Below, piece by piece: positions 1 through 64,000 of a stretch of DNA of 64,000 bases. The position numbers were made by a program, and so were the translations under genes. Origin of the DNA: Thermodesulfobacteriota bacterium. Its GTDB lineage: Bacteria; Desulfobacterota; Desulfomonilia; UBA1062. The stretch is taken from the NCBI GenBank assembly GCA_036834365.1, contig DAITOA010000013.1:141-64140 (forward strand), given 5' to 3'. Position 1 is the stretch's first letter, and every line of letters begins with the position of its first letter. Below the pieces are notes generated by a model, which did not search any database, had not been told where the DNA came from, and was given only the letters and a program-made list of their open reading frames with translations.

Positions 1-18
1 CAACTGAGCTACTCCCGC
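1..18 (-). tRNA. 5' end of a tRNA (Gly-like), truncated by the window edge
   Basis: Reverse complement GCGGGAGTAGCTCAGTTG matches the canonical 5' acceptor/D-arm start of bacterial tRNA-Gly. Its position after tRNA-Tyr mirrors the thrU-tyrU-glyT order. Confidence 0.5.
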
Positions 19-82
19 ATCGTCTCATTGAGGATTGTGCAGTCAAAAGCGACTCACGTCTCCTGCAATCCCTCGTTGCTCA

Positions 83-167
83 TGGTGGAGGGGGGAGGAT
101 TCGAACCTCCGTAGGCTTCGCCGGCAGATTTACAGTCTGCTCCCTTTGGCCGCTCGGGAACCCCTCC
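83..167 (-). tRNA. tRNA-Tyr (anticodon GTA), 85 nt with long variable arm and encoded CCA
   Basis: Reverse complement reads GGAGGGG...CAGACUGUAAAUCUG...GGUUCGAAUCC...CCCCUCCACCA. The 7-bp acceptor stem pairs, the T-loop is GTTCGAATC and the anticodon loop is CUGUAAA. Confidence 0.85.
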
Positions 168-181
168 CGAAATATCTCTCA

Positions 182-257
182 TGGAGCTGGAGATGGGACT
201 CGAACCCGCAACCTGCTGATTACAAATCAGCTGCTCTACCGATTGAGCTACTCCAGC
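182..257 (-). tRNA. tRNA-Thr (anticodon TGT), 76 nt with encoded CCA
   Basis: Reverse complement reads GCUGGAGUAGCUCA...GCUGAUUUGUAAUCAGC...GGUUCGAGUCC...CUCCAGCUCCA. The acceptor stem GCUGGAG/CUCCAGC pairs and the anticodon loop is UUUGUAA. Confidence 0.85.
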
Positions 258-289
258 GCTCCAGGCGCACCCATAGCTTGCGCACCAGG

Positions 290-330
290 TGTCTGTATCC
301 CAAGGACAATGGAAAAGTCAAGGGGCAAAT
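290..330 (-). promoter_or_regulatory. Candidate sigma70-type promoter plus AT-rich UP-like element for the minus-strand tRNA operon
   Basis: On the minus strand, TTGACT (about 316-321) sits ~16 nt upstream of GATACA. Upstream of that, the only strongly AT-rich stretch in the region (340-400) resembles stable-RNA promoter UP elements. No TSS evidence. Confidence 0.3.
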
Positions 331-654
331 AGGGTCCCGGGAAAGATTTTTGCATGGGATAAAATGTCCTTTACATTCAAATAATAGACTCGTTTTCTGA
401 TAGGGTCAACCCCGGTCGATCCGGGGGGTGTCTTCGGGTTCTCACCGGGAGAATCCACTGGTCGAACAGACCACGACAGGGAGTCTTTTCCCCGGCGACC
501 ATTCGGCCCGCAGTCCGCCCGTTCCGGCAGGTCGGACGATGTCGTCGGCCGACCCCCGGGAACGGGCAGGGTCATGTCACAAACCCTGTGTTCCTTCTCC
601 GGCTACCCCCTTCCCCGTTGACCCCCTAGACCCCCTGTGTTAACACAATGTCCC

Positions 655-1371
655 ATGCAGAACCGGATCAACCACCTTGCCATCATCATGGACGGCAACG
701 GCAGGTGGGCGCAGAGACAGGGTCTCTCACGACTCAGGGGCCACGAGATGGGTGCCCGGGCAGCCAAGCGCGTCGTAGAACTGGCCAAGGCGCGTTCCAT
801 ACGATACCTCACCCTGTATGCCTTCTCATCCGAAAACTGGAACCGGCCCAAGGAAGAGGTCGAGGGCCTGTTCCGGCTGATGGAGCGTTTCATCGCCGAG
901 GAGGTCGATCGCCTCAAGTCCAGCGGCATCTGCATCCACGTCATCGGCGACCTGTCGCGCTTCTCGACCCACCTGCAGGACACCATCCGCCGCACCCTGG
1001 ATGAGACGAAGGACAACCGGGAACTGCACCTGGCCATCGCGCTCAACTACGGGGGCCGTGACGAGATCGTCCGTTCCACCCGGAAGCTCCTTACTGACGG
1101 CGTCCATCCGGAGGAGGTCACGGAAGAGACCTTTTCGAGCCTTCTCGACACGTCGTTCATGCCCGATCCGGACCTCCTGGTCCGCACCGGAGGCGAATGG
1201 CGGATAAGCAACTTCCTCCTGTGGCAGCTCGCCTACACCGAGATCTACTTCACGGACACCCTCTGGCCCGATTTCGACGAGAAGGAGCTCGATAAGGCCG
1301 TAGACTGGTACGGGGGCCGCCAGAGGCGCTTCGGCATGACCGGCGAACAGGTCGAAGGGGGTACTCAATGA
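655..1371 (+). CDS. uppS: Undecaprenyl-diphosphate synthase (cis-prenyltransferase)
   Basis: Contains the hallmark HLAIIMDGNGRWA and the DGGR / FLLWQ..YTE motifs. The ATG at 655 is preferred over the GTG at 637 listed in the ORF track. Confidence 0.9.
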   Translation: MQNRINHLAIIMDGNGRWAQRQGLSRLRGHEMGARAAKRVVELAKARSIRYLTLYAFSSENWNRPKEEVEGLFRLMERFIAEEVDRLKSSGICIHVIGDLSRFSTHLQDTIRRTLDETKDNRELHLAIALNYGGRDEIVRSTRKLLTDGVHPEEVTEETFSSLLDTSFMPDPDLLVRTGGEWRISNFLLWQLAYTEIYFTDTLWPDFDEKELDKAVDWYGGRQRRFGMTGEQVEGGTQ

Positions 1372-2195
1372 CCCGGATCTTCGGTGCGCTCATCCTCATC
1401 GTTATTTTCGCCGTCCCGGCCGTTTTAGGCCCTGCATGGGTCCTGGCGCTCCTCGCCATACTGGTGATCCCGGTGTGCATGTTCGAGCTGTTCCGGGTCG
1501 TCTTGAGCGGCAATGCCCGCATCCTGGGCTGGATATCGATGGTCTCGTCGCTGCCGTACCTTCTCCTCGCCTACCGATCGGACATGGCCGGATGCCTCCT
1601 CACCCTGGGGGTGACCAGCGTCGTCCTCATGATCGCCTCCCTCTTCCTCTACGAGATGAACAGGGGCGGGGCAAAGGACCTGGTCTATGCCATGGCCGGT
1701 CTCTTCTATCCCATGGCGCTCATCGGCTTCTGGGTTCTCCTGAGGGTGGGCGCCGACGGCAGGTTCTGGATGATCTTCGGCCTCGTGAGCGTCTTCGCCT
1801 CGGACGTGGGGGCCTACTATGTGGGCAAGAACCTGGGCAGGCACAGGCTCGCCCCCCGGCTCAGCCCCAAGAAGACCGTGGAAGGCTTCATCGGCGGGAT
1901 CTGCCTGGCCGTCGTCCTCGGATACGCGACATACCTTATCTATAATGCGGTCACGGCCCATTACCAGATCGATCCGCTGACAGGCACCTACCCTGCCTGG
2001 CTGCTGGCAGTCCTGTCAGCCTGCATCGCGGTGCTTGACCTGGCCGGCGACCTCACGGCCTCGCTGTTCAAACGGGACTTCCAGATCAAGGACATGGGCC
2101 ACCTCATCCCCGGCCACGGAGGCATGCTGGACCGCCTCGACGGCATCATCCCGGTGGGATGCCTCCTCTACTGCATCCTCAAGGTCGCCGCCTGA
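1368..2195 (+). CDS. cdsA: Phosphatidate cytidylyltransferase (CDP-diglyceride synthase)
   Basis: Polytopic membrane protein with the C-terminal CdsA signature region (KRD..IKD.G.LIPGHGG.LDR.D). Overlaps the uppS stop by 4 nt, the classic uppS-cdsA arrangement. Confidence 0.85.
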   Translation: MTRIFGALILIVIFAVPAVLGPAWVLALLAILVIPVCMFELFRVVLSGNARILGWISMVSSLPYLLLAYRSDMAGCLLTLGVTSVVLMIASLFLYEMNRGGAKDLVYAMAGLFYPMALIGFWVLLRVGADGRFWMIFGLVSVFASDVGAYYVGKNLGRHRLAPRLSPKKTVEGFIGGICLAVVLGYATYLIYNAVTAHYQIDPLTGTYPAWLLAVLSACIAVLDLAGDLTASLFKRDFQIKDMGHLIPGHGGMLDRLDGIIPVGCLLYCILKVAA

Positions 2196-3323
2196 ATGAA
2201 GCGGGTGACCCTTCTCGGATCAACGGGCTCCATCGGGGAGTCGACCCTCGACGTCATCCGCATGCGGCCCGATGACTACCTGCTCGCCGGGCTGGCCACC
2301 GGGAGCAACACCCATCGACTGAGGGAGCAGGCGGAAGAATTCGGGGTCGAGTTCATAGGCATCGCCTCGCCCGACTCCACCGCACACCCCGGCGGGATAT
2401 GCATCTCCGGCGAGCAGGCCGCCGTCGAGGTCATCCGCAGGTCAGAACCGGACATCGTGGTGAACGGCATATCCGGCGCCGCCGGGTTCCTGCCCTCCCT
2501 GGAGGCCGTCAGACAGGGGGCCGCCCTGGCGCTGGCCAACAAGGAATCCCTGGTGATCGGCGGCCGTTTCCTCACGGAAGAAGCCGCCAGGAAAGGGGTC
2601 CCCATCCTCCCCGTGGACTCGGAGCACTCAGCCGTGTTCCAGTGCCTTGCCGGGGAAAGACCGGCGAACATCCGCCGCATCATCCTCACCGCATCCGGCG
2701 GCCCCTTCAGGGACCGCCCGAAGGAAACCTTCCCCTCCATCACCCCCGCCCAGGCCCTGAATCACCCGACCTGGTCCATGGGCAGGCGGATCACCGTGGA
2801 TTCGGCGACCCTCATGAACAAGGGGCTCGAGATGATCGAGGCATGCTGGCTCTTCGGTGTGGGCATGGACGCGATCACCGTGACCATCCACCCCCAGAGC
2901 ATCGTGCACTCCATGGTGGAGTTTATGGACAGGAGCATCAAGGCTCAGCTCAGCCTGCCCGACATGCGCATGGCCATCGGATATGCATTGTCCTGGCCGG
3001 AACGCATGGAGATCCCCCTGGCGCCGCTGCCTGTGGACTCCGTGCTGAGGCTGGAGTTCCTGCCGCCGGACGAAGACAAATTCCAGGCCCTGTCCGTGGC
3101 GCGCGACGCCATGGACAGGCCGGAGACGCTGCCCTGCGTCATGAATGCCGCAGACGAAGTGGCCGTCGGAGCCTTCCTGGCCGGCAGGATCAGATTCGAT
3201 GAGATCGTGGAGGTGGTGAAAAAGACCATGGACATGCTGGCAACATTCAGGGTAGAAACTCCCGAAGAGCTCATCGAACTCGACAAGAACGCAAGAAAGA
3301 CCGCAGGGGCATTGCTCTCATGA
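2196..3323 (+). CDS. dxr: 1-deoxy-D-xylulose-5-phosphate reductoisomerase
   Basis: N-terminal LGSTGSIG NADPH-binding motif, then the LANKESLV and DSEHSA motifs. 375 aa, typical length. Confidence 0.9.
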   Translation: MKRVTLLGSTGSIGESTLDVIRMRPDDYLLAGLATGSNTHRLREQAEEFGVEFIGIASPDSTAHPGGICISGEQAAVEVIRRSEPDIVVNGISGAAGFLPSLEAVRQGAALALANKESLVIGGRFLTEEAARKGVPILPVDSEHSAVFQCLAGERPANIRRIILTASGGPFRDRPKETFPSITPAQALNHPTWSMGRRITVDSATLMNKGLEMIEACWLFGVGMDAITVTIHPQSIVHSMVEFMDRSIKAQLSLPDMRMAIGYALSWPERMEIPLAPLPVDSVLRLEFLPPDEDKFQALSVARDAMDRPETLPCVMNAADEVAVGAFLAGRIRFDEIVEVVKKTMDMLATFRVETPEELIELDKNARKTAGALLS

Positions 3324-4393
3324 TAACGATTCTGGCTTTCATCATCGTACTCGGCGTGCTGATCTTCTTCCACGAGCTTGGCCACTTCATCGTGGCCAAG
3401 GCGAGCGGCGTGGGAGTCCTGAAGTTCTCCCTGGGCTTCGGCCCCGCCCTGCTGAGGAAGAGGATCGGCGAAACCCAGTACCAGGTGGCGGCATTCCCGC
3501 TGGGCGGCTACGTGAAGATGCTGGGCGAGGACCCTGACGACAAGGACCAGCTCACCCATATCGACCCCAAGCGGTCCTTTTCGCACAAGCCGCTTCCCAT
3601 CAAGGCGGCGATCGTCTTTGCCGGCCCCTTCTTCAACTTCATACTGGCGGTGGTCGTCTATACCGTCATCGCATGGGTGGGTGTTCCCTACCTCCTGCCC
3701 GTGGTCGGCGAGGTTCAGAAGGCCTCCCCGGCCGACAAGGCGGGGATGCTCGCCGGTGACATGATCCGGACCATCGGAAAGAAACCGGTTCAGGGCTGGG
3801 ACGATGTGGCGGCGGTGCTCCAGGAAACAGGGGCGGCCAAGGGGGTCGAGATCGAGGTCCTGCGCGAAGGCAAGGTCTTCGTCCTCCATGTGACACCGAC
3901 CATGAACAAGGCGAAGAACCTCTTCGGCGAGGAGATCAGCCGCCCCATGATCGGGATCGCGGTGGGAGACGTCACGGCGGTCAAGCGCTACGGCCCCATC
4001 AGCGGCATCGGATACGGGTTCTCCCAGTGCTACCACATCGTGGAGCTCACGGGTGTCGCCTTCGCCAAGATGATCAAAGGCTCCATCAGCGTCAAGGAGA
4101 GCCTGGGCGGCCCCATCCTCATCGCCCAGGTCTCGGGGCAGACCTTCAAGGCGGGACTGCTGCCCTTCGTCTCCCTGATCGCCTTCATCAGCATCAACCT
4201 GGCCATCATCAACCTGCTGCCCATCCCCGTCCTGGACGGCGGACACATCCTGCTCTTCCTCATCGAGGGCGTCACCGGCAAGCCGGTGGAGGGCAAGCCA
4301 CGCGAGATCGCCCAGCAGATCGGGCTCTTCATCCTCATCATGCTCATGCTCTTCGCCTTCTACAACGACATCGTGCGTATCTTCAAGGGATGA
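3320..4393 (+). CDS. rseP: RIP site-2 metalloprotease (RseP/YaeL family)
   Basis: HELGHF zinc motif near the N-terminus, a PDZ-like middle region and the C-terminal LLPIPVLDGGH(I) motif. 4-nt overlap with dxr. Confidence 0.85.
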   Translation: MITILAFIIVLGVLIFFHELGHFIVAKASGVGVLKFSLGFGPALLRKRIGETQYQVAAFPLGGYVKMLGEDPDDKDQLTHIDPKRSFSHKPLPIKAAIVFAGPFFNFILAVVVYTVIAWVGVPYLLPVVGEVQKASPADKAGMLAGDMIRTIGKKPVQGWDDVAAVLQETGAAKGVEIEVLREGKVFVLHVTPTMNKAKNLFGEEISRPMIGIAVGDVTAVKRYGPISGIGYGFSQCYHIVELTGVAFAKMIKGSISVKESLGGPILIAQVSGQTFKAGLLPFVSLIAFISINLAIINLLPIPVLDGGHILLFLIEGVTGKPVEGKPREIAQQIGLFILIMLMLFAFYNDIVRIFKG

Positions 4394-5082
4394 GCGCCGT
4401 GCAGGTCCTGGCACTGGATACCTCCACCGACTCCCTGTCCGTGGCCCTGGTCAGGGACAGACAAACGGCCTGCGAGATCGTCCTGAAGGTCAAGGCCGGC
4501 CATGCCGGCATCATCCTGCCGGTCATCGACGAGGTGCTTCGGAAGGCGGGAACCTCCCGCGACGCCATCGACCTCATCGCCGTGGGAACGGGCCCCGGCT
4601 CCTTCACGGGGCTCAGGATCGGCATCGCCACGGCCAAAGGGCTGGCCGTCTCTCTCGGCTGCCGGTTCGTCGGCGTCTCCACCCTCGATACCATGGCCCG
4701 GGCCGTTCTCCCGTCCCCCATGCCCGTCATGCCCGTCCTCGATGCCAAGAAGGGCGAGGTCTTCTGCGCCTCTTACGACCGGCACGGCTCACGCCTCATC
4801 GCCCCCATGAACCTGCGGCCCGAGGCGTTGGTGGCCCTGGTCAGGGAAGAGACCATGTTCGTGGGCAACGGGTGCGAGCTCTACCGGGATGCGTTCATCG
4901 GGGGGCTGGGGACCCGCTACCACGAGGCCGCCCCATACCTGTGGGCACCGAGGGCTTCGGTGCTGGCCGGCATCGCTCTTGATATGGCGCCCGGGGACGA
5001 ACCCGCGGATGTGCTCCCCGTCTATGTCCGGGAGTCGGATGCGGCTCTGCTGCTGGAGAGATCCGGCAGGGGGAATGCGTAG
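4390..5082 (+). CDS. tsaB: tRNA threonylcarbamoyladenosine biosynthesis protein TsaB (YeaZ)
   Basis: LALDTSTDSLSVAL start and the GTGPGSFTGLRIG motif of the inactive Kae1/YgjD paralog. The internal ATG at 4390 overlaps the rseP stop. The upstream part of ORF 4027-5082 lies inside rseP. Confidence 0.8.
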   Translation: MSAVQVLALDTSTDSLSVALVRDRQTACEIVLKVKAGHAGIILPVIDEVLRKAGTSRDAIDLIAVGTGPGSFTGLRIGIATAKGLAVSLGCRFVGVSTLDTMARAVLPSPMPVMPVLDAKKGEVFCASYDRHGSRLIAPMNLRPEALVALVREETMFVGNGCELYRDAFIGGLGTRYHEAAPYLWAPRASVLAGIALDMAPGDEPADVLPVYVRESDAALLLERSGRGNA

Positions 5083-5206
5083 GATCAGGTTCCGGCGGGG
5101 GAATCCGGCCCGGAGTTCTCACCTTGACCAACCCAACATTCTGATATCATTTTATTTGGCCTCAAGCCTTCCGATAAGTACAAGAAAACGGGTCCCTCCC
5201 GATACC

Positions 5207-6817
5207 ATGGGGAGCACTATGGGCAGATTCGATGCATTCACCTCCAAGGATTTTATAGAACAGGTCTCCATCCTCGGGTCTCTCGATCCTGCACGGGATC
5301 AAGATTCCATTCCCGATATCGTGGCGCTCCTGGGCAGGATACCGGAGCACGAGGCCATCATGCTGGTGATGAAGGACACCCTGAAGAAGCTGTTTTCGGG
5401 CAGCGAAGCCTCGACGGTGCGGTACCTCGCCGCCGGTGACCGGGAGATCCAGAAAATCTGCATCGAGGTGGCCGGCCGGGAAAGATTCGCTTCCGCAGCA
5501 GCGGCCCTGGAAGCCATCGAACGGCAGGCATCAGAAAAGAAGCACTACCGCATCGTCTTCGAGGTGATGAAGACGCTGGCCCAGATCCGACCGGAGGAAT
5601 CCATCGATCTGTTCAGAAAGCACGTGGATCACGAAGATTCCCTCATTGCATCTCTGTGCATCGAGACCCTCGGCGCACTGAACGACGCCCGGTCGTTCGA
5701 GCGCATGCACGGCATCATCATGGAAGCGGAGGATGACTCCCAAGGCGGCCTGTGCGACCTGCCGACAGCCAGCGCCATCAGGACCCTGGGCACATTCCAG
5801 GGCAGGGACGCCGTTGCCTTCTTCATCACCATGCTCCACCACAGGAACCCGGGGGTGCGCAGGGTGATCCACGAGGAGCTCTCCCGCAAGGGCATGGAGG
5901 CCGTGGACGCGCTCAGGGAAGTCTTCCGGGGAGACAGTTCCGACGCCAAGATATTCGCGGCAAACATCCTCGGTCTCATCGGGTCGAAGGAGGCGGCGGA
6001 CGTCCTCGTCCAGGCGCTGGATACGAACCGCAACGCCCATCCCAACATCCGGTATGCCATCTATGAGGCCCTCGGTTGCACCTCCGGCATGGCGGGCCTG
6101 GTCTGCCTGGCCGACGGGCTCGATGAGACGGACGGTATGGTCCTGCTGGCCGTGGTGACGGCCCTGGACATGCGGATGAACCAGTCGATCCTCGACCGGA
6201 TCTCCGAGACGATCAGGAAGGAAACCGGGCACGGCAGGAAGCTCGTGCAGGCGATCGTGGCATCCGGTGCCATGCATATCTTCGAGGGACTCCACCGTGG
6301 CGATGAGGCCATAGCGTCCATGCTGCTGGAAGAGATCAGGAATTCGGGCATCGGCGAGCACATCGCAGGGTACCGGACGATCCTGGAGGGGATGGACTCC
6401 GATCGCGCAAGGAACGACCTGCGGATTATCGATGGACTGCCCGCGAGAGAAGGTGAAAGGCGTATCCTGGCCGTGGACGACTCGAAGGCCATGCTCAACT
6501 TCTACAAGGGTGTGGCCGCTTCCCTGGGCATGGGCATCAGTACGGCCATGAACGGAAAGGAGGCCCTCGATGTCATTGCACTGGAGGAACGGTTCGACCT
6601 GATCATCACCGACATGAACATGCCGGTCATGGACGGGGTCGAGTTCACCGGTCATGTCAGGAGGGACCCGGCCCTTTCTGAGATCCCGATCATCATGATA
6701 ACCACCGAGTCCGAGCGTTCCCAGGAAGATCTGGCCCGCAAGGCCGGGGTGACCCACTTCATGCAGAAACCCTTCGACGCCGGGAAACTCATGGAGAGGA
6801 TCACCGGCTGCCTGTAG
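5207..6817 (+). CDS. HEAT/PBS-lyase-like repeat protein with a C-terminal response-regulator receiver (REC) domain
   Basis: Repeated helical units (DSLIASLCIETLGALND, PGVRRVIHEEL, AKIFAANILGLIGSKEAADVLVQAL, NIRYAIYEALG). The C-terminal ~120 aa is a REC domain (ILAVDDS...DLIITDMNMPVMDG...KPF). Start chosen at the internal ATG MGSTMGRF. Confidence 0.6.
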   Translation: MGSTMGRFDAFTSKDFIEQVSILGSLDPARDQDSIPDIVALLGRIPEHEAIMLVMKDTLKKLFSGSEASTVRYLAAGDREIQKICIEVAGRERFASAAAALEAIERQASEKKHYRIVFEVMKTLAQIRPEESIDLFRKHVDHEDSLIASLCIETLGALNDARSFERMHGIIMEAEDDSQGGLCDLPTASAIRTLGTFQGRDAVAFFITMLHHRNPGVRRVIHEELSRKGMEAVDALREVFRGDSSDAKIFAANILGLIGSKEAADVLVQALDTNRNAHPNIRYAIYEALGCTSGMAGLVCLADGLDETDGMVLLAVVTALDMRMNQSILDRISETIRKETGHGRKLVQAIVASGAMHIFEGLHRGDEAIASMLLEEIRNSGIGEHIAGYRTILEGMDSDRARNDLRIIDGLPAREGERRILAVDDSKAMLNFYKGVAASLGMGISTAMNGKEALDVIALEERFDLIITDMNMPVMDGVEFTGHVRRDPALSEIPIIMITTESERSQEDLARKAGVTHFMQKPFDAGKLMERITGCL

Positions 6818-7004
6818 GAGGGCGGGACCCCTCCGGAGATCCCGGCGGTCACCTCAGGGGCGTCATTGGAATTATTTTGGGCAAACATCAATCATTGCAT
6901 CATCCTATCCGGGAATGTGGTACATGTTTTGCTCAATATCGCCAAGAGGAGACGGACCGGCTCTCCAATAGTCAGGAATAGTACGCGAGGATACGAAGGA
7001 GACT

Positions 7005-7937
7005 ATGGGCACCAAACCAAAGAAGACAGGCAGGGCTTATATCTTCTATATCGCCTGTGTCGTGATGGCGCCGGTTCTGGTATGCGGGTGCAGTCGATTT
7101 CAGACCGGGTCAACCTTCAAGGAAGCGAATGAACTTTTCGGCCAGGGAGACTACGAGGCATCTCTGAAAACATATGAAGGAATCATTGAAAGGCATCCCT
7201 CGGCGGGAGACCGGGTTCTTTTCGAGATGGGGATCATTTACTCGTATCCCAGGAACGAGCAGAAAGACTACCGGAAATCTTTGGAGTGTTTTCAGGAACT
7301 CATAAAGAATTATCCCGAGAGCAGTTACAGATATGACAGTGAGAGGATGATCTTTCATATACAGAATGTCGTCCTGAAGGATCAGCGGATAGCCGAGCAG
7401 CAGACACTGATGGAGACTCTCCAACAGGAGCTTGAAAGCAAAGGGAATGAGATTGCTGCACTGCGGGAAGAAATTGAAGAGCTCCACCGGAAGGTCTCTT
7501 CACTGGAGCCGGGGCCGGCAGACAAGATCCTCATAGAGAAGAAAGAACGGAGATTGTCACTGATGGCAAAGGGCAGTGTCTTCAGGACCTACAAGATAGC
7601 CTTGGGGGGAAACCCGAATGGTCCGAAGGTAAGGCAGGGAGACAACAAAACCCCGGAAGGGACCTACATCATCGACTCAAGGAATATGGACAGCCGCTAC
7701 CACATCTCTCTTCACATTTCATATCCCAACGAGAGAGACAAACAACGGGCGAAAAAACTGGGCGTCCTGCCGGGCGGAGACATCATGATTCACGGCATCA
7801 AGAACGGATTTTCCATGGTCGGCGGACTGCATGCCGGGTCTGACTGGACGAAAGGGTGCATTGCCGTCACGGACGAAGAGATAGAAGAGATTGAAATGCT
7901 GGCCCCGAACGGTACGATTGTCGAGATAAGGCCATAG
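7005..7937 (+). CDS. Lipoprotein L,D-transpeptidase (YkuD/ErfK domain) with N-terminal TPR-like and coiled-coil regions
   Basis: AAGGAG RBS, signal peptide and lipobox (LVCGC). The YkuD catalytic domain has the conserved HG and active-site GCIA(V) motifs (YKIALGG...IMIHG...TKGCIAV). Lower GC than flanks. Confidence 0.75.
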   Translation: MGTKPKKTGRAYIFYIACVVMAPVLVCGCSRFQTGSTFKEANELFGQGDYEASLKTYEGIIERHPSAGDRVLFEMGIIYSYPRNEQKDYRKSLECFQELIKNYPESSYRYDSERMIFHIQNVVLKDQRIAEQQTLMETLQQELESKGNEIAALREEIEELHRKVSSLEPGPADKILIEKKERRLSLMAKGSVFRTYKIALGGNPNGPKVRQGDNKTPEGTYIIDSRNMDSRYHISLHISYPNERDKQRAKKLGVLPGGDIMIHGIKNGFSMVGGLHAGSDWTKGCIAVTDEEIEEIEMLAPNGTIVEIRP

Positions 7938-7957
7938 AGGACCCCATACGCGGAGCC

Positions 7958-9274
7958 ATGTGCAGAACGGTTGAACGCCCGATCCCATCCGGAAGGTTTC
8001 ATCTCATCGTCTTGTGCATACTCGTCTCATATCTCCAGGGATGTGCCGTAATGAACAGTATTCAGAAGATATCATCACCTTTCCCCGTCTATCCGGAAAA
8101 CCAGCTGGAACGGAACACGTTTTCGGTTGTGAAAGGAAGTGACGTCATCGGCCGGATGGCGATCATCAGGCTTGAAGAGGGCGATACCCTTCCGGACATC
8201 GCCCGGCACTTCAGCCTGGGAATCAATGCGGTCAATGCGGCCAATCCAGGGGTGGATGTGTGGGTACCTGATGCAGGAGGGCGTATCGTGCTGCCGCTGC
8301 GGTTCATTCTGCCGGATGCACCCAGAAAGGGTATCGTGATCAACCTGGCTGCCATGAGGCTCTTTCACTATAAAGGAGACAACGACGCACTCGTTGTGAC
8401 CACGTACCCGGTCGGCGTCGGCACCACGGAGCGACCCACCCCCACAGGCCAGATGCAGGTGGTGCGCAAGGTGACCCGGCCGACCTGGTATGTGCCCGCC
8501 TCCATTGCCGAGGATCATCGAAAAAAGGGAGATCCGCTTCCCGCTGCAGTTCTGCCGGGACCCCAGAATCCCCTGGGAGAATACGCGCTCTATCTGAGCA
8601 AGGCGAGTTATCTGATCCATGGCACCAATAAGCCGGCCAGCATCGGCCTGAATGCAACCAACGGCTGCCTGAGACTCTACCCGGAAGACGTGAAAAGGCT
8701 CTACGAGAATACGCCGGTTCACACACCCGTATGCATCGTCAACCAGCCATACCTCATAGGCCAGCGGAACGGGATCGTTTACATGGAGGTCCATGCGTCC
8801 CCGGAAGGCTCAGGGGCCGATGAGCTGGAAAAGATGTACAACAAGTTGAGAACCATTGAGAAGGTCTCCGGGCGTACGCTCGACTGGAAGAATATCGAGA
8901 GGACACTGTCGGAAGCCCGGGGGATTCCTGTGCCCATCCTGGAGATGGAACAGGGGAGATGGTTTGAGCCGACCATCGAAGTGATGCACCCGGGCACATT
9001 ATACGGGAGACCGGAAATTCCGGAATTGAACGCGGAGGCATGGTATGTCTGGGCTGCCGACCTGAACGATAGGACCGAAGCCTTGCGGATTGCCGCCATC
9101 ATTAGCCATCAGGGCCCGCCAATACCGGCACGTGTGATATCAAGGAGCAATGGCTACCGTGTCATCGCCGGCCCCTACAACGATATAAGCGAGGCCAAAG
9201 ATACGGTCAAACGACTGAAGATCGATCTGGAGATAGACGGTATCGTGATCGAACCCGCCGCGAAGCACCCCTGA
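7958..9274 (+). CDS. LysM + YkuD L,D-transpeptidase with C-terminal SPOR domain (lipoprotein signal)
   Basis: Lipobox YLQGC and a LysM-like segment (EEGDTLPDIARHFSLGINAVNAANPG). The YkuD domain carries LIHGTN...NGCLRL. The C-terminal ~75 aa is a SPOR-like fold (RVISRSNGYRVIAGPY...AKD). Confidence 0.75.
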   Translation: MCRTVERPIPSGRFHLIVLCILVSYLQGCAVMNSIQKISSPFPVYPENQLERNTFSVVKGSDVIGRMAIIRLEEGDTLPDIARHFSLGINAVNAANPGVDVWVPDAGGRIVLPLRFILPDAPRKGIVINLAAMRLFHYKGDNDALVVTTYPVGVGTTERPTPTGQMQVVRKVTRPTWYVPASIAEDHRKKGDPLPAAVLPGPQNPLGEYALYLSKASYLIHGTNKPASIGLNATNGCLRLYPEDVKRLYENTPVHTPVCIVNQPYLIGQRNGIVYMEVHASPEGSGADELEKMYNKLRTIEKVSGRTLDWKNIERTLSEARGIPVPILEMEQGRWFEPTIEVMHPGTLYGRPEIPELNAEAWYVWAADLNDRTEALRIAAIISHQGPPIPARVISRSNGYRVIAGPYNDISEAKDTVKRLKIDLEIDGIVIEPAAKHP

Positions 9275-9530
9275 TCAGGTTACAAAAAAGGTGCCGCTGT
9301 GTACGAACTTGTACATCTCTCAAAGGTCATGAATGGAAATTAACGTCCAATCGTGTAATATGTACGCGTCATACGTGTTGGCCTGCATATTGCTGTAAGA
9401 ATATCATGCAATTATTATATGAGAAGCCATGATAATGAAACCATTACCCCCGAAACAATCAATGACCCGGGGGGTAGACAGGCTCAGTTCGTTATCAAAC
9501 AATCCAAGCTGAATAGAACGGAGGTAAGGA

Positions 9531-9832
9531 TGAAAAAGATTCTATTGGGGATTTCCATGGTGATGGTACTCGCTCTCGGCATGTGGGGCTGCGCGACGAC
9601 CAGCGATATCGAGAGGGTCCAGGCGCAGGAAAAGGCGATCGATGCGAAAGCCGATCAGGCCATTCTGGATGCTCAGGCTGCCAAGGCGGCGGCTCAAGAG
9701 GCCCAGGCGAAGGCAGATGCCGCCACCGCCCGTGCCGAAGAAGCCGTGAGGAAGGCAGAGGAGAGGGAGCGGGCTGCGGAGGAGAAGCAGCAGCAGGCTG
9801 AAGCCCTTTTCCAGAAATCGATGAAGAAGTAA
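9531..9832 (+). CDS. Small Ala/Gln/Glu-rich coiled-coil (lipo)protein with C-terminal Lys-Lys; Braun-lipoprotein (Lpp)-like
   Basis: GGAGGT RBS 7 nt upstream. Signal peptide MKKILLGISMVMVLALGMWGC with a lipobox-like Cys, then ~75 aa of heptad-like Ala-rich helix, ending ...FQKSMKK. The longer ORF-track start (9419) lacks an RBS and signal logic. Confidence 0.6.
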
Positions 9833-9884
9833 GTCGGTATTTCAGATACACGCACCCATATCTTCATCTTCAAGGCTTCGACAG

Positions 9885-9917
9885 AGAAGTGGCCGGGTCT
9901 GAGACCCTGCCACTTCT
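9885..9917. terminator. Near-perfect 33-nt palindrome (nested hairpin) between convergent genes; likely bidirectional intrinsic terminator
   Basis: The sequence agaagtggccgggtctgagaccctgccacttct is self-complementary apart from a central loop and one mismatch. It is followed by a T-containing tract and lies between the 3' ends of the Lpp-like gene and the sulfatase gene. Confidence 0.45.
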
Positions 9918-9946
9918 TCCTTATAAACCCGACACGTACCCAGCCC

Positions 9947-11689
9947 TCAGTCCAGATCGAACCGATGGTTGAATGCCAGGAACCTCAGCCAGCTCCCCTG
10001 AACCTTGAGCTTGCCCGAGGCCAGGGCCGCCAGCGGGGTCGTCACCTTGGCCGCCATCTTCCGGTAGGTCAGGGCGTCCACGACGAGCGTGGCTACGGGC
10101 TCGGGCGTCCCGGGCAGCGGGTCCCCCTGAACCACCTCGGCGATACCGTTGCGCACTGTCACGATGAAGCGTCTCTGCTCGTCCGGGAACACGTAATACA
10201 CCGTCTCGTGCACGTCCATGGCCCTTTCCGGCACGAGCCTCGCAGCCATGATGGTGAAGATGGCATCCAGCGGGATATTGGCCACGACGTTCTCGTCCAG
10301 CCTTGCCTGGGCGGGCTTCTCGATGCCGTGCCGGATCTCGTAGGCAGATTCCAGGAGATAGCCCCGGCCGTTGAGGTTGTACAGGGTGGATGCCAGCCCC
10401 TCGTAGCCCCCGGCGAGCTTTTCGTCCAGTTTCCCCTTGAGGCTCCCGGTGGCCAGTCCGCTGTCCCTGAGCTTGGTGAGCAGGTGGATGGCCCAGCGGA
10501 AATCGCCGGTCGTCAGTGCTGCATCGGAGAGCTTCATGACCTGGTCGGCCCCGCCCATGAGCCTGACCTCCCTGCCCGCCGCATCACTGACCTTCATGGG
10601 GTAGAGCTTCTCCGGCCTCCCATCGAACCAGCCCAGGTTGTTGGTGTACACGGCCCGTGCGGACCAGTCCACCTGGCCGTAGAACTCGGTGGTGTAGGGG
10701 AGCCCGGCGAGGTGCGGCGGCAGCGTGACGGTCTCCGCTATGGCGTCCATGTCATACCCCATGTTCGCCAGCCTGACGGTCTCGTCCCTGACCCACTGGA
10801 TGGCGTCCCGGTAGTTGGTCAGGACCTCTGCAATATTCTGCGCACCGTGGACAGGCACGGTATGGCAGGGTACCAGGTGCTCGGGGTTCAGGGCACGCAT
10901 CTCGTCCAGGCTTTTGATCCATCCGTCGATGGGCCTCGGGCTGGCGCCGCGGATGGTGTAGAGGTTCGGGAAGGTCCAGTAGAAATTGTCGGCAGCGATC
11001 ACGGTCCGGTCCTGCGGTACCCAGATGACGAGCTGGTCGTGGGTCTCACCGGGCGCCTCGATGAGCCGGATCTCCAGCCCGCCGAAGACCAGGGTCTTTG
11101 TCCCGGAGAAGGTATTTGTGGGCAGGCGGATGCCCGCGCCCTCCTGGGCGGCCCTGATGTCGGTGCGCCTGCCGATGCCGTTACAGGGCAGGTCATCCAG
11201 GGAGACGTGATCCCCGAACTGACGCCTGCCGCGGATGGTCTCGATGGGCAGGAAGAGCTGGTACTGCTTGTAGAAATGGTCCGTAAAGGTGTCCGTGGCC
11301 CAGATCTGCGGCCTGTCCTCCATCCAGAGGGACGCACCCCCGATGTGGTCTATGTGACTGTGGGTGTAGATGACGGCTTTGACCGGTCCTGCCGGGACGT
11401 TCGCGAGGAGGTCCCGCTTAGCCGCCTCTCCCCTCTTCGGGCTCATGAGGGGGTCCACGATGACGGAGCCCTCGGGGGTATGGATGAGGATCTCGTTGGC
11501 CAGGTCATACCCGACGGCGGCCCACACGTGCTCGGAGATCCGCTCGATGCGTGGCTCTCCGATGAGTTCGCACTGCCTCCTGAGGAGGTCAGGACCTGGC
11601 AGGGCGTCCCTGATCTGCCGGGCCCCGGGTGAACAGCCGATACTCAGTGCAAGGGAAAGGATCAGGACGGTCAGGGAATGCCTTTTCAT
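9947..11689 (-). CDS. Alkyl/aryl-sulfatase of the metallo-beta-lactamase fold (SdsA1/BDS1-like), lipoprotein signal
   Basis: Signal peptide plus Cys (SIGCSP). MBL motif HSHIDHIGG, a long dimerisation region and a C-terminal SCP2-like domain. 580 aa. Confidence 0.75.
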   Translation of the reverse strand: MKRHSLTVLILSLALSIGCSPGARQIRDALPGPDLLRRQCELIGEPRIERISEHVWAAVGYDLANEILIHTPEGSVIVDPLMSPKRGEAAKRDLLANVPAGPVKAVIYTHSHIDHIGGASLWMEDRPQIWATDTFTDHFYKQYQLFLPIETIRGRRQFGDHVSLDDLPCNGIGRRTDIRAAQEGAGIRLPTNTFSGTKTLVFGGLEIRLIEAPGETHDQLVIWVPQDRTVIAADNFYWTFPNLYTIRGASPRPIDGWIKSLDEMRALNPEHLVPCHTVPVHGAQNIAEVLTNYRDAIQWVRDETVRLANMGYDMDAIAETVTLPPHLAGLPYTTEFYGQVDWSARAVYTNNLGWFDGRPEKLYPMKVSDAAGREVRLMGGADQVMKLSDAALTTGDFRWAIHLLTKLRDSGLATGSLKGKLDEKLAGGYEGLASTLYNLNGRGYLLESAYEIRHGIEKPAQARLDENVVANIPLDAIFTIMAARLVPERAMDVHETVYYVFPDEQRRFIVTVRNGIAEVVQGDPLPGTPEPVATLVVDALTYRKMAAKVTTPLAALASGKLKVQGSWLRFLAFNHRFDLD

Positions 11690-11768
11690 GGGACAGCCTC
11701 CTCTGTGATCAGGGACAGTATCATCATGTGTCCCCCCTCAAGAACTCTCGTATCGGGCGAAAGATCGG

Positions 11769-11839
11769 CCTGCCAGTTCCGTGCATCCCGCATGCTTCTT
11801 TAAGAACTCCGCATATGCGGGATGCACGGAACTGGCAGG
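11769..11839. repeat. 71-nt palindromic element: 25-bp perfect inverted repeat with a 21-nt loop; core GTGCATCCCG / CGGGATGCAC
   Basis: Arm 1 cctgccagttccgtgcatcccgcat (11769-11793) is the exact reverse complement of arm 2 atgcgggatgcacggaactggcagg (11815-11839). It is intergenic, downstream of the CorC-family gene and ~80 nt upstream of the sulfatase start. A related element is at 37065-37119. Confidence 0.8.
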
Positions 11840-11895
11840 TTCAATGTTCCTCATCTCAAGCTCGCGTCAGGGTGTCCTGCACCCGGCGAGCCCCC

Positions 11896-13146
11896 TCACT
11901 CCTTCATGGTCACCCGTACCCTCACGATGCGGTTGCCGCGCATGCGCTCGATGCGGAACTGCATGCCGTCGAAGGTCACGGTGTCGCCCTCCTCGGGTAT
12001 GCGGTCGAGCCGGTCGTAGAGGAGGCCGGAGAGCGAGTCGTAGTCGTCGGGGAACTCGTGGTCGATGTAGCGCTCCAGGTCCAGCATGCTCAAGCTGCCC
12101 GTGACCACGAAGCTCGTGCCGCTCACCGGCACGATGGGGGGTCGCACGATGTCGTGCTCGTCGGCGATGTCGCCCGTGATCTCTTCGATGATGTCCTCCA
12201 GCGTGATGCCGCCCTTCACCGTGCCGTACTCGTCCACCACGAAGGCCATGTGGAGGCGCATGTTCTGGAAGTCCACCAGCTGGGTGAAGATGGACTTGGT
12301 CTCGGGCACGAAGTGCGCCTCGCGCAGGCAGTCCTTCACGTGGAAGGCATCCCTCCTGTCGAGGTGGGCCCACACGTCCCGGATATGCAGGTACCCCACG
12401 ATGTTGTCCCGGTCGTCCTTGAAGACGGGATATCTGCTGTAGCTCTTGGTGGTGATCACCTGGACGATCTCGTCGAAGGTGCTGTCCATGGAGAGGAGGA
12501 CCATGTCTCCCAGGGGGAGCATGACCTTGCGAACGGGCACCTCGTCGAGGTCCATGATGGCGGCCATCATCTTGGCCTTGGACTCGGGGAGAAAGCCCTC
12601 CTTGTGCCCCATGGCGATGACCGAACCCACGTCCTCCTCGGAGAACTCGGGGTGCTTCCCGGGCTTCAGGCCGAAGAGCCTGAGCATCCCCTTGGCCATG
12701 AGGGTGAAGACCCTGACGAACGGGTTCAGCACCAGGATGATAATCCTCAGCGGCTGGGAGAAGAGCAGGGTGACCATGTCCGGCCGGTAGGCCGCAATGG
12801 TCTTGGGCGTGATCTCCCCGAAGATGAGCAGCAGCACGGTCATGGCAATGGTGGCATACAGGATGCCGCGCTCTCCGAAAAAGGAGATGAACAGCACCGT
12901 GGCAATGGCCGAGGCGAGCACGTTGACGAAGTTGTTGCCCAGGAGGATGGCGCTGATGAGCCGCTCGGGCTCCTTCAGAATATCCTCCACGAGTTTCGCC
13001 CGGGCGTTCCCCTTCTCCGCCAGGGTACGCAGGCGGAACCGGTTGGCCCTCATGTATGCGGTCTCGCTGCTTGAGAAGAAGGCGGATATCATGATGAGAA
13101 TGACGAGCACTGCGGTGTAGATGATCTCGTCTGCGCCGGTGATCAT
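11896..13146 (-). CDS. CNNM/CorC/HlyC-family transporter-associated protein (DUF21 membrane domain + CBS pair + CorC_HlyC domain)
   Basis: N-terminal four-helix DUF21 with the conserved SSSETA motif. Tandem CBS region and C-terminal transporter-associated domain. Confidence 0.75.
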   Translation of the reverse strand: MITGADEIIYTAVLVILIMISAFFSSSETAYMRANRFRLRTLAEKGNARAKLVEDILKEPERLISAILLGNNFVNVLASAIATVLFISFFGERGILYATIAMTVLLLIFGEITPKTIAAYRPDMVTLLFSQPLRIIILVLNPFVRVFTLMAKGMLRLFGLKPGKHPEFSEEDVGSVIAMGHKEGFLPESKAKMMAAIMDLDEVPVRKVMLPLGDMVLLSMDSTFDEIVQVITTKSYSRYPVFKDDRDNIVGYLHIRDVWAHLDRRDAFHVKDCLREAHFVPETKSIFTQLVDFQNMRLHMAFVVDEYGTVKGGITLEDIIEEITGDIADEHDIVRPPIVPVSGTSFVVTGSLSMLDLERYIDHEFPDDYDSLSGLLYDRLDRIPEEGDTVTFDGMQFRIERMRGNRIVRVRVTMKE

Positions 13147-13171
13147 ATCATTGTCCTACCCTTGAGAGGAT

Positions 13172-16045
13172 TCATTCGAACAGGACCATCTGGCCGGGCC
13201 GGGCCGCACGGTCGCGCTCCGTGGTCTCGCTGGCATACCCCGCAGGGATGCGTTGCACGAATTCAGATACCTCGCCCGCCGGACACACGAGATAGAGCGC
13301 GTCTTTCGTCCTGGTCATGGCTACATAGAAGAGGTTTTGCTCCTCCGTTATGTCCGCACCCGCCAGCGGGAAGATCCCCCTGGCGAGTCCCGTGACGAAC
13401 ACGCAGCCGAACTCCAGTCCCTTGGCGGCATGTGCGGTCAGGACGTGGACCCTCTCGGTTCCCAGGGCGCCCTGGTCGTTGCTCAGCCGGAGGAATTCGA
13501 CGAAGGCGCCCGTGTCGTCCCCGAAGAGACGGGCGTACGAGTAGAAGGGATGGCCGGCGTCGAGGCCGGGAAGCCGGAACATCCCCGAGGCATCGATCCT
13601 GGCTATCCTGTCCGTCAGCGGACCCGTACGGTCGTCGAGCAGCTCCCGGGCCTGCCCTTCCACACCCTTGACGAGCGTCTCCCAGCCCTCGCCGGTCAGG
13701 AGCGAGATACGTTCGCGGATGCCCTTCACCTCGGCCAGGGGCCGGGCATATGCGGTGTCACAGGGGATGCCCGCCCGTTCGAGGGCCTCCAGTACCTGGA
13801 TTGCCTGGCTCCGGGTACGTACGATGACGGCCATGTCGCTCAGGCCCATGTCGCCTTTCGCTGCATCCACGGACAGGTGGGAGAGCCCCCCGGCAAGGGC
13901 CTCGACCTCACGGGCGATGAAATCGTACGGCCTGCCCGTGCGCACGATCCGGACAGTCCCTCCGCCGGAGTCGGCCGTGACCGCTTCATGCCCGATGAAG
14001 GCGTTGGCCGCCCGTGCGATCCCTTTGCCGAAGCGGTATGAAGTCGCCAGGCGCATCCCGGCGCAGGCGGGATGATCCCGCAGGAAGTCGTCGAAGGAGG
14101 CCGGGCTGCTTCCCCGGAAGCCGTATATCGCCTGGTGCGGGTCGCCGATGACCATGACGCTGGAAGAGCCCCGGCTGAGCTTGGCGAGGAAGGCGTACTG
14201 GACCGGGTTGATGTCCTGGAACTCGTCCACCATGACATGGTCCCACCTCCCCTTCCATGCGCCGGCATCGACGAGCCGCATGGCCTCACCGATGAGCCCC
14301 TCGTAGGTATAGTACCCCTTCGCCTTCAGGACGGCAAGGAGCCCCTCCTGCTCCCGGTCGAGCGGAGCGGCCGTGCTCTGCCGGAACATGAGATCCGTCA
14401 CCCATGCCTTCACATCCTTGTCGACGGCCGGGGATGCAACTTTCTCCAGCGTCTCCTCGTCGGCCACCTCGAAGGCGATGCCCGCGTCCCGCATGATCCG
14501 CGCCGCCAGGGCATGGAAGGTACAGACCTCGACGGACGCGTCCCCGAGCCTCTCCGTAATCTCCCGCGCCGCGCGGGTGGTAAAGGTGACGGCCAGGATA
14601 TCCTTTTCTCCTCTGTCGAGGAGCATCCTGATGCGCTCGACCAGCACGCGGGTCTTGCCTGTGCCGGGCCCCGCGACGACCGCCAGCGGGCCTTCCCGCC
14701 AGGCAGCCGCCTGCTGCTGCTCCGGGTTCAATACCGTCTTCTTGCCGGTCGCCGCAGGCGGTTCTTCCACCTTCTTTCTCCTGCCTGAGCGCTTCCGCGC
14801 AGGCACCCCCTCGATGCCTTTGGTGAAGAGCATGTCCTGCTCGTTGTCCGCAAAGACCCGCACCCTGCCGAATGTGCCGTCGTACCCGGCTTCCTTGTGC
14901 ACCTCGCCCGCACGCATGCGCCTCACGGCCAGGGCCAGGGTCTCCCCTGCCACCGAGGCAATCTCGTCGAGGCCGGCATCGAGGAGCAGGGGCAGCTCTC
15001 CGCCGAGACGACCGGTGATCTTCTCATGGACCTCCATCACCCTCTTCGTGGGGGATGCGACCTGCATGATCTCGGCCATGATCTCGGCCAAGGGGATGAG
15101 CGGGAAGAACGGTTTCGCGCTTGAAGGCTTCTCCCCCTCGGAACGCTCCGCGAGCTCCTCCACCCGGTGCAGCACGCCCACGGTGAGCGCTCGTCCGCAC
15201 ACCGGGCACCTGCCCTTGACCTCCCTGGTCCGGTGGGGCTCCAGGACAACCCCGCAGTCCCGGTGCCCGTCCAGGTGGTACTTGCCCTCCTCGGGGAAGA
15301 ATTCCACGGTCCCCACCAGGCCGTCGCCCGTGGCCATGGCCCTGCGGATCGCGTGGTAGTCCAGCGGGGTGTCGAAGACCGTCGCCTCCCGTCCCAGCTT
15401 GTCCGCGGAATGGGCGTCCGAGCAGGAGACGAGGCGGTAGCGGTCCAGGCTCTTCACCATCCAGTTCATGGGCGGGTCCGAGGAGAGCCCCGTCTCCACG
15501 GCGAAGATGTAGGGCTCCAGGTCCTGATAACACTCGGCGATCGAGTCGAAGCCGCTCTTGGATCCCAGGGCAGAGAACCACGGGGTCCAGATGTGGGCCG
15601 GGATCAGGAAGGTTCCCTCGCCCGCCTCCAGCACGACTTCCAGGAGGTTGCGCGAGGTGATGCCCAGGATGGGCCTGCCGTCGGAGAGAATGTTGCCGAT
15701 GGCGGCGAGCGAGGCGGAGATTCTCTTGGCCGAGGCGATGTCCGGCGCCCCGATCACGTGGTGCACCTTGCGCACCTTGTCCCCCTGCTTGTAGATGGTG
15801 CTGATCTCGCCCGTGAGGATGAACCGGGTCGGGCAGTCGCTTTCCCTGAGCCGGTACAGGCCGGGTTCGGACTCGACGAGCTCCTCCTCGATCTCCTTCA
15901 TCCAGGCGGGATGGGTGAGGTCCCCGGTGCCCAGCACGCTGATGCCCTTGCGGACGGCACCCGCCGCAAGCGCCCGAATGGTGAGGCCGGAGCTCGTGGC
16001 ACGGGAGTGGCGGGAGTGTACGTGCAGGTCACAGTAGAATTTCAT
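13172..16045 (-). CDS. Fusion protein: N-terminal PHP-family phosphoesterase (EndoQ/COG1379-like) + Zn-ribbon + C-terminal UvrD/PcrA-family SF1 helicase
   Basis: Starts MKFYCDLHVHSRHS (PHP metal-binding His cluster), then a CPVCG zinc-ribbon-like segment. Residues ~430-957 carry the Walker A AGPGTGKT, DEFQD, a YRFG motif and the C-terminal LTAHAAKGLEF...FYVAMTRTK helicase motifs. 26-nt gap from the CorC-like gene on the same strand. Confidence 0.7.
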   Translation of the reverse strand: MKFYCDLHVHSRHSRATSSGLTIRALAAGAVRKGISVLGTGDLTHPAWMKEIEEELVESEPGLYRLRESDCPTRFILTGEISTIYKQGDKVRKVHHVIGAPDIASAKRISASLAAIGNILSDGRPILGITSRNLLEVVLEAGEGTFLIPAHIWTPWFSALGSKSGFDSIAECYQDLEPYIFAVETGLSSDPPMNWMVKSLDRYRLVSCSDAHSADKLGREATVFDTPLDYHAIRRAMATGDGLVGTVEFFPEEGKYHLDGHRDCGVVLEPHRTREVKGRCPVCGRALTVGVLHRVEELAERSEGEKPSSAKPFFPLIPLAEIMAEIMQVASPTKRVMEVHEKITGRLGGELPLLLDAGLDEIASVAGETLALAVRRMRAGEVHKEAGYDGTFGRVRVFADNEQDMLFTKGIEGVPARKRSGRRKKVEEPPAATGKKTVLNPEQQQAAAWREGPLAVVAGPGTGKTRVLVERIRMLLDRGEKDILAVTFTTRAAREITERLGDASVEVCTFHALAARIMRDAGIAFEVADEETLEKVASPAVDKDVKAWVTDLMFRQSTAAPLDREQEGLLAVLKAKGYYTYEGLIGEAMRLVDAGAWKGRWDHVMVDEFQDINPVQYAFLAKLSRGSSSVMVIGDPHQAIYGFRGSSPASFDDFLRDHPACAGMRLATSYRFGKGIARAANAFIGHEAVTADSGGGTVRIVRTGRPYDFIAREVEALAGGLSHLSVDAAKGDMGLSDMAVIVRTRSQAIQVLEALERAGIPCDTAYARPLAEVKGIRERISLLTGEGWETLVKGVEGQARELLDDRTGPLTDRIARIDASGMFRLPGLDAGHPFYSYARLFGDDTGAFVEFLRLSNDQGALGTERVHVLTAHAAKGLEFGCVFVTGLARGIFPLAGADITEEQNLFYVAMTRTKDALYLVCPAGEVSEFVQRIPAGYASETTERDRAARPGQMVLFE

Positions 16046-16127
16046 GGTGCATCCTTTGTAAGATTCTCGCCATCGAGCAATGTGTCGTCTTGCCGTGGGT
16101 GATCCGTTCTGCTATGAAGGCGGGTAT

Positions 16128-17783
16128 ATGAGCTCGTATCTAAAGTATATTGCATTGCTTTTGGTCTGTGCGTGGATAGTAGCATGCCAGCAGGAGAATC
16201 ACAAGGAGCTTGTCCCGGCCGCCCAGGGTCCGACAACCCCGGCCGTCGAGGAACCGGCCTTCGGCGACGTGCTCGTGCTCTCCTCCATCGGCGACGCCAG
16301 CAACCTCATCCCCATGCTCGCCAGCGACGCATCCTCCCATGCAGTGGCGGGCTTCATCTTCAACGGGCTGGTGAAGTACGATAAGGACTATAAGATCGTG
16401 GGCGACCTCGCCCGGTCGTGGGACATCGAGAACGGCGGCAGGCTTCTGCGCTTCCACCTGCGCAACGACGTGCTCTGGCACGACGGGGAGAAGTTCACGG
16501 CCGGCGACGTCATGTTCACCTACAAACTCATCATCGACCCGAAGACGCCCACCGCCTATGCCGAGAAGTACAAGCTCGTGAAGAATGCCCGCGTCATGGA
16601 CGAGTACACCTTCGAGGTCGAGTACGAGAAGCCCCTGGCTCCGGCGCTCATCAGCTGGGGGGCCCTGCAGATGCTCCCGGAGCACCTGCTCAAAGGCCAG
16701 GACATCGCCAAGACACCCTTCGCCCGGAACCCGGTGGGCACCGGACCCTTCCGGTTCGTGAGCTGGCAGACAGGCCAGAAGATCACGCTGAAGGCCAACG
16801 AGACCTACTTTGACGGCATGCCCTTCCTCACCGGCATCAACTACCGCATCATCCCGGACCAGAACACCGAGTTCCTGGAGCTCAAGGCGGGCAGCATCGA
16901 CATGATGGACCTCACCCCGCTGCAGTACCTCCGCCAGACGGACACGCCCGAGTTCAAAAAGATGTACGCCAAGTACAAGTACCTCTCCGACGGCTACACC
17001 TACCTGGGGTTCAACCTGAAGAGGAAGCCCTTCGACGACGCCCTGGTCCGTCGGGCCGTCGCGTACGCCGTGGACAAGGAGGAGATCATCAAGGGCGTGC
17101 TCCAGGGCCTGGGCGAGGTGGCCACCGGCCCGTACAAGCCGGGCACCTCATGGTACAACACCGGCGTGACCCGGTATCCCCACGACCCCGACAAGGCGAG
17201 GCAGCTCCTCATGGAAGCCGGATACCTGGACCGCAACGGCGACGGCATAGTGGAGAAGGACGGCAGCCCGCTCGTCCTGAACATCATCACCAACCAGGGC
17301 AACCCGCTCCGAGAGAAGACCGCCCAGATCATCCAGCAGCGCCTCAAGGCGGTGGGCATAGACGTGAAGATCCGCATCATCGAGTGGACCGTGTTCCTGA
17401 AGCAGTACGTGGACAAGGGCAACTTCGATGCCGTGATCCTGGGCTGGAACATCCTCCAGGACCCGGACCTGTTCAATGTCTGGCACTCGAGCCAGGCCGT
17501 CTCGGGCGGACTTAATTTCGTGGGCTACAAGGACGAGGAGGTGGACCGGCTCCTCGTGGACGGCAGAGAGACCTACGACAATGCGCGGCGCAAGCAGTGC
17601 TACGACCGCATCCAGGAGATCCTGGCCGAGCAGCAGCCCTACGTGTTCCTCTACGTGCCCTACAGCCTGCCCGCCGTGAGCTCGCGCATCAAAGGCATCG
17701 TCCCGGCGCCGGCAGGCATCACCTACAACCTGGAGAAGTGGTTCGTGCCCAAAGCCATGCAGAAGTATACGGCCCTGCAGTAG
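16128..17783 (+). CDS. ABC transporter substrate-binding protein, family 5 (oligopeptide/dipeptide/nickel type)
   Basis: Signal peptide plus Cys. ~550 aa with SBP_bac_5 features throughout. Start taken at the ATG giving MSSYLKY. Confidence 0.8.
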   Translation: MSSYLKYIALLLVCAWIVACQQENHKELVPAAQGPTTPAVEEPAFGDVLVLSSIGDASNLIPMLASDASSHAVAGFIFNGLVKYDKDYKIVGDLARSWDIENGGRLLRFHLRNDVLWHDGEKFTAGDVMFTYKLIIDPKTPTAYAEKYKLVKNARVMDEYTFEVEYEKPLAPALISWGALQMLPEHLLKGQDIAKTPFARNPVGTGPFRFVSWQTGQKITLKANETYFDGMPFLTGINYRIIPDQNTEFLELKAGSIDMMDLTPLQYLRQTDTPEFKKMYAKYKYLSDGYTYLGFNLKRKPFDDALVRRAVAYAVDKEEIIKGVLQGLGEVATGPYKPGTSWYNTGVTRYPHDPDKARQLLMEAGYLDRNGDGIVEKDGSPLVLNIITNQGNPLREKTAQIIQQRLKAVGIDVKIRIIEWTVFLKQYVDKGNFDAVILGWNILQDPDLFNVWHSSQAVSGGLNFVGYKDEEVDRLLVDGRETYDNARRKQCYDRIQEILAEQQPYVFLYVPYSLPAVSSRIKGIVPAPAGITYNLEKWFVPKAMQKYTALQ

Positions 17784-17795
17784 GGGGAGAGACCT

Positions 17796-18770
17796 GTGCT
17801 GCGCTACCTGATCAGGCGCCTGGCCATCCTTATCCCCACCTTCATCGGCATCACGCTCGTGTGCTTCGCGGTCATCCACCTGGCCCCGGGATCCCCCACG
17901 GACCTGCAGACCCAGATGAACCCGGACATCACGCCCCAGGCCATCGAGCAGCTCAACGCCCACTACGGCCTGGACAAGCCCCTGACGACCCAGTACCTCC
18001 TCTGGATGAAGAACCTCGCCGTGCTCGACTTCGGTACGTCCATCAGCTCGGACGCACGACCCGTGTGGGACAAGATCAAGGAACGGCTGCCCATCACCAT
18101 CTACATCAACATCTCCTCCATGGCCATCATCTTCCTGACCGCTATCCCCTTGGGAGTCGCCTCGGCGCTGAGACGGGGCAGCGTGACGGACCGGTCCATC
18201 ACGGTCTTCGTGTTCATCGGTTTTTCCATCCCCGGGTTCTGGCTGGCTCTCATCTGCATGGACCTTTTCGGGGTGAGGCTCGGCTGGCTGCCCATCTCGG
18301 GCATCCACTCGGCCGAGTATGCGAGCCTGACCCTGTGGGGCAAGGTCGCGGACACAACACGCCACCTGTTCCTGCCGGTGTTCATCTCGGCCTTCGGGTC
18401 GCTGGCGGGCATGAGCCGGTACATGCGCTCCAGCATGCTGGAGATCATCCGGCAGGACTACATCCTCACGGCCCGGGCCAAGGGCCTGTCAGAGCGCACC
18501 GTGATCTACAAGCACGCCATGCGCAACGCCCTGCTGCCGGTCATCACCATCCTGGGCCTGTCCATCCCCGGGCTCATCGGGGGCAGCGTTATCTTCGAGA
18601 GCATCTTCGCCATTCCCGGCCTGGGCAAACTCTTCTACGAGGCCATCATGATGCGCGACTACAACATGATCATGGGCAGCCTCACCATCGGCGCGGTGCT
18701 CACGCTGGCGGGCAACCTCATCGCGGACATCTGCTACAGCATCGCAGACCCGCGCATACGGGTATCGTGA
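17796..18770 (+). CDS. ABC transporter permease (DppB/OppB-like)
   Basis: Six TM helices and the BPD_transp_1 EAA-like motif region ([20 protein letters not shown]). GTG start per the ORF track. Confidence 0.8.
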
Positions 18771-18771
18771 C

Positions 18772-19599
18772 ATGGGGTTCTTCTCCCGGCTCTTCCGTGA
18801 CAGGCTGGCCGTGGCCGGGCTCGCCATCGTGCTGGGGTTCTTCGCGCTTTCCGTCCTGACCCCCGTGATCGCCCCGTACGACCCGGCCGCCATCGACGTG
18901 GACAACATCCTGGCCCCCCCGTCCCCGAAGCACCTCTTCGGCACCGACGACCTGGGCAGGGACGTGTTCACCCGCATGCTCTACGGCGCAGGGATCTCGC
19001 TGAAAGTCGGCTTCGTGGCCGTGGGCATCGCCGTGATCATCGGCACGCTGCTGGGAGCGGTCTCGGGCTACTACGGCGGGCTCGCGGACGTCGTGATCAT
19101 GCGCTTCGTGGACATCATGCTATGCTTCCCGTCCTTCTTCCTCATCCTGGCCGTCATCGCCTTCATGGAGCCGTCCATCTTCAACATCATGGCCGTCATC
19201 GGCTTCACCTCGTGGATGGGCATCACGCGCCTCGTGCGGGCGGAGTTCCTGAGCCTCAAGGAGCGGGACTTCGTCCTGGCGGTCAAGGCCATGGGCGCGA
19301 GCGCCCCGCGCATCATCTTCGGACACATCCTGCCGAATGCCATGGCCCCGGTGCTGGTGGCGGCCACGCTGGGCATTGCGGCGGCAGTGCTCACCGAGAG
19401 CGCCCTGTCCTTCCTGGGCATCGGGGTACAGCCGCCCACGCCGAGCTGGGGCAACATGCTCACCCAGGGCCAGAGCGTGCTGGGCATCGCCTGGTGGCTC
19501 TCCTTCTTCCCGGGCATGGCCATCCTCGTCACCGTGCTGGGGTACAACCTCCTGGGGGAGGGGATCCGCGACGCCATCGACCCGAGGCTGAGGCAGTGA
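18772..19599 (+). CDS. ABC transporter permease (DppC/OppC-like)
   Basis: N-terminal OppC_N-like segment and the permease EAA region (AVKAMGASAPRIIFGHILPNA). Starts 2 nt after the preceding stop. Confidence 0.8.
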   Translation: MGFFSRLFRDRLAVAGLAIVLGFFALSVLTPVIAPYDPAAIDVDNILAPPSPKHLFGTDDLGRDVFTRMLYGAGISLKVGFVAVGIAVIIGTLLGAVSGYYGGLADVVIMRFVDIMLCFPSFFLILAVIAFMEPSIFNIMAVIGFTSWMGITRLVRAEFLSLKERDFVLAVKAMGASAPRIIFGHILPNAMAPVLVAATLGIAAAVLTESALSFLGIGVQPPTPSWGNMLTQGQSVLGIAWWLSFFPGMAILVTVLGYNLLGEGIRDAIDPRLRQ

Positions 19600-19634
19600 T
19601 GAGGTTTATTTGCGATCACGAGGAGGAATGAGCA

Positions 19635-20402
19635 GTGTTCTTCCTGAAGAAACTTGTCAGCGCCATGCTCATGCCCGTGACGATCACCTTTTTCCTCCTG
19701 CTGGCAGGCTCCCTCATGGCCTGGAGCAGGCACCGTGCCCGCACGGGCAGGATCATCATCACCATAACCTCCGTCATCCTCATCCTGCTCGGCTATGGCG
19801 CCGGGACAGGGACGATCCTGGAGAAGCTCGAGTATGCCTATCCTGTGCTCGACCTGAAACAGGCACGCACCGACAGCGTGCAGTGGGTGATCGTGCTGGG
19901 AGGCGGTCATATCTCCGACAGCCGGCTCCCCGTGGGCAGCCAGCTGTCATGGGAGGCACAGATGAGGCTCGTCGAGGGCATCCGCATCCACCGGAACCTC
20001 CCCGGCTCGCGGCTGCTGTTCTCCGGGGGAAAGCTCGGCGAACCCGTTTCCAACGCCGAACTCATGTCACGGATGGCGCAGGGGCTCGGTGTGGATCCAA
20101 ATCACATAGTACTGGAGGATAGGTCCCGGGACACCAAGGACGAGGCGCGCATCATCAAGGGGATGATCGGATCGGCGCCCTGCATCCTGGTCACCTCGGC
20201 GTATCACATGCCGCGGTCCATGGCGCTCTTTGCCGGGCAGGGCATCCACCCCCTGCCCGCTCCCGTGGGGCACCTCACACACCGGCACGAACGATGGCGG
20301 ACAGACTCGTTCTTCCCCAACGCCAGGCACCTGGAGAAGGCCGAACTGGTCCTGCACGAGCTCCTGGGCATGGCGAGCGCGTGGATTATGCACCAGATCT
20401 GA
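19635..20402 (+). CDS. DUF218 (YdcF/ElyC/SanA-family) membrane-anchored protein
   Basis: N-terminal TM helix, then the VIVLGGGH..D...L...RL.EG core typical of DUF218. AGGAGG RBS 8 nt before the GTG start. Confidence 0.65.
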   Translation: MFFLKKLVSAMLMPVTITFFLLLAGSLMAWSRHRARTGRIIITITSVILILLGYGAGTGTILEKLEYAYPVLDLKQARTDSVQWVIVLGGGHISDSRLPVGSQLSWEAQMRLVEGIRIHRNLPGSRLLFSGGKLGEPVSNAELMSRMAQGLGVDPNHIVLEDRSRDTKDEARIIKGMIGSAPCILVTSAYHMPRSMALFAGQGIHPLPAPVGHLTHRHERWRTDSFFPNARHLEKAELVLHELLGMASAWIMHQI

Positions 20403-20421
20403 CCTGTCGGAGGAAGCAAGC

Positions 20422-20874
20422 ATGCTTGACGTTTTCAAGAAATTACTCAAGAACGGGAACAGTGCTCAGTCCCCAAAGGCATATGCCGGCCGGAACCGCA
20501 TCATGGTGGCCACCTGCGCCCTGCTCCTGGAGATGGCGGCCATCGACGGCGAGTTCAGCAGCGAAGAGCAGGATGTCATCCTCGCCGCACTGACGTCCAC
20601 CTACGGCATGAACGGCGAAGATGCGCAGTCCATCATGGAATCGGCCCGAGAAGAGCTCAAGGGCAGCATCGACCTGTGGAGCTTTGCCAGGATCATCAAC
20701 AGTGAATACTCCGAGGAAGAGAAGATCCGTGTGATCGAGACCGTCTGGAAGGTCATCTATGCGGACGGCAGGCTCGACGGGCACGAAGACCACCTTGTGC
20801 ACCGGCTCGCGGACCTGCTGCGCCTGTCCCACGGCCAGCTCATCGATGCCAAGCTGCGGGTGAAGAATAGTTAG
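20422..20874 (+). CDS. TerB-like (tellurite-resistance TerB / DjlA N-domain fold) small cytoplasmic protein
   Basis: 150 aa with paired helical D/E-containing motifs (AAIDGEFSSEEQDVI ... YADGRLDGHEDHLVHRLADLL) characteristic of the TerB-like metal-binding fold. Start at the internal ATG. Confidence 0.5.
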   Translation: MLDVFKKLLKNGNSAQSPKAYAGRNRIMVATCALLLEMAAIDGEFSSEEQDVILAALTSTYGMNGEDAQSIMESAREELKGSIDLWSFARIINSEYSEEEKIRVIETVWKVIYADGRLDGHEDHLVHRLADLLRLSHGQLIDAKLRVKNS

Positions 20875-21599
20875 CCTGGTTTCTTCCCCAAGATGGACCA
20901 GTACAGATTGACACCGCCGATGGTGAAGTACTCGATGTCCTCGATCTCGCACCCCGCACCCTTCACCAGGCCCGGGTAGTCCCACACCGGGTGGAACACC
21001 GCCTCGGTAGTGGTGCTGTAGAATGTTATGGCAAAATACCAGTTCAGCTTCTGCACGATCCCACGCCACCCCTGACCGGGCAGCACGAATTCACCCACCA
21101 CAAAATGGCCGCCAGGCTTCACCAGGGTGCCGAGATGGTTCGCCACCTCCCTGACCCGGGTCTCGGAAAAGACGTTGAGGAAGAAATTGGCGATGACCAT
21201 GTCGAATTGACCCGCCTCGCGGACATTGAAGATATCGTCGTGGACAACCCGGATTTCCACAGGAGGATTTTCCCGTTCTATGCGTCTGCGGAAATGCTTC
21301 AGCATGGTCTCCGACAGGTCCACGGCCGTCACCTCCACACCGCGCCCGCTCGCCTCGACGGCCTCGGTCCCGTGGCCGACGCCGGCAATGAGCACCCGGT
21401 CTCCTGGTTTGAGGTGCTTGAGCATGGCGGTCTTGCACCTCGGGATGCGCCCCAGGCTGTAGACATTTCCGGTGAACTCGTACTGAAACCCAACCAGCCA
21501 GTACCCGTCCTTCATTGCATGGTCCCTCCGTCGTGACAGCATTCCAGTATCCCGGGCAGCATAGGAGATAACGATCCTGCATGTCAAAGTGTAAATCAC
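20871..21599 (-). CDS. Class I SAM-dependent methyltransferase
   Basis: Rossmann motif I (VLIAGVGHGTE) and post-I acidic residue (VTAVDLSE). Start uncertain; a later Met at MKDGYW is possible. Confidence 0.6.
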   Translation of the reverse strand: MIYTLTCRIVISYAARDTGMLSRRRDHAMKDGYWLVGFQYEFTGNVYSLGRIPRCKTAMLKHLKPGDRVLIAGVGHGTEAVEASGRGVEVTAVDLSETMLKHFRRRIERENPPVEIRVVHDDIFNVREAGQFDMVIANFFLNVFSETRVREVANHLGTLVKPGGHFVVGEFVLPGQGWRGIVQKLNWYFAITFYSTTTEAVFHPVWDYPGLVKGAGCEIEDIEYFTIGGVNLYWSILGKKPG

Positions 21600-21668
21600 C
21601 GGTGCATGTCCTCATTGCATTGATAACCTCAGGTGATTATTCATTAAGGAAGATGGAGGCCATGATCC

Positions 21669-23513
21669 ATGAAGAACCGGGATGATCTTGAACGGGTCGA
21701 ACGGGATCTCAAAAAACGGAGACGGAAGATCGGGGATCCGGGAGCCCCCCGGAAGGCGGAGGAGCGCCTGCAGGAATCCGAGAAGAAGTACCGCACCATC
21801 TTCGAGAACACGGGCACAGCCACCATCCTCATCGATGAGAACACCACCATCGCCATGGCCAATACTGAATTCGCCAAGCTCACGGGTTATTCCCGCAGGG
21901 CACTGGAAGGAAAGATGAGCTGGGTCGAGTTCATCCATGAGGATGACCGCTCCCGCATGGTGGACTACCACTACCGGCGCCGCCTCGACGCAAAGGCCGC
22001 CCCGCGGAACTATGAGTGCCGCTTCATCAACCGGTACGGCAGGACCCTGGTGTGCTACCTTACTGTGGCCGTGCTTCCCGGAACCCCGCAGAGCGTGGCC
22101 TCGTTCATGGACTTGACCGACATGATGGAGACAAGGGAAGCCCTTAAGGCCAGTGAAGAGCGGTACCGCCAGCTCGTGGAGACCATGAGCGACGGGTTGG
22201 GGGTCCAGGACGAACACGGCATCATCACCTACGTGAACGAGCGGATCTGCGAGATGCTGGGCTATGGCCGCGACGAGCTCATCGGCAGGCCCGCATTCGA
22301 CCTGCTCGCCGAGGCGTCCAGAGGCGTCTGGATCGACGAGATGGTCAGGAGGAAGTCCCACCGCACCGAGCCCTACGAGGTGGCATGGCACAACCGCAGG
22401 GGCGAGATCATCCACACCCTGGTATCGCCCAGGGCCGTTCGCAACGCCCAGGGCCGCTTCGTCGGAAGCTTTGCCGTGTTCACCGACATCACGAGCAGGA
22501 AGAAGGCAGAGGAGGCATTGAAGCGCTCCGAGGAGATGTTCGCCAGGGCCTTCCGGTCGAGCCCGGACGCCATCACCATCACCATCCTCGAGAACGGCCT
22601 CTTCCTCGACGTGAACGACAGCTTCCTGAGGATCACCGGATACACCAGGGACGAGGCCATCGGCCACACCTCCATCGAGCTCGGCATCTGGCCTTCGCCG
22701 GAATTCCGCCGGGAGGTCATGGCGCAGCTCGCCGGGAAGGGCTCCATCAAGGACCTGGAGGTTGACTTCCGCACCAAATCGGGCGACCTGCGCAGGATCG
22801 TGTATGCCGCGGAGCCCATCGAGCTACAGGGCCGGCCCTGCCTCATCTCGGTCTTCGCCGACGTCACCGAGCAGCGGCACCTGGAACGCGAGATCCTGGA
22901 GATCGGCGAGCGCGAGCGGCAGAAGATCGGCCAGGACCTGCACGACGACCTCCAGCAGCACCTCATCGGCACCGAGGCCCTGGCCCTTTCCCTGGAGAAC
23001 CGCCTCGCCGCCGGGTCACGGGATGAGGCGGCCCAGGCACACGACATCACGGGCCTCATCCGCGAGGCCATCGCCAAGACCAGGGCCATAGCCAGAGGCC
23101 TGAGCCCCCTGTACATCGACGAAGAGGCCCTTATCACCGCCATACGCGACCTGGCAGGCCAGGTCGAAGCTATTTTCGGCGTCTCCTTCCGGCTCGATGT
23201 GGGCAGGGATGTCCATGTGAAGGACAACGCCACGGCCGTCCACATCTACCGCATCATCCAGGAGGCGGTGAACAACGCCGTCCGCCACGGCAGGGCCGGG
23301 CGCATCACCATCTCCCTCAAGACGAAACGGTGCAGGCTCGCTCTGACCATCACCGACAACGGCTCGGGGATTCCGGACGACGTCAGGAAGGGCACGGGCA
23401 TGGGTCTGAGCATCATGCGCCACCGCGCCAAGATGATCGGCGCACGGATCGATATACGGAAAAACCAGAAGGGAGGCACCTCGGTCATATGTCAGCTCGA
23501 TCAAGGATCATGA
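21669..23513 (+). CDS. Multi-PAS sensor histidine kinase (HisKA_3 + HATPase_c; NarL-partner type)
   Basis: Three PAS-like segments. Phospho-acceptor H-box HDDLQQHL of HisKA_3 type, with ATP-lid G-boxes (DNGSGIP, GTGMGLSIM). Confidence 0.8.
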   Translation: MKNRDDLERVERDLKKRRRKIGDPGAPRKAEERLQESEKKYRTIFENTGTATILIDENTTIAMANTEFAKLTGYSRRALEGKMSWVEFIHEDDRSRMVDYHYRRRLDAKAAPRNYECRFINRYGRTLVCYLTVAVLPGTPQSVASFMDLTDMMETREALKASEERYRQLVETMSDGLGVQDEHGIITYVNERICEMLGYGRDELIGRPAFDLLAEASRGVWIDEMVRRKSHRTEPYEVAWHNRRGEIIHTLVSPRAVRNAQGRFVGSFAVFTDITSRKKAEEALKRSEEMFARAFRSSPDAITITILENGLFLDVNDSFLRITGYTRDEAIGHTSIELGIWPSPEFRREVMAQLAGKGSIKDLEVDFRTKSGDLRRIVYAAEPIELQGRPCLISVFADVTEQRHLEREILEIGERERQKIGQDLHDDLQQHLIGTEALALSLENRLAAGSRDEAAQAHDITGLIREAIAKTRAIARGLSPLYIDEEALITAIRDLAGQVEAIFGVSFRLDVGRDVHVKDNATAVHIYRIIQEAVNNAVRHGRAGRITISLKTKRCRLALTITDNGSGIPDDVRKGTGMGLSIMRHRAKMIGARIDIRKNQKGGTSVICQLDQGS

Positions 23514-24145
23514 TCGTCGACGATCATCCAATCTTCCGCAAGGGGCTCGCCCAGCTCATCGGCGAGGAACCGGACATGGAGGTGTGCGGCGAGGCTGAAG
23601 ACGTGCCGGGCGCCAAGAGGCTCTTTTCCCAGCTCCGGCCCGACATGGCGGTGATCGACCTCGGCCTGAAGGGGGCGAGCGGTCTGGAGCTCATCCGGTA
23701 CATCCACGACCTCTCGCCGTCCTGCCCGGTGCTGGTGCTGTCCATGTACGACGAAACCGTGTACGCCGAGCGGGTCCTGAAGGCGGGGGCCAGGGGTTAC
23801 ATCATGAAGCAGGAGATGACCGCCAAGGTGACCACGGCCATCCGTCAGGTCCTCAAGGGCAGGATGTTCTTCAGCGAGGACATCGTGGAAGGCTTCCTCG
23901 GCAGGATGTCGCGGGACGGCGAGGCCGGCCCCCCGGACCCGGTGTCCCTGCTCTCCGACCGGGAGCTGGAGGTCTTCACCCTCATCGGGAAGGGCCTGGG
24001 AAGGGCGGAAATGGCCGGCATGCTCAACGTGAGCATCAAGACCATCGGCACCTACCGGGAGAAGATCAAGGAGAAGCTCCGCATCAGGACCTCGCCCGAG
24101 CTGGCCAGGCGCGCCGTGGAGTGGGTCAGGTCGCAGGAGGGGTAA
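23489..24145 (+). CDS. Response regulator, NarL/FixJ (LuxR-type HTH) family
   Basis: REC domain (IMIVDDHP...VIDL.LKG) plus a C-terminal LuxR HTH (LSDRELEVFTLIGKGL...IKTIGTYREKIKEKL). Overlaps the kinase stop. Confidence 0.85.
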   Translation: MSARSRIMIVDDHPIFRKGLAQLIGEEPDMEVCGEAEDVPGAKRLFSQLRPDMAVIDLGLKGASGLELIRYIHDLSPSCPVLVLSMYDETVYAERVLKAGARGYIMKQEMTAKVTTAIRQVLKGRMFFSEDIVEGFLGRMSRDGEAGPPDPVSLLSDRELEVFTLIGKGLGRAEMAGMLNVSIKTIGTYREKIKEKLRIRTSPELARRAVEWVRSQEG

Positions 24146-24242
24146 GATCCTGCCGAGCATTGATGTACGGCATATAAAACCTAACCTGCTCGAGAAGTGA
24201 AGTTCGGTGGGGCCAATGAAAAAACCCTGAATTTAATCCCGT

Positions 24243-24300
24243 GAGGTTGAGGAGACTGCCGATCCTCAGTCCGTTCAACCCTCCTCCCCCTAGGCGTTTT
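24243..24300. terminator. Compound hairpin followed by a T tract downstream of the response regulator
   Basis: tgagga(N9)tcctca is nested in gaggttga...tcaaccctc and followed by ggcgtttta. Confidence 0.3.
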
Positions 24301-24411
24301 ACCTATCCTCCTTCGGGCATATCACCCTCCCCACTTCCGTCCTCATGCCGATTTTCGAAAAACCCGGCCTGCCGTAGAGGATAATCAAGAGATCCTATAC
24401 GGAGGTGGCTC

Positions 24412-25752
24412 ATGAAGTACAGAGAGGAGTATCAGAGGAAACTGGTCTCCGCCGAGACCGCTGCTGCGGTGGTGAAGTCCGGCGACTGGGTGGACTACGG
24501 TCACTTCGCCTGCGCGCCCACTTTCCTGGATGCGGCGCTGGCACAAAGGGTCCACGAACTCCATGACGTGAAAATCCGGGCTCTGACCTTCCCGGGCATG
24601 GCAGCCGTGGCCACGGCCGACCCCCTCCAGGAACACTTCGTCTACAACAACTGGCACTTCGGGGGCGGCGACCGCATGCTCCACGACAAGGGTCTGTGCA
24701 GCTACATTCCCCTGCTCTACCATGAGGGACCGACGCTCTACGGCCTCATCGACTCCGACGTGTTCATGGTGAAGACAGCCCCCATGGACGGGGGCGGTTA
24801 CTTCAACTTCGGACCCTCCAACTCCATCTCCAAGCACATCGCGGACCGTGCGAAGACCGTCATCGTGGAGGTGAACGCCAACGTCCCCTACTGCTACGGC
24901 GGACTCAACGAGGCCGTCCACATCTCGGAGGTTGACTACATCGTGGAGTCGGACAACAAGCCCCTGGTGCAGACCAAGGAACCCCTGGTCAGCGACGTGG
25001 ACAGGGATATCGCGCGCCTCATCGTGCAGGAGATCCCGGATGGAGCATGCCTTCAGCTGGGCATCGGGGCCATGCCCAACGCGGTGGGCAAGCTCATCGC
25101 GGAAAGCGACCTGAAGGACCTGGGCGTGCACACCGAGATGCTCGTGGACTCGTACGTGAACATGTACGAGGCGGGCAGGATCACAAACATGCGCAAGCAG
25201 CGGGACCGGGGCAGGATGGTGTACACCTTCGCACTCGGCACCCAGAGACTCTACGACTTCATCGACCACAACGCACGCTGCGCCTCCTACTCGGTGGACT
25301 ACACGAACAACCCCGAGCACATCAGGACCAACGACAACATGATCGCCATCAACAACGCCGTGGAGGTGGACCTGTACGGACAGGTCTCCTCCGAGTCGTC
25401 GGGTACCCGCCAGATCTCCGGAACGGGGGGTCAGTTCGACTACATCTTCGGCGCCTTCCATTCCAGGGGCGGCAAGTCCTTCATCTGCCTGTCCTCCACC
25501 AAGACCGACCGGAACGGTACGGTGAGGTCTCGCATCCGGCCCATGCTCGATCCCGGCTCCATCGTGACCGTGCCCAGGACCATCGTGCACTACGTGGTTA
25601 CCGAGTACGGCAAGGCCATGCTCAAGGGCAAGAGCACCTGGGAAAGGGCCGAGGCCCTCATCGGCATCTCCCACCCTGCGTTCAGGGACGAGCTCGTCGA
25701 AGAGGCGGAGCGCATGGGCATCTGGAGGAGGTCGCAGCGCCTGGCGGCTTAG
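24412..25752 (+). CDS. Acetyl-CoA hydrolase/transferase family protein (4-hydroxybutyrate / butyryl-CoA:acetate CoA-transferase-like)
   Basis: GGAGG RBS. Full-length AcetylCoA_hydro N and C domains, 446 aa. Confidence 0.8.
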   Translation: MKYREEYQRKLVSAETAAAVVKSGDWVDYGHFACAPTFLDAALAQRVHELHDVKIRALTFPGMAAVATADPLQEHFVYNNWHFGGGDRMLHDKGLCSYIPLLYHEGPTLYGLIDSDVFMVKTAPMDGGGYFNFGPSNSISKHIADRAKTVIVEVNANVPYCYGGLNEAVHISEVDYIVESDNKPLVQTKEPLVSDVDRDIARLIVQEIPDGACLQLGIGAMPNAVGKLIAESDLKDLGVHTEMLVDSYVNMYEAGRITNMRKQRDRGRMVYTFALGTQRLYDFIDHNARCASYSVDYTNNPEHIRTNDNMIAINNAVEVDLYGQVSSESSGTRQISGTGGQFDYIFGAFHSRGGKSFICLSSTKTDRNGTVRSRIRPMLDPGSIVTVPRTIVHYVVTEYGKAMLKGKSTWERAEALIGISHPAFRDELVEEAERMGIWRRSQRLAA

Positions 25753-25790
25753 AGGCGATCCGGGAGCATGCCGGGCGAGGTATCGTAGAC

Positions 25791-25827
25791 ATTCTGCATG
25801 GCCCCGTACCATCCGGCCATGCAGAAT
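25791..25827. terminator. Perfect 13-bp stem hairpin (attctgcatggcc / ggccatgcagaat, 11-nt loop) 40 nt after the CoA-transferase stop
   Basis: The inverted repeat is read directly. No clear U tract follows. Confidence 0.4.
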
Positions 25828-26006
25828 CCTCTCCGGACGAGCCGTCAGACTGATCCGAAGGTAAACAGTCTTCATACGCAACGCACGGTTTTCAAACGAA
25901 CTTCTCCCCACGGTTACGTTACCTTAAAAATCCACATTTTCACCACACTGTCACCACATTCCTCAGGTAATGATCATCCCAGATCAAGCGTAAAGGAGTA
26001 TTCTCG

Positions 26007-26498
26007 ATGAAAAACGCGAGCACCATGAGGAAATGGGCCACACCGTTCATAGTCGGAGCTTTCGCCCTGTCTGCCGTTACCGGCATCATGCTCTTTTTCA
26101 AAGTGAACGTCGGTATGATCAAACCAGTGCACGAATGGCTGAGCTGGCTGCTGGTGATCGGGACAATCTTTCACCTCGCGGCCAACTGGAAGTTCCTTAT
26201 CCAGTGCATCTCGAGCCCCCTCGGGAAGGGTATCATAGGGGTGTTTCTCCTGGTTCTCTGTGCCTCCTTCATCCCGCACAGCGACAAGCAGGGCGGCCCT
26301 CCATCCGCAAGGATATCGGATCTCATGGGCCGTACGTCTCTGTCCTCCATGGCGCAGGTCGCCGGTCACGAACCTGATGAAATGGTGGCCATGCTACGGG
26401 AGCAGGGCGTGAAGATAGACGGACAAGAACAGAGCATCGGAGACATAGCGCGGATGAACGGGAAGCCGACCGCCTCTATCCTGGACATGATATTCTGA
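26007..26498 (+). CDS. Small membrane protein (DUF4405-like: three TM helices with conserved His), soluble C-terminal tail
   Basis: AAAGGAG RBS and three hydrophobic helices with His residues (HEWLSW, FHLAANW). Confidence 0.45.
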   Translation: MKNASTMRKWATPFIVGAFALSAVTGIMLFFKVNVGMIKPVHEWLSWLLVIGTIFHLAANWKFLIQCISSPLGKGIIGVFLLVLCASFIPHSDKQGGPPSARISDLMGRTSLSSMAQVAGHEPDEMVAMLREQGVKIDGQEQSIGDIARMNGKPTASILDMIF

Positions 26499-26633
26499 CG
26501 GCAAATCGGAAGGCAGGGAAGGTCTGCCCGGCCTTCCCCGCCGGTCCGGGATATGGCATGCCGTCCGTCTTTACATGAAAGGTTGTACAAAGGCGGCACA
26601 TGCACTATATCTTCCTGATCACGGAGGATCAGG

Positions 26634-27638
26634 ATGAAGAAACGTGCGGACTTCGAGCACCTCACCCCCGAGGTGCTCCTCGATGTGGTGGAGGAGGCCC
26701 TGGGTGTCCGGATGACCGGGCTGACCATCCCTCTGCCGAGCTATATCAACCGGGTCTACGAGCTGCAGACCCGTGCGGGCGAACGCGTCATCGCCAAGTT
26801 CTACCGGCCGGGCCGCTGGTCGAAGGAGGCCATCGAGGACGAACACCGCTTCCTCGCCGACTGCGCCGAGGCGGAGATCCCGGTCGTCTCCCCCCTGAGG
26901 CTGCCGGACGGAGAGACCCTGGGCAATGCCGACGGCACCTTCTTCGCGCTTTTCCCCAAACGCTCCGGCCGCGTGTTCGAGCTGAACAGCGATGAAGACT
27001 GGACCCGCATGGGCAGCCTCCTCGGCCGCATCCACCTCGCGGGATCACACCGCAGGAGTCGGGACAGGATCACCCTCCACCCACAGCGCTCCACCCGGGC
27101 GGATCTCGATTTCATCATCAGGGGCGGCTTCGTCACCCCCGAACACCGATCCGCCTTCGAAGACCTCTCGTCGAAGATCGTGGAGAGGATATCCGGGCTT
27201 TTCGAGGGAACGGAGTTCATCCGCGTCCACGGAGACTTCCACCGGGGCAACCTCCTCGACCGTCCGGGCGAGGGTCTCATGGTCATTGACTTCGACGACA
27301 TGATGGAGGGCCCGCCGGTCCACGACCTGTGGCTGCTCCTGCCGGACCATGCAGGCAGATCGCGCCGCGAGATCGACCTCATCCTGTCCGGGTACGAGCA
27401 GTTCCGGGAATTCGACTACACCTCGCTGCGGCTCATCGAATGCCTGAGGTTCATGCGCATCGTGTATTACCTCGCCTGGTGCGCCCGGCAGGCAGAGGAC
27501 TACGACTTCAGGACCAACCACCCCGACTGGGGCGGCGATACCTTCTGGCAGAAGGAACTCCTGGACATGGGACACCAGTTCCAGGTCATCATGGAGCACA
27601 AGGTCGCCTGGGAGGAAGGCAGATTCTTCGGGCAATGA
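26634..27638 (+). CDS. srkA: Stress-response kinase A (RdoA/YihE, aminoglycoside-phosphotransferase-like Ser/Thr kinase)
   Basis: APH-fold motifs (RVHGDFHRGNLL, VIDFDD), ~330 aa, and the SrkA-type N-terminal region. Confidence 0.65.
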   Translation: MKKRADFEHLTPEVLLDVVEEALGVRMTGLTIPLPSYINRVYELQTRAGERVIAKFYRPGRWSKEAIEDEHRFLADCAEAEIPVVSPLRLPDGETLGNADGTFFALFPKRSGRVFELNSDEDWTRMGSLLGRIHLAGSHRRSRDRITLHPQRSTRADLDFIIRGGFVTPEHRSAFEDLSSKIVERISGLFEGTEFIRVHGDFHRGNLLDRPGEGLMVIDFDDMMEGPPVHDLWLLLPDHAGRSRREIDLILSGYEQFREFDYTSLRLIECLRFMRIVYYLAWCARQAEDYDFRTNHPDWGGDTFWQKELLDMGHQFQVIMEHKVAWEEGRFFGQ

Positions 27639-27681
27639 ACGCCTGTGACGCCTGCCCATGCGGTCAGACACCAAGATATGC

Positions 27682-27711
27682 GAAGGGACACCTGCGTTCA
27701 GGTGTCCCTTC
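27682..27711. terminator. Bidirectional terminator hairpin (12-13 bp perfect GC-rich stem, 5-nt loop) between convergent srkA and the RRM-protein gene
   Basis: The hairpin gaagggacacctg-cgttc-aggtgtcccttc is read directly. Confidence 0.55.
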
Positions 27712-27738
27712 GGTGAACTCGTCTTCTCAGGGCCGGGA

Positions 27739-28101
27739 CTAGTAGCGCCGTCCGCCTCCGCCACCACCGCCGGGACGCCGTCCACCGCCGCCACCACCGG
27801 GCCTCCGGTCTCCGCCGCCACCGCCGCCGAACCTCCTGCCGCCTCCGCCGCGGTTATCCTCACGGGGACGGGCTTCATTGACATTGATGGCCCTGCCCTT
27901 CAGATCCTTGCCGTTCAGACCGGAAATGGCGGCCTGACCGGCCTCTTTGGACGGCATCTCAACAAAGCCGAATCCGCGGGAATCCCCAGTGAATTTATCG
28001 CGGATCACATTTGCCGATGTCACTTCTCCGAATGCCTGGAACGCCTGCTGCAGATCCTCGTTGGTAACATCGCGTGACAGATTTCCTACAAAGATATTCA
28101 T
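27739..28101 (-). CDS. RRM-type RNA-binding protein with Gly/Arg-rich (RGG) C-terminal tail
   Basis: RNP2 (IFVGNL) and RNP1 (RGFGFVEM) motifs, then a GGGGRRPGGGG repeat tail. Confidence 0.85.
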   Translation of the reverse strand: MNIFVGNLSRDVTNEDLQQAFQAFGEVTSANVIRDKFTGDSRGFGFVEMPSKEAGQAAISGLNGKDLKGRAINVNEARPREDNRGGGGRRFGGGGGGDRRPGGGGGGRRPGGGGGGGRRY

Positions 28102-28267
28102 GTGCTACCTCCAAAATAGTGTGTAAAGCGTAGTGAGCTTCGCCGGGAGTCTACAGGGCGTTCCTGTGGTCGGAAAATTGTGAGGCTTCCTTCGAAGACA
28201 TCCTTGTACTCTTATACTCCTCAAAGTGCCGGGAAACAAGACCCTCCCTCCATCGGAACGAAAAAAA

Positions 28268-29476
28268 TCATCCGTGGCCGGCCCACAGGGGCAGCAATCC
28301 ACCCAGCCGTACCATGAGGGCCTCGGGAACGGCATCGTTGGCCGCCTCCAGGGTAATTTCGGGCACACCGCCGAAGACCTCGCAGGCGCGGAGGATGATC
28401 CGGTCGTCCCAGATGGTGTTCAGGTCGTCCTTGACGAGCGTCTCCGAGGCGAACGCAGATCCCAGGCCGCCGAGCCAGTTGGTTACCAGGTGGTTGGCCA
28501 ATCTGGGCACCACCCTGGAGGTGTCCAGGTAGGTATTCCTCCGGGACTCAGGGATGGAGCGTCTGCTCTCCAGGAGCCAGGCCAGCGAGACCATGTCATG
28601 GGCCACCACCGACTCCGATGCGATGACCAAGCCGGTCTCCGGTTCGTAGACATACCCCTCGTCGGGTCCGAAGGTGGTGAGCACTTTGTCCGCCGCAGAC
28701 AGGACGATACGCTGCTTGTCCCTCAGGGTTCCCACGGTGTTACCCTCTGCGGTCTTTTCCTGGAGGGTGGCGGCATCCCGGTGATATTCCAGTCGCGTAT
28801 CGTGGCGCCAGTACCCGACTGCGGCCTTCAGACCGAGCGTGCTGCCGGCGAGGAAATGGCGTCCGCACCGGGGTATGAGGACGATGTGCTGCACGTCCCT
28901 GAGGATGTTCGGCATCATGATGCCCCGCTTCCAGTGTGCCCCGGCCGTCGGCATGTCTTCATAGAAAGCTTCCCATCCCGCCTCCTCGAACGGGTGGATC
29001 TCGGCGCCCGCCGCCCGGACGGCATCCGCGAGGCCCGAAGCCTCCATCAGCTTACGGGTGCTTCCGGAGAGCGAATCCCGAGAGAACCGCACATGCATAA
29101 CCCCGGACATGTCCCCCACGATCACCCTTCCGGCACCCTTCTCCTTCAAGAGCCCGATCATGGCGGCAACAGCGGCGGGGCTGGTGGTCGCCGGGTAGGG
29201 ATTGCCCGAGTTGACCACCGGCTTGATGAATACGGCATCACCCCTTGCAAGCCAGGAGAAGTCCGTCGCAGCCTCGACCGCTTCCCTGACCGCCTGCCCG
29301 ATCTCCTGCCCGGAGGCCCCCCTGCCCTCACCGGCAAGCATAACCTTGACTCCGGGCCCCGGGGAGAGCTTCCTGCCTTCGACCGGGGGCTGGGACGCCC
29401 CGGCCTCGCTGTTCAATGGGAACGCTGATAGAGCAGCGGCAGCTGCCGCCATCTTCAGGAATCTCCTCCGGTCCAT
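28268..29476 (-). CDS. Tat-secreted DUF362-family protein
   Basis: GAGGAGG RBS 5 nt before the ATG. Twin-arginine signal MDRRRFLKMAAAAAALSAF. The remainder resembles the DUF362 alpha/beta domain. The ORF-track start at 29569 is probably too long. Confidence 0.5.
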   Translation of the reverse strand: MDRRRFLKMAAAAAALSAFPLNSEAGASQPPVEGRKLSPGPGVKVMLAGEGRGASGQEIGQAVREAVEAATDFSWLARGDAVFIKPVVNSGNPYPATTSPAAVAAMIGLLKEKGAGRVIVGDMSGVMHVRFSRDSLSGSTRKLMEASGLADAVRAAGAEIHPFEEAGWEAFYEDMPTAGAHWKRGIMMPNILRDVQHIVLIPRCGRHFLAGSTLGLKAAVGYWRHDTRLEYHRDAATLQEKTAEGNTVGTLRDKQRIVLSAADKVLTTFGPDEGYVYEPETGLVIASESVVAHDMVSLAWLLESRRSIPESRRNTYLDTSRVVPRLANHLVTNWLGGLGSAFASETLVKDDLNTIWDDRIILRACEVFGGVPEITLEAANDAVPEALMVRLGGLLPLWAGHG

Positions 29477-29774
29477 GGTCACCTCCTCGGCAGGTTCATT
29501 GTTCATGGAAGACTCGGTGTATCTTATACCACGGAGTGCACCCGAGAGACACCCGGGTGTTTTCGGCATCGAGCCGACTCATTCTTCCGACAGTTTTCTG
29601 TCCATGGATCTCCCCGTCGGATATAAGCATGAACCGCCATGAGTTGCCCGGTGGGATCCCAGAATTATATTATCAGTATACCCAAGGAATGGAGTGACCC
29701 TCTTGTTTGAAAGGATGGGGGAAAGCCCCCCTTTTGACTTTCCGATTACGGGTACCCCGAAAAAGAAGGAATCC

Positions 29775-32294
29775 ATGGTCCGACACGATACGATCATCAG
29801 GAGTATGTGTCTCGGCGTTATCCTTGTCACCCTTGTCTTCCCGGGACACCTGTCGGCATCGACAGATCCCGGTATTGCCCGTGGACAAAGGAACAAACCC
29901 CTCGTCGTGGGTGGAGACCGCGATTATCCCCCATATGAATATCTCGACGAGAGAGGGAGACCGTCAGGGTACAACGTCGATCTCATCCGTGCAGTGGCCC
30001 AGGTCATGGGTATGAACATAGAGATCAGGCTCGGCCCCTGGGCGCAGGTCCGGAATGCCCTGGAGACCGGAAAGATCGACATGATTGAAGGGATGTTCTC
30101 ATCGCCGGAACGAATGAACTATGTGGACTTTTCGGTACCCCATACGATCATCCACCATGCCGTGTTCATCCGCAAAGAGGGCATCCGGATTGAGGCGCTG
30201 GAAGACCTGAAGGGCAAGGAGATCATCGTCCAGAAAGGCGATATCATGCACGACTATGTCCTTGCAAAAGGCCTTTCCACGCGAGTCGTGCTGGTGGAGA
30301 GCCCGGTAGAGGCACTGAGGATACTCTCCTCGGGCAGACATGACTGCGCCCTTCTGCTGGAGTCGCAGGGCCTCTTCCTGGCACATAAATACCGGCTTTC
30401 GAATATCACGACCACCGGACCGCCTTTCGCCCCTGACGAATACTGTTTCGCCGTGAAGAAGGGAAACGATCGGCTCCTGGCCCAACTGAACCAGGGCATC
30501 GGCATCATCAAGGCAACGGGCCGGTACAACGAGATCCATGACAAATGGATGGGTACCCTGCAGACCGGGGGCATATCCGCCGACGAGGCTTTCCGGTGGG
30601 TCGCATTTGTCGTAGGTCCGCTGATTCTCCTCCTTGTGGCTGTTGTCCTGTGGTCCTGGTCGCTACGCTCACAGGTACGCCGGCGGACGGATCAATTATC
30701 AGAGGAGCTGGCCGAGAGGAAGCAGGCCGAGGAGGCACTCCGGCAGAGCGAGGCTAAGTTCCGTTTCCTGACGGAAAAGATGAATGACGTCATCTGGACC
30801 GCTGACATGGATTTCCGCGTAACCTATGTCAGCCCCTCCATCGAGAAGGCCCTCGGCTTCACCCCCGAAGAACGGCTGAACCAACAGGTCGCCGAGACCA
30901 TGACCCCCGAGTCGTACGCCCGGGCGCTGCAACTCCTCACAGCAGAGATCGAGAGGGAGCAGGACCCGACGGCGGACCCCGAGAGAACGGTCAAGCTGGA
31001 CATCGAGTACTACCACAAGAGCGGCTCCACCGTGTGGATGGAAAACGTCATCAGTGCCATCCGCGACGATGGGGGCACCATCATCGGGATACACGGCGTA
31101 TCCCGCGACATCACCGAACGGAAGCAGGCCGACCTGGAGAGGAAGAGGCTCGAGTCGCAGCTCTCGCAGGCCCAGAAGATGGAATCCATCGGCACCCTTG
31201 CCGGAGGTATCGCCCATGACTTCAACAACATCCTCTCGGCCATCATCGGTTATACAGAGCTTGCCCTGGATGATTCCTCCGATCCGGTCAAGGTTCAGCG
31301 CGGGCTCAAGGAGGTGCTCAAGGCGGGGGAACGGGCCAGGGGCCTGGTGAAGCAGATCCTTACCTTCAGCAGAAAGACCGATGCCGACTACTCACCGCTG
31401 GTGCTTCGCACCGTCATCAAGGAATCGCTCAGGATGCTGCGCTCGGTCATGCCCACCACCATCGAGATCCGCCAGAATCTCATCGATTCAGGATTGGTCA
31501 TGGCGGATCCTACCCAGATCCACCAGGTGATGATAAACCTCTGCACCAATGCCGTCCATGCCATGGATGAAACAGGGGGGGTGCTGATGGTCGAGCTGAA
31601 GCGGGAGTCCCTCGAGGAGGAGGCCTCGGGCGGTCTGGGCCTGCACCCTGGTTCCTACCTGAGGATCACGGTGCAGGATACGGGTCACGGCATGACTCCC
31701 GAGGTCATGGAGCGGATCTTCGATCCGTACTTCACCACCAAGGCTACCGGCCAAGGCACAGGCCTGGGCCTGGCGGTGGTCCATGGGATCGTGAAAAGTC
31801 ATGGGGGGGCCATCACCTGTTCCAGCGTACCCGGGTACGGAACCACCTTCCACCTATATCTTCCGGAGATCGAACCCGGTAGAAACGAGGAAAAAGTCCC
31901 GGATGGAAGATCCCTGCAGACAGGAACGGAACGCATCCTCATGGTGGATGATGAACCAACCCTGGCAGATCTGGTGGAGAAGATGCTCGGCGGACTGGGT
32001 TATTCGGTCACGTCGAGGACCAGCAGTGAGGAGGCACTGGAGCTTTTCCGGAAAGATCCGGATCGCTTCGACCTGGTGATCTCGGACATGACGATGCCGG
32101 GCCTGACGGGTGACCGTCTGGCCCAGAGGCTCCTGGAGATCAGGCGCGACATCCCGATCATCCTGTGTACGGGGTACAGCGAGCGTATCACGGAAGAGCG
32201 GGCGAAATCGATCGGCATCAGAAAGTTCATCCTCAAGCCGCTGACGAGGGACAGCCTGGCGGAAGCCGTCCGCAGCGTTCTCGACCGGAGGTGA
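29775..32294 (+). CDS. Hybrid sensor histidine kinase: periplasmic SBP_bac_3 sensor + TM + PAS + HisKA/HATPase_c + C-terminal REC
   Basis: Signal/TM, then an amino-acid-type SBP domain (VVGGDRDYPPYEY...), a second TM and PAS. H-box HDFNNILSAI, G-boxes, and a REC with ILMVDDE...DLVISDMTMPG. Confidence 0.85.
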   Translation: MVRHDTIIRSMCLGVILVTLVFPGHLSASTDPGIARGQRNKPLVVGGDRDYPPYEYLDERGRPSGYNVDLIRAVAQVMGMNIEIRLGPWAQVRNALETGKIDMIEGMFSSPERMNYVDFSVPHTIIHHAVFIRKEGIRIEALEDLKGKEIIVQKGDIMHDYVLAKGLSTRVVLVESPVEALRILSSGRHDCALLLESQGLFLAHKYRLSNITTTGPPFAPDEYCFAVKKGNDRLLAQLNQGIGIIKATGRYNEIHDKWMGTLQTGGISADEAFRWVAFVVGPLILLLVAVVLWSWSLRSQVRRRTDQLSEELAERKQAEEALRQSEAKFRFLTEKMNDVIWTADMDFRVTYVSPSIEKALGFTPEERLNQQVAETMTPESYARALQLLTAEIEREQDPTADPERTVKLDIEYYHKSGSTVWMENVISAIRDDGGTIIGIHGVSRDITERKQADLERKRLESQLSQAQKMESIGTLAGGIAHDFNNILSAIIGYTELALDDSSDPVKVQRGLKEVLKAGERARGLVKQILTFSRKTDADYSPLVLRTVIKESLRMLRSVMPTTIEIRQNLIDSGLVMADPTQIHQVMINLCTNAVHAMDETGGVLMVELKRESLEEEASGGLGLHPGSYLRITVQDTGHGMTPEVMERIFDPYFTTKATGQGTGLGLAVVHGIVKSHGGAITCSSVPGYGTTFHLYLPEIEPGRNEEKVPDGRSLQTGTERILMVDDEPTLADLVEKMLGGLGYSVTSRTSSEEALELFRKDPDRFDLVISDMTMPGLTGDRLAQRLLEIRRDIPIILCTGYSERITEERAKSIGIRKFILKPLTRDSLAEAVRSVLDRR

Positions 32295-32366
32295 TGCACC
32301 CCACCCCCTTGGATACCCTTCATCCCGGGGATTCAACGACACTGGATATCTCATGCATACCATGCT

Positions 32367-33473
32367 ATGTTTTATCTACCGGAAGATATGGACAGAACCA
32401 ACCTCAACCGAATCATCATCGTGCTGATCGTCGTCCTGATCACTGCCGTGTTCTTTGCCATGATCCGCCAGTTCGTCATGGCCATCGTGCTGGCGGGCAT
32501 CTTCTCGGCCATGGCCCAGCCCGTGTACAGGCGCATAGAACAGTGGCTCGGGGGCCGTTCGAACCTGGCGTCGCTGGCCACCATCGTCTTCATATTCCTC
32601 ATCTTCCTTGTTCCCCTGGTCGGGATCCTGGGGATCGTTGCAGGCCAGGCCATCAAGATCAGCCAGTCCGTGAGGCCCTTCATCGACCAGTGGATGAACA
32701 CGCCCTCGGCCTTCAGCGATCGTCTTCAGTCGCTGCCGTTCTACGGGAACCTTACCGCGTATCAGGGTCTCTTCCTGCAGAAAACGGGCGAGATGGTCTC
32801 CAGGGTAAGCACCTTTCTCTTCAACAGCGCGTCGTCCATCACCGTTTCCACCATCAACACCGTGTTCCTGTTCTTCGTATTCCTTTACACCATGTTCTTC
32901 TTTCTCAAGGAAGGCCGGGCGATCCTGGACAGATTCCTCTACTACATCCCGCTGCCCCGGAATGTGGAACAGCGCATCCTGGAGAGGTTCATCTCGGTCG
33001 CCAAGGCGGCCATCAAGGGGACCCTGGTCATCGGTATCATCCAGGGCAGCCTTGCCGGAGCCGCATTCTGGGTTGTAGGCATCGAGGGGGCGGCCTTCTG
33101 GGGGACCGTCATGACGGTCCTGTCCATCATCCCCGCAGTGGGATCCGCCATTATCTGGTTCCCGGCGGCGGTCATCCTGGCCTTCACCGGGAGCTACCTC
33201 AAGGCCGTCGGCCTGTTCGCATTCTGCAGCCTGCTGGTGGGGAGCGTGGACAACCTCGTGCGGCCGTGGCTCGTGGGCAGGGGCACTCAGCTGCACGAGC
33301 TCATGATCTTTTTCGGCACCCTGGGAGGGCTGAGCCTCTTCGGCCTTGTGGGATTCATCATAGGACCCATCGTGGCGGCCCTGTTCACCACCGTGTGGGA
33401 CATCTATGCGGAAAATTTCTCAGACCTCCTCCCGGACATGCAGCCGGAAGACCGGGATGAGAGACGATCCTGA
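32367..33473 (+). CDS. AI-2E family transporter (PerM/YhhT-like permease)
   Basis: 8 TM helices and typical AI-2E family organisation. 368 aa. Confidence 0.75.
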   Translation: MFYLPEDMDRTNLNRIIIVLIVVLITAVFFAMIRQFVMAIVLAGIFSAMAQPVYRRIEQWLGGRSNLASLATIVFIFLIFLVPLVGILGIVAGQAIKISQSVRPFIDQWMNTPSAFSDRLQSLPFYGNLTAYQGLFLQKTGEMVSRVSTFLFNSASSITVSTINTVFLFFVFLYTMFFFLKEGRAILDRFLYYIPLPRNVEQRILERFISVAKAAIKGTLVIGIIQGSLAGAAFWVVGIEGAAFWGTVMTVLSIIPAVGSAIIWFPAAVILAFTGSYLKAVGLFAFCSLLVGSVDNLVRPWLVGRGTQLHELMIFFGTLGGLSLFGLVGFIIGPIVAALFTTVWDIYAENFSDLLPDMQPEDRDERRS

Positions 33474-33506
33474 GGGCAACAAGGGGAACGTCTTTTTCCT
33501 GACCTG

Positions 33507-33567
33507 CCGATTCTGTCACGTTCACCTGAGATAAGAGGAAAGCACCAAGTGAACGTGACAGAACCGG
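33507..33567. terminator. 19-bp stem (1 mismatch) / 23-nt loop hairpin between convergent AI-2E transporter and GAF-kinase genes
   Basis: The arm ccgattctgtcacgttcac pairs with gtgaacgtgacagaaccgg. Read directly. Confidence 0.45.
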
Positions 33568-33611
33568 CAGGCTATACAACCATACCCTGTCCGGGGGAGA
33601 AAATCGAGGCT

Positions 33612-34835
33612 CTACCGCAAGCCGGGGATCGAGAAGACGAAGCGGCTCCCCCTCTTCCCGTCGCTCTCCACGCGGATGGTGCCCCGGTGAGCTTCTACCG
33701 CCATCCTGCAGAACGTCAGGCCGAGGCCCGTCGAGTATCTCCTCCCGTCCCTCTTCCTGGTGATCTGGAAGAATTTGTCGAAAACGGCCTTGTGGAATTC
33801 CGGGGAAATGCCGGGACCCTGGTCCTGCACATGAAACTCCACCCCGCCGCCTGAGCGCTCAAAACCGACCTCCACCCGGCCCCCGTGGGGTGAATGCTGA
33901 ACTGCATTGACCAGCAGGTTCTGCAGGATGCGCAGCAGGATGCCGCGGTCCCCGGTGAAAGGCTCGCCACCGCTTTCAGGGATGCACTCGGTGAGCTCGA
34001 CTCCCCTGGCTCCGGCCATGCCGTGCAGGCGGACGACCGACTCGTGGATGAGCGCTGCGGGGTCGACCTTCTCGTAAACGAGGCTGAGGCAGCCTTCCTC
34101 GAGCCTGGTGATGTCGAGCAGGTCGGATATCATGCGGAACAGCGTGTCGCAGCCGGACTGGGCCGTCTGGACGAACTCGAGGTTGTCGCCCGTGTTCGTG
34201 TATGAGAGGATGTCGAGGTTCGCCACGATTTCCGAGAGAGGCCCCTTCAGGTCGTGGATGATCATGTTGAAGAGTTCGTTGCGGATCCTTTCCAGGTTCC
34301 TGAGCTCCACGTTCTTCCTTTTGATGTCGGCCCTGCTGCGACGCAGGCGCTCCTCCATCTGCTGGTTCTCCACGGCGCTGATGACCTGGCCGGCAAGGGT
34401 CAGGAGGAACTCCTGTTCCTGGGCATTGAACGAGTCGTCATCCTTCCGGTCGGTGACGCTCAGTACGCCGATGACCCTGCTGCGGCTGATGATGGGGGCC
34501 AGGAGGAAGGCGTTCTTCTTGTAGTGGTCGTATCTCCGACGGAACCCGGTGTCTTCCGAACCCGGCCCCACGTAGAGTATCCTCCTGTTCCTGACCACCC
34601 ATGCCGAGGGGGTGTCCTCTTCGATGGACTGTCGGACACCCACCAGCGATGGGTTCGTCGACACGACGACCTCCAGGGTCCTCCTCCCGCGCAGCAGCAT
34701 GATGGAGCCGCACTCGGTATTCATGCAGGCAAGGACCTCACCGAGAATACGCTTTAGTTTGCCCTCGAAGGTAAGGGATCTCCGGTGCGATATCTCCATG
34801 ATCTTCAGGATGGTATGAGGAGTCTGCGGTGCCAT
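33612..34835 (-). CDS. GAF-domain sensor histidine kinase (HisKA + HATPase_c)
   Basis: GGAGG RBS. N-terminal GAF, H-box HDLKGPLSEI and G-boxes (QDQGPGI, GLGLTF). Confidence 0.85.
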   Translation of the reverse strand: MAPQTPHTILKIMEISHRRSLTFEGKLKRILGEVLACMNTECGSIMLLRGRRTLEVVVSTNPSLVGVRQSIEEDTPSAWVVRNRRILYVGPGSEDTGFRRRYDHYKKNAFLLAPIISRSRVIGVLSVTDRKDDDSFNAQEQEFLLTLAGQVISAVENQQMEERLRRSRADIKRKNVELRNLERIRNELFNMIIHDLKGPLSEIVANLDILSYTNTGDNLEFVQTAQSGCDTLFRMISDLLDITRLEEGCLSLVYEKVDPAALIHESVVRLHGMAGARGVELTECIPESGGEPFTGDRGILLRILQNLLVNAVQHSPHGGRVEVGFERSGGGVEFHVQDQGPGISPEFHKAVFDKFFQITRKRDGRRYSTGLGLTFCRMAVEAHRGTIRVESDGKRGSRFVFSIPGLR

Positions 34836-34846
34836 GTCGCCCTCCG

Positions 34847-36001
34847 TTAGAGACACTGCTTGATGAGCTCCCGGGCTTCCCTGTTCCCCGGCTCGATCTT
34901 CTCCACCTTCTGGAGCACAAGGTCGGCTCGCGCGGTCTGGTTGAGGGATATGTAGACCTTGGCCACCTTCAGGAGCAGCTGAACATTCCCCGACTCCTTC
35001 CGTTCGATCTCCATCAGGTAAGGCATGGCCTTCTTCGATTCGCCTGAACGCACATAGGCATCTACGAGGTTGGACATGATATCGAACCGGTTGGGTATCT
35101 GCTGGAGGATGACGGAGTAGAGCTGTACGGCAAAGCCGTATTCACCCTTGGCCATACAGATGGATGCAATGTCTTCCCGCAGGGACAGTGGATCGTCGGC
35201 CAGGTCGATGATCTTGTTGAACACCTTTACCGCCTTGTTCGCCATACCTTTTTCCAGGAGGATCTTGCCGAAGTTCATTCCCCTTTCCAGGTGGCGGGGA
35301 CTGATCTGCATGGCCCGCTCATAACACTTCGACGCATTGTCCATGTCCCCTTTCCCGAGGTAGAGATCCCCCAGGTAATGGAAGGCGAACACATCCATAT
35401 CGTTCATGCCGGCGGCCTTGAGAAACCACTTCTCCGCCTGATCCATATCGCCCTTCTTGAAGTGGAGGTACCCGAGTTCCCGCACGGGTCTCGACGAGGA
35501 CGGGCTGGCATCCATGGCCAGGATGGCCTCCTGTATGGCCTTGTCGAAATCTCCGTTCTCCTCGAGATCACGCGCACGCTTCAGGTGATACTGCATGGGC
35601 GGAGGATTGTTCGCCCGGTTGATGACCATGAGCACCCTCTCTTCCAGGGCCTTCACGGTAATGGGTTTCAGGATGTAGGCATCGATATCCGATTCGGCGG
35701 CCTCGGCCACGATCTCCCGGTTCGCCTCTGCCGTCACCATCACCACCGGAAGGTCACGAAGCTTCCGGTCGTCCCTGATACGGCCCAGGAGCTCGACCCC
35801 GGTCATGACCGGCATATTCCAGTCCACGATGGCCATATCGATGCGATCCTTTCCCTCGAGTATCTTCCACGCCTCCTGCCCGTCATGGGCATAGAAGAAC
35901 TGGTCGCCGATGTTGAGAACCTTGAACATGCTCCTGATGGACTTGCACATGTTCTCCATGTCGTCCACGATGAGGATGTTCATGTGTTGCATGTCTACCA
36001 T
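34847..36001 (-). CDS. Response regulator receiver fused to TPR-repeat domain
   Basis: REC motifs (ILIVDD, AIVDWNMPVMTG, KP). The C-terminal ~250 aa forms several TPR-like repeats. 10-nt overlap with the kinase. Confidence 0.8.
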   Translation of the reverse strand: MVDMQHMNILIVDDMENMCKSIRSMFKVLNIGDQFFYAHDGQEAWKILEGKDRIDMAIVDWNMPVMTGVELLGRIRDDRKLRDLPVVMVTAEANREIVAEAAESDIDAYILKPITVKALEERVLMVINRANNPPPMQYHLKRARDLEENGDFDKAIQEAILAMDASPSSSRPVRELGYLHFKKGDMDQAEKWFLKAAGMNDMDVFAFHYLGDLYLGKGDMDNASKCYERAMQISPRHLERGMNFGKILLEKGMANKAVKVFNKIIDLADDPLSLREDIASICMAKGEYGFAVQLYSVILQQIPNRFDIMSNLVDAYVRSGESKKAMPYLMEIERKESGNVQLLLKVAKVYISLNQTARADLVLQKVEKIEPGNREARELIKQCL

Positions 36002-36176
36002 ACGTACGACCTCTTACCGTCACGATGGAATGTGGGTTGACCTTCTATCTCTACGTCAGTTTTCCGGAAAACATTAATCCCGGACAGGAACCGAAAGCAG
36101 GCATGATATTAATGGCTTCTACTTGGTTTTGTGCATCACCGGCGACCCCCGGGAGAACACCCTGATCCGCTCATGT

Positions 36177-36614
36177 TCAGACGTTTTCATGGATCGGATT
36201 GATACCTCCCATGGCCTCGGTGAATCTGTTCATAAGTCTTTCGGTAATGATGAAGGGGATGTCCGGACACCTCGTGAACCGGAGCCGGTAACCTTTCATG
36301 ATCCTTCCATGAAACCGCTCGGCACGTATCTCCGACCAGGGGATCAAGAGAGGCGGGTGTGCAATCCTTAAGGGGAAGGCCACCGAGATATGGAGACCTC
36401 CCTGTCCCGGTCCGAAGGCAAGGCAGTTGTTGTAGCCCATCATCCACCTCAGTGAGGCGCTCTGGAACCGGAATGTGCGGCCCTGATAGGGTGTTGACTC
36501 GCGGTAATGGGCCGCCAGTGCGGACCACCCCCCGATACGCGAGATGGCATACATGACCGCGAACCAGAGGATGACGAAGAGAAACAGCAGGTAGTACTCA
36601 GGAATCCCGTTCAT
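36177..36614 (-). CDS. Hypothetical N-terminally anchored membrane protein
   Basis: GGAGG RBS upstream of the internal ATG (MNGIPEYYLLFLFVILWFAVMYAI). No recognisable domain. Confidence 0.4.
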   Translation of the reverse strand: MNGIPEYYLLFLFVILWFAVMYAISRIGGWSALAAHYRESTPYQGRTFRFQSASLRWMMGYNNCLAFGPGQGGLHISVAFPLRIAHPPLLIPWSEIRAERFHGRIMKGYRLRFTRCPDIPFIITERLMNRFTEAMGGINPIHENV

Positions 36615-36754
36615 GATCCGTCTCTCCTCCCCGAAGACATCCATACGCGATGGAGGCATGTCCATGCAAGCGCCTCCTCCGGACCGGTCAGGTTCCTTAT
36701 TTCCTCGCCGACCGAAAGGATGTACAAAGGTCTCCGGGTATGCATACCGGAATG

Positions 36755-36970
36755 AAGATCCTCATGGCAGTCCTTGTCCTGGCCGTGCTCGTGTCCACAG
36801 GGTATCTCGTCCTCTCGGCATTGGAGGCGAGCGGGGCGGGGCACGGCCTTGTCAGGTACTTCGCACGGCTGGGCATCGGAGTGGACCTGCGGGCGGTTAT
36901 CCTGGCCGTGGGCCTCATCCCCCTCGCCTGGCTCGTGGGGTTCATCATCAGGACATGGTCGGTGAAGTGA
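36755..36970 (+). CDS. Possible small two-TM membrane protein (71 aa)
   Basis: Two hydrophobic helices. Weak RBS and no homology signal. Confidence 0.25.
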   Translation, partial: KILMAVLVLAVLVSTGYLVLSALEASGAGHGLVRYFARLGIGVDLRAVILAVGLIPLAWLVGFIIRTWSVK

Positions 36971-37064
36971 AGTTGTCAATTTTCACGCTTATGTCCTGGT
37001 TGGTAGTGAGACATCATCCTGGGAAGAGTTGAGGATAAGGTTTCTGCAGCGCCTGCGGCGCTGG

Positions 37065-37119
37065 CCTCCCCATTGTGTGCATCCCGGGTGAAAAACACGG
37101 GATGCACACAATGGGGAGG
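37065..37119. repeat. 55-nt palindromic element: 22-bp perfect inverted repeat with 11-nt loop; same GTGCATCCCG / CGGGATGCAC core as the element at 11769
   Basis: cctccccattgtgtgcatcccg (37065-37086) is the exact reverse complement of cgggatgcacacaatggggagg (37098-37119). It is preceded by a small 7-bp hairpin (cagcgcc-tgc-ggcgctg) and lies between convergent gene ends. Confidence 0.8.
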
Positions 37120-37178
37120 TTCATATCTATCCGGGCACTGGATAATGATGAGGAGACTCGGTTCTGGCTCCGCACCTC

Positions 37179-38087
37179 TCACTGCTGCACCACGGTGAAC
37201 TTCCTCGCCCTGAGCTCTTCCAGCAGGCCATCCCCGCCCACCAGATGTCCTGCCCCCACCACGACGAACACGTCCCCCTCCTGGGTGAGGAGGGTGCCGA
37301 TCCGTTCGGCCCAGGCCTTGTTCCGCTCGGCAAAGAGCTTCTTCTCGATGCTGGGGAAACCCTCCAGGCTCTTCTTGAGCAGGGTCTCCATGCGCCGAGC
37401 GTCACCCAGCTCCCAGGCCCGCACCATGTCGTCGGAGTACTTCTCCACCATGTCCAGTTCATCGAGGGCCTGTCTGAGGATATCCTCATCCCTGCCTGAA
37501 GAGGCCTCGGAGAGCATCTCCATCTGGCGGACCGCGGTCTCGAGATAGATCATCCGCTTCCCGTCCGAGAGGGCCTTCCGGTAGAAATGGGTGTCGACGC
37601 CGTCCTGAGCGGAGAAGCCGAGCCTCTTGAGCTCGAGGGTGGCTATGGAGAATGCCGCGAGCCAGGGTCTGAATCGTTCGAAGCGGTCCATGTCGATTTT
37701 GCCGGCCTCGACCCTCTTCCTGAGCCGCGCATACGTGGCCGGGGAGACCGCCTTTTTCAGGGTCATGTCGTCTGGATACGTGCCCAGCCTGAGCATGGTC
37801 TCCCGGAGCTCGTCCTGGTCGACCACTGAGGGGTCCGCTTCGAGGAGCACCTGCGGGCAGGACCGGTATGCCTTCTCGATCCTGGCGTCCAGCGGGTAGG
37901 CGACTCTTTTCAACGCGTGCAGGGAGCCCAGGATGTAGGCCCGGGACGCGGGCCCCTGGACGGACCACATGAACACGGGGTGCTCTCGCGCGCCCCCGGT
38001 CTGTGCGGGGAGGACGTCACCGGGCACGGCCAGAAGGACGACAATCACGGCCATGGCCGGTATCGCCGCATGGCGGAAAAAGGTCAT
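37179..38087 (-). CDS. TraB/GumN-family periplasmic protein (signal peptide)
   Basis: GGAGG RBS before MTFFRHAAIPAMAVIVVLLAV. Signature HALK...LEADP, TraB family-like. Confidence 0.65.
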   Translation of the reverse strand: MTFFRHAAIPAMAVIVVLLAVPGDVLPAQTGGAREHPVFMWSVQGPASRAYILGSLHALKRVAYPLDARIEKAYRSCPQVLLEADPSVVDQDELRETMLRLGTYPDDMTLKKAVSPATYARLRKRVEAGKIDMDRFERFRPWLAAFSIATLELKRLGFSAQDGVDTHFYRKALSDGKRMIYLETAVRQMEMLSEASSGRDEDILRQALDELDMVEKYSDDMVRAWELGDARRMETLLKKSLEGFPSIEKKLFAERNKAWAERIGTLLTQEGDVFVVVGAGHLVGGDGLLEELRARKFTVVQQ

Positions 38088-38122
38088 GGTGTCCACCTCC
38101 GATGAGTGGGGGATCGCGTCCG

Positions 38123-39067
38123 TCAGTCCTTCCCGTTGGGGCACATGACGATGTTGCCGGCGCTCTCGGACTGGAGCACGGTCGTCCCGGGCTCCACATC
38201 GTGGTCGAGCCAGACGTTGCCTCCGATGACGGACCCCCTGCCGATGCGGACCCGGCCGAGGATCGTAGTCCCGGAATAAATGATCACGTCATCTTCCACG
38301 ATGGGGTGGCGGGGGATGCCCTTGACCAGCCTGCCGGCATCGTCCTTGGGGAAGCTCTTGGCGCCGAGCGTCACGCCCTGGTAGAGCCTCACGTTGCGGC
38401 CGATCTCGCAGGTCTCTCCAATGACCGTCCCGGTGCCGTGGTCGATGAAGAAGCGTTCGCCGATGGCGGCCCCGGGATGGATGTCGATGCCCGTGGCCGA
38501 GTGGGCCATCTCGGTGATGATCCTGGGGATGATCTCGACGCCGAGCAGGTAAAGCTCGTGGGCGATACGGAAGTTGGTCATGGTCTTGATGCTGGGGTAG
38601 CAGAAGATGGTCTCGCTGGTGCTCTTGGCCGCCGGGTCGCCCTCGAAGGCCGCCATGACGTCGGTGGCGAGCAGCCTCCTGATCTTCGGGACGGTGGCGA
38701 TGAACTTACGGGACAGGAGCTTTGACCTGTCCTCGCACTCGATGCAGGAGGCCCGGTCGGTCTTCTCGCACGAGAAGCCGAAACCCCGCTTGATCTGCTC
38801 GGCCAGGAGGCGCTCCACCCGCTCCAGGTGGCTCCCCACGATGTAGGGCATGGTGGCGGGCGCCATCTCGGAGTCGCTGAAGTAGGCCGGGAAAAGCACC
38901 ATGCGCAGGCGCTCCACGATCTCGGTGAGCACCTCCAGCGAGGGCATGACCCCCTCCAGGGTGGGGCGGTGGTACACCACCTCGTACGAATCAGGCCTGC
39001 AGAGCTCCTCCACCACGGCCTGTATGATCTTTTCCTCGGGTACCTCGACCTGTGCCTGCTGTTCCAT
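38123..39067 (-). CDS. cysE: Serine O-acetyltransferase
   Basis: SATase_N helical domain then left-handed beta-helix hexapeptide repeats (DIHPGAAIGERFFIDHGTGTVIGETCEIG). Confidence 0.85.
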   Translation of the reverse strand: MEQQAQVEVPEEKIIQAVVEELCRPDSYEVVYHRPTLEGVMPSLEVLTEIVERLRMVLFPAYFSDSEMAPATMPYIVGSHLERVERLLAEQIKRGFGFSCEKTDRASCIECEDRSKLLSRKFIATVPKIRRLLATDVMAAFEGDPAAKSTSETIFCYPSIKTMTNFRIAHELYLLGVEIIPRIITEMAHSATGIDIHPGAAIGERFFIDHGTGTVIGETCEIGRNVRLYQGVTLGAKSFPKDDAGRLVKGIPRHPIVEDDVIIYSGTTILGRVRIGRGSVIGGNVWLDHDVEPGTTVLQSESAGNIVMCPNGKD

Positions 39068-39154
39068 GGAGACGCCTCTCTTTTCGGTTACTCAATGATG
39101 ACTGCCCTTTACGATAGGGGATGATTCCGGCCTGCTCATCACTCACATCCCGCA

Positions 39155-40084
39155 TCAGACCTGCTCAGGGAAGAGCTCCGTGCTCAGGTAGCGCTCACCC
39201 GTGTCGCACACGATGAAAACCACGAGCTTCCCGGTGTTCTCGGGCCTCTTCGCCACCTCCACGGCGGCGTGGGCGATGGCCCCCGAAGAGATGCCGCACA
39301 GGATCCCTTCCTTGCGGATGAGCCTGCCCGCCATGGTGACGGCCTGGTCGTTGGTGACCGGGAAGACCTCGTCCACGAGGTCGCGCCGGAACACCTCGGG
39401 TACGAACCCGGCCCCGATGCCCTGGATCTTGTGGGACCCCGGTTTGCCTCCCGAGAGCACCGGCGAGTCCGCCGGCTCCACGGCCACCACCTTCACCGAC
39501 GGCCTGCGCTGTTTGATCACCGCGCTCACGCCCGTGATGGTCCCGCCCGTCCCCACCCCGGCGACGAAGACGTCAACCTGGCCGTCCGTGTCCCTCCAGA
39601 TCTCCTCGGCGGTGGTACGTTCGTGGACCAGCGGATTCGCCGGGTTGGCGAACTGCATGGGCATGAAGGAATTCCTGTTCTCGTCAACGATCTCCCGGGC
39701 CTTCTCGATGGCGCCGCGCATCCCCAGGGCTGCGGGGGTAAGCACCACCCGGGCGCCGAGACCCTTCAGAAGCTTCCTCCGTTCTATGCTCATGCTCTCG
39801 GGCATGGTAAGGACGACCTTGTATCCCTTCACCGCACAGACGAACGCGAGCCCGATCCCCGTGTTGCCGCTCGTGGGCTCCACGATGAGGGTGTCCTTGT
39901 CGATAAGCCCCGCCTTCTCCGCCGCCTCGATCATGCTCATGCCGATGCGGTCCTTCACCGAGGAGCACGGGTTGTAGAACTCCAGCTTCCCTGCGACCCT
40001 GGCCACACATCCCTCGGTCACCCTGTTGAGCATCACGAGCGGGGTGTTGCCCACCAGCGCAATCATGTCGGCTGCAATGTTCAT
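39155..40084 (-). CDS. cysK: Cysteine synthase A (O-acetylserine sulfhydrylase)
   Basis: PLP lysine motif SVKDRIG and glycine-rich GTGGT loop. 309 aa. Confidence 0.9.
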
Positions 40085-40168
40085 AAGACCGGTCCTCCCT
40101 CCATTGTACTGTCAACCCTTGCGGGGGAGATCCCCGCCTGGTTCGAGGCATCGCGGATCCGGCGTCCC

Positions 40169-40804
40169 TTACGTACCGGCGGGTGCGGTCGTCTCGGTAT
40201 TGCAGAAGTGCTTGTTCTTGTAGAATTCCAGAAGCCGCTCCACCTCGTCCTTGCACTCGCCGCAGACCGTCCCCACCTTTGTCTTCTCCTGGAGCTCGTA
40301 GTAGGTCCGGGCGCCCTCCAGCACGGCGTCCTCGATCTCGTGGTCGGTCACGTTCATGCAGTTGCACACGACCCGCGCCTCTTCCCTGACCACCTTGTCA
40401 TGGAGGCCGTTGCGTTCGTAGTAGTCGTTGATGGCCGCTCGCAGGGCCTTGTCACCGAGCACGCTGCAGTGGATCTTGTGCTCGGGCAGGCCGCCCAACT
40501 CCTTGTTGATGTCCTTGGGCGAGAGCCTGAACGCCTCTTCGATCTTCATGCCCTTGACCATCTCGGACATGATCGACGTGCTCGCGATGGCGCTGGCGCA
40601 CCCGAAGGTCTTCCACTTGCAGTCGGTGATGACGCCCTTGTCCCTGTCCACCTTGATGGCCACGATCATCTGGTCGCCGCACTTGATGTTGCCGGTCAAC
40701 CCGCGGCCGTCGGCCTGGAATGCCTCCTCGTCGGTGAGGATATTCTTGGGGTGCATGAAGTGTTCGAGCACCTTGTCCGTGTATACCCAGTTCAGCTTTT
40801 CCAT
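40169..40804 (-). CDS. nifU: NifU-type Fe-S scaffold: IscU-like N-domain + BFD-like [2Fe-2S] domain
   Basis: AAGGAG RBS. IscU-like cysteines (GCGD, GCASAIAS, HCSVLG) then the CNCMNVTDHEIE...VCGEC BFD-like module. Start overlaps the nifS stop. Confidence 0.8.
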   Translation of the reverse strand: MEKLNWVYTDKVLEHFMHPKNILTDEEAFQADGRGLTGNIKCGDQMIVAIKVDRDKGVITDCKWKTFGCASAIASTSIMSEMVKGMKIEEAFRLSPKDINKELGGLPEHKIHCSVLGDKALRAAINDYYERNGLHDKVVREEARVVCNCMNVTDHEIEDAVLEGARTYYELQEKTKVGTVCGECKDEVERLLEFYKNKHFCNTETTAPAGT

Positions 40805-41991
40805 CACTGTCTCCTTGCGTATGCGCTCGACATCTCCCTGATGCGGGCAATGACGTCGGGCAGCACCGTGAGCATCACATCCACGTCGTCGAAGGTGTTC
40901 TCGCGGCCCATGCTTATGCGGATGGAGCCGTGGGCGCACTCGGCGGGAAGGCCGGTGGCCAGGATCACGTGCGACGGGTCGAGTGATCCCGATGCACAGG
41001 CCGAGCCAGTGGACACCGCGATGCCCGCCAGGTCGAGGTAGAGAAGGATGGCTTCGCCCTCGGCCCCATCGAAGGACACATTCAGGGTCCCGGGCAGGGT
41101 GTCTACGGGGTGACCAATGAAATGTATGTCCGGGATCTTCTCGGCGATCCCTTTACGCAGGGCCTCCTTCATCCTCTTCAGGCGCTTCTCCTCCTCGTCC
41201 ATCTCATGTCCGCGCATCTCTATGGCCTTACCCAGGGCGACGATGCCGATGGTGTTCTCGGTCCCGGCCCGCCTGCCCCTCTCCTGGTGCCCACCCCTGA
41301 TGAGGGGGCAGAAGGGCGAGCCCTTTCTCACGTACACGGCCCCGACCCCCTTGGGACCGTATATCTTGTGCCCGGACAGGGTGAGAAAGTCCACGCCGAG
41401 GTCGTTCACATTCACCGGGACCTTTCCCACGGCCTGGACCGCATCGGTGTGGAGCAGCGTGCCCTTTTCGTGGCAGATCCGGGAGATCGCCCCGATGTCC
41501 TGGATGGTGCCGATCTCGTTGTTGGCCATCATCACGGAGACCAGTCCGGTCATGGGGGTGATGGACTGCTCCAGCTGACCCAGATCCACCTTGCCGTCAC
41601 TGTCCACGTCGAGGTAGGTGACCTTGACGCCCTTCTCCATGAGGCACCGGGATGTCTCCAGGATGCAGGGGTGTTCGATCTTCGTGGTAATGAGCTCCTT
41701 GCCCGTGCACTCGTCGAAATCGCAGCCCCGACACTGGCAGGTGAGGATGGAGAGCACGGTGTTGTTGCCCTCTGACCCGCTCCCCACGAACATGATCTCG
41801 TCGGGCTTGGCACCGATGAAGCCCGCGACCATCTGCCGAGCTTCCTCCACATAGGTCCGCGCGTGCCTTCCGAAGCCGTGGAGGCTCGAGGGGTTCCCAA
41901 AGACGTCCAGGACTTCGGTGATCGCCTTCTTCACCTCGGGATGGAGCGGGGTGGTGGCGTTGTTGTCGAAGTAGATCATGCGCTTCTCCAT
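40804..41991 (-). CDS. nifS: Cysteine desulfurase (NifS/IscS class I)
   Basis: Aminotransferase class V fold with the PLP-lysine region SGHKIYGPKG and catalytic loop SSGSACAS. Confidence 0.9.
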   Translation of the reverse strand: MEKRMIYFDNNATTPLHPEVKKAITEVLDVFGNPSSLHGFGRHARTYVEEARQMVAGFIGAKPDEIMFVGSGSEGNNTVLSILTCQCRGCDFDECTGKELITTKIEHPCILETSRCLMEKGVKVTYLDVDSDGKVDLGQLEQSITPMTGLVSVMMANNEIGTIQDIGAISRICHEKGTLLHTDAVQAVGKVPVNVNDLGVDFLTLSGHKIYGPKGVGAVYVRKGSPFCPLIRGGHQERGRRAGTENTIGIVALGKAIEMRGHEMDEEEKRLKRMKEALRKGIAEKIPDIHFIGHPVDTLPGTLNVSFDGAEGEAILLYLDLAGIAVSTGSACASGSLDPSHVILATGLPAECAHGSIRISMGRENTFDDVDVMLTVLPDVIARIREMSSAYARRQ

Positions 41992-42060
41992 GTGAGCCTC
42001 CGTGATCGTATCAGTACTGTAGGGTTATCTTTTGTTCTTTTCCAGGCTGCATGTCAATAC

Positions 42061-42101
42061 GAAGGGCCTCATGCGGTTGGGAGAATCGCATGAGGCCCTT
42101 C
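42061..42101. terminator. Perfect 15-bp stem hairpin (gaagggcctcatgcg / cgcatgaggcccttc, 11-nt loop) downstream of the Fn3 lipoprotein gene and upstream of nifS; a TTGACA hexamer lies just beyond it
   Basis: Read directly. It may act as a terminator and/or part of nifS 5' regulation. Confidence 0.45.
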
Positions 42102-42140
42102 TCGATGAAGAGGATAGGAGACGAAGGATAGGTGCTGCTC

Positions 42141-43572
42141 TTACTGACCGTCCCAGCCGGCAAGCCTGGCCCAGAGCCACCAGGCCGCGTAGGCCTTCAT
42201 GTTGGCGTTGAGCGGCTCGGAGTGGGCCGAGGAGCATTCGTACCAGTCGTCACCCTCGACGTGGGAGTCCTGCCACTCCTGGGCCCAGTTGGCATCGGGA
42301 TCGGTGTCACTGTAATAGTTGCATGCATCGTCCGCGTAGTGCGAGAGGAACTCGTTCCCGTCCGGGTCGTAGCTCTCGATGTCCGCGAAGTCATAGAGGA
42401 CCCTGCCGCCCTCCCGGCAATACTCCCTGATCTGCTCGTTGCGCTGGTGCAGGTTGCCCTCGATCCCGGTCCCGTTCAGGTGGCCGGTCATGTACACGAA
42501 ACGCACGTCCGGGTAGTCCGTCTCAAGGCCGTCCATGAGGGACAGGTAGGTCTCGATGTTCTCCTCGGTGGTGTCCGCCTGGCCGCACCAGGACCAGATG
42601 ATCACGTTCACCTCCGGGTTGGCGTCCAGGTAGGTCCGGGTGGCCTCTGCCCATGCCTCGCGGTCCGGGTTGCCGAGGTCAGAGGCGCCCGAGAAGGGCG
42701 AGTCCCTCAGGTCCAGGGCCCCGCCGGTGCCGCCGCCGGCGTAGGCATAGAGGTCGCCCTTCCAGTCGGCGAGCCCGGTCATGCCCGTGGTGAGCTGGCT
42801 GCCGTGGGAGGTGTGGCCGTAGGCGATGTGGAGGTCCTCCTTGGCCTGGGTGATCCATGCCTCAGGAATGGCCTCCAGGTCGATGCAGGTGTGGTCGATG
42901 ATCAGGGCATCGCTTTCGGTCTGCGACGAGGCCTCGGTCGTGGCGCTCACCTCGTCGGAGTTCGCGATGTCGCCGTCACCCACGAACGCGTACACGCGAT
43001 AGGTATAGCTTGTCCCGGCATCGAGGCCCGTGTCCGGGTACGAGTCCTCGCCCGCTTCGAGCTCGGCCACCTCGGCGAAGTCGGTGCTTGAGGTCTTCCG
43101 CTCCACGCGGAAACCCTCCTCTCCGCCGGCCGTGTAGTCCCAGCTGAGGTCGATCCCGCCCGATGACACCACCTGCGCCGTCAGGACGATGGCCTCCAGG
43201 GTGGAAACCTCCACCTCTGTCGAGCAGACAATGTCCCCGGACGCACCCACAGCCCAGACCCGGTAGGCGTACCCGGTGCCAGCAGTGAGGCCGGTGTCCG
43301 TGTACGACAGGACCGATGCGCCCACCGTGGCGACCTCTTCATAGTCGCCGCCGGATTCGGACCGCTCGATGCGGTACCCGGTGACGTTATCTGAAGTGCC
43401 CTCCCACTCGAGGGTCACCTCGGAGGACAAGGCGGACAGGGCCTGCAGGGTGACGGAGGATTTGTCGGAAGAGCCGTCGGAGCTGTTGCAGGCGGTGATG
43501 AAGATGGCGATAGCGACCAGGAGTACCGGGATGAGGAAAGCCCTGATATGTGCGGTACGGGATGATTGCATC
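42141..43572 (-). CDS. Lipoprotein with two fibronectin type III repeats and an uncharacterised Trp/Asp-rich C-terminal domain
   Basis: Signal peptide plus lipobox (AIFITAC). Two ~90-aa Fn3-like repeats (TLEWEG...GYRIERS...YAYRV ; LSWDY...GFRVERK...YTYRV). The ~280-aa C-terminus (HIAYGHTSHGSQ, VIIWSWCGQ, MTGHLNG) has no domain I can assign. Confidence 0.6.
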
Positions 43573-43909
43573 TCTTCTACCTCCTGTTTCAGGGAACTCG
43601 CGGGGTGTGCTTGGCATGCGGCCCTGAGGGTAATGAACAATATGTTACGTTAGACCTATCGGCCGGGGGAAGGCAAGAGTAAGGATTACATTTTTGATTT
43701 TGAGGGGATAGCGGTATGGTAATCGTGGGCGGGTGACCTCGAACCCTCATACAGGGGATGGGTCCCTGGATGTTTCATCCGGTAATCTCTCCGTATCTGA
43801 TCTTCAAGAGAGCTTGAGTCACCGGAGTCGTCTTCCATGCGTTCCGTTAAGAGGTTACGATCGATTCATCGTTGCAATTTACGGCAATCAGTTTTACAAT
43901 GATATTATA

Positions 43910-44734
43910 ATGTTATATAATGCATATCAATTTGTTATCCTCCTCATTATAGAAACATTTTTCTTAACCGTGCCCGGCCTGGCATTCGATGATAACGCAG
44001 CGCAACCTCGGTCCCACGATATCGTGAAAACAACGGGCACCATATTGCCGAGAGCGGAACGACCCGGTCTTGCCGTATTGAGGTTCACAAACACCACGCC
44101 CAAGGAACGGGCGATTAATTTCCAGCCCTGGGAATACGGTATTGCCGCCCTGCTCATTACCGACCTGGAAGAAACCGCCATGTTCAACATCGTAGACCGG
44201 GAGAGGATCAATGACATCCTTAAGGAGATCAGGTTACAGAAATCCGGTCTTGTAGATCCGAACTCCGCTGTGGCCATCGGGAAATTGGTCGCTGCAAAAT
44301 ATATTCTCACAGGGACCTTCATGGAGATGAAAGGTCAACTGAAAATTTCCGGACAGGTATATTCCGTGGAGAAAGGCATCCAGCTGGGAGCAACTTCAGT
44401 CACCGGGAAAACAGAGAATTTTTTCCTTTTGGAGAAGGACCTCTTCACAAAAGTCACCCACATCATGGGGGTCGTGCTGGATGACGAAAAACAAAACAAG
44501 ATACTGAACACCTTTGAGACGAAATCCGTATACGCATCACTGAAAAACTATGCCGGGGAAATTGCGTTGATGATGGCAGCCGAATTGAAGAAGGTGGGAA
44601 AGGCGGAGGAGTCGGACCGCCTTGAAAAGGATGCCAAACTGAAGTTCGAAGAGGCCTTGGAATACGATCCGGACTATGAACGGGCAAAGAGAAATCTCGT
44701 CAAGCTCGTGATGGCCATCCCCATGACGTTATGA
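43910..44734 (+). CDS. Periplasmic CsgG-family (CsgG/LpoB-like alpha/beta domain) protein
   Basis: Signal peptide without a lipobox. Core AVLRF.N.T...GIAALLITDLEE...FNIVDRERINDILKEIRLQKSGLVD...AIGKLVAAKYILTGT resembles Pfam CsgG-like domain proteins. Lower GC. Confidence 0.5.
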   Translation: MLYNAYQFVILLIIETFFLTVPGLAFDDNAAQPRSHDIVKTTGTILPRAERPGLAVLRFTNTTPKERAINFQPWEYGIAALLITDLEETAMFNIVDRERINDILKEIRLQKSGLVDPNSAVAIGKLVAAKYILTGTFMEMKGQLKISGQVYSVEKGIQLGATSVTGKTENFFLLEKDLFTKVTHIMGVVLDDEKQNKILNTFETKSVYASLKNYAGEIALMMAAELKKVGKAEESDRLEKDAKLKFEEALEYDPDYERAKRNLVKLVMAIPMTL

Positions 44735-44796
44735 TGCAGCACGAGAGCTGAAGCACTGATGGATGAGATGCAATAAGCACGACCAGGAGTTATGAA

Positions 44797-45633
44797 ATGA
44801 AAAAAACATACGGCATTATGTTTTTCCTTGTTATCTCCATGATTTTCCCCCTCGAGAAGGCGGAATCGGGAACGTTCTTCGTAGGGACAAAGTTCTGGTA
44901 TGCCAGCTGGGACTCAGGGATCCTGGACTGGATGGGCAAGGAAATTTCCGCCCAGATGAATGCGAACGGCTGGGATGTCACGTCCGATGCGGAAAACGGG
45001 TCCGGTTACCTGGCCGGGCCTCTCCTCGGGTATCAGAGCACGGATGGACTGTGGTCCGTGAGCCTTGCCCCCATGGTGCTCAGCGACTTCTCGCAGGAGT
45101 TGGATCTTATGGTCGACCAGATAGGATTCACCTTTGATACCAAGGTGGATGTAACTCGCTACGATTATGATCTGGCCTTTGCCTATTCCCTCTCTCCCTT
45201 GAGAAGATGGAGCCCTTTCTTCGAATACTGCAGGGTATTCGCGGGATACAAGTATCAGGTCGTCAACATGGACATCATCGTCCGATCGAGTGGAGGCATC
45301 CCGACGGATGCACAGAAGACAGAGAACGACTACACGGTCAATATGCCGACAATCGGTCTTGGTGTGACCTATCCCGTGACTCATAAGATTGCCCTGGGGC
45401 TGCAGGGGGGATTAGGACTTGCCTTCTTCGACACCCCTGCGGATACGGACAGCTCAACCACCCTGAATGCCGAAGCAAGCCTGAGCCTTGTGCCGATGGA
45501 TAAGATGATAATCCAGCTGGGGTACAGGTATCAGGAATGGAAATATAACCCTTCAGATCCTGAATATCCTGTGGATTCTTCATCCAAGGATGTCACCGCC
45601 GGACCGATACTGACAGCTGTCTATACCTTTTAG
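44797..45633 (+). CDS. Outer-membrane beta-barrel protein (OMP_b-brl-like, ~12 strands) ending in aromatic residue
   Basis: AGGAG RBS and signal peptide. Alternating hydrophobic/aromatic beta-strand pattern, Gly/Tyr-rich, with C-terminal ...AVYTF as an OMP targeting signature. Confidence 0.55.
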   Translation: MKKTYGIMFFLVISMIFPLEKAESGTFFVGTKFWYASWDSGILDWMGKEISAQMNANGWDVTSDAENGSGYLAGPLLGYQSTDGLWSVSLAPMVLSDFSQELDLMVDQIGFTFDTKVDVTRYDYDLAFAYSLSPLRRWSPFFEYCRVFAGYKYQVVNMDIIVRSSGGIPTDAQKTENDYTVNMPTIGLGVTYPVTHKIALGLQGGLGLAFFDTPADTDSSTTLNAEASLSLVPMDKMIIQLGYRYQEWKYNPSDPEYPVDSSSKDVTAGPILTAVYTF

Positions 45634-45703
45634 GACCCCCGGTACGCGTTTTCATTGTCATCACGGTAAACAGCGTTTATACTCCGATATGAAAGGATCT
45701 CCC

Positions 45704-46816
45704 ATGAACGGCATCCTTGAAACACTGTCAGGGATGAAGACCGGCGGCAGACGACTCATCGGCTGCTTCCCCCTCTACCCGCCCCTCGAGCTCCTCCACT
45801 CCTTCGGGCTCACCCCCATCACCCTCTGGGGCATGAGGGATGCCGTCAGGGACTACGGCACCGGCGACCGCCACGTCCAGAACTATGCATGCCAGGTGGC
45901 CAGGGCGCTCACCGGGTTCGTCATAGACAACGGCCCGAGCCTCTTCGACGCCCTGTTCATGTACAACGCCTGCGACACGTTGCGGAACCTGCCCGAGATC
46001 GTCCATGCCGGCATCAGGGAGACCGGGGCCGACCTCCCCATTTTCCGCCTCCACGTGCCCGCGCTGAGCCCGGACCGCACCGGGGCGAAGGACTACCTGA
46101 GAGACCGTCTCCGCCTCCTCATGGCGGACCTTGAGCGCTTCACGGGCAGGCCTTTTTCTGCAAAGGCGTTTGCCGAGAGCGCAGCGCTTTACGCCAAACA
46201 ACGCTCGTTCTGCCGGGAGATCGAGGCGCTGTGCACCGGGGGCAAGATGCCCTTCGCAGCGGCCGCACCCCTCCTGGAACGCGCCCACTTCATGGACGTC
46301 CGGGAGCACATCGCCCTGCTGGAGGAGGCGGTCACACACCACGCCGGCCTGCCCGAAAACGGCTCGGGCGTGCGGGTCTTGGTGAGCGGCATCCAGGCCC
46401 CGCCCGTTGACCTGCTCAGGGTAATGGACGCCTCCGGGCTCACGGTGGCGGCCAACGACATCGCCACCATGGCTCGATCGTACGGAACCAGCCCCACGGG
46501 CAGCGACCCCCTGGACTACTACGCCGCATTCTACTTCGACCACCACCCCTGCACCACCATCCTGCCTGCAGGGGACAGAAGGATCAAGCTCCTCGGGCAA
46601 CGCGTGCAGGAAGACGGCATCCGGGGTGTCGTCTTCTTCGGCGAGAAGTTCTGCGAGTACGAATACTTCGAGATCCCCTACCTCCAGGAGACACTCAACA
46701 CCCGGGGCGTGGCCACCCTCTTCCTGGAGCTCGGCGCCGACGACCTGGCGAACCTCATGCCGCTGAGGACCCGCATCGAGGCCTTTGCCGAGATCGTCAG
46801 GGGCGACAGTGTCTGA
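45704..46816 (+). CDS. 2-hydroxyacyl-CoA dehydratase / benzoyl-CoA-reductase B/C-family subunit (HgdB/BcrB-like)
   Basis: HGD-D family pattern with conserved Cys (NACDTLRNL, EKFCEYEY). 370 aa. Confidence 0.65.
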   Translation: MNGILETLSGMKTGGRRLIGCFPLYPPLELLHSFGLTPITLWGMRDAVRDYGTGDRHVQNYACQVARALTGFVIDNGPSLFDALFMYNACDTLRNLPEIVHAGIRETGADLPIFRLHVPALSPDRTGAKDYLRDRLRLLMADLERFTGRPFSAKAFAESAALYAKQRSFCREIEALCTGGKMPFAAAAPLLERAHFMDVREHIALLEEAVTHHAGLPENGSGVRVLVSGIQAPPVDLLRVMDASGLTVAANDIATMARSYGTSPTGSDPLDYYAAFYFDHHPCTTILPAGDRRIKLLGQRVQEDGIRGVVFFGEKFCEYEYFEIPYLQETLNTRGVATLFLELGADDLANLMPLRTRIEAFAEIVRGDSV

Positions 46817-46829
46817 CCGGGAGGACGGC

Positions 46830-48122
46830 ATGCCACATGAAACACCCACAGGCGGATTCAAAAAGACATCTTCGGGCAAGAGGCTCACCGGGATCATCAT
46901 GAACGACTACCTGCAGCTCCACCAGCGGGCAGCCGAGGGGGCCTTCGTGGTGTGGATCGCCATCGTGGTCCCGGCCGAGCTCTTTGCGGGCTTCGACAAT
47001 GTGGTCTATGCCGTTCCCGAGAGCCATGCGGCCATGAGCGCCGGCAAGGGGGTCGGGGCCGTTCAGTGCGGTAAGGCCGAGAAAGCGGGCTACTCGTCCG
47101 ACCTGTGCTCGTACGCCCGCATCGACCTGGGCACAGCCATGGACGGGGGGAAGGACTCGCCCTCCTTCGGCATGCCCAGGCCGCACCTGCTCGTGAGCAA
47201 CAACAACAACTGCTCGCTGCTGGCCAAGTGGTTCGACGTGTACCATAGGGTGTGGGGCATTCCGCACTTCATCCTGGACATCCCGTTCTGCTACGAGGAA
47301 CAGACACCGCAGGACTTCGCCTACATCCGGGGTCAGTTCGCCGACCTCGTCCGCACCATCGAAGGGCTCTCGGGACAGAGGTTCGACGAGGCCAAGGCCC
47401 GTGAGGCGGTGTGCCTGTCCGGCGAGGCGCTCAGGGAGTGGAAGCGCTTCACCTCCCTGGCGCAGCACAGGCCCTCGCCCATCACGGCCTTCGACTCCTT
47501 CGTGCAGATGGCCCCCATCCTGACCTCCCGCGGCACGCAGCAGCTGGCGGACCACTACCGGGCCCTGGCCGACGAGACCGAGGAGCAGATGAGGCAGGGC
47601 GTCTACCCGGTGCCCGACGAACGCTACCGGCTCCTGTGGGACAACATTGCGCCCTGGCACCAGCTCAGGAAGATGTCCGGCAGGCTCGCCTCGCTGGGGG
47701 CCAACATCACTACGGCCAGCTACACCTACTGCATCGGCTCCCTGGAAGGGACCTTCGACATGTACGCCTACGACGGGGGAGACCCCTTCGCCTGGCTGGC
47801 CAGGCTGCAGAACTTCTCGGTCTGCCCCCACGGCATGGCGCTGAGGGCCCGGGCCATGAGGCAGGCGGTCGAGCGCAATGGCATCGACGGCGTGGTCTTC
47901 GCCAGCAACCGCAGCTGCAAGGTATACTCTCTCATGCAGATGGATCAGATGCGCTTCGTCCGGGACGAGCTCGGAATTCCCGCGGTGATGATCGACGTAG
48001 ACCACGCCGACGAACGCAAGTACAGCGAGGAGGCGTCCTTCGTGAGGCTCGAGGCCCTGCTCGAGACCATCGATGCCGGCCGGAGAGGTAACGGAATGAA
48101 TTCAGGCAACCCTTCAATTTGA
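46830..48122 (+). CDS. 2-hydroxyacyl-CoA dehydratase-family subunit (HgdA/BcrC-like)
   Basis: Partner HGD-D family protein (SDLCSYARI, NNCSLL, SNRSCKVYS). 13-nt gap from the preceding gene. Confidence 0.65.
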   Translation: MPHETPTGGFKKTSSGKRLTGIIMNDYLQLHQRAAEGAFVVWIAIVVPAELFAGFDNVVYAVPESHAAMSAGKGVGAVQCGKAEKAGYSSDLCSYARIDLGTAMDGGKDSPSFGMPRPHLLVSNNNNCSLLAKWFDVYHRVWGIPHFILDIPFCYEEQTPQDFAYIRGQFADLVRTIEGLSGQRFDEAKAREAVCLSGEALREWKRFTSLAQHRPSPITAFDSFVQMAPILTSRGTQQLADHYRALADETEEQMRQGVYPVPDERYRLLWDNIAPWHQLRKMSGRLASLGANITTASYTYCIGSLEGTFDMYAYDGGDPFAWLARLQNFSVCPHGMALRARAMRQAVERNGIDGVVFASNRSCKVYSLMQMDQMRFVRDELGIPAVMIDVDHADERKYSEEASFVRLEALLETIDAGRRGNGMNSGNPSI

Positions 48123-48289
48123 TTGGGATATTCTAATTTATAAGGATATTCATTAGTTACCTTTTGTACATTCATTTTCTTCGGATTCCCTTCAGAAAAT
48201 GCTCATATTGTCTATTCATGTTGCCGATGGTGTGGTTACCTCAGTAGTTCCATTGCTATAGCCAGGTGGCTTTGAAAAGGGTTGCCTGG

Positions 48290-48988
48290 CTACTTTCGTC
48301 TCGAGGCCCAGTAAGCCAGGTCGCTCAGCGCAGTGGATTCAAGGAGATAGCGCACTCCGTGTCGGAATGACCTCTGTTGGATCTCCGTCATGAACTCTGC
48401 CGGTGTACCCGGATGTCCGCTTCGATCCGGATCGAGATCCGACACGTACCCCCACATATGCTCCAGGGCGTTCATGAGCCTGCCCTGAGGAGGAGGGTCC
48501 CGGAGGGACTCCGCCAGGGTGCGGGCCAGGTCATGGAAGAATGCGCCGCCCCTGAGGCGGGCGGCCTGACGGCCGATGTCCCCGTATAGGCCGGGGTCCC
48601 GGGCGAGGACGGAGTACTTGTGCTGGGCCCAGAGCCGGTCGGCAGTGTGCGGCAGTGGGATGCGGCCTTGATCCGTTCCCTGATACTTACCTTCGAGGAT
48701 GGCGAACTGAGCACCGGGCGGGTCGATGTACACCCCGGGCCACGACGACCCCTGACCGTCCGGCACCGGGCTCAGGTGGCGATACCCCCTGAGCAGCATC
48801 TCTTCCGCGAGGAGGCCGTGCCTGACCGCCAGGGCGTCGAGACAGCCCCTCCACCGCATGGTCTCGGGATGACGGGCATAGCCCTTCCTGTTGTTGAGGA
48901 TGATCGATACGACCGCATGAAGCTCCCTGTGCTCGCCGAGCAGGCTTGCCCGGCTCAGGTATCCGGGGTGGATGTCCCATATGCGCAT
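48290..48988 (-). CDS. Pyrimidine-dimer DNA glycosylase / AP lyase (T4 endonuclease V, Pyr_excise family)
   Basis: N-terminus MRIWDIHPGYLSRASLLGEHRELH is the canonical Pyr_excise start. 232 aa. Confidence 0.65.
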   Translation of the reverse strand: MRIWDIHPGYLSRASLLGEHRELHAVVSIILNNRKGYARHPETMRWRGCLDALAVRHGLLAEEMLLRGYRHLSPVPDGQGSSWPGVYIDPPGAQFAILEGKYQGTDQGRIPLPHTADRLWAQHKYSVLARDPGLYGDIGRQAARLRGGAFFHDLARTLAESLRDPPPQGRLMNALEHMWGYVSDLDPDRSGHPGTPAEFMTEIQQRSFRHGVRYLLESTALSDLAYWASRRK

Positions 48989-49031
48989 GGTGCGTCAGAC
49001 CATGGGCCTTCGAGGCTCCCTCACCGGGAAC

Positions 49032-49526
49032 CTACCACTTCCTCTTGCCCTTCTTGTCGGGCCGCTGATCGGGCTGCTGCTGAGGCCACTCTTCATACCG
49101 CTGCCCGCGCCTCTGTCCCTGACTCTCCACGGCCTTGCCCTCCAGGGTCTTGAACCTCTGCGGTCCGAGGATCTTGCGCACCTCGATGAGATACCTCATG
49201 CGTTCGGAGGTGAGCCTCTGCTGCTTCTCTTCCACCTTCCTGAGCTGGGCCCTTGCCGCGGCCTCGTTAAAGGGCTCCCGGTCCATGATATCGGCGAGCC
49301 TGCTGCGCTCCTTCTCGAGGTCGGCCTTGATGTCGATGAGCGAGTCCCTGTTCCTGGCATACAGGCCGTCCAGCTCCCGCTGCTCCTGCCGGGTCAGCTT
49401 CAGGTCTCTGGAGACCTCGGAGTGCTTCCACCACTTGCCCGGGTTCACGTCCTGCCCATGGACAGTTCCCGACGCCATGAGCATGGCTGTGAGAACCAGC
49501 ATCCCGATTACCGTTCGGTTTTTCAT
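49032..49526 (-). CDS. Periplasmic Spy/CpxP/LTXXQ-family stress protein
   Basis: Signal peptide and LTXXQ motif (LKLTRQEQREL). Basic/Gln-rich C-terminal tail. Start at the internal ATG with GAGGA RBS. Confidence 0.6.
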   Translation of the reverse strand: MKNRTVIGMLVLTAMLMASGTVHGQDVNPGKWWKHSEVSRDLKLTRQEQRELDGLYARNRDSLIDIKADLEKERSRLADIMDREPFNEAAARAQLRKVEEKQQRLTSERMRYLIEVRKILGPQRFKTLEGKAVESQGQRRGQRYEEWPQQQPDQRPDKKGKRKW

Positions 49527-49548
49527 ATCGCATGTCCTCGCTCTGCGT

Positions 49549-50082
49549 TCATGTCTTCTGCGCCTCGTCCCCGTTGGCATCCAGGGGGATAAGGAAGTCG
49601 AAAAAATCGTCGTCCAGGCTCACCCCGGGATCCGGGATGATCTCCTTGTAGGCCTGCGGGAGAGGGTCGTTCTCCAGGGCCCTGACCTCGGCCAGGAGCG
49701 CTTCGTCACGGCTCGCCTCCCGGGCCAGGGTCGTCGTGTCCTCGATGAGCGGTCCGCCCGGGAACAGGCGCCCCAGCAGGAACACGGCCACGATGACCAC
49801 CGTGGCGACGGCGGCGGCCACGCCCATGGACCACCGCATGAACCAGGCCATGGGGTTGACGGGCTGCTCGGCCGGGAGCACGACCTTCATCGAGGATGGA
49901 GGAGTATGTCGCACCGCCTGTTCGGAGAGTCCCTCCAGATGCGATGCAAGGCTTTCCCTTGCGGCGGCGCAGGCTGGACACGACGAGAGGTGCTCCCGCT
50001 CGCCGGAGGCCAACTCGCGCTCGTCGACCAGAGAGGCGACGATGCGCTCATGCTTGAGATGGTCCTGCCTTTCGTTGTTCAC
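49549..50082 (-). CDS. Anti-sigma factor (zinc-finger ZAS-like N-domain + single TM + periplasmic tail)
   Basis: HxxxCxxC-type motif (EHLSSCPACAA), central TM (VAAAVATVVIVAVFLL). Overlaps the sigma gene by 4 nt. Confidence 0.65.
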   Translation of the reverse strand: MNNERQDHLKHERIVASLVDERELASGEREHLSSCPACAAARESLASHLEGLSEQAVRHTPPSSMKVVLPAEQPVNPMAWFMRWSMGVAAAVATVVIVAVFLLGRLFPGGPLIEDTTTLAREASRDEALLAEVRALENDPLPQAYKEIIPDPGVSLDDDFFDFLIPLDANGDEAQKT

Positions 50083-50693
50083 GATTCCTCCTGCACGGGA
50101 AGAATACCTTGAGGGCCGGCGGCCTTGAACTTCTCGATGGCCCGGTAGAGGTGCGTTTTCACCGTGCTCTCGTTCCTGCCCAGAGCCTCTGCGATCTCCT
50201 GGATGCCCAGGTGGTCCATGAACCGCAGCCGGAAGACCTCGCGCTGGAGCGCGGGCAGGGAGGAGAGGAAGTCGTTGACCCTTGCCCAGAACTGCCTGGC
50301 GGCGAGGTGGTCGAAGCCGTCCGGCCCGGCATCCGGATAGTCCTCCGGCACCTCGTTGTGGGCGAGCCCCAGGAAGGTCATGAGCCTGCGCTTCCTCATG
50401 AAGTCCCTGACCTTGTTGAGCGCGATGCGGTAGAGCCAGGCCCTGAACAGCCCGGGATCCCTCAGGGACGGCAGGTTTCGGTATGCGCTCAGGAACACGT
50501 CCTGAACCACGTCCTCCGCATCCGCCCTGCTCTGCATCCGTGCATACGCCATACGGTAGATTCCCTCCCGGTGGACGACGACGAGCCTCTCGAATGAACG
50601 CCGGTCTCCCCCCAGCGCGTCCCTGACGAGGGAGGTGTCCTCTCCTGCCTCACCGCCCTGGTCTCCCCTGGTCCCTTCTCCGAGCATCGCCAC
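50079..50693 (-). CDS. ECF (group 4) RNA polymerase sigma factor
   Basis: Sigma-70 region 2 (YRMAYARM...DVVQDVFLSAY) and region 4 (LREVFRLRFMDHLGIQEIAEALGRNESTVKTHLYRA). Confidence 0.85.
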   Translation of the reverse strand: MAMLGEGTRGDQGGEAGEDTSLVRDALGGDRRSFERLVVVHREGIYRMAYARMQSRADAEDVVQDVFLSAYRNLPSLRDPGLFRAWLYRIALNKVRDFMRKRRLMTFLGLAHNEVPEDYPDAGPDGFDHLAARQFWARVNDFLSSLPALQREVFRLRFMDHLGIQEIAEALGRNESTVKTHLYRAIEKFKAAGPQGILPVQEES

Positions 50694-50786
50694 AGCATTC
50701 TACCAGCACCGGGTATCCGCGTCTGTCCCTTTCAACCTGTGATACTCATTCAGACGTTCATATGCGGTGCTTTGTCTACATGCGGG

Positions 50787-51281
50787 TCACGACATGCCCC
50801 TTGCCGGCACCTTCACGATGAGCGGCACGTGGCCAGTCCCTGCCAGGAACCGTTCGATGCCCTCCCGGGAGATGACCAGGGTGCTCGTGTTCACCAGGGG
50901 GTGGCACTGCATGGCCCCGCATCGCCAGAGGTCCTCGTCCACCACGACCTCCACCATGCCCCGCGTGTCGTTCAGGGCTGCCAGGATGGTCACAGACCCG
51001 GGGGTCAGCCCGAGGTGTTCCATGAGGCGCTCGGGCGAGGCGAAGCTCAGCCCCCTGGCGCCGAGCACCTCCTCCAGGCCCTTGATATCCACATTCTTCT
51101 CCGCTCCCACGGTGACCAGGATGTGGCGCCTGGCCTTGCGGTCACGCAGGAAGAGGTTCTTGGTCTTGGCGGACCCTTCCGGTATGTCGAGGCAGTCCGC
51201 CTGCTCGCAGGTGTAGACCGCCTCGTGGTCGTAGCGTTCGTAAGCTATATTTTTGGCCTCGAGGAATTCGTAGATGTCCAT
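50787..51281 (-). CDS. YbaK/ProX-family aminoacyl-tRNA deacylase
   Basis: AGGGAGG RBS. YbaK-domain pattern (GSAKTKNLFL..RK....LVTV, PGSV, GMVEVVVD). Confidence 0.6.
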   Translation of the reverse strand: MDIYEFLEAKNIAYERYDHEAVYTCEQADCLDIPEGSAKTKNLFLRDRKARRHILVTVGAEKNVDIKGLEEVLGARGLSFASPERLMEHLGLTPGSVTILAALNDTRGMVEVVVDEDLWRCGAMQCHPLVNTSTLVISREGIERFLAGTGHVPLIVKVPARGMS

Positions 51282-51363
51282 GTCTGTTTCCTCCCTTTTT
51301 GGGCCTCCCTTCACGATCATTCGAACCCGCGCCGGCCCGGAGATCGATACAAACACCATCCCG

Positions 51364-51939
51364 TCAGAACCGCTCGATCACGATCTCGTCCAGCGGCCGC
51401 TTGGGCACGTGGTGCACGCCCTTTTCGTCCCGCCAGTACCTGATGTCGCCGTCGGGTCCCACGGGCTCGATCCTGACCTCCTCGGCCGGCATGCCCAGGG
51501 CGATGACCAGGAGGACCTCGTAGCGCCCGGGCATGCCCAGCGCGTCTGCGAGCTTCTTCTTGTTCACCGCGGCGATCATGCACCCGCCGAGGCCCTTTTC
51601 CACTGCCCCCAGGAGGATGGACTGGGCTGCGATGCCGTGGTTGCACCAGTAGTTCGTGGCAATCCGCGTGTCGCCCAGGATGACGATATAGGCGGAAGGT
51701 CGTTCCCCCTCGACGGGCCCCGGCCAGTCCTTGAGGTAGGCCGCCCAGGCGAGGCACGGGAAGATGCGGGCATTCGAGGCGGGATCCGACGAGATAAAGA
51801 ACTTGAGCGGCTGCATGTTGCCGCCGGTCGCGGACAGCCTTGCCAGATCCACGAGTCCCCTGAGCTCCTCCGCATTGATGCAGTGGTCTTCATGAAATCG
51901 ACGGTATGAACGGTTTTTCACGACGAGATCGCGCAGCAT
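51364..51939 (-). CDS. Nitroreductase-family flavoprotein
   Basis: RRSYRRF N-terminal motif and nitroreductase fold pattern (SATGGNMQP). Confidence 0.7.
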   Translation of the reverse strand: MLRDLVVKNRSYRRFHEDHCINAEELRGLVDLARLSATGGNMQPLKFFISSDPASNARIFPCLAWAAYLKDWPGPVEGERPSAYIVILGDTRIATNYWCNHGIAAQSILLGAVEKGLGGCMIAAVNKKKLADALGMPGRYEVLLVIALGMPAEEVRIEPVGPDGDIRYWRDEKGVHHVPKRPLDEIVIERF

Positions 51940-51991
51940 CCTGTCCCTCCTGTTTTTTTCATGTGCCGGTCCCGGAAAGCCCCTCACCACT

Positions 51992-52816
51992 TCATGCCCG
52001 GGGTCTGATGCACTCCCATTCCGTTCCCAGAGGGCATGCCTTCATGCATGCCATGCAGTTGTCCACATCCGTGATGAGGGTCTGTCCGAACTCCACGACG
52101 ACGTCCCGCCTGCGGGCATGGGCCAGGAGCATCTTCAGATACGGCGGCCAGTCCTTGAGCCTCTTCGGCGGGATCCTGTCGAAGCCCCACGACCAGTAGT
52201 GGAAACAGGGGTCCACGGTGTAGACTCCTGCACAGAGGGCACCCACCGGACAGGCCTGTTCGCACCTCCGGCACCCGGCAGGGCACGGGTCGAAAACCCT
52301 CGGCGTGTCCGTCTCCAGAGGGGCCTCGGTGATGACTGCGCAGAGCCTCACATGGGGTCCGAACCGTTCAGTGATGAGCAGGTTGGACCTCCCGATGCCG
52401 CCCAGGCCCGCACTGACGGCGGCATGCTTGAGGGAGAGCTGCCCGAGGGTCTTCGTATGATCGAGTTTCGCCCCGGATAGAGGGTCGTGCTTGTGGATCT
52501 CCACGGGCTTGTCAGCCGACACGGGCAGCGTCAGGAATCCCCGCCGCTCGAGAAACCTCCCCACCTTCTCCGCCGTCTGGTCCAGGAGCCGGGAGGTCTG
52601 CATCTTGTTGCGGGTCCAGAGCATGATGTCCGGGGCATAGACGGCGCCGAGACTCTGCGCGACGGCCATGACGATGACGCTCTCAGCCGTCGGCATGAGA
52701 CTGCGGGGCGGCCTGGCAGGCTTCGCCAGAAGCAGGTCTTCCGCCGAGGCGATGCCGACGAGGTCGATCCCTTCGGCGCGGATCAGGTCCTTGACTGTCC
52801 GCGCATCAACAGTCAT
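51992..52816 (-). CDS. QueG-like Fe-S protein (DUF1730-like N-domain + two 4Fe-4S ferredoxin motifs, no B12 domain)
   Basis: N-terminus DLIRAEGIDLVGIASAEDL resembles epoxyqueuosine-reductase starts. Two cysteine motifs (CPAGCRRCEQACP and CMACMKACP). Confidence 0.45.
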   Translation of the reverse strand: MTVDARTVKDLIRAEGIDLVGIASAEDLLLAKPARPPRSLMPTAESVIVMAVAQSLGAVYAPDIMLWTRNKMQTSRLLDQTAEKVGRFLERRGFLTLPVSADKPVEIHKHDPLSGAKLDHTKTLGQLSLKHAAVSAGLGGIGRSNLLITERFGPHVRLCAVITEAPLETDTPRVFDPCPAGCRRCEQACPVGALCAGVYTVDPCFHYWSWGFDRIPPKRLKDWPPYLKMLLAHARRRDVVVEFGQTLITDVDNCMACMKACPLGTEWECIRPRA

Positions 52817-52825
52817 GACGGGTCC

Positions 52826-53554
52826 TCACTTCACCTCCCCCTTTTCCCTCGCCTTGCGGAGATTCCTGAGGAAGGGCTTGTAGAGGAAGCTCCTCTCGTC
52901 GAGTCCGCAGAGCTGCTCGAACATGGGCACGGTCACCGTGAAGGCGAGGATGTCCGGCGGCAGGTACTGGCGCATGGCGATGTCCGTGGCGCCGATGACG
53001 GCCTGGGCCGCCAAGAGGTCCTCGAAGGGCGTGACGAGCTCCATGCAGCCCGATCCGAAGGGGGCCAGCACCGGCGCGGGTCCCTGAAGGTCATGGCAGT
53101 AGTGGGCACCGATGACCAGGGCGCTGAGCTGGTCCGGGTTCACGTAGAAGGTCACGCTCCTCAGGAACCGCTCCTTTCCGGCGTGCAGGGGACCGATGAG
53201 GATGTTCGGGTGCTCCTGGCGGTAGGTCCTCCTCCGGTCGATCCACCTCTCCATGACCTCATGGCTGCACTTGAGCCCCTCGGTGTCCGCCAGGAAAGTG
53301 ATGAAGTCCTCCCGGGACCTGGTGTCAACGCCGCACAGGGCGGAGCCCGCGCCGCCGCAGCCGAAGTTGTCCCGGGTGATGAGCAGTGTCCGGCCTTCCA
53401 GCCAGTCCTTGAAGAAGGCGAACACGCACACGTGCCGCCTCGGTTCCGGCACGGCCATCGGTTCGAACCCCTCCGTATCCGGGGCGTCGTAGAACCCGAT
53501 GAGCGGGACACTGATTCCCAGCCGTTCGATGAGCCGTGAAGGATCGAATGTCAT
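52826..53554 (-). CDS. DUF169-family protein
   Basis: AAGGAGG RBS at the internal ATG. Cys-containing DUF169-like pattern (FGCGGAGSALCG). The upstream part of ORF 52826-53593 overlaps the neighbouring gene. Confidence 0.45.
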   Translation of the reverse strand: MTFDPSRLIERLGISVPLIGFYDAPDTEGFEPMAVPEPRRHVCVFAFFKDWLEGRTLLITRDNFGCGGAGSALCGVDTRSREDFITFLADTEGLKCSHEVMERWIDRRRTYRQEHPNILIGPLHAGKERFLRSVTFYVNPDQLSALVIGAHYCHDLQGPAPVLAPFGSGCMELVTPFEDLLAAQAVIGATDIAMRQYLPPDILAFTVTVPMFEQLCGLDERSFLYKPFLRNLRKAREKGEVK

Positions 53555-53567
53555 GGTTCCTCCTTTC

Positions 53568-54644
53568 TTATGCCACGGGCAGATCCGGAACAACCAGCAT
53601 GGCCTCTTCGAAGCTGTCGGGGTCCCAGCGGGGCCTGTCGTCCTTGTCGATGAGACGGGCGCGTACGCCCTCGCGGAAGTCGTGCAGGGCGGTGAGGTAA
53701 CGGGCCGCTCCGAGATCAGTGTCGAACACCTCGGCCAGTTCCCTGCCCTCGTTGTGCCTCAGGAGCCTCAGCGTCGCCACCACCGCGGAGGGTGACCGTT
53801 CGGAGAGTCTCTCGAACACGCCCCCGCAGAGCCAGCTTTCGGTGCTGCATGCCCGCAGCGCCCTGAGGATGCCGAGCACGGATGACTTGCCAGCGAAGTA
53901 CTCCTCAACCCACCGGTCCATCTCCGGCCTTGCCGGGATATCCTTGTCCGCAAAGGGTTCCAGCAGGGTCAAGACCTCGTCTCCGGCCGGTTTCTTGAGC
54001 CCGGTAAGCGCCAAAGATCCTCCCATGAGCTTATCCAGGGCTTCCTCGGTCACGGCGGACGGTACAAGGCACGATGCAAATCCTATGCGCACGCATTCCC
54101 GGCCGGCCATCTCGTAACCGGTGAGCCCCAGGAACTCGGGGTACCCCGGCTTCCTGCACGTATTGAACATCCATCCCGTGGCCCCGATGTCCGGGAAGAA
54201 GCCGATGCGCGTTTCGGGCATGGCCATGCGCGTGGTCTCGGTGGCCACGACGACGTCGGCCCCTGCACAGAGGCCTAGGCCGCCGCCCATGGTAATGCCG
54301 TGGGCGAACACCACTACAGGCTTGGGGTACCGGTGGATGGCAAGGTCCAGCGCATACTCCTCGGCGAAGAATGCCATGGCCTGCTGCATGGATCGTGTGC
54401 GGGCAGCCTCCGCGACGGTCTTGATGTCGCCGCCCGCACAGAAGCCACGCTCCCCCATGCCGCTCATTACGACGAGGTTGACCGTGTCATCTGACCTCGC
54501 CTTCTCGAGGGTCCCGGCGATGGTGCGAATCATGTCCAGGGTGAGGCTGTTGATGGCATCGGGCCTGTTGAGGATGATGTGGACTGCACAGTCCTTCCGG
54601 CGTACGATGACCTGATCCTGTGGAGCCGCTTGAGTGGGGGCCAT
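53568..54644 (-). CDS. Enoyl-CoA hydratase/isomerase superfamily protein (3-hydroxyisobutyryl-CoA hydrolase-like)
   Basis: Crotonase fold with FCAGGD oxyanion motif and GITMGGG. The extended C-terminus is typical of HIBCH-like ECH_2. Confidence 0.75.
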   Translation of the reverse strand: MAPTQAAPQDQVIVRRKDCAVHIILNRPDAINSLTLDMIRTIAGTLEKARSDDTVNLVVMSGMGERGFCAGGDIKTVAEAARTRSMQQAMAFFAEEYALDLAIHRYPKPVVVFAHGITMGGGLGLCAGADVVVATETTRMAMPETRIGFFPDIGATGWMFNTCRKPGYPEFLGLTGYEMAGRECVRIGFASCLVPSAVTEEALDKLMGGSLALTGLKKPAGDEVLTLLEPFADKDIPARPEMDRWVEEYFAGKSSVLGILRALRACSTESWLCGGVFERLSERSPSAVVATLRLLRHNEGRELAEVFDTDLGAARYLTALHDFREGVRARLIDKDDRPRWDPDSFEEAMLVVPDLPVA

Positions 54645-54675
54645 GGGTTTTCCCCTTGCATCCGCTTCCGGCAGG

Positions 54676-55797
54676 TCAACCGCCGAAGAGTTCCTTGAAC
54701 TTCACGAGAATGGAAAGATCACCCTCGGCCTGATATTTCCCCTCCATGAAAAGCTTCTGCCCGTCGGCCTTGTTCGTGATGATGTCCATCCAGATCTCGA
54801 AGGGGGACGTGATGACGAGGTCCGCTTTCCCGTCGTGTCCCGCTGCTCCTTCGATGCCCTCGCCCGAGAAGGCGAGGGAACAGGACCCTGTCTGGCCCCC
54901 GGAAAAGTCAAACCGCACCGCGGTCTTCATGCCTGCGGCCTCCTCTGGTCTGAAGGCAAGCTTCATGAGGAGGAGAAACTCCTCGATGGTCTCCGGCCTG
55001 GGCACGATACCCTTTGCCCGCAGCTCCTCAGGGGTCGCCTTCTCGCGGATGCAGGTCGACCAGAAGATGTTCGCGGCACCGGCCATGACCTCCTTGTCGC
55101 CCAGCGGCTGGGTGATGCGCTCCAGGATCGCCCCGGGGATCTTCATGGTCTTCACGAGCGCCGCACCCGCCTCGGCGACGGCACTCAGGATGTCCTCCCT
55201 CACTTTTTTGTACGGTCCGAGGACCATGGCCTCGGCGGCGGGCCGGTAGATCTCCCCGATGAGCCCCCTGCCGTACATGAAGCGCAGGTGGCTCGAGAGA
55301 TGGTCGAACACCGACATCTCGGGAAAACCTGCCACCGAGAGCACGACCATGGCGGGGTGCTTCCCGCGCAGGGGGTGATGGGTGGTCTGGCCCTTGTGCC
55401 GGAGATATGGCTCCAGTACGGGCAGGGTCCGCTCGATGAAGGCCTTCATGGCTGCGTTCATGGTGAAATGGTAGAGAGGGGTGGCCAGCACTGCGATGTC
55501 CGCATCAAGAAACTTCGGGAAGAGCTCGTCGGCCATGTCATCCCGGTGGATGCACCTCCCGGGGGTCTTGGTCCAGCAGGTGTAGCATCCGATGCAGTTC
55601 TTTACGGTCTTGGTCCTGAGGTGAACGACCTCCACCTGCGCCCCGGCCTCCTCCATGCCGGCGACCAGACTGCTCAGCATGATCTCCGTCTTGCTCTGGC
55701 CCTTGATCCTGGGGCTGGAATTCAATGCAAGCACCTTCACGGCATCCTCCTGTCCACCGGCCGTCAAAACATGTCGGGAAATCTTCGGAAAAGTCAA
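54676..55797 (-). CDS. Iron-sulfur flavoprotein-like NADPH-dependent FMN reductase fused to a C-terminal SCP2 sterol-carrier domain
   Basis: Flavodoxin-like start (KVLALNSSPR), a compact CX2CX2CX7C motif (CIGCYTCWTKTPGRC) of Isf type, and a C-terminal SCP2-like ~100 aa (GKYQAEGDLSILVKFKELF). True start uncertain. Confidence 0.6.
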   Translation of the reverse strand: MTFPKISRHVLTAGGQEDAVKVLALNSSPRIKGQSKTEIMLSSLVAGMEEAGAQVEVVHLRTKTVKNCIGCYTCWTKTPGRCIHRDDMADELFPKFLDADIAVLATPLYHFTMNAAMKAFIERTLPVLEPYLRHKGQTTHHPLRGKHPAMVVLSVAGFPEMSVFDHLSSHLRFMYGRGLIGEIYRPAAEAMVLGPYKKVREDILSAVAEAGAALVKTMKIPGAILERITQPLGDKEVMAGAANIFWSTCIREKATPEELRAKGIVPRPETIEEFLLLMKLAFRPEEAAGMKTAVRFDFSGGQTGSCSLAFSGEGIEGAAGHDGKADLVITSPFEIWMDIITNKADGQKLFMEGKYQAEGDLSILVKFKELFGG

Positions 55798-55849
55798 TTC
55801 AAGGTATCGTTTTCCCGGATGATTGACAAGAGGGAAGAAGGGCGTGGTT

Positions 55850-57133
55850 CTATCGGAGATAATCCTTCAGCTCTTCCATCCGCGTCTTCACCTGTTCCTT
55901 GATCACGGATATCATGGAAGGCTCGATCCCCAGGGATGCCACTGCGCCCAGCGATTCGGGTTCGGTACCCGGGGGATTCGGGGTGCCGTACCCCATGGAC
56001 TTGACGATGACATTGGCGAGGTGCACCACGAGCAGCTCCCTGCTCGGCGTCAGGATGTTCTCCACCTGGTCGTGAAGCTCGGCTATCTGGACGAAGATTC
56101 CGGGGAAGAGCCACTTCTTCAGCAGCACCGACCCGGATTTGCCGTGGTGGGTATCCACCGTGCTCAAAAGGTCCTGGACGTCCGATTCCGTCTCGCTCTT
56201 GCCGTTCTTTTCGAGCTCGCCGATGACCCTGAGCAACATGAGCTTTCCGATGTCGTGGAGCAGACCGAGGGTGAAGGGGTCTTCCCCGAGCTTGAAGGCC
56301 TTGAGCTCCACGATGATCTGGCACGCATGGGCACAGGACAGGGAATGCTCCCAGAGCCTTTCCACGACCTCGGCGTATTTCTGATGGGCTCCATCGTAGA
56401 GCTCCCTTCCGGAAAGGGCATCCACGGTCTGTTTCGTGGTGACGAGCCCCAGGCGGTTGATGGCCTGCTCCACGGTGGTGTTCTCGGTGATACCCCGGTA
56501 ATAGGAGGAATTGGATATCCTGATGAGCTTCGACGAGATGGCCGGGTCCTGCTTCAGGAGGTCGCCGATCTGCTGTAGATTCGCGCCGGCCTTCATGAGC
56601 TCATGGTATTTCTGCTGGATGCGGGGAAGGGGCGGGAGCTCGATCTCCCCCCGGTTGAAGCGTGCGATCACGGGGATCAAGGGATTCTTCCCGTTGTCCC
56701 CCTGCCCGTTACTCCGACCCTGTGCCTGGGAAAAACCGCCTGAAACCAAGCCATTGTCCCTGAGCTTCTTGGTGAGCGTGTCAGAGCTGAACGGCTTCGT
56801 GATGTAATCGTTGCAGCCGGACCTGATGCACGTGATGATCGTATTCTTGTCTGAGGTCGCGGTGACCATGATGATCTTTACCTGGTCGTCCCTTGCCAGT
56901 CCGTTTCCTTTTTCCATCTCCCTGATGCGGTTCAGCACCTCGGTCCCGTCCATCTCCGGCATGGAGATGTCCAGGGTGATGAGGTCATACATGCTGCCTT
57001 CTTCTTTTGCCTTCAGGATCGCATCCAGCGCGGTCTGCCCGCTCGCCGCCTCGTCGCATTCACCGATGCCGTTCATGATGCGCTTCATCTTCTCCCTGCT
57101 GACGAGATCGTCGTCGACCACGAGGACTCTCAC
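55850..57133 (-). CDS. Response regulator receiver fused to HDOD domain
   Basis: REC (VLVVDDD, TLDISMPEMDG, KPF) followed by an HDOD-type helical region (PLPRIQQ...LLHDIGKLML). Confidence 0.8.
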   Translation of the reverse strand: MRVLVVDDDLVSREKMKRIMNGIGECDEAASGQTALDAILKAKEEGSMYDLITLDISMPEMDGTEVLNRIREMEKGNGLARDDQVKIIMVTATSDKNTIITCIRSGCNDYITKPFSSDTLTKKLRDNGLVSGGFSQAQGRSNGQGDNGKNPLIPVIARFNRGEIELPPLPRIQQKYHELMKAGANLQQIGDLLKQDPAISSKLIRISNSSYYRGITENTTVEQAINRLGLVTTKQTVDALSGRELYDGAHQKYAEVVERLWEHSLSCAHACQIIVELKAFKLGEDPFTLGLLHDIGKLMLLRVIGELEKNGKSETESDVQDLLSTVDTHHGKSGSVLLKKWLFPGIFVQIAELHDQVENILTPSRELLVVHLANVIVKSMGYGTPNPPGTEPESLGAVASLGIEPSMISVIKEQVKTRMEELKDYLR

Positions 57134-57190
57134 GACGACCCCCGTCCCGCAGAACGGTACGCCGCAGCATGGGCATTCACCGTTGCTCTG

Positions 57191-57622
57191 TCAGATGATC
57201 TTTGCATATTCCTCAAGCCTCGAGAGTTCTTCCTCGAGGAGTGCCAGGGTTTCCGAAGCCTTTTCAAGGGGCCCGGTTCCTGCGATGCCCTCCAGTTCGC
57301 TGGCATACCCGGATAAGACGTCCGCCGTCAGGTTGGCCGCACCTCCCTTGATGGAGTGAGCCGCTCTCCTGAGCACCTCGCTGTTCCCGTCCGAAACGGC
57401 CTCCCGCATGGCTGCAATCTGCAGAGACACGGTCTTCATGAAACCGTCCAGGAGTTCCTTGAGGAAGGGCAGATCGTTGTCGAATTCAAGGAGAGCACGT
57501 GAGATATCCAGGGGATTGTGTACCTCGGGACAAGGGCGTACACCTGCACCTGGACACCCTCCATGACTGCGGATGTCCTCACCGCCCGTTTCAGAATGAT
57601 GTGCCATAGACCCTTTCGGCAC
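57191..57622 (-). CDS. Hpt (histidine phosphotransfer) domain protein
   Basis: Hpt signature HSIKGGAANL within a four-helix pattern. Start ambiguous (MPKGSMAHH). Confidence 0.7.
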   Translation of the reverse strand: MPKGSMAHHSETGGEDIRSHGGCPGAGVRPCPEVHNPLDISRALLEFDNDLPFLKELLDGFMKTVSLQIAAMREAVSDGNSEVLRRAAHSIKGGAANLTADVLSGYASELEGIAGTGPLEKASETLALLEEELSRLEEYAKII

Positions 57623-57803
57623 ACCCTATCCTTCAAACGGGGTGTGTTCACCCTGAGGCTGCTCAGGTCTGTTCATACATTCCCCCATGTCTCACCCCGG
57701 ACATTGTCCGTTGTTTTCCCTATCGGAAAACGAGAGGCAAAGCTGAAGCGTCCCGTAGGTCAGGGAACCTGAGGCATGGTGGCCGGACATGGATCGATGG
57801 GGA

Positions 57804-59465
57804 TCAGTCCCTGTCTGCATCCGTCCAGAGCGGGGTGAATACGAACCACTCCGCATCGAAGAGGCCCCTGTCGCTCAGCTTGAGCCGAGGGATGACCAGC
57901 AGTGCCATGAAGGAGAGAGTGATGAAAGGCGCGGACAGGGGTGACCCGAGCTCACCGGTCAGTTTCTGCAGTCGGGCATAGCCCGCGGCCACCTGCGGTC
58001 CTTCGGCGTCCGACATGAGACCTGCTATGGGAAGACGCAAGGATTCCGTTAGGCTGCCTGATGCCACGGCAAGTCCTCCCCTGTTCCCGATGACCGTGTT
58101 CACGGCCCGGCAGATGTCCGCATCCTCGACACCCACGGCCACGATGTTGTGAGAGTCGTGGGCCACGGACGATGCGCAGGCGCCCCTTTTCAGGCCGAAC
58201 CCCCTGATGAAGGCCAGTGCGGGCGGACTCTCCCGATACCGGTTCACCACCGCAATCTTGAGGATGTCCCGTCCGGGGTCAGAAACGGCATATCCGCCCC
58301 GCACCAGGGGCTCTTCGACGGACCGCCCGGTGGTGAGGCTGCCGTCCCCGGCCTCCATGACGTTGACGGCACCTATTCGGGCCCTGACGGCAAAAGCCGC
58401 CTCCTCCATGGGTACGGCATGAAATGCGTTGACGGCCTGCTGAGTCACGCAGTGCAGGAGCGATGCCCCTCCCCGGGCCGCGAGACGGCCGCGGCAATAC
58501 GTCTCCTGCACCGTGAAGGCGTCGAGGTCGTCCACGACGAGGAAATCCGCAGGGTCTCCTTCCTGGAGCAGGCCCACGGACAACCCGTAGTGCCTCGCCG
58601 GGTTGAGGGAGGCGCACCGCAGCACCGTTATCGGATCGTGCCCGAGCCTGATGGCGTCCCTTACCAGGACGTCCATGTGCCCCCGGAGGAGTTCATCGGG
58701 GTGCATGTCATCGCTGCAGAACATGCACATGCCCCCCCGATGATCGATGATGCCGTGCAGTGCCGGGAAATCCCTGGCCGCGGACCCCTGGCGGATAAGG
58801 ACCTTCATGCCCAGCGACAGCTTCTCCATGGCCTCCTCCAGGTCGGAGGTCTCGTGGTCCGTGGCGATGCCGGCCGAAACATAGGCGGCGAGGGCATCGC
58901 CCCTCAGGCCGGGCGCATGGCCGTCCACAGGCTTGCCCGCGCGCTTCGCCGCATCGATCTTGGCCATCACGGCCGGATCCCGGGCGATGACCCCGGGATA
59001 GTTCATGACCTCGCCCAGGTGGCTGATCTCATCCATGGCGAGCAGGGCCTCTATCTCGGGAACCCCAATGGCGGCGCCCGAGGTCTCGAAGGTCGTGGCG
59101 GGCACGCACGAAGGGGCTCCGAACGAAAACCGGAAGGGGCTCGTGCGGGCGTTCTCGATCATGTAGCGTATCCCACCCATGCCCAGCACGTTGGCGATCT
59201 CGTGCGGGTCGCACACGGCTGCCACGGTTCCGTGGGTCAGGGCGACACGGGCGAACTCGGCAGGGGTGAGCATGCTGCTCTCGATATGCACATGGCTGTC
59301 CACCAGGCCGGGGATGATGTACCGGCGCTGCTTCCGGGATTTTGGTTCGATCCGGACGATCCTGCCGCCACGGACATGGAGCGTGGCCGGGAAGATCCTT
59401 CCGGCAACGACGTCTGCGAGGTTTCCCGATATGGTGAATGCTTCAGGGTGCTCCGTGCTCTTCAT
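57804..59465 (-). CDS. ade: Adenine deaminase
   Basis: Amidohydrolase metal-binding SHVHIESS motif near N-terminus; 553 aa; overall Ade-family organisation. Confidence 0.8.
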   Translation of the reverse strand: MKSTEHPEAFTISGNLADVVAGRIFPATLHVRGGRIVRIEPKSRKQRRYIIPGLVDSHVHIESSMLTPAEFARVALTHGTVAAVCDPHEIANVLGMGGIRYMIENARTSPFRFSFGAPSCVPATTFETSGAAIGVPEIEALLAMDEISHLGEVMNYPGVIARDPAVMAKIDAAKRAGKPVDGHAPGLRGDALAAYVSAGIATDHETSDLEEAMEKLSLGMKVLIRQGSAARDFPALHGIIDHRGGMCMFCSDDMHPDELLRGHMDVLVRDAIRLGHDPITVLRCASLNPARHYGLSVGLLQEGDPADFLVVDDLDAFTVQETYCRGRLAARGGASLLHCVTQQAVNAFHAVPMEEAAFAVRARIGAVNVMEAGDGSLTTGRSVEEPLVRGGYAVSDPGRDILKIAVVNRYRESPPALAFIRGFGLKRGACASSVAHDSHNIVAVGVEDADICRAVNTVIGNRGGLAVASGSLTESLRLPIAGLMSDAEGPQVAAGYARLQKLTGELGSPLSAPFITLSFMALLVIPRLKLSDRGLFDAEWFVFTPLWTDADRD

Positions 59466-59536
59466 GGCATATCATTATAGCCGTATCTTTCCGGAGCACA
59501 ACCACAGAGAGACGGGACGCCCTGGGCGGACCGGGA

Positions 59537-61033
59537 TCACCGGTACGTGACGATCTCGGCCCGCAGCCTGCCGATGAGCCCCACCAGGGGCATGAGATCC
59601 TCCGGCGAATCCCCCTCCACGATCTTGATGTGCGTGGCATCCGCCGCTTCCTGGGCAAAGGTCGGGTCGACGGCCGTCCAGGCACCCCCGATACAGCTCT
59701 CCGCCCAGGTGTGATAGAGGAACCCCTGGTGCTCTCCGGAATACACGATGCCGTTCACCACGCGGGTGGGTATACCCGCGGCGCGGGCCAGGGCGGCATA
59801 GAGCAGGGCATGTCCCTGGCACTCCGCCCTGCCCTTGTCCAGCACGTCCAGGGCGGAGAAGACATCCGCCGCCTCCTTCTCGATGTGCCCGTCGATCCAG
59901 GAGAGAATGGCCCGGATACGGGTCTGGGGGTCGTCCGTCGCCTGGGCGACGGCCGCCGCCAGTCCCCGGATCCGGTCACTAGCGGCAGGCACCGCGACGG
60001 ACGACCGGAGATACCTGTCCATGGTACCCGCAGCGCACCCACCCGGTTCCGGGACGCTAACCCCGGCGTCAACCCTGCATATGAGAGCCCCGTTTTTCCG
60101 TGAGCACCGCTGCCGTGCGTCCGAAGGCGGCTTCGTCCCCTCGTCCAGACCGGCGAGGACGACCTCCAGGTATTCCACCTGACGGGGCTTTTCGATCCTT
60201 GCCTCCGTCCTGATGAGGCTGAAGTCGAGCAGGGTCTCGCTCTTGTTCACCGATGAGCGTGCGAGGTAGGCCTTGGCCCGGGCCTCATCCTCGAGGCCCG
60301 AGATCATGACGCCGCCCATGGCCGTCTCCAGTAGGGGCCGGCCGGATGCGTCCAGCCAGGCGGTCGCCTCCTGCCCGTGCATCACGGTCATCACCTTGAA
60401 GCCCGTCCCCTCGAACAGGTCGCTCTCCTCACAGGCAAGGATTTCCTGGCGCACCGGGGAGATGCTCCTGGTCTCGCCGTCGTACACAAGGTACTCGTAA
60501 ATCCTGCCCGTCCGGAGCCCCTGCACGGAAGGATAGAGGTACAGGACACTGGAGGGGTACACCGGTCCGGTGACGGGATGGTCCTGCTCGACGACCTCCC
60601 CTGCCGCATCCACCGATGTCTTCAGGACAGTCCCTTCCATCTTTCCAACAACGGCAAGGACACTGTCGTCCATGTCATAGTCGTAGGAGAACCGGGCAAT
60701 GGTCAGGTCCGCATTCACCCGGTCATGCGCCTTAAGCGAGAACCGCTTCTCCACCATGAGGAACTTCAGGGAAAAGACCGCCTCTGAGACGATGTCGAAC
60801 TGCCCTGCCGTGTCCGGCGCCTTGGAGATCCTGAAGTGGGAGAAGCCGATCTTCTCCCCGTTGAACACGATGCCGCACCAGTATTCCTGCCCGTCGACAT
60901 CCGCCGGGTTAAACCTGACGGTATCGAGAGGCTGGTGTGCAGCGGCTTGGAAGTGGGTGCCCGCGCAGCCCGACATGGCAAGAACCACGAAAGACGCCCA
61001 ATACAGAGAAAGATGCAAGGACAGGGAACGCAT
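59537..61033 (-). CDS. Transglutaminase-like (Cys-His-Asp) domain lipoprotein
   Basis: Signal peptide plus lipobox (LAMSGC). C-terminal papain-like core (CQGHALLYAALARAAG...YHTWAE...DPT). Confidence 0.7.
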   Translation of the reverse strand: MRSLSLHLSLYWASFVVLAMSGCAGTHFQAAAHQPLDTVRFNPADVDGQEYWCGIVFNGEKIGFSHFRISKAPDTAGQFDIVSEAVFSLKFLMVEKRFSLKAHDRVNADLTIARFSYDYDMDDSVLAVVGKMEGTVLKTSVDAAGEVVEQDHPVTGPVYPSSVLYLYPSVQGLRTGRIYEYLVYDGETRSISPVRQEILACEESDLFEGTGFKVMTVMHGQEATAWLDASGRPLLETAMGGVMISGLEDEARAKAYLARSSVNKSETLLDFSLIRTEARIEKPRQVEYLEVVLAGLDEGTKPPSDARQRCSRKNGALICRVDAGVSVPEPGGCAAGTMDRYLRSSVAVPAASDRIRGLAAAVAQATDDPQTRIRAILSWIDGHIEKEAADVFSALDVLDKGRAECQGHALLYAALARAAGIPTRVVNGIVYSGEHQGFLYHTWAESCIGGAWTAVDPTFAQEAADATHIKIVEGDSPEDLMPLVGLIGRLRAEIVTYR

Positions 61034-61099
61034 AACGAAATGTATAATAACTTGCAGGATACAGAAGGGGAAGAATATTTATCGCTGATGTTCAGCCTG

Positions 61100-61810
61100 T
61101 CACGGCTGATACCCGCATGGTGCAGGAGCCTGGCCGCCCACCCCCTCCTCAGGGCTGCACAGCCCCCTGCTTAGGGCATGGATGAGATCCATGCGCGACC
61201 ATACAGGAACCAAGAACCTGGTGGCTGCGCATCCAAGCTCGTCCAGGGCATGGGCGTCGCTGCCTCCGCACCGGATGAGGGGATAGTGCTCCAGCAGGCC
61301 GTTCACCAGGGCATTCTCTTCAGGGGTATTCCTTCCGTTGACTGCCTCGATGACCCCTACAAGTCCCGAGGAGAAAAGGTGCCCGGCCGTGGATCGTCCG
61401 TTACGGAACGGGTGGGCCGCCACGGCTGCACCGTCTGTGCTCCTGACGTTCTCCAGGAGATTGCTGGCTGACATGCCCGGCCTGATGCCCTCCATGGGCC
61501 CAAAGACCAGAAAATCGCCCTCCGGGGTATCGTACTCCATACCGACGATGACCACGAGTCCGTCTTCCTGGACCCCTTCACGGATATGCCGACAAACTTC
61601 CATGGAGTTGTGGTCGGTAATGCAGACCCCGTCGAGCCCCCTGCTTCTCGCATGGGCGAGGATGTCCCCGATCAGCAGGGCGCTGCAGGGTGATATGGTC
61701 GTATGTATGTGGATATCGAAGCGCACCAGCCCTATATGGCAAAAATCGCTTTTCCATTCAAATTTCTTGTTTGAATAGATGCCCGATGGGGAATCAATTC
61801 TTTCATACAA
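61100..61810 (-). CDS. PHP-domain metal-dependent phosphoesterase
   Basis: FDIHIHT, ITDHN, HP and GGSDAH metal-ligand motifs of the PHP fold. Start codon uncertain. Confidence 0.65.
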   Translation of the reverse strand: MYERIDSPSGIYSNKKFEWKSDFCHIGLVRFDIHIHTTISPCSALLIGDILAHARSRGLDGVCITDHNSMEVCRHIREGVQEDGLVVIVGMEYDTPEGDFLVFGPMEGIRPGMSASNLLENVRSTDGAAVAAHPFRNGRSTAGHLFSSGLVGVIEAVNGRNTPEENALVNGLLEHYPLIRCGGSDAHALDELGCAATRFLVPVWSRMDLIHALSRGLCSPEEGVGGQAPAPCGYQP

Positions 61811-61883
61811 GGGGCAGAGAAAGGAATTTACATACCGGGGAATTGTGCATAGAGTTGTCTGAATTTCTTTTCAGGGATGCATC

Positions 61884-63221
61884 ATGTCGAAGAAATGTAT
61901 CCTGATCGTCCTAGACGGACTGGGCGATCGGGCATACGAGGAGCTCTCGGGGCTGACGCCGCTGCAGGCGGCCGATACCCCAACCCTCGACATGCTGGCG
62001 GCGCGCGGATCCAGCGGTCTCTACCATGCGGCCCGTCTCGGCCAGGCCCTGCCCAGTGAAAACGCCCACTTCTTCATGTTCGGCTACGATCCCGCCGACT
62101 TCCCCGGCCGTGGCGTCCTGGAAGCCCTTGGTGCAGGGATCTCCGTGGAACTATCCGAAGTGGCCGTACTTGCCCATCTGGTCAGCCTGCGCCGGGATGC
62201 CGACAGGCTTGTCCTGGTGCGGGACGTCCCCCGGGCATCCCCTGAAGAGGCAGGAGAACTGATCCGGGCGGTGGCCGCTTACGAGGACCATGGCATACGC
62301 CTCAGGTTTGCACAGACCAAGGGTGTCTTCGGGGTAATGGTTCTGTCGGGTGAGGTCTCACCTTTCATCACCGATACCAACACCATGGTGGAGGGCAGCC
62401 TCGTCCCGGCACTGAGACCGTGGGCCTCCCACGCACAGGATCCTGCCGCCCTCAGGACCGCCGGGGTTCTCAAAGGCTTCTTCCTCCATGCCCGGAAAAT
62501 CCTGGGCAATCACCCTGCCAACGACCTCAGGGAGAAGCGGGGTCTCGATCCTATCAACGGGGTCGTCACCCAGCGGCCCGGCCGCATCGGCCCGGTACTC
62601 CCCATGAGGAAACGATACGGTTTCAGATCGCTCTCCATCACCTCGGGCATCCTCTTCAAGGGCATCAGCTCCTATCTAGGGCTGGACTTCATGGAAGTGC
62701 CTGATACCGGCTCCCTGGGCGAGGATCTTGCAGCCCGTCTCCGGACAGCCATGCAGGCACTTCGTGAGTACGATTTCATCCACGTGCACACCAAGGGGCC
62801 CGACGAGGCGGCACATACCAAGAGCCCGAGGGCCAAGAAAGAGGTGATCGAAACACTGGACAGGGGCCTCGCCCGGGCCATAGGACCCGCCCTTCAAGAC
62901 CCGGATGTACTGCTGGTGGTCACATCGGATCATGCCACACCCTCGGCAGGTCCCCTTGTTCATTCGGGTGAGGCCGTTCCCCTGACCTTCGTCGGGCAGG
63001 GCATCCCCCGTGATGATGTTCAGCGATTCGACGAGGTGAGCGCGGCGGCAGGGGCGCTCGGCACCGTGAGAGGGAAAGAGCTGATGTACCTCATCCTCAA
63101 CCACACGGATCGGGCCAAGCTCATGGGCATCATGGACATGACCGTGGACCAGGACTACTGGCCCGGCGATTACGAACCCATGACCATCGAAGACGAAGAG
63201 GGAGGGTCTCATGGCCCCTGA
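61884..63221 (+). CDS. apgM: Cofactor-independent phosphoglycerate mutase, archaeal-type (ApgM / alkaline-phosphatase superfamily)
   Basis: N-terminus CILIVLDGLGDR and the metal-binding TSDHATP region. 445 aa. Confidence 0.7.
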   Translation: MSKKCILIVLDGLGDRAYEELSGLTPLQAADTPTLDMLAARGSSGLYHAARLGQALPSENAHFFMFGYDPADFPGRGVLEALGAGISVELSEVAVLAHLVSLRRDADRLVLVRDVPRASPEEAGELIRAVAAYEDHGIRLRFAQTKGVFGVMVLSGEVSPFITDTNTMVEGSLVPALRPWASHAQDPAALRTAGVLKGFFLHARKILGNHPANDLREKRGLDPINGVVTQRPGRIGPVLPMRKRYGFRSLSITSGILFKGISSYLGLDFMEVPDTGSLGEDLAARLRTAMQALREYDFIHVHTKGPDEAAHTKSPRAKKEVIETLDRGLARAIGPALQDPDVLLVVTSDHATPSAGPLVHSGEAVPLTFVGQGIPRDDVQRFDEVSAAAGALGTVRGKELMYLILNHTDRAKLMGIMDMTVDQDYWPGDYEPMTIEDEEGGSHGP

Positions 63222-63798
63222 TACGGTTTCTCCCACTCCGTACGAGATCGGTGTTATTCACGGCCGCTTCCAGATCCTCCACAACGACCATCTGCGCTAT
63301 CTCCTTGCCGGCATGAACCTGTGCAGGCATCTCGTGGTGGGCATCACCAACCCTGACCCGCATCTGAGCAGGGAGGACCAGGCAGACCCGCATCGGAGCA
63401 CGGCCATGGCGAATCCCCTCACCTATTACGAGAGGCTTCAGATGATACGACTCTGCCTGGAAGAAGAAGGTATCCCCCTAAGCGCCTTCACCATCGTACC
63501 CCTTCCCATCAACATGCCCGACCTGTTCCGTTACTACGTGCCCATGGATGCCGTGTTCTTCCTCACCATCTACGACGACTGGGGACGCAAGAAGCTCAGG
63601 GATTTCAAGTCCCTGGGGCTTTTGACCCACGTACTCTGGGATGTGAATCCTGAACAGAAGGGAATAAGCGCTGCGGACATCCGCAGACGGATTCTGGCTG
63701 GCGAGCCGTGGGAGCACCTCGTTCCTGCGAGGGTTTCAGCGTTCCTGAGATCCCTCGACATTCAGGAACGGCTGCGGCAAATCCAGCACAATCCCTGA
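63211..63798 (+). CDS. HxGH-motif nucleotidyltransferase (cytidylyltransferase-like; NMNAT-like)
   Basis: The IHGRFQILHNDHLRY (G-R-F-Q-x-x-H-x-x-H) motif is diagnostic of the nucleotidylyl-transferase superfamily. Overlaps apgM by 11 nt. Confidence 0.55.
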   Translation: MAPDTVSPTPYEIGVIHGRFQILHNDHLRYLLAGMNLCRHLVVGITNPDPHLSREDQADPHRSTAMANPLTYYERLQMIRLCLEEEGIPLSAFTIVPLPINMPDLFRYYVPMDAVFFLTIYDDWGRKKLRDFKSLGLLTHVLWDVNPEQKGISAADIRRRILAGEPWEHLVPARVSAFLRSLDIQERLRQIQHNP

Positions 63799-64000
63799 CA
63801 TCCAGCCTCAGGTTCTTGCTGCTCACGTGAGGTACAAGGCAGCCCGCGGCCCGCAGGTGAACATGAGATCGAACAGGGAGAGGTCGGGGATGAACCCGCC
63901 CCAGAGCTGGGGGTAGACGGGGGTCGAGGGCCTCATGAATTCGAGCCCTATTCCCGCCTCCTTGAAGAGGTCCGCATCGATCCATTTCCGGGCCGGGTCC

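Follow-up and report, generated by a model that had tools for sequence, protein, structure and literature searches.

CsgG, the lipoprotein of curli (type VIII) secretion, builds a 36-stranded pore from two transmembrane beta-hairpins (TM1 and TM2). Rings are common among proteins of the CsgG/PelC fold, CsgG forming 9-mers and PelC 12-mers. In PelB-PelC (PDB 9h80, 5t11), a small lipoprotein of PelC fold operates alongside TPR repeats and an outer-membrane barrel that both belong to another polypeptide, PelB; the barrel is a large polysaccharide porin. Slam proteins unite a periplasmic TPR element and a 14-stranded DUF560 barrel in a single polypeptide, encoded beside the client lipoprotein. In MtrAB-MtrC and in Geobacter Pcc, the genes for the barrel and for a multihaem lipoprotein cytochrome lie in one operon, and the 20-26 strands of MtrB form a sheath around a periplasmic decahaem protein. 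Legionella MOMP ('porin I'; Lpg2961, PDB 9nh1), which is found in lateral association with a larger envelope machine, OmpT/Pla and OpcA are 10-stranded outer-membrane barrels. Finally, the TolB N-terminal domain, LpoB and the CadC periplasmic domain have a common alpha/beta fold, found with a beta-propeller in TolB, in a PBP context in LpoB and with a DNA-binding/transmembrane part in CadC.

The locus described here consists of two adjacent genes, A and B, in a 64-kb stretch of DNA from a member of the Thermodesulfobacteriota (the whole stretch analysed, hereafter the window). We propose, with a probability of roughly 0.45, that they form an orphan copy of an uncharacterised barrel-plus-adaptor module serving outer-membrane lipoproteins through a mechanism that we infer. 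Literature searches on the A-B pair, Geobacter OscEFG and CsgG-like proteins combined with cytochromes returned nothing relevant.

Composition, borders and expression of the cassette

The locus had been singled out as an AT-richer islet of foreign composition between high-GC blocks, and both statements agree with the measured profiles. GC content drops from 0.62-0.68 to 0.46-0.53 across approximately 43600-45600, and the AT-rich run quoted in the original prediction lies at 43892-43933. The cassette itself (43852-45633, 1782 nt; Table 1) has a GC content of 0.496, the lowest of all segments of its size in the window (mean 0.613, sd 0.031; z -3.7), and GC3 is 0.61 in A and 0.65 in B vs 0.86-0.90 in five neighbouring genes. 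Blastn alignment with the closest relative, locus L059, gives 79% DNA identity that begins only at 43852, so that the preceding spacer is not conserved, and ends exactly at the stop codon of B. The flanks of the pair are entirely different among the window, L001 and L059, and related genomes retain the fn3-nifS-nifU arrangement while the A/B pair is absent. Low GC and GC3, identity confined to the cassette, differing flanks and pair-free relatives all point to foreign DNA, and the islet is best read as a cassette gained by horizontal transfer, with its own promoter followed by A and B. Searches of the islet borders revealed no tRNA gene or fragment, no Rfam match and no meaningful direct or inverted repeats.

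A promoter scan located a putative promoter composed of a -35 hexamer TTGCAA (43872-43877), a 17-nt spacer and a -10 hexamer TACAAT (43895-43900). This TTGCAA-N17-TACAAT element likely functions as the promoter of the cassette, and L059 keeps the same arrangement of TTGCAA...TACAAT, 9 nt and ATG. Because the ATG of A lies 9 nt past the -10 hexamer and a Shine-Dalgarno sequence is absent, the mRNA of A is probably leaderless or nearly so. A second candidate, TTTACA-N17-TATAAT (43893-43921), matches the sigma-70 consensus at 11/12 positions; it was rejected, as it overlaps the ATG of A in an arrangement not conserved in L059. The start of A is the ATG at 43910, shared in position by the L001 and L059 homologues. 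A GTG at 43733 was discarded, given that homologues begin at the ATG and that DNA homology starts only at 43852.

The 62-nt spacing announced for the two genes is exact (A stop 44734, B start 44797), and the corresponding gap at other loci is typically 46-92 nt. The Shine-Dalgarno sequence of B sits 7 nt ahead of its ATG. Since a terminator scan of this spacer found none, A and B are probably co-transcribed.

Table 1. Features of the A/B islet, in window coordinates
Feature	Position	Strand	Basis or remark
Spacer, intermediate GC	43641..43851	.	Between divergent fn3 lipoprotein gene start and cassette; GC profile
Upstream region with likely promoter	43852..43909	+	Promoter scan; conserved in L059
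Gene A, 274 aa	43910..44734	+	Pfam, family alignment, AF2, Foldseek, TPR profiles
A-B intergenic spacer, 62 nt	44735..44796	+	Carries B Shine-Dalgarno AGGAG 44785-44789
Gene B, 278 aa	44797..45633	+	AF2, Foldseek, strand-face analysis, family profile matches

Protein A and its likeness to CsgG

Protein A was originally described as a secreted CsgG/LpoB-like protein with no lipobox and a C-terminal helical extension, a description that holds in each respect, the extension proving to be TPR-like. Its predicted SPase-I signal peptide (residues 1-25, cleaved between LTVPGLA and FDD) contains no Cys and hence lacks the lipobox typical of CsgG. A linker of about 20 residues (~21-42), disordered in the AF2 model (pLDDT 80; model numbering is protein numbering minus 1), precedes the globular part, which comprises an alpha/beta domain of the CsgG-N/TolB-N/LpoB/PelC type (~50-186) and a helical domain matching TPR profiles (~190-268). 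The C-terminal tail AIPMTL is disordered in the model and invariant as AIPxTL in the family alignment. Both Pfam matches exceed their cutoffs (CsgG PF03783, 1e-11, 45 bits, cutoff 20.8; LpoB PF13036, 1e-7, 32.5 bits, cutoff 22.3), and Foldseek matches include the CsgG N-terminal part (4uv2/4uv3; E 4e-5 for 4uv2), TolB-N, the CadC periplasmic domain, PelC (TMt 0.55-0.60), LpoB and GNA1162. Most relatives of A carry a lipobox Cys (L-x-x-C) and are thus lipoproteins, as is CsgG; the clade of the window copy has an ordinary signal peptide.

The original prediction went on to reason that CsgG-like domains nucleate outer-membrane channels, which does not transfer to A. Its match to the CsgG profile spans just positions 8-102 of 210. 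At the sequence level, A resembles E. coli CsgG only marginally (E 0.26), and the alignment stops at residue 138, where TM1 begins. Just two residues (KG) separate the strands flanking the would-be TM1, the third strand leads straight into a helix, and TM2 is absent. Given this partial profile match and the loss of both transmembrane hairpins, A cannot form a CsgG-type pore, and the reading of the locus as such a pore is already largely refuted. A curli-like or other dedicated secretion channel, in which A would oligomerise like CsgG and so make or nucleate an outer-membrane channel that secretes a substrate jointly with B, is accordingly hard to sustain: the above-threshold Pfam match, the ring-forming habit of A-type folds and the NCBI name of A speak for it, but the window protein is not lipidated, has a TPR-like domain at its C-terminus instead, and is accompanied by no csgA/B/E/F-like or amyloid gene in the window or in ~50 related loci. 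The name in question, 'CsgG/HfaB family protein', is misleading for the A subfamily, since a CsgG pore is impossible. Distant 'CsgG plus long TPR' relatives (L027-L029) were set aside; they are paired with other CsgG-like genes and no barrels, which makes the A-B link specific to the A subfamily.

The LpoB match invites another view, namely that A, held at the outer membrane by B, reaches across the periplasm and activates a penicillin-binding protein. The disordered linker and the lipidation of most relatives would suit this role. We nevertheless judge it very improbable, considering that A reaches 28.5 bits with the NCBIfam LpoB equivalog TIGR02722, whose cutoff is 110, that LpoB itself, the activator of PBP1B, lacks both a TPR domain and a barrel partner, and that no PBP or cell-wall gene is conserved beside the pair among the loci surveyed.

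Protein B and its pairing with A

Protein B is confidently modelled as an outer-membrane beta-barrel (AF2, pLDDT 89.5, pTM 0.82), in line with the original prediction of a ~250-aa barrel ending in YTF; the barrel and the ending (a C-terminal VYTF beta-signal) stand, and the length is actually 278 aa. Behind a signal peptide of approximately residues 1-24, ten strands alternate polar and hydrophobic faces around a polar, conserved and Gly-rich lumen, toward which nearly all conserved residues point according to strand-face analysis. A conserved helix (residues 41-56) occupies the first extracellular loop, the remaining loops are short, and a conserved turn on the periplasmic side has the sequence QTDDGKW. 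The window protein itself has no match in Pfam or NCBIfam, and a sequence search of the PDB with it found nothing. Its best Foldseek matches are Legionella MOMP (TM 0.52-0.56 at 10-12% identity), Pla/OmpT and OpcA (TM 0.45-0.56 and 10-13% identity over the set), all of them 10-stranded barrels (PMC12501162). B differs from these proteins by its conserved loop-1 helix and its otherwise short loops, and no above-threshold Pfam or NCBIfam link connects them.

Among 49 members of the B family, 17 match OMP_b-brl (best 1.4e-8), 17 show local, sub-threshold matches to MtrB_PioB, and 19 match the C-terminus of the GSU2204 CXXCH protein family. Sub-threshold omptin matches occur in a few relatives. 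A distant relative is named 'Lpg1974 family pore-forming outer membrane protein' by NCBI; it has no Pfam or NCBIfam match. The family comprises 599 representative clusters at 50% identity, and no fusion of B to another domain was found among the best 150 of them.

These features raise the question of whether B is simply a MOMP-like porin for small solutes, with A as a soluble or lipid-anchored plug or regulator at its periplasmic mouth and the neighbouring cytochrome, permease and cyclase genes as merely co-regulated envelope functions. The structural match to MOMP, the Lpg1974 name, the polar lumen and the missing client gene at many loci, the window included, are all consistent with a small pore. 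We consider it unlikely overall: ten-stranded barrels of the OmpT and OpcA type have little or no open pore, the loop-1 helix of B may fill the lumen, a dedicated periplasmic partner that diverges together with the barrel is unusual for general porins, and about half of the loci have a tetrahaem lipoprotein gene immediately upstream on the same strand. Whatever its function, a 10-stranded B is too narrow to pass a folded protein, so that 'export' would need an unusual mechanism.

The original prediction of a dedicated pair is borne out by synteny. Of 47 informative loci, drawn from Thermodesulfobacteriota, Nitrospirota and Spirochaetota, 41 have A immediately before B on the same strand; B occurs without A in six loci. 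Pairwise distances of A and B are correlated (r 0.86), a value reached in 0 of 2000 Mantel permutations. The data support A and B as a conserved, dedicated pair, and the two proteins may form a physical complex.

Neighbouring genes and a candidate lipoprotein client

A gene for a tetrahaem lipoprotein directly precedes the pair in 21 of the ~39 loci with enough upstream DNA, the three-gene locus L009 being an example. Its product carries four CXXCH motifs, Ig_AIR9/FN3 repeats and a conserved PPC-like C-terminal domain; in L015, B comes straight after this gene. Spirochaete loci have other lipoproteins in its place, and L018, L020, L022 and L054 encode FN3-type or small lipoproteins within the pair or right behind it. 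Because this four-haem cytochrome lipoprotein gene precedes the pair in about half of the genomes, the pair probably serves an outer-membrane lipoprotein, and the tetrahaem protein is a candidate client on the strength of gene context. A search for a cargo gene near the pair, which the original prediction had recommended, thus succeeds elsewhere but not in the window: a search of its 64 kb found no cytochrome and no copy of the C-terminal domain of the cytochrome lipoprotein, and a client gene is likewise absent nearby in ~40% of loci, including L001 and L059.

The fn3 lipoprotein gene that borders the islet (42141-43640, minus strand) was rejected as a client. Its homologues keep the fn3-nifS-nifU synteny without A/B, its GC3 is host-like, and the family of its C-terminal domain is very large and spread over many phyla. 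Its adjacency to A/B is probably accidental. The best reading of the window copy is therefore a recently imported orphan without its usual partner gene beside it.

Other neighbours recur as well and point to roles other than serving a lipoprotein. An ArsP_1 permease gene is found in at least 11 loci. After B, L005, L025 and L050 carry a set made up of a FlgT_N-like gene, a CHASE2 guanylate/adenylate cyclase gene and a further FlgT_N gene, and L049 has a FlgT_N gene alone. The cyclases would fit envelope sensing, whereby A would read an outer-membrane signal through B or a redox lipoprotein and relay it to inner-membrane transducers such as the CHASE2 cyclases. The best whole-protein fold match of A is indeed the CadC periplasmic domain (TMq 0.46-0.50), which has the same layout of alpha/beta subdomain and helical bundle; its 'TolB-like plus TPR' architecture also occurs in the sensor domains that CadC-type regulators, cyclases and kinases place in the periplasm, and A has a weak match to the cyclase family TIGR04510. 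However, transmembrane and output domains are both missing from A, and the cyclase set is restricted to a few loci of one clade and absent from the window. We regard a sensory role as improbable. Of the accessory parts known from proteins with this fold, the beta-propeller of TolB, the PBP context of LpoB and the DNA-binding/transmembrane part of CadC, A has none.

Returning to the barrel-plus-adaptor module, B is inserted in the outer membrane and would act as a membrane anchor or narrow conduit, and A, a lipoprotein in most relatives, is exported to the periplasm and would act as an adaptor. Contact with the periplasmic side of B may be made by three parts of A, namely the TolB-N/CsgG-N-like domain, the TPR-like hairpins and the invariant C-terminal tail. 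In the commonest setting, the pair is the downstream part of an operon headed by an outer-membrane lipoprotein of tetrahaem (c3-sized) type, the partner being a different lipoprotein in spirochaete-type genomes. The most likely job of such a module would be to anchor, assemble or expose its client at the outer membrane, with a direction of action that we infer. The window copy would either cooperate with a lipoprotein whose gene lies elsewhere or function solely as a small gated pore.

By analogy, this arrangement resembles a small porin-cytochrome or Slam/PelBC-like system. PelB-PelC is the nearest known architecture in which an A-type fold serves the barrel of another polypeptide; pel and glycosyltransferase genes do not accompany A/B, and the smaller barrel of B is encoded apart from the TPR-like element, which here belongs to A. 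The likeness to Slam is an analogy only: here two proteins divide the TPR-like element and the barrel between them, and neither A nor B has sequence or profile similarity to Slam or a match to DUF560. Compared with MtrB, the 10 strands of B cannot hold a cytochrome; its partner is a TolB-N/TPR-like protein rather than a cytochrome, and no cytochrome is encoded in the window. The recurrence of cytochrome genes beside the pair could stem from common regulation instead of a physical partnership. The 'secretion or surface-assembly unit' of the original prediction may still describe the pair: its foreign character and the cargo-type gene at other loci fit, the reasoning from CsgG channels does not, and the idea now draws on gene context in other genomes and not on CsgG homology. 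More speculatively, and with rather low odds, A/B could form the core of a device of the outer membrane, widespread yet unrecognised, that delivers lipoproteins to the cell surface or holds them there in Thermodesulfobacteriota, Nitrospirota and Spirochaetota and that, with a tetrahaem client, would constitute a minimal non-Mtr electron conduit.

For the window itself the significance is smaller, its copy being a recently imported orphan. On a broader scale, B defines a barrel family without a Pfam model that spans ~600 clusters at 50% identity. The means by which lipoproteins, including redox-active cytochromes, reach the outer membrane and stay there are still poorly understood outside model Proteobacteria, especially in spirochaetes and in sulfate-reducing and syntrophic Desulfobacterota. 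A small, mobile and tightly linked barrel-plus-adaptor pair, found near genes for tetrahaem and FN3 lipoproteins, would offer a testable candidate for a lipoprotein-placement device in these bacteria.

Composition and origin of the A/B islet

Genes A, encoding a CsgG/LpoB-like secreted protein, and B, encoding an outer-membrane beta-barrel, form an islet that is a real, non-random and horizontally acquired feature. The sequence bears out the original description of both ORFs, the 62 nt between them, the AT-rich run and the YTF ending of B; profiling confirmed the low GC of the islet and showed low GC3 in its two genes. Between ~43600 and ~45600, GC falls to 0.46-0.53 in a window averaging 61%, and 43852-45633 (GC 0.496) is the minimum among same-size stretches of the window (mean 0.613, sd 0.031, z -3.7). 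GC3 is 0.61 and 0.65 in the two islet genes, against 0.86-0.90 in the surrounding cysK, nifS, fn3 and both HGD-D genes; the contrast therefore lies in codon usage, beyond an effect of amino-acid composition alone.

The closest relative, L059 (79% identity in A, 81% in B), shows DNA similarity to the window from 43852 to exactly the stop codon of B, which covers 58 nt of upstream region, A and B. The flanks of the pair are mutually unrelated in the window, L059 and another compared locus, L001, where the pair is far AT-richer than its surroundings (0.38 vs 0.52). GC of the pair is host-like in most other genomes. Relatives of the window's genome keep the fn3-nifS-nifU synteny, with other genes in the place of A/B. 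No tRNA, repeat or integrase was found at the islet borders.

The upstream region common to the window and L059 contains TTGCAA-N17-TACAAT; since the ATG of A lies 9 nt past this putative -10 hexamer and no Shine-Dalgarno sequence is present, the arrangement suggests a leaderless transcript. A near-perfect sigma-70 consensus (TTTACA-N17-TATAAT, 11/12) also overlaps the start codon of A and, if used, would start a transcript inside the signal-peptide coding region. A longer ORF for A starting at GTG 43733 was rejected, as the L001 and L059 homologues share the signal peptide of A and start at the corresponding Met; DNA similarity to L059 beginning only at 43852 also disfavours it.

Elsewhere in the window, the fn3 lipoprotein (lipobox FITAC, two fn3 domains) ends in a ~260-aa domain found at 65-70% identity in thousands of proteins of many phyla. 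Given this distribution and the T9SS sorting domains of some carriers, the domain is probably enzymatic and extracellular; Pfam has no model for it. Synteny of this gene with nifS/nifU is kept in L057 and L058. Further features are listed in the table.

Features of the window and of compared loci from other genomes and metagenomes
Locus	Feature	Positions	Strand	Remarks
Window	Gene A	43910-44734	+	ATG 43910 start, 274 aa
Window	Gene B	44797-45633	+	10-stranded barrel by AF2 model
Window	Sigma-70-like site	43893-43921	+	
Window	fn3 lipoprotein	42141-43640	-	
Window	Second most AT-rich stretch	6000-10000		GC ~0.55
Window	Two lipoprotein ORFs	7005-7937; 7958-9274	+	HG...GC(I/L)R motif of YkuD-type L,D-transpeptidases, judged by eye
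Window	Promoter-like site	45655-45683		in 55-nt gap past B, ahead of HGD-D genes
Window	Two overlapping HGD-D family genes	45689-48122	+	directly 3' of islet; 2-hydroxyacyl-CoA dehydratase or benzoyl-CoA reductase type
L005	FlgT_N / CHASE2 cyclase / FlgT_N	8857-13482		
L025	FlgT_N / CHASE2 cyclase / FlgT_N	6882-11491		
L050	FlgT_N / CHASE2 cyclase / FlgT_N	6668-10980		
L049	FlgT_N gene only, after B	6694-7806		
L031	Divergent A-like gene	2210-2482	-	
L033	Divergent A-like gene	2284-2550	-	
L035	Divergent A-like gene	1219-1482	-	
L036	Divergent A-like gene	2440-2673	-	
L040	Divergent A-like gene	2042-2308	-	
L043	Divergent A-like gene	972-1169	-	
L014	Two B genes or fragments	8001-9053		tandem
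L041	Two B genes or fragments	610-1890		tandem
L044	Two B genes or fragments	1556-3118		tandem
L030	Two cytochrome lipoprotein genes	160-2230		tandem
L049	Two cytochrome lipoprotein genes	2328-4905		tandem
L007, L008, L010, L012, L015, L026, L030, L033, L034, L036, L042	ArsP_1 permease beside B			

Folds of proteins A and B

Protein A matches Pfam CsgG (1e-11) and LpoB (1e-7), each above the gathering threshold, with the CsgG match limited to profile positions 8-102 of 210 and a score far under the NCBIfam LpoB equivalog cutoff. Its AF2 model (54 homologues, pLDDT 80) starts with a signal peptide and ~20 disordered linker residues, continues with an alpha/beta and then a helical domain, and ends in a disordered tail. 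Foldseek matched A to the N-terminal part of CsgG, TolB N-domain, PelC, LpoB and GNA1162; the best whole-protein match was the CadC periplasmic domain (TMq 0.46-0.50), which likewise joins an alpha/beta subdomain to a helical bundle. Positions 212-258 match TPR proteins in a PDB profile search. By fold, A groups with CsgG, TolB-N, LpoB and PelC. The alignment with E. coli CsgG ends at CsgG residue 138, the start of the first transmembrane hairpin; in direct alignment, A has two residues at that site and lacks the second hairpin, and with the hairpins missing it could not form a CsgG-type pore. A lipobox Cys is present in most sequences of the family alignment; in the clade holding the window's copy, an SPase-I type signal (PGLA|FDD) takes its place. 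The near-invariant C-terminus (DPxYxRAKxNL...AIPxTL) and ETxSVDASLKNYSGE motif are likely interaction sites.

No Pfam or NCBIfam family was found for B. Its confident AF2 model (49 homologues, pLDDT 89.5, pTM 0.82) is built of ten long strands, with residues 41-56 forming a helix in the first extracellular loop. The top PDB matches by Foldseek were the Legionella Dot/Icm-associated 'porin I', a 10-stranded MOMP barrel (PMC12501162), Pla/OmpT and OpcA. B relatives showed scattered matches to the generic barrel families OMP_b-brl and MtrB_PioB (17/49 each), and sub-threshold matches to the C-terminus of the GSU2204 CXXCH protein family (19/49) and to TIGR04219. Almost all conserved residues lie on polar, Gly-rich strand faces, so the constrained surface is the lumen (K32, R121, D123, D125, K152, Q154, Q203, N224, E226, Q240, R244, Q246, D265). 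An exhaustive profile search (E up to 1e-3) recovered 599 clusters at 50% identity, almost all stand-alone proteins of 260-340 aa; NCBI names one distant relative 'Lpg1974 family pore-forming outer membrane protein'.

Conservation of the pair and its neighbours

A and B form one unit. Among 47 informative, non-redundant loci from genomes and metagenomes (Thermodesulfobacteriota/'Deltaproteobacteria', Nitrospirota and Spirochaetota/Leptospirales MAGs), 41 have A directly 5' of B in the same orientation, mostly with a gap of 46-92 nt. The pairwise distances of A and B are correlated (r 0.86, 30 loci; reached by 0/2000 Mantel permutations). Proteins of the 'CsgG plus long TPR' type, which are more distantly related, have no barrel neighbour. 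Six loci carry a second, divergent A-like (CsgG-fold) gene on the opposite strand, 3' of B or of an ArsP_1 permease gene.

A third, lipidated protein with many beta-sandwich domains is a recurring theme. In 21 of the ~39 loci whose upstream sequence is long enough, A is immediately preceded by the gene of a lipoprotein in which four CXXCH motifs fall within ~100 residues (c3-sized, weak Cytochrom_CIII match). This lipoprotein usually also bears repeats of the Ig_AIR9 or FN3 type and, at its C-terminus, a conserved ~130-residue domain showing a PPC-like pattern. In L015, B comes straight after the lipoprotein gene, and A is absent. Spirochaete-type loci carry an FN3-type lipoprotein (L018, L020, L054) or a small lipoprotein (L022) within or just past the pair. 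No cytochrome or C-terminal-domain homologue was found within the window, making its A/B copy an orphan.

An ArsP_1-family permease gene (motif PVCSCAVIPL) lies near the pair in at least 11 loci, adjoining B in either orientation; in L025 it is ~5 kb 3' of B, beside an ArsR-type regulator. In one clade, the genes after B encode a ~450-aa FlgT_N-like protein, a CHASE2 adenylate/guanylate cyclase and another FlgT_N protein; together with their link to the pair, these may make up a set for envelope signalling.

Proposed role of the module

The mechanism originally proposed by analogy with CsgG was not borne out: A lacks the transmembrane hairpins and curli gene context that define CsgG and, in this copy, lipidation. 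The accompanying idea of an accessory role in surface assembly stands as the leading hypothesis, on different evidence. The best-supported reading of gene context is that A and B have an outer-membrane lipoprotein as their client, most commonly a tetrahaem cytochrome, with A as a putative periplasmic adaptor and B as a possible membrane anchor or narrow conduit. Contact between A and B, contact with the client lipoprotein and the direction of action are all inferred.

In architecture, the nearest precedent is PelBC, where a same-fold lipoprotein occurs together with TPRs and a barrel. Functionally, the nearest analogies are Slam and porin-cytochrome complexes; their barrels are unrelated in sequence to B, which is far smaller. 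We found no description of an A/B-like pair in the literature searched. A/B is a two-gene outer-membrane module of an uncharacterised yet widespread family, whose significance would be greater if the lipoprotein-cytochrome link proves physical.
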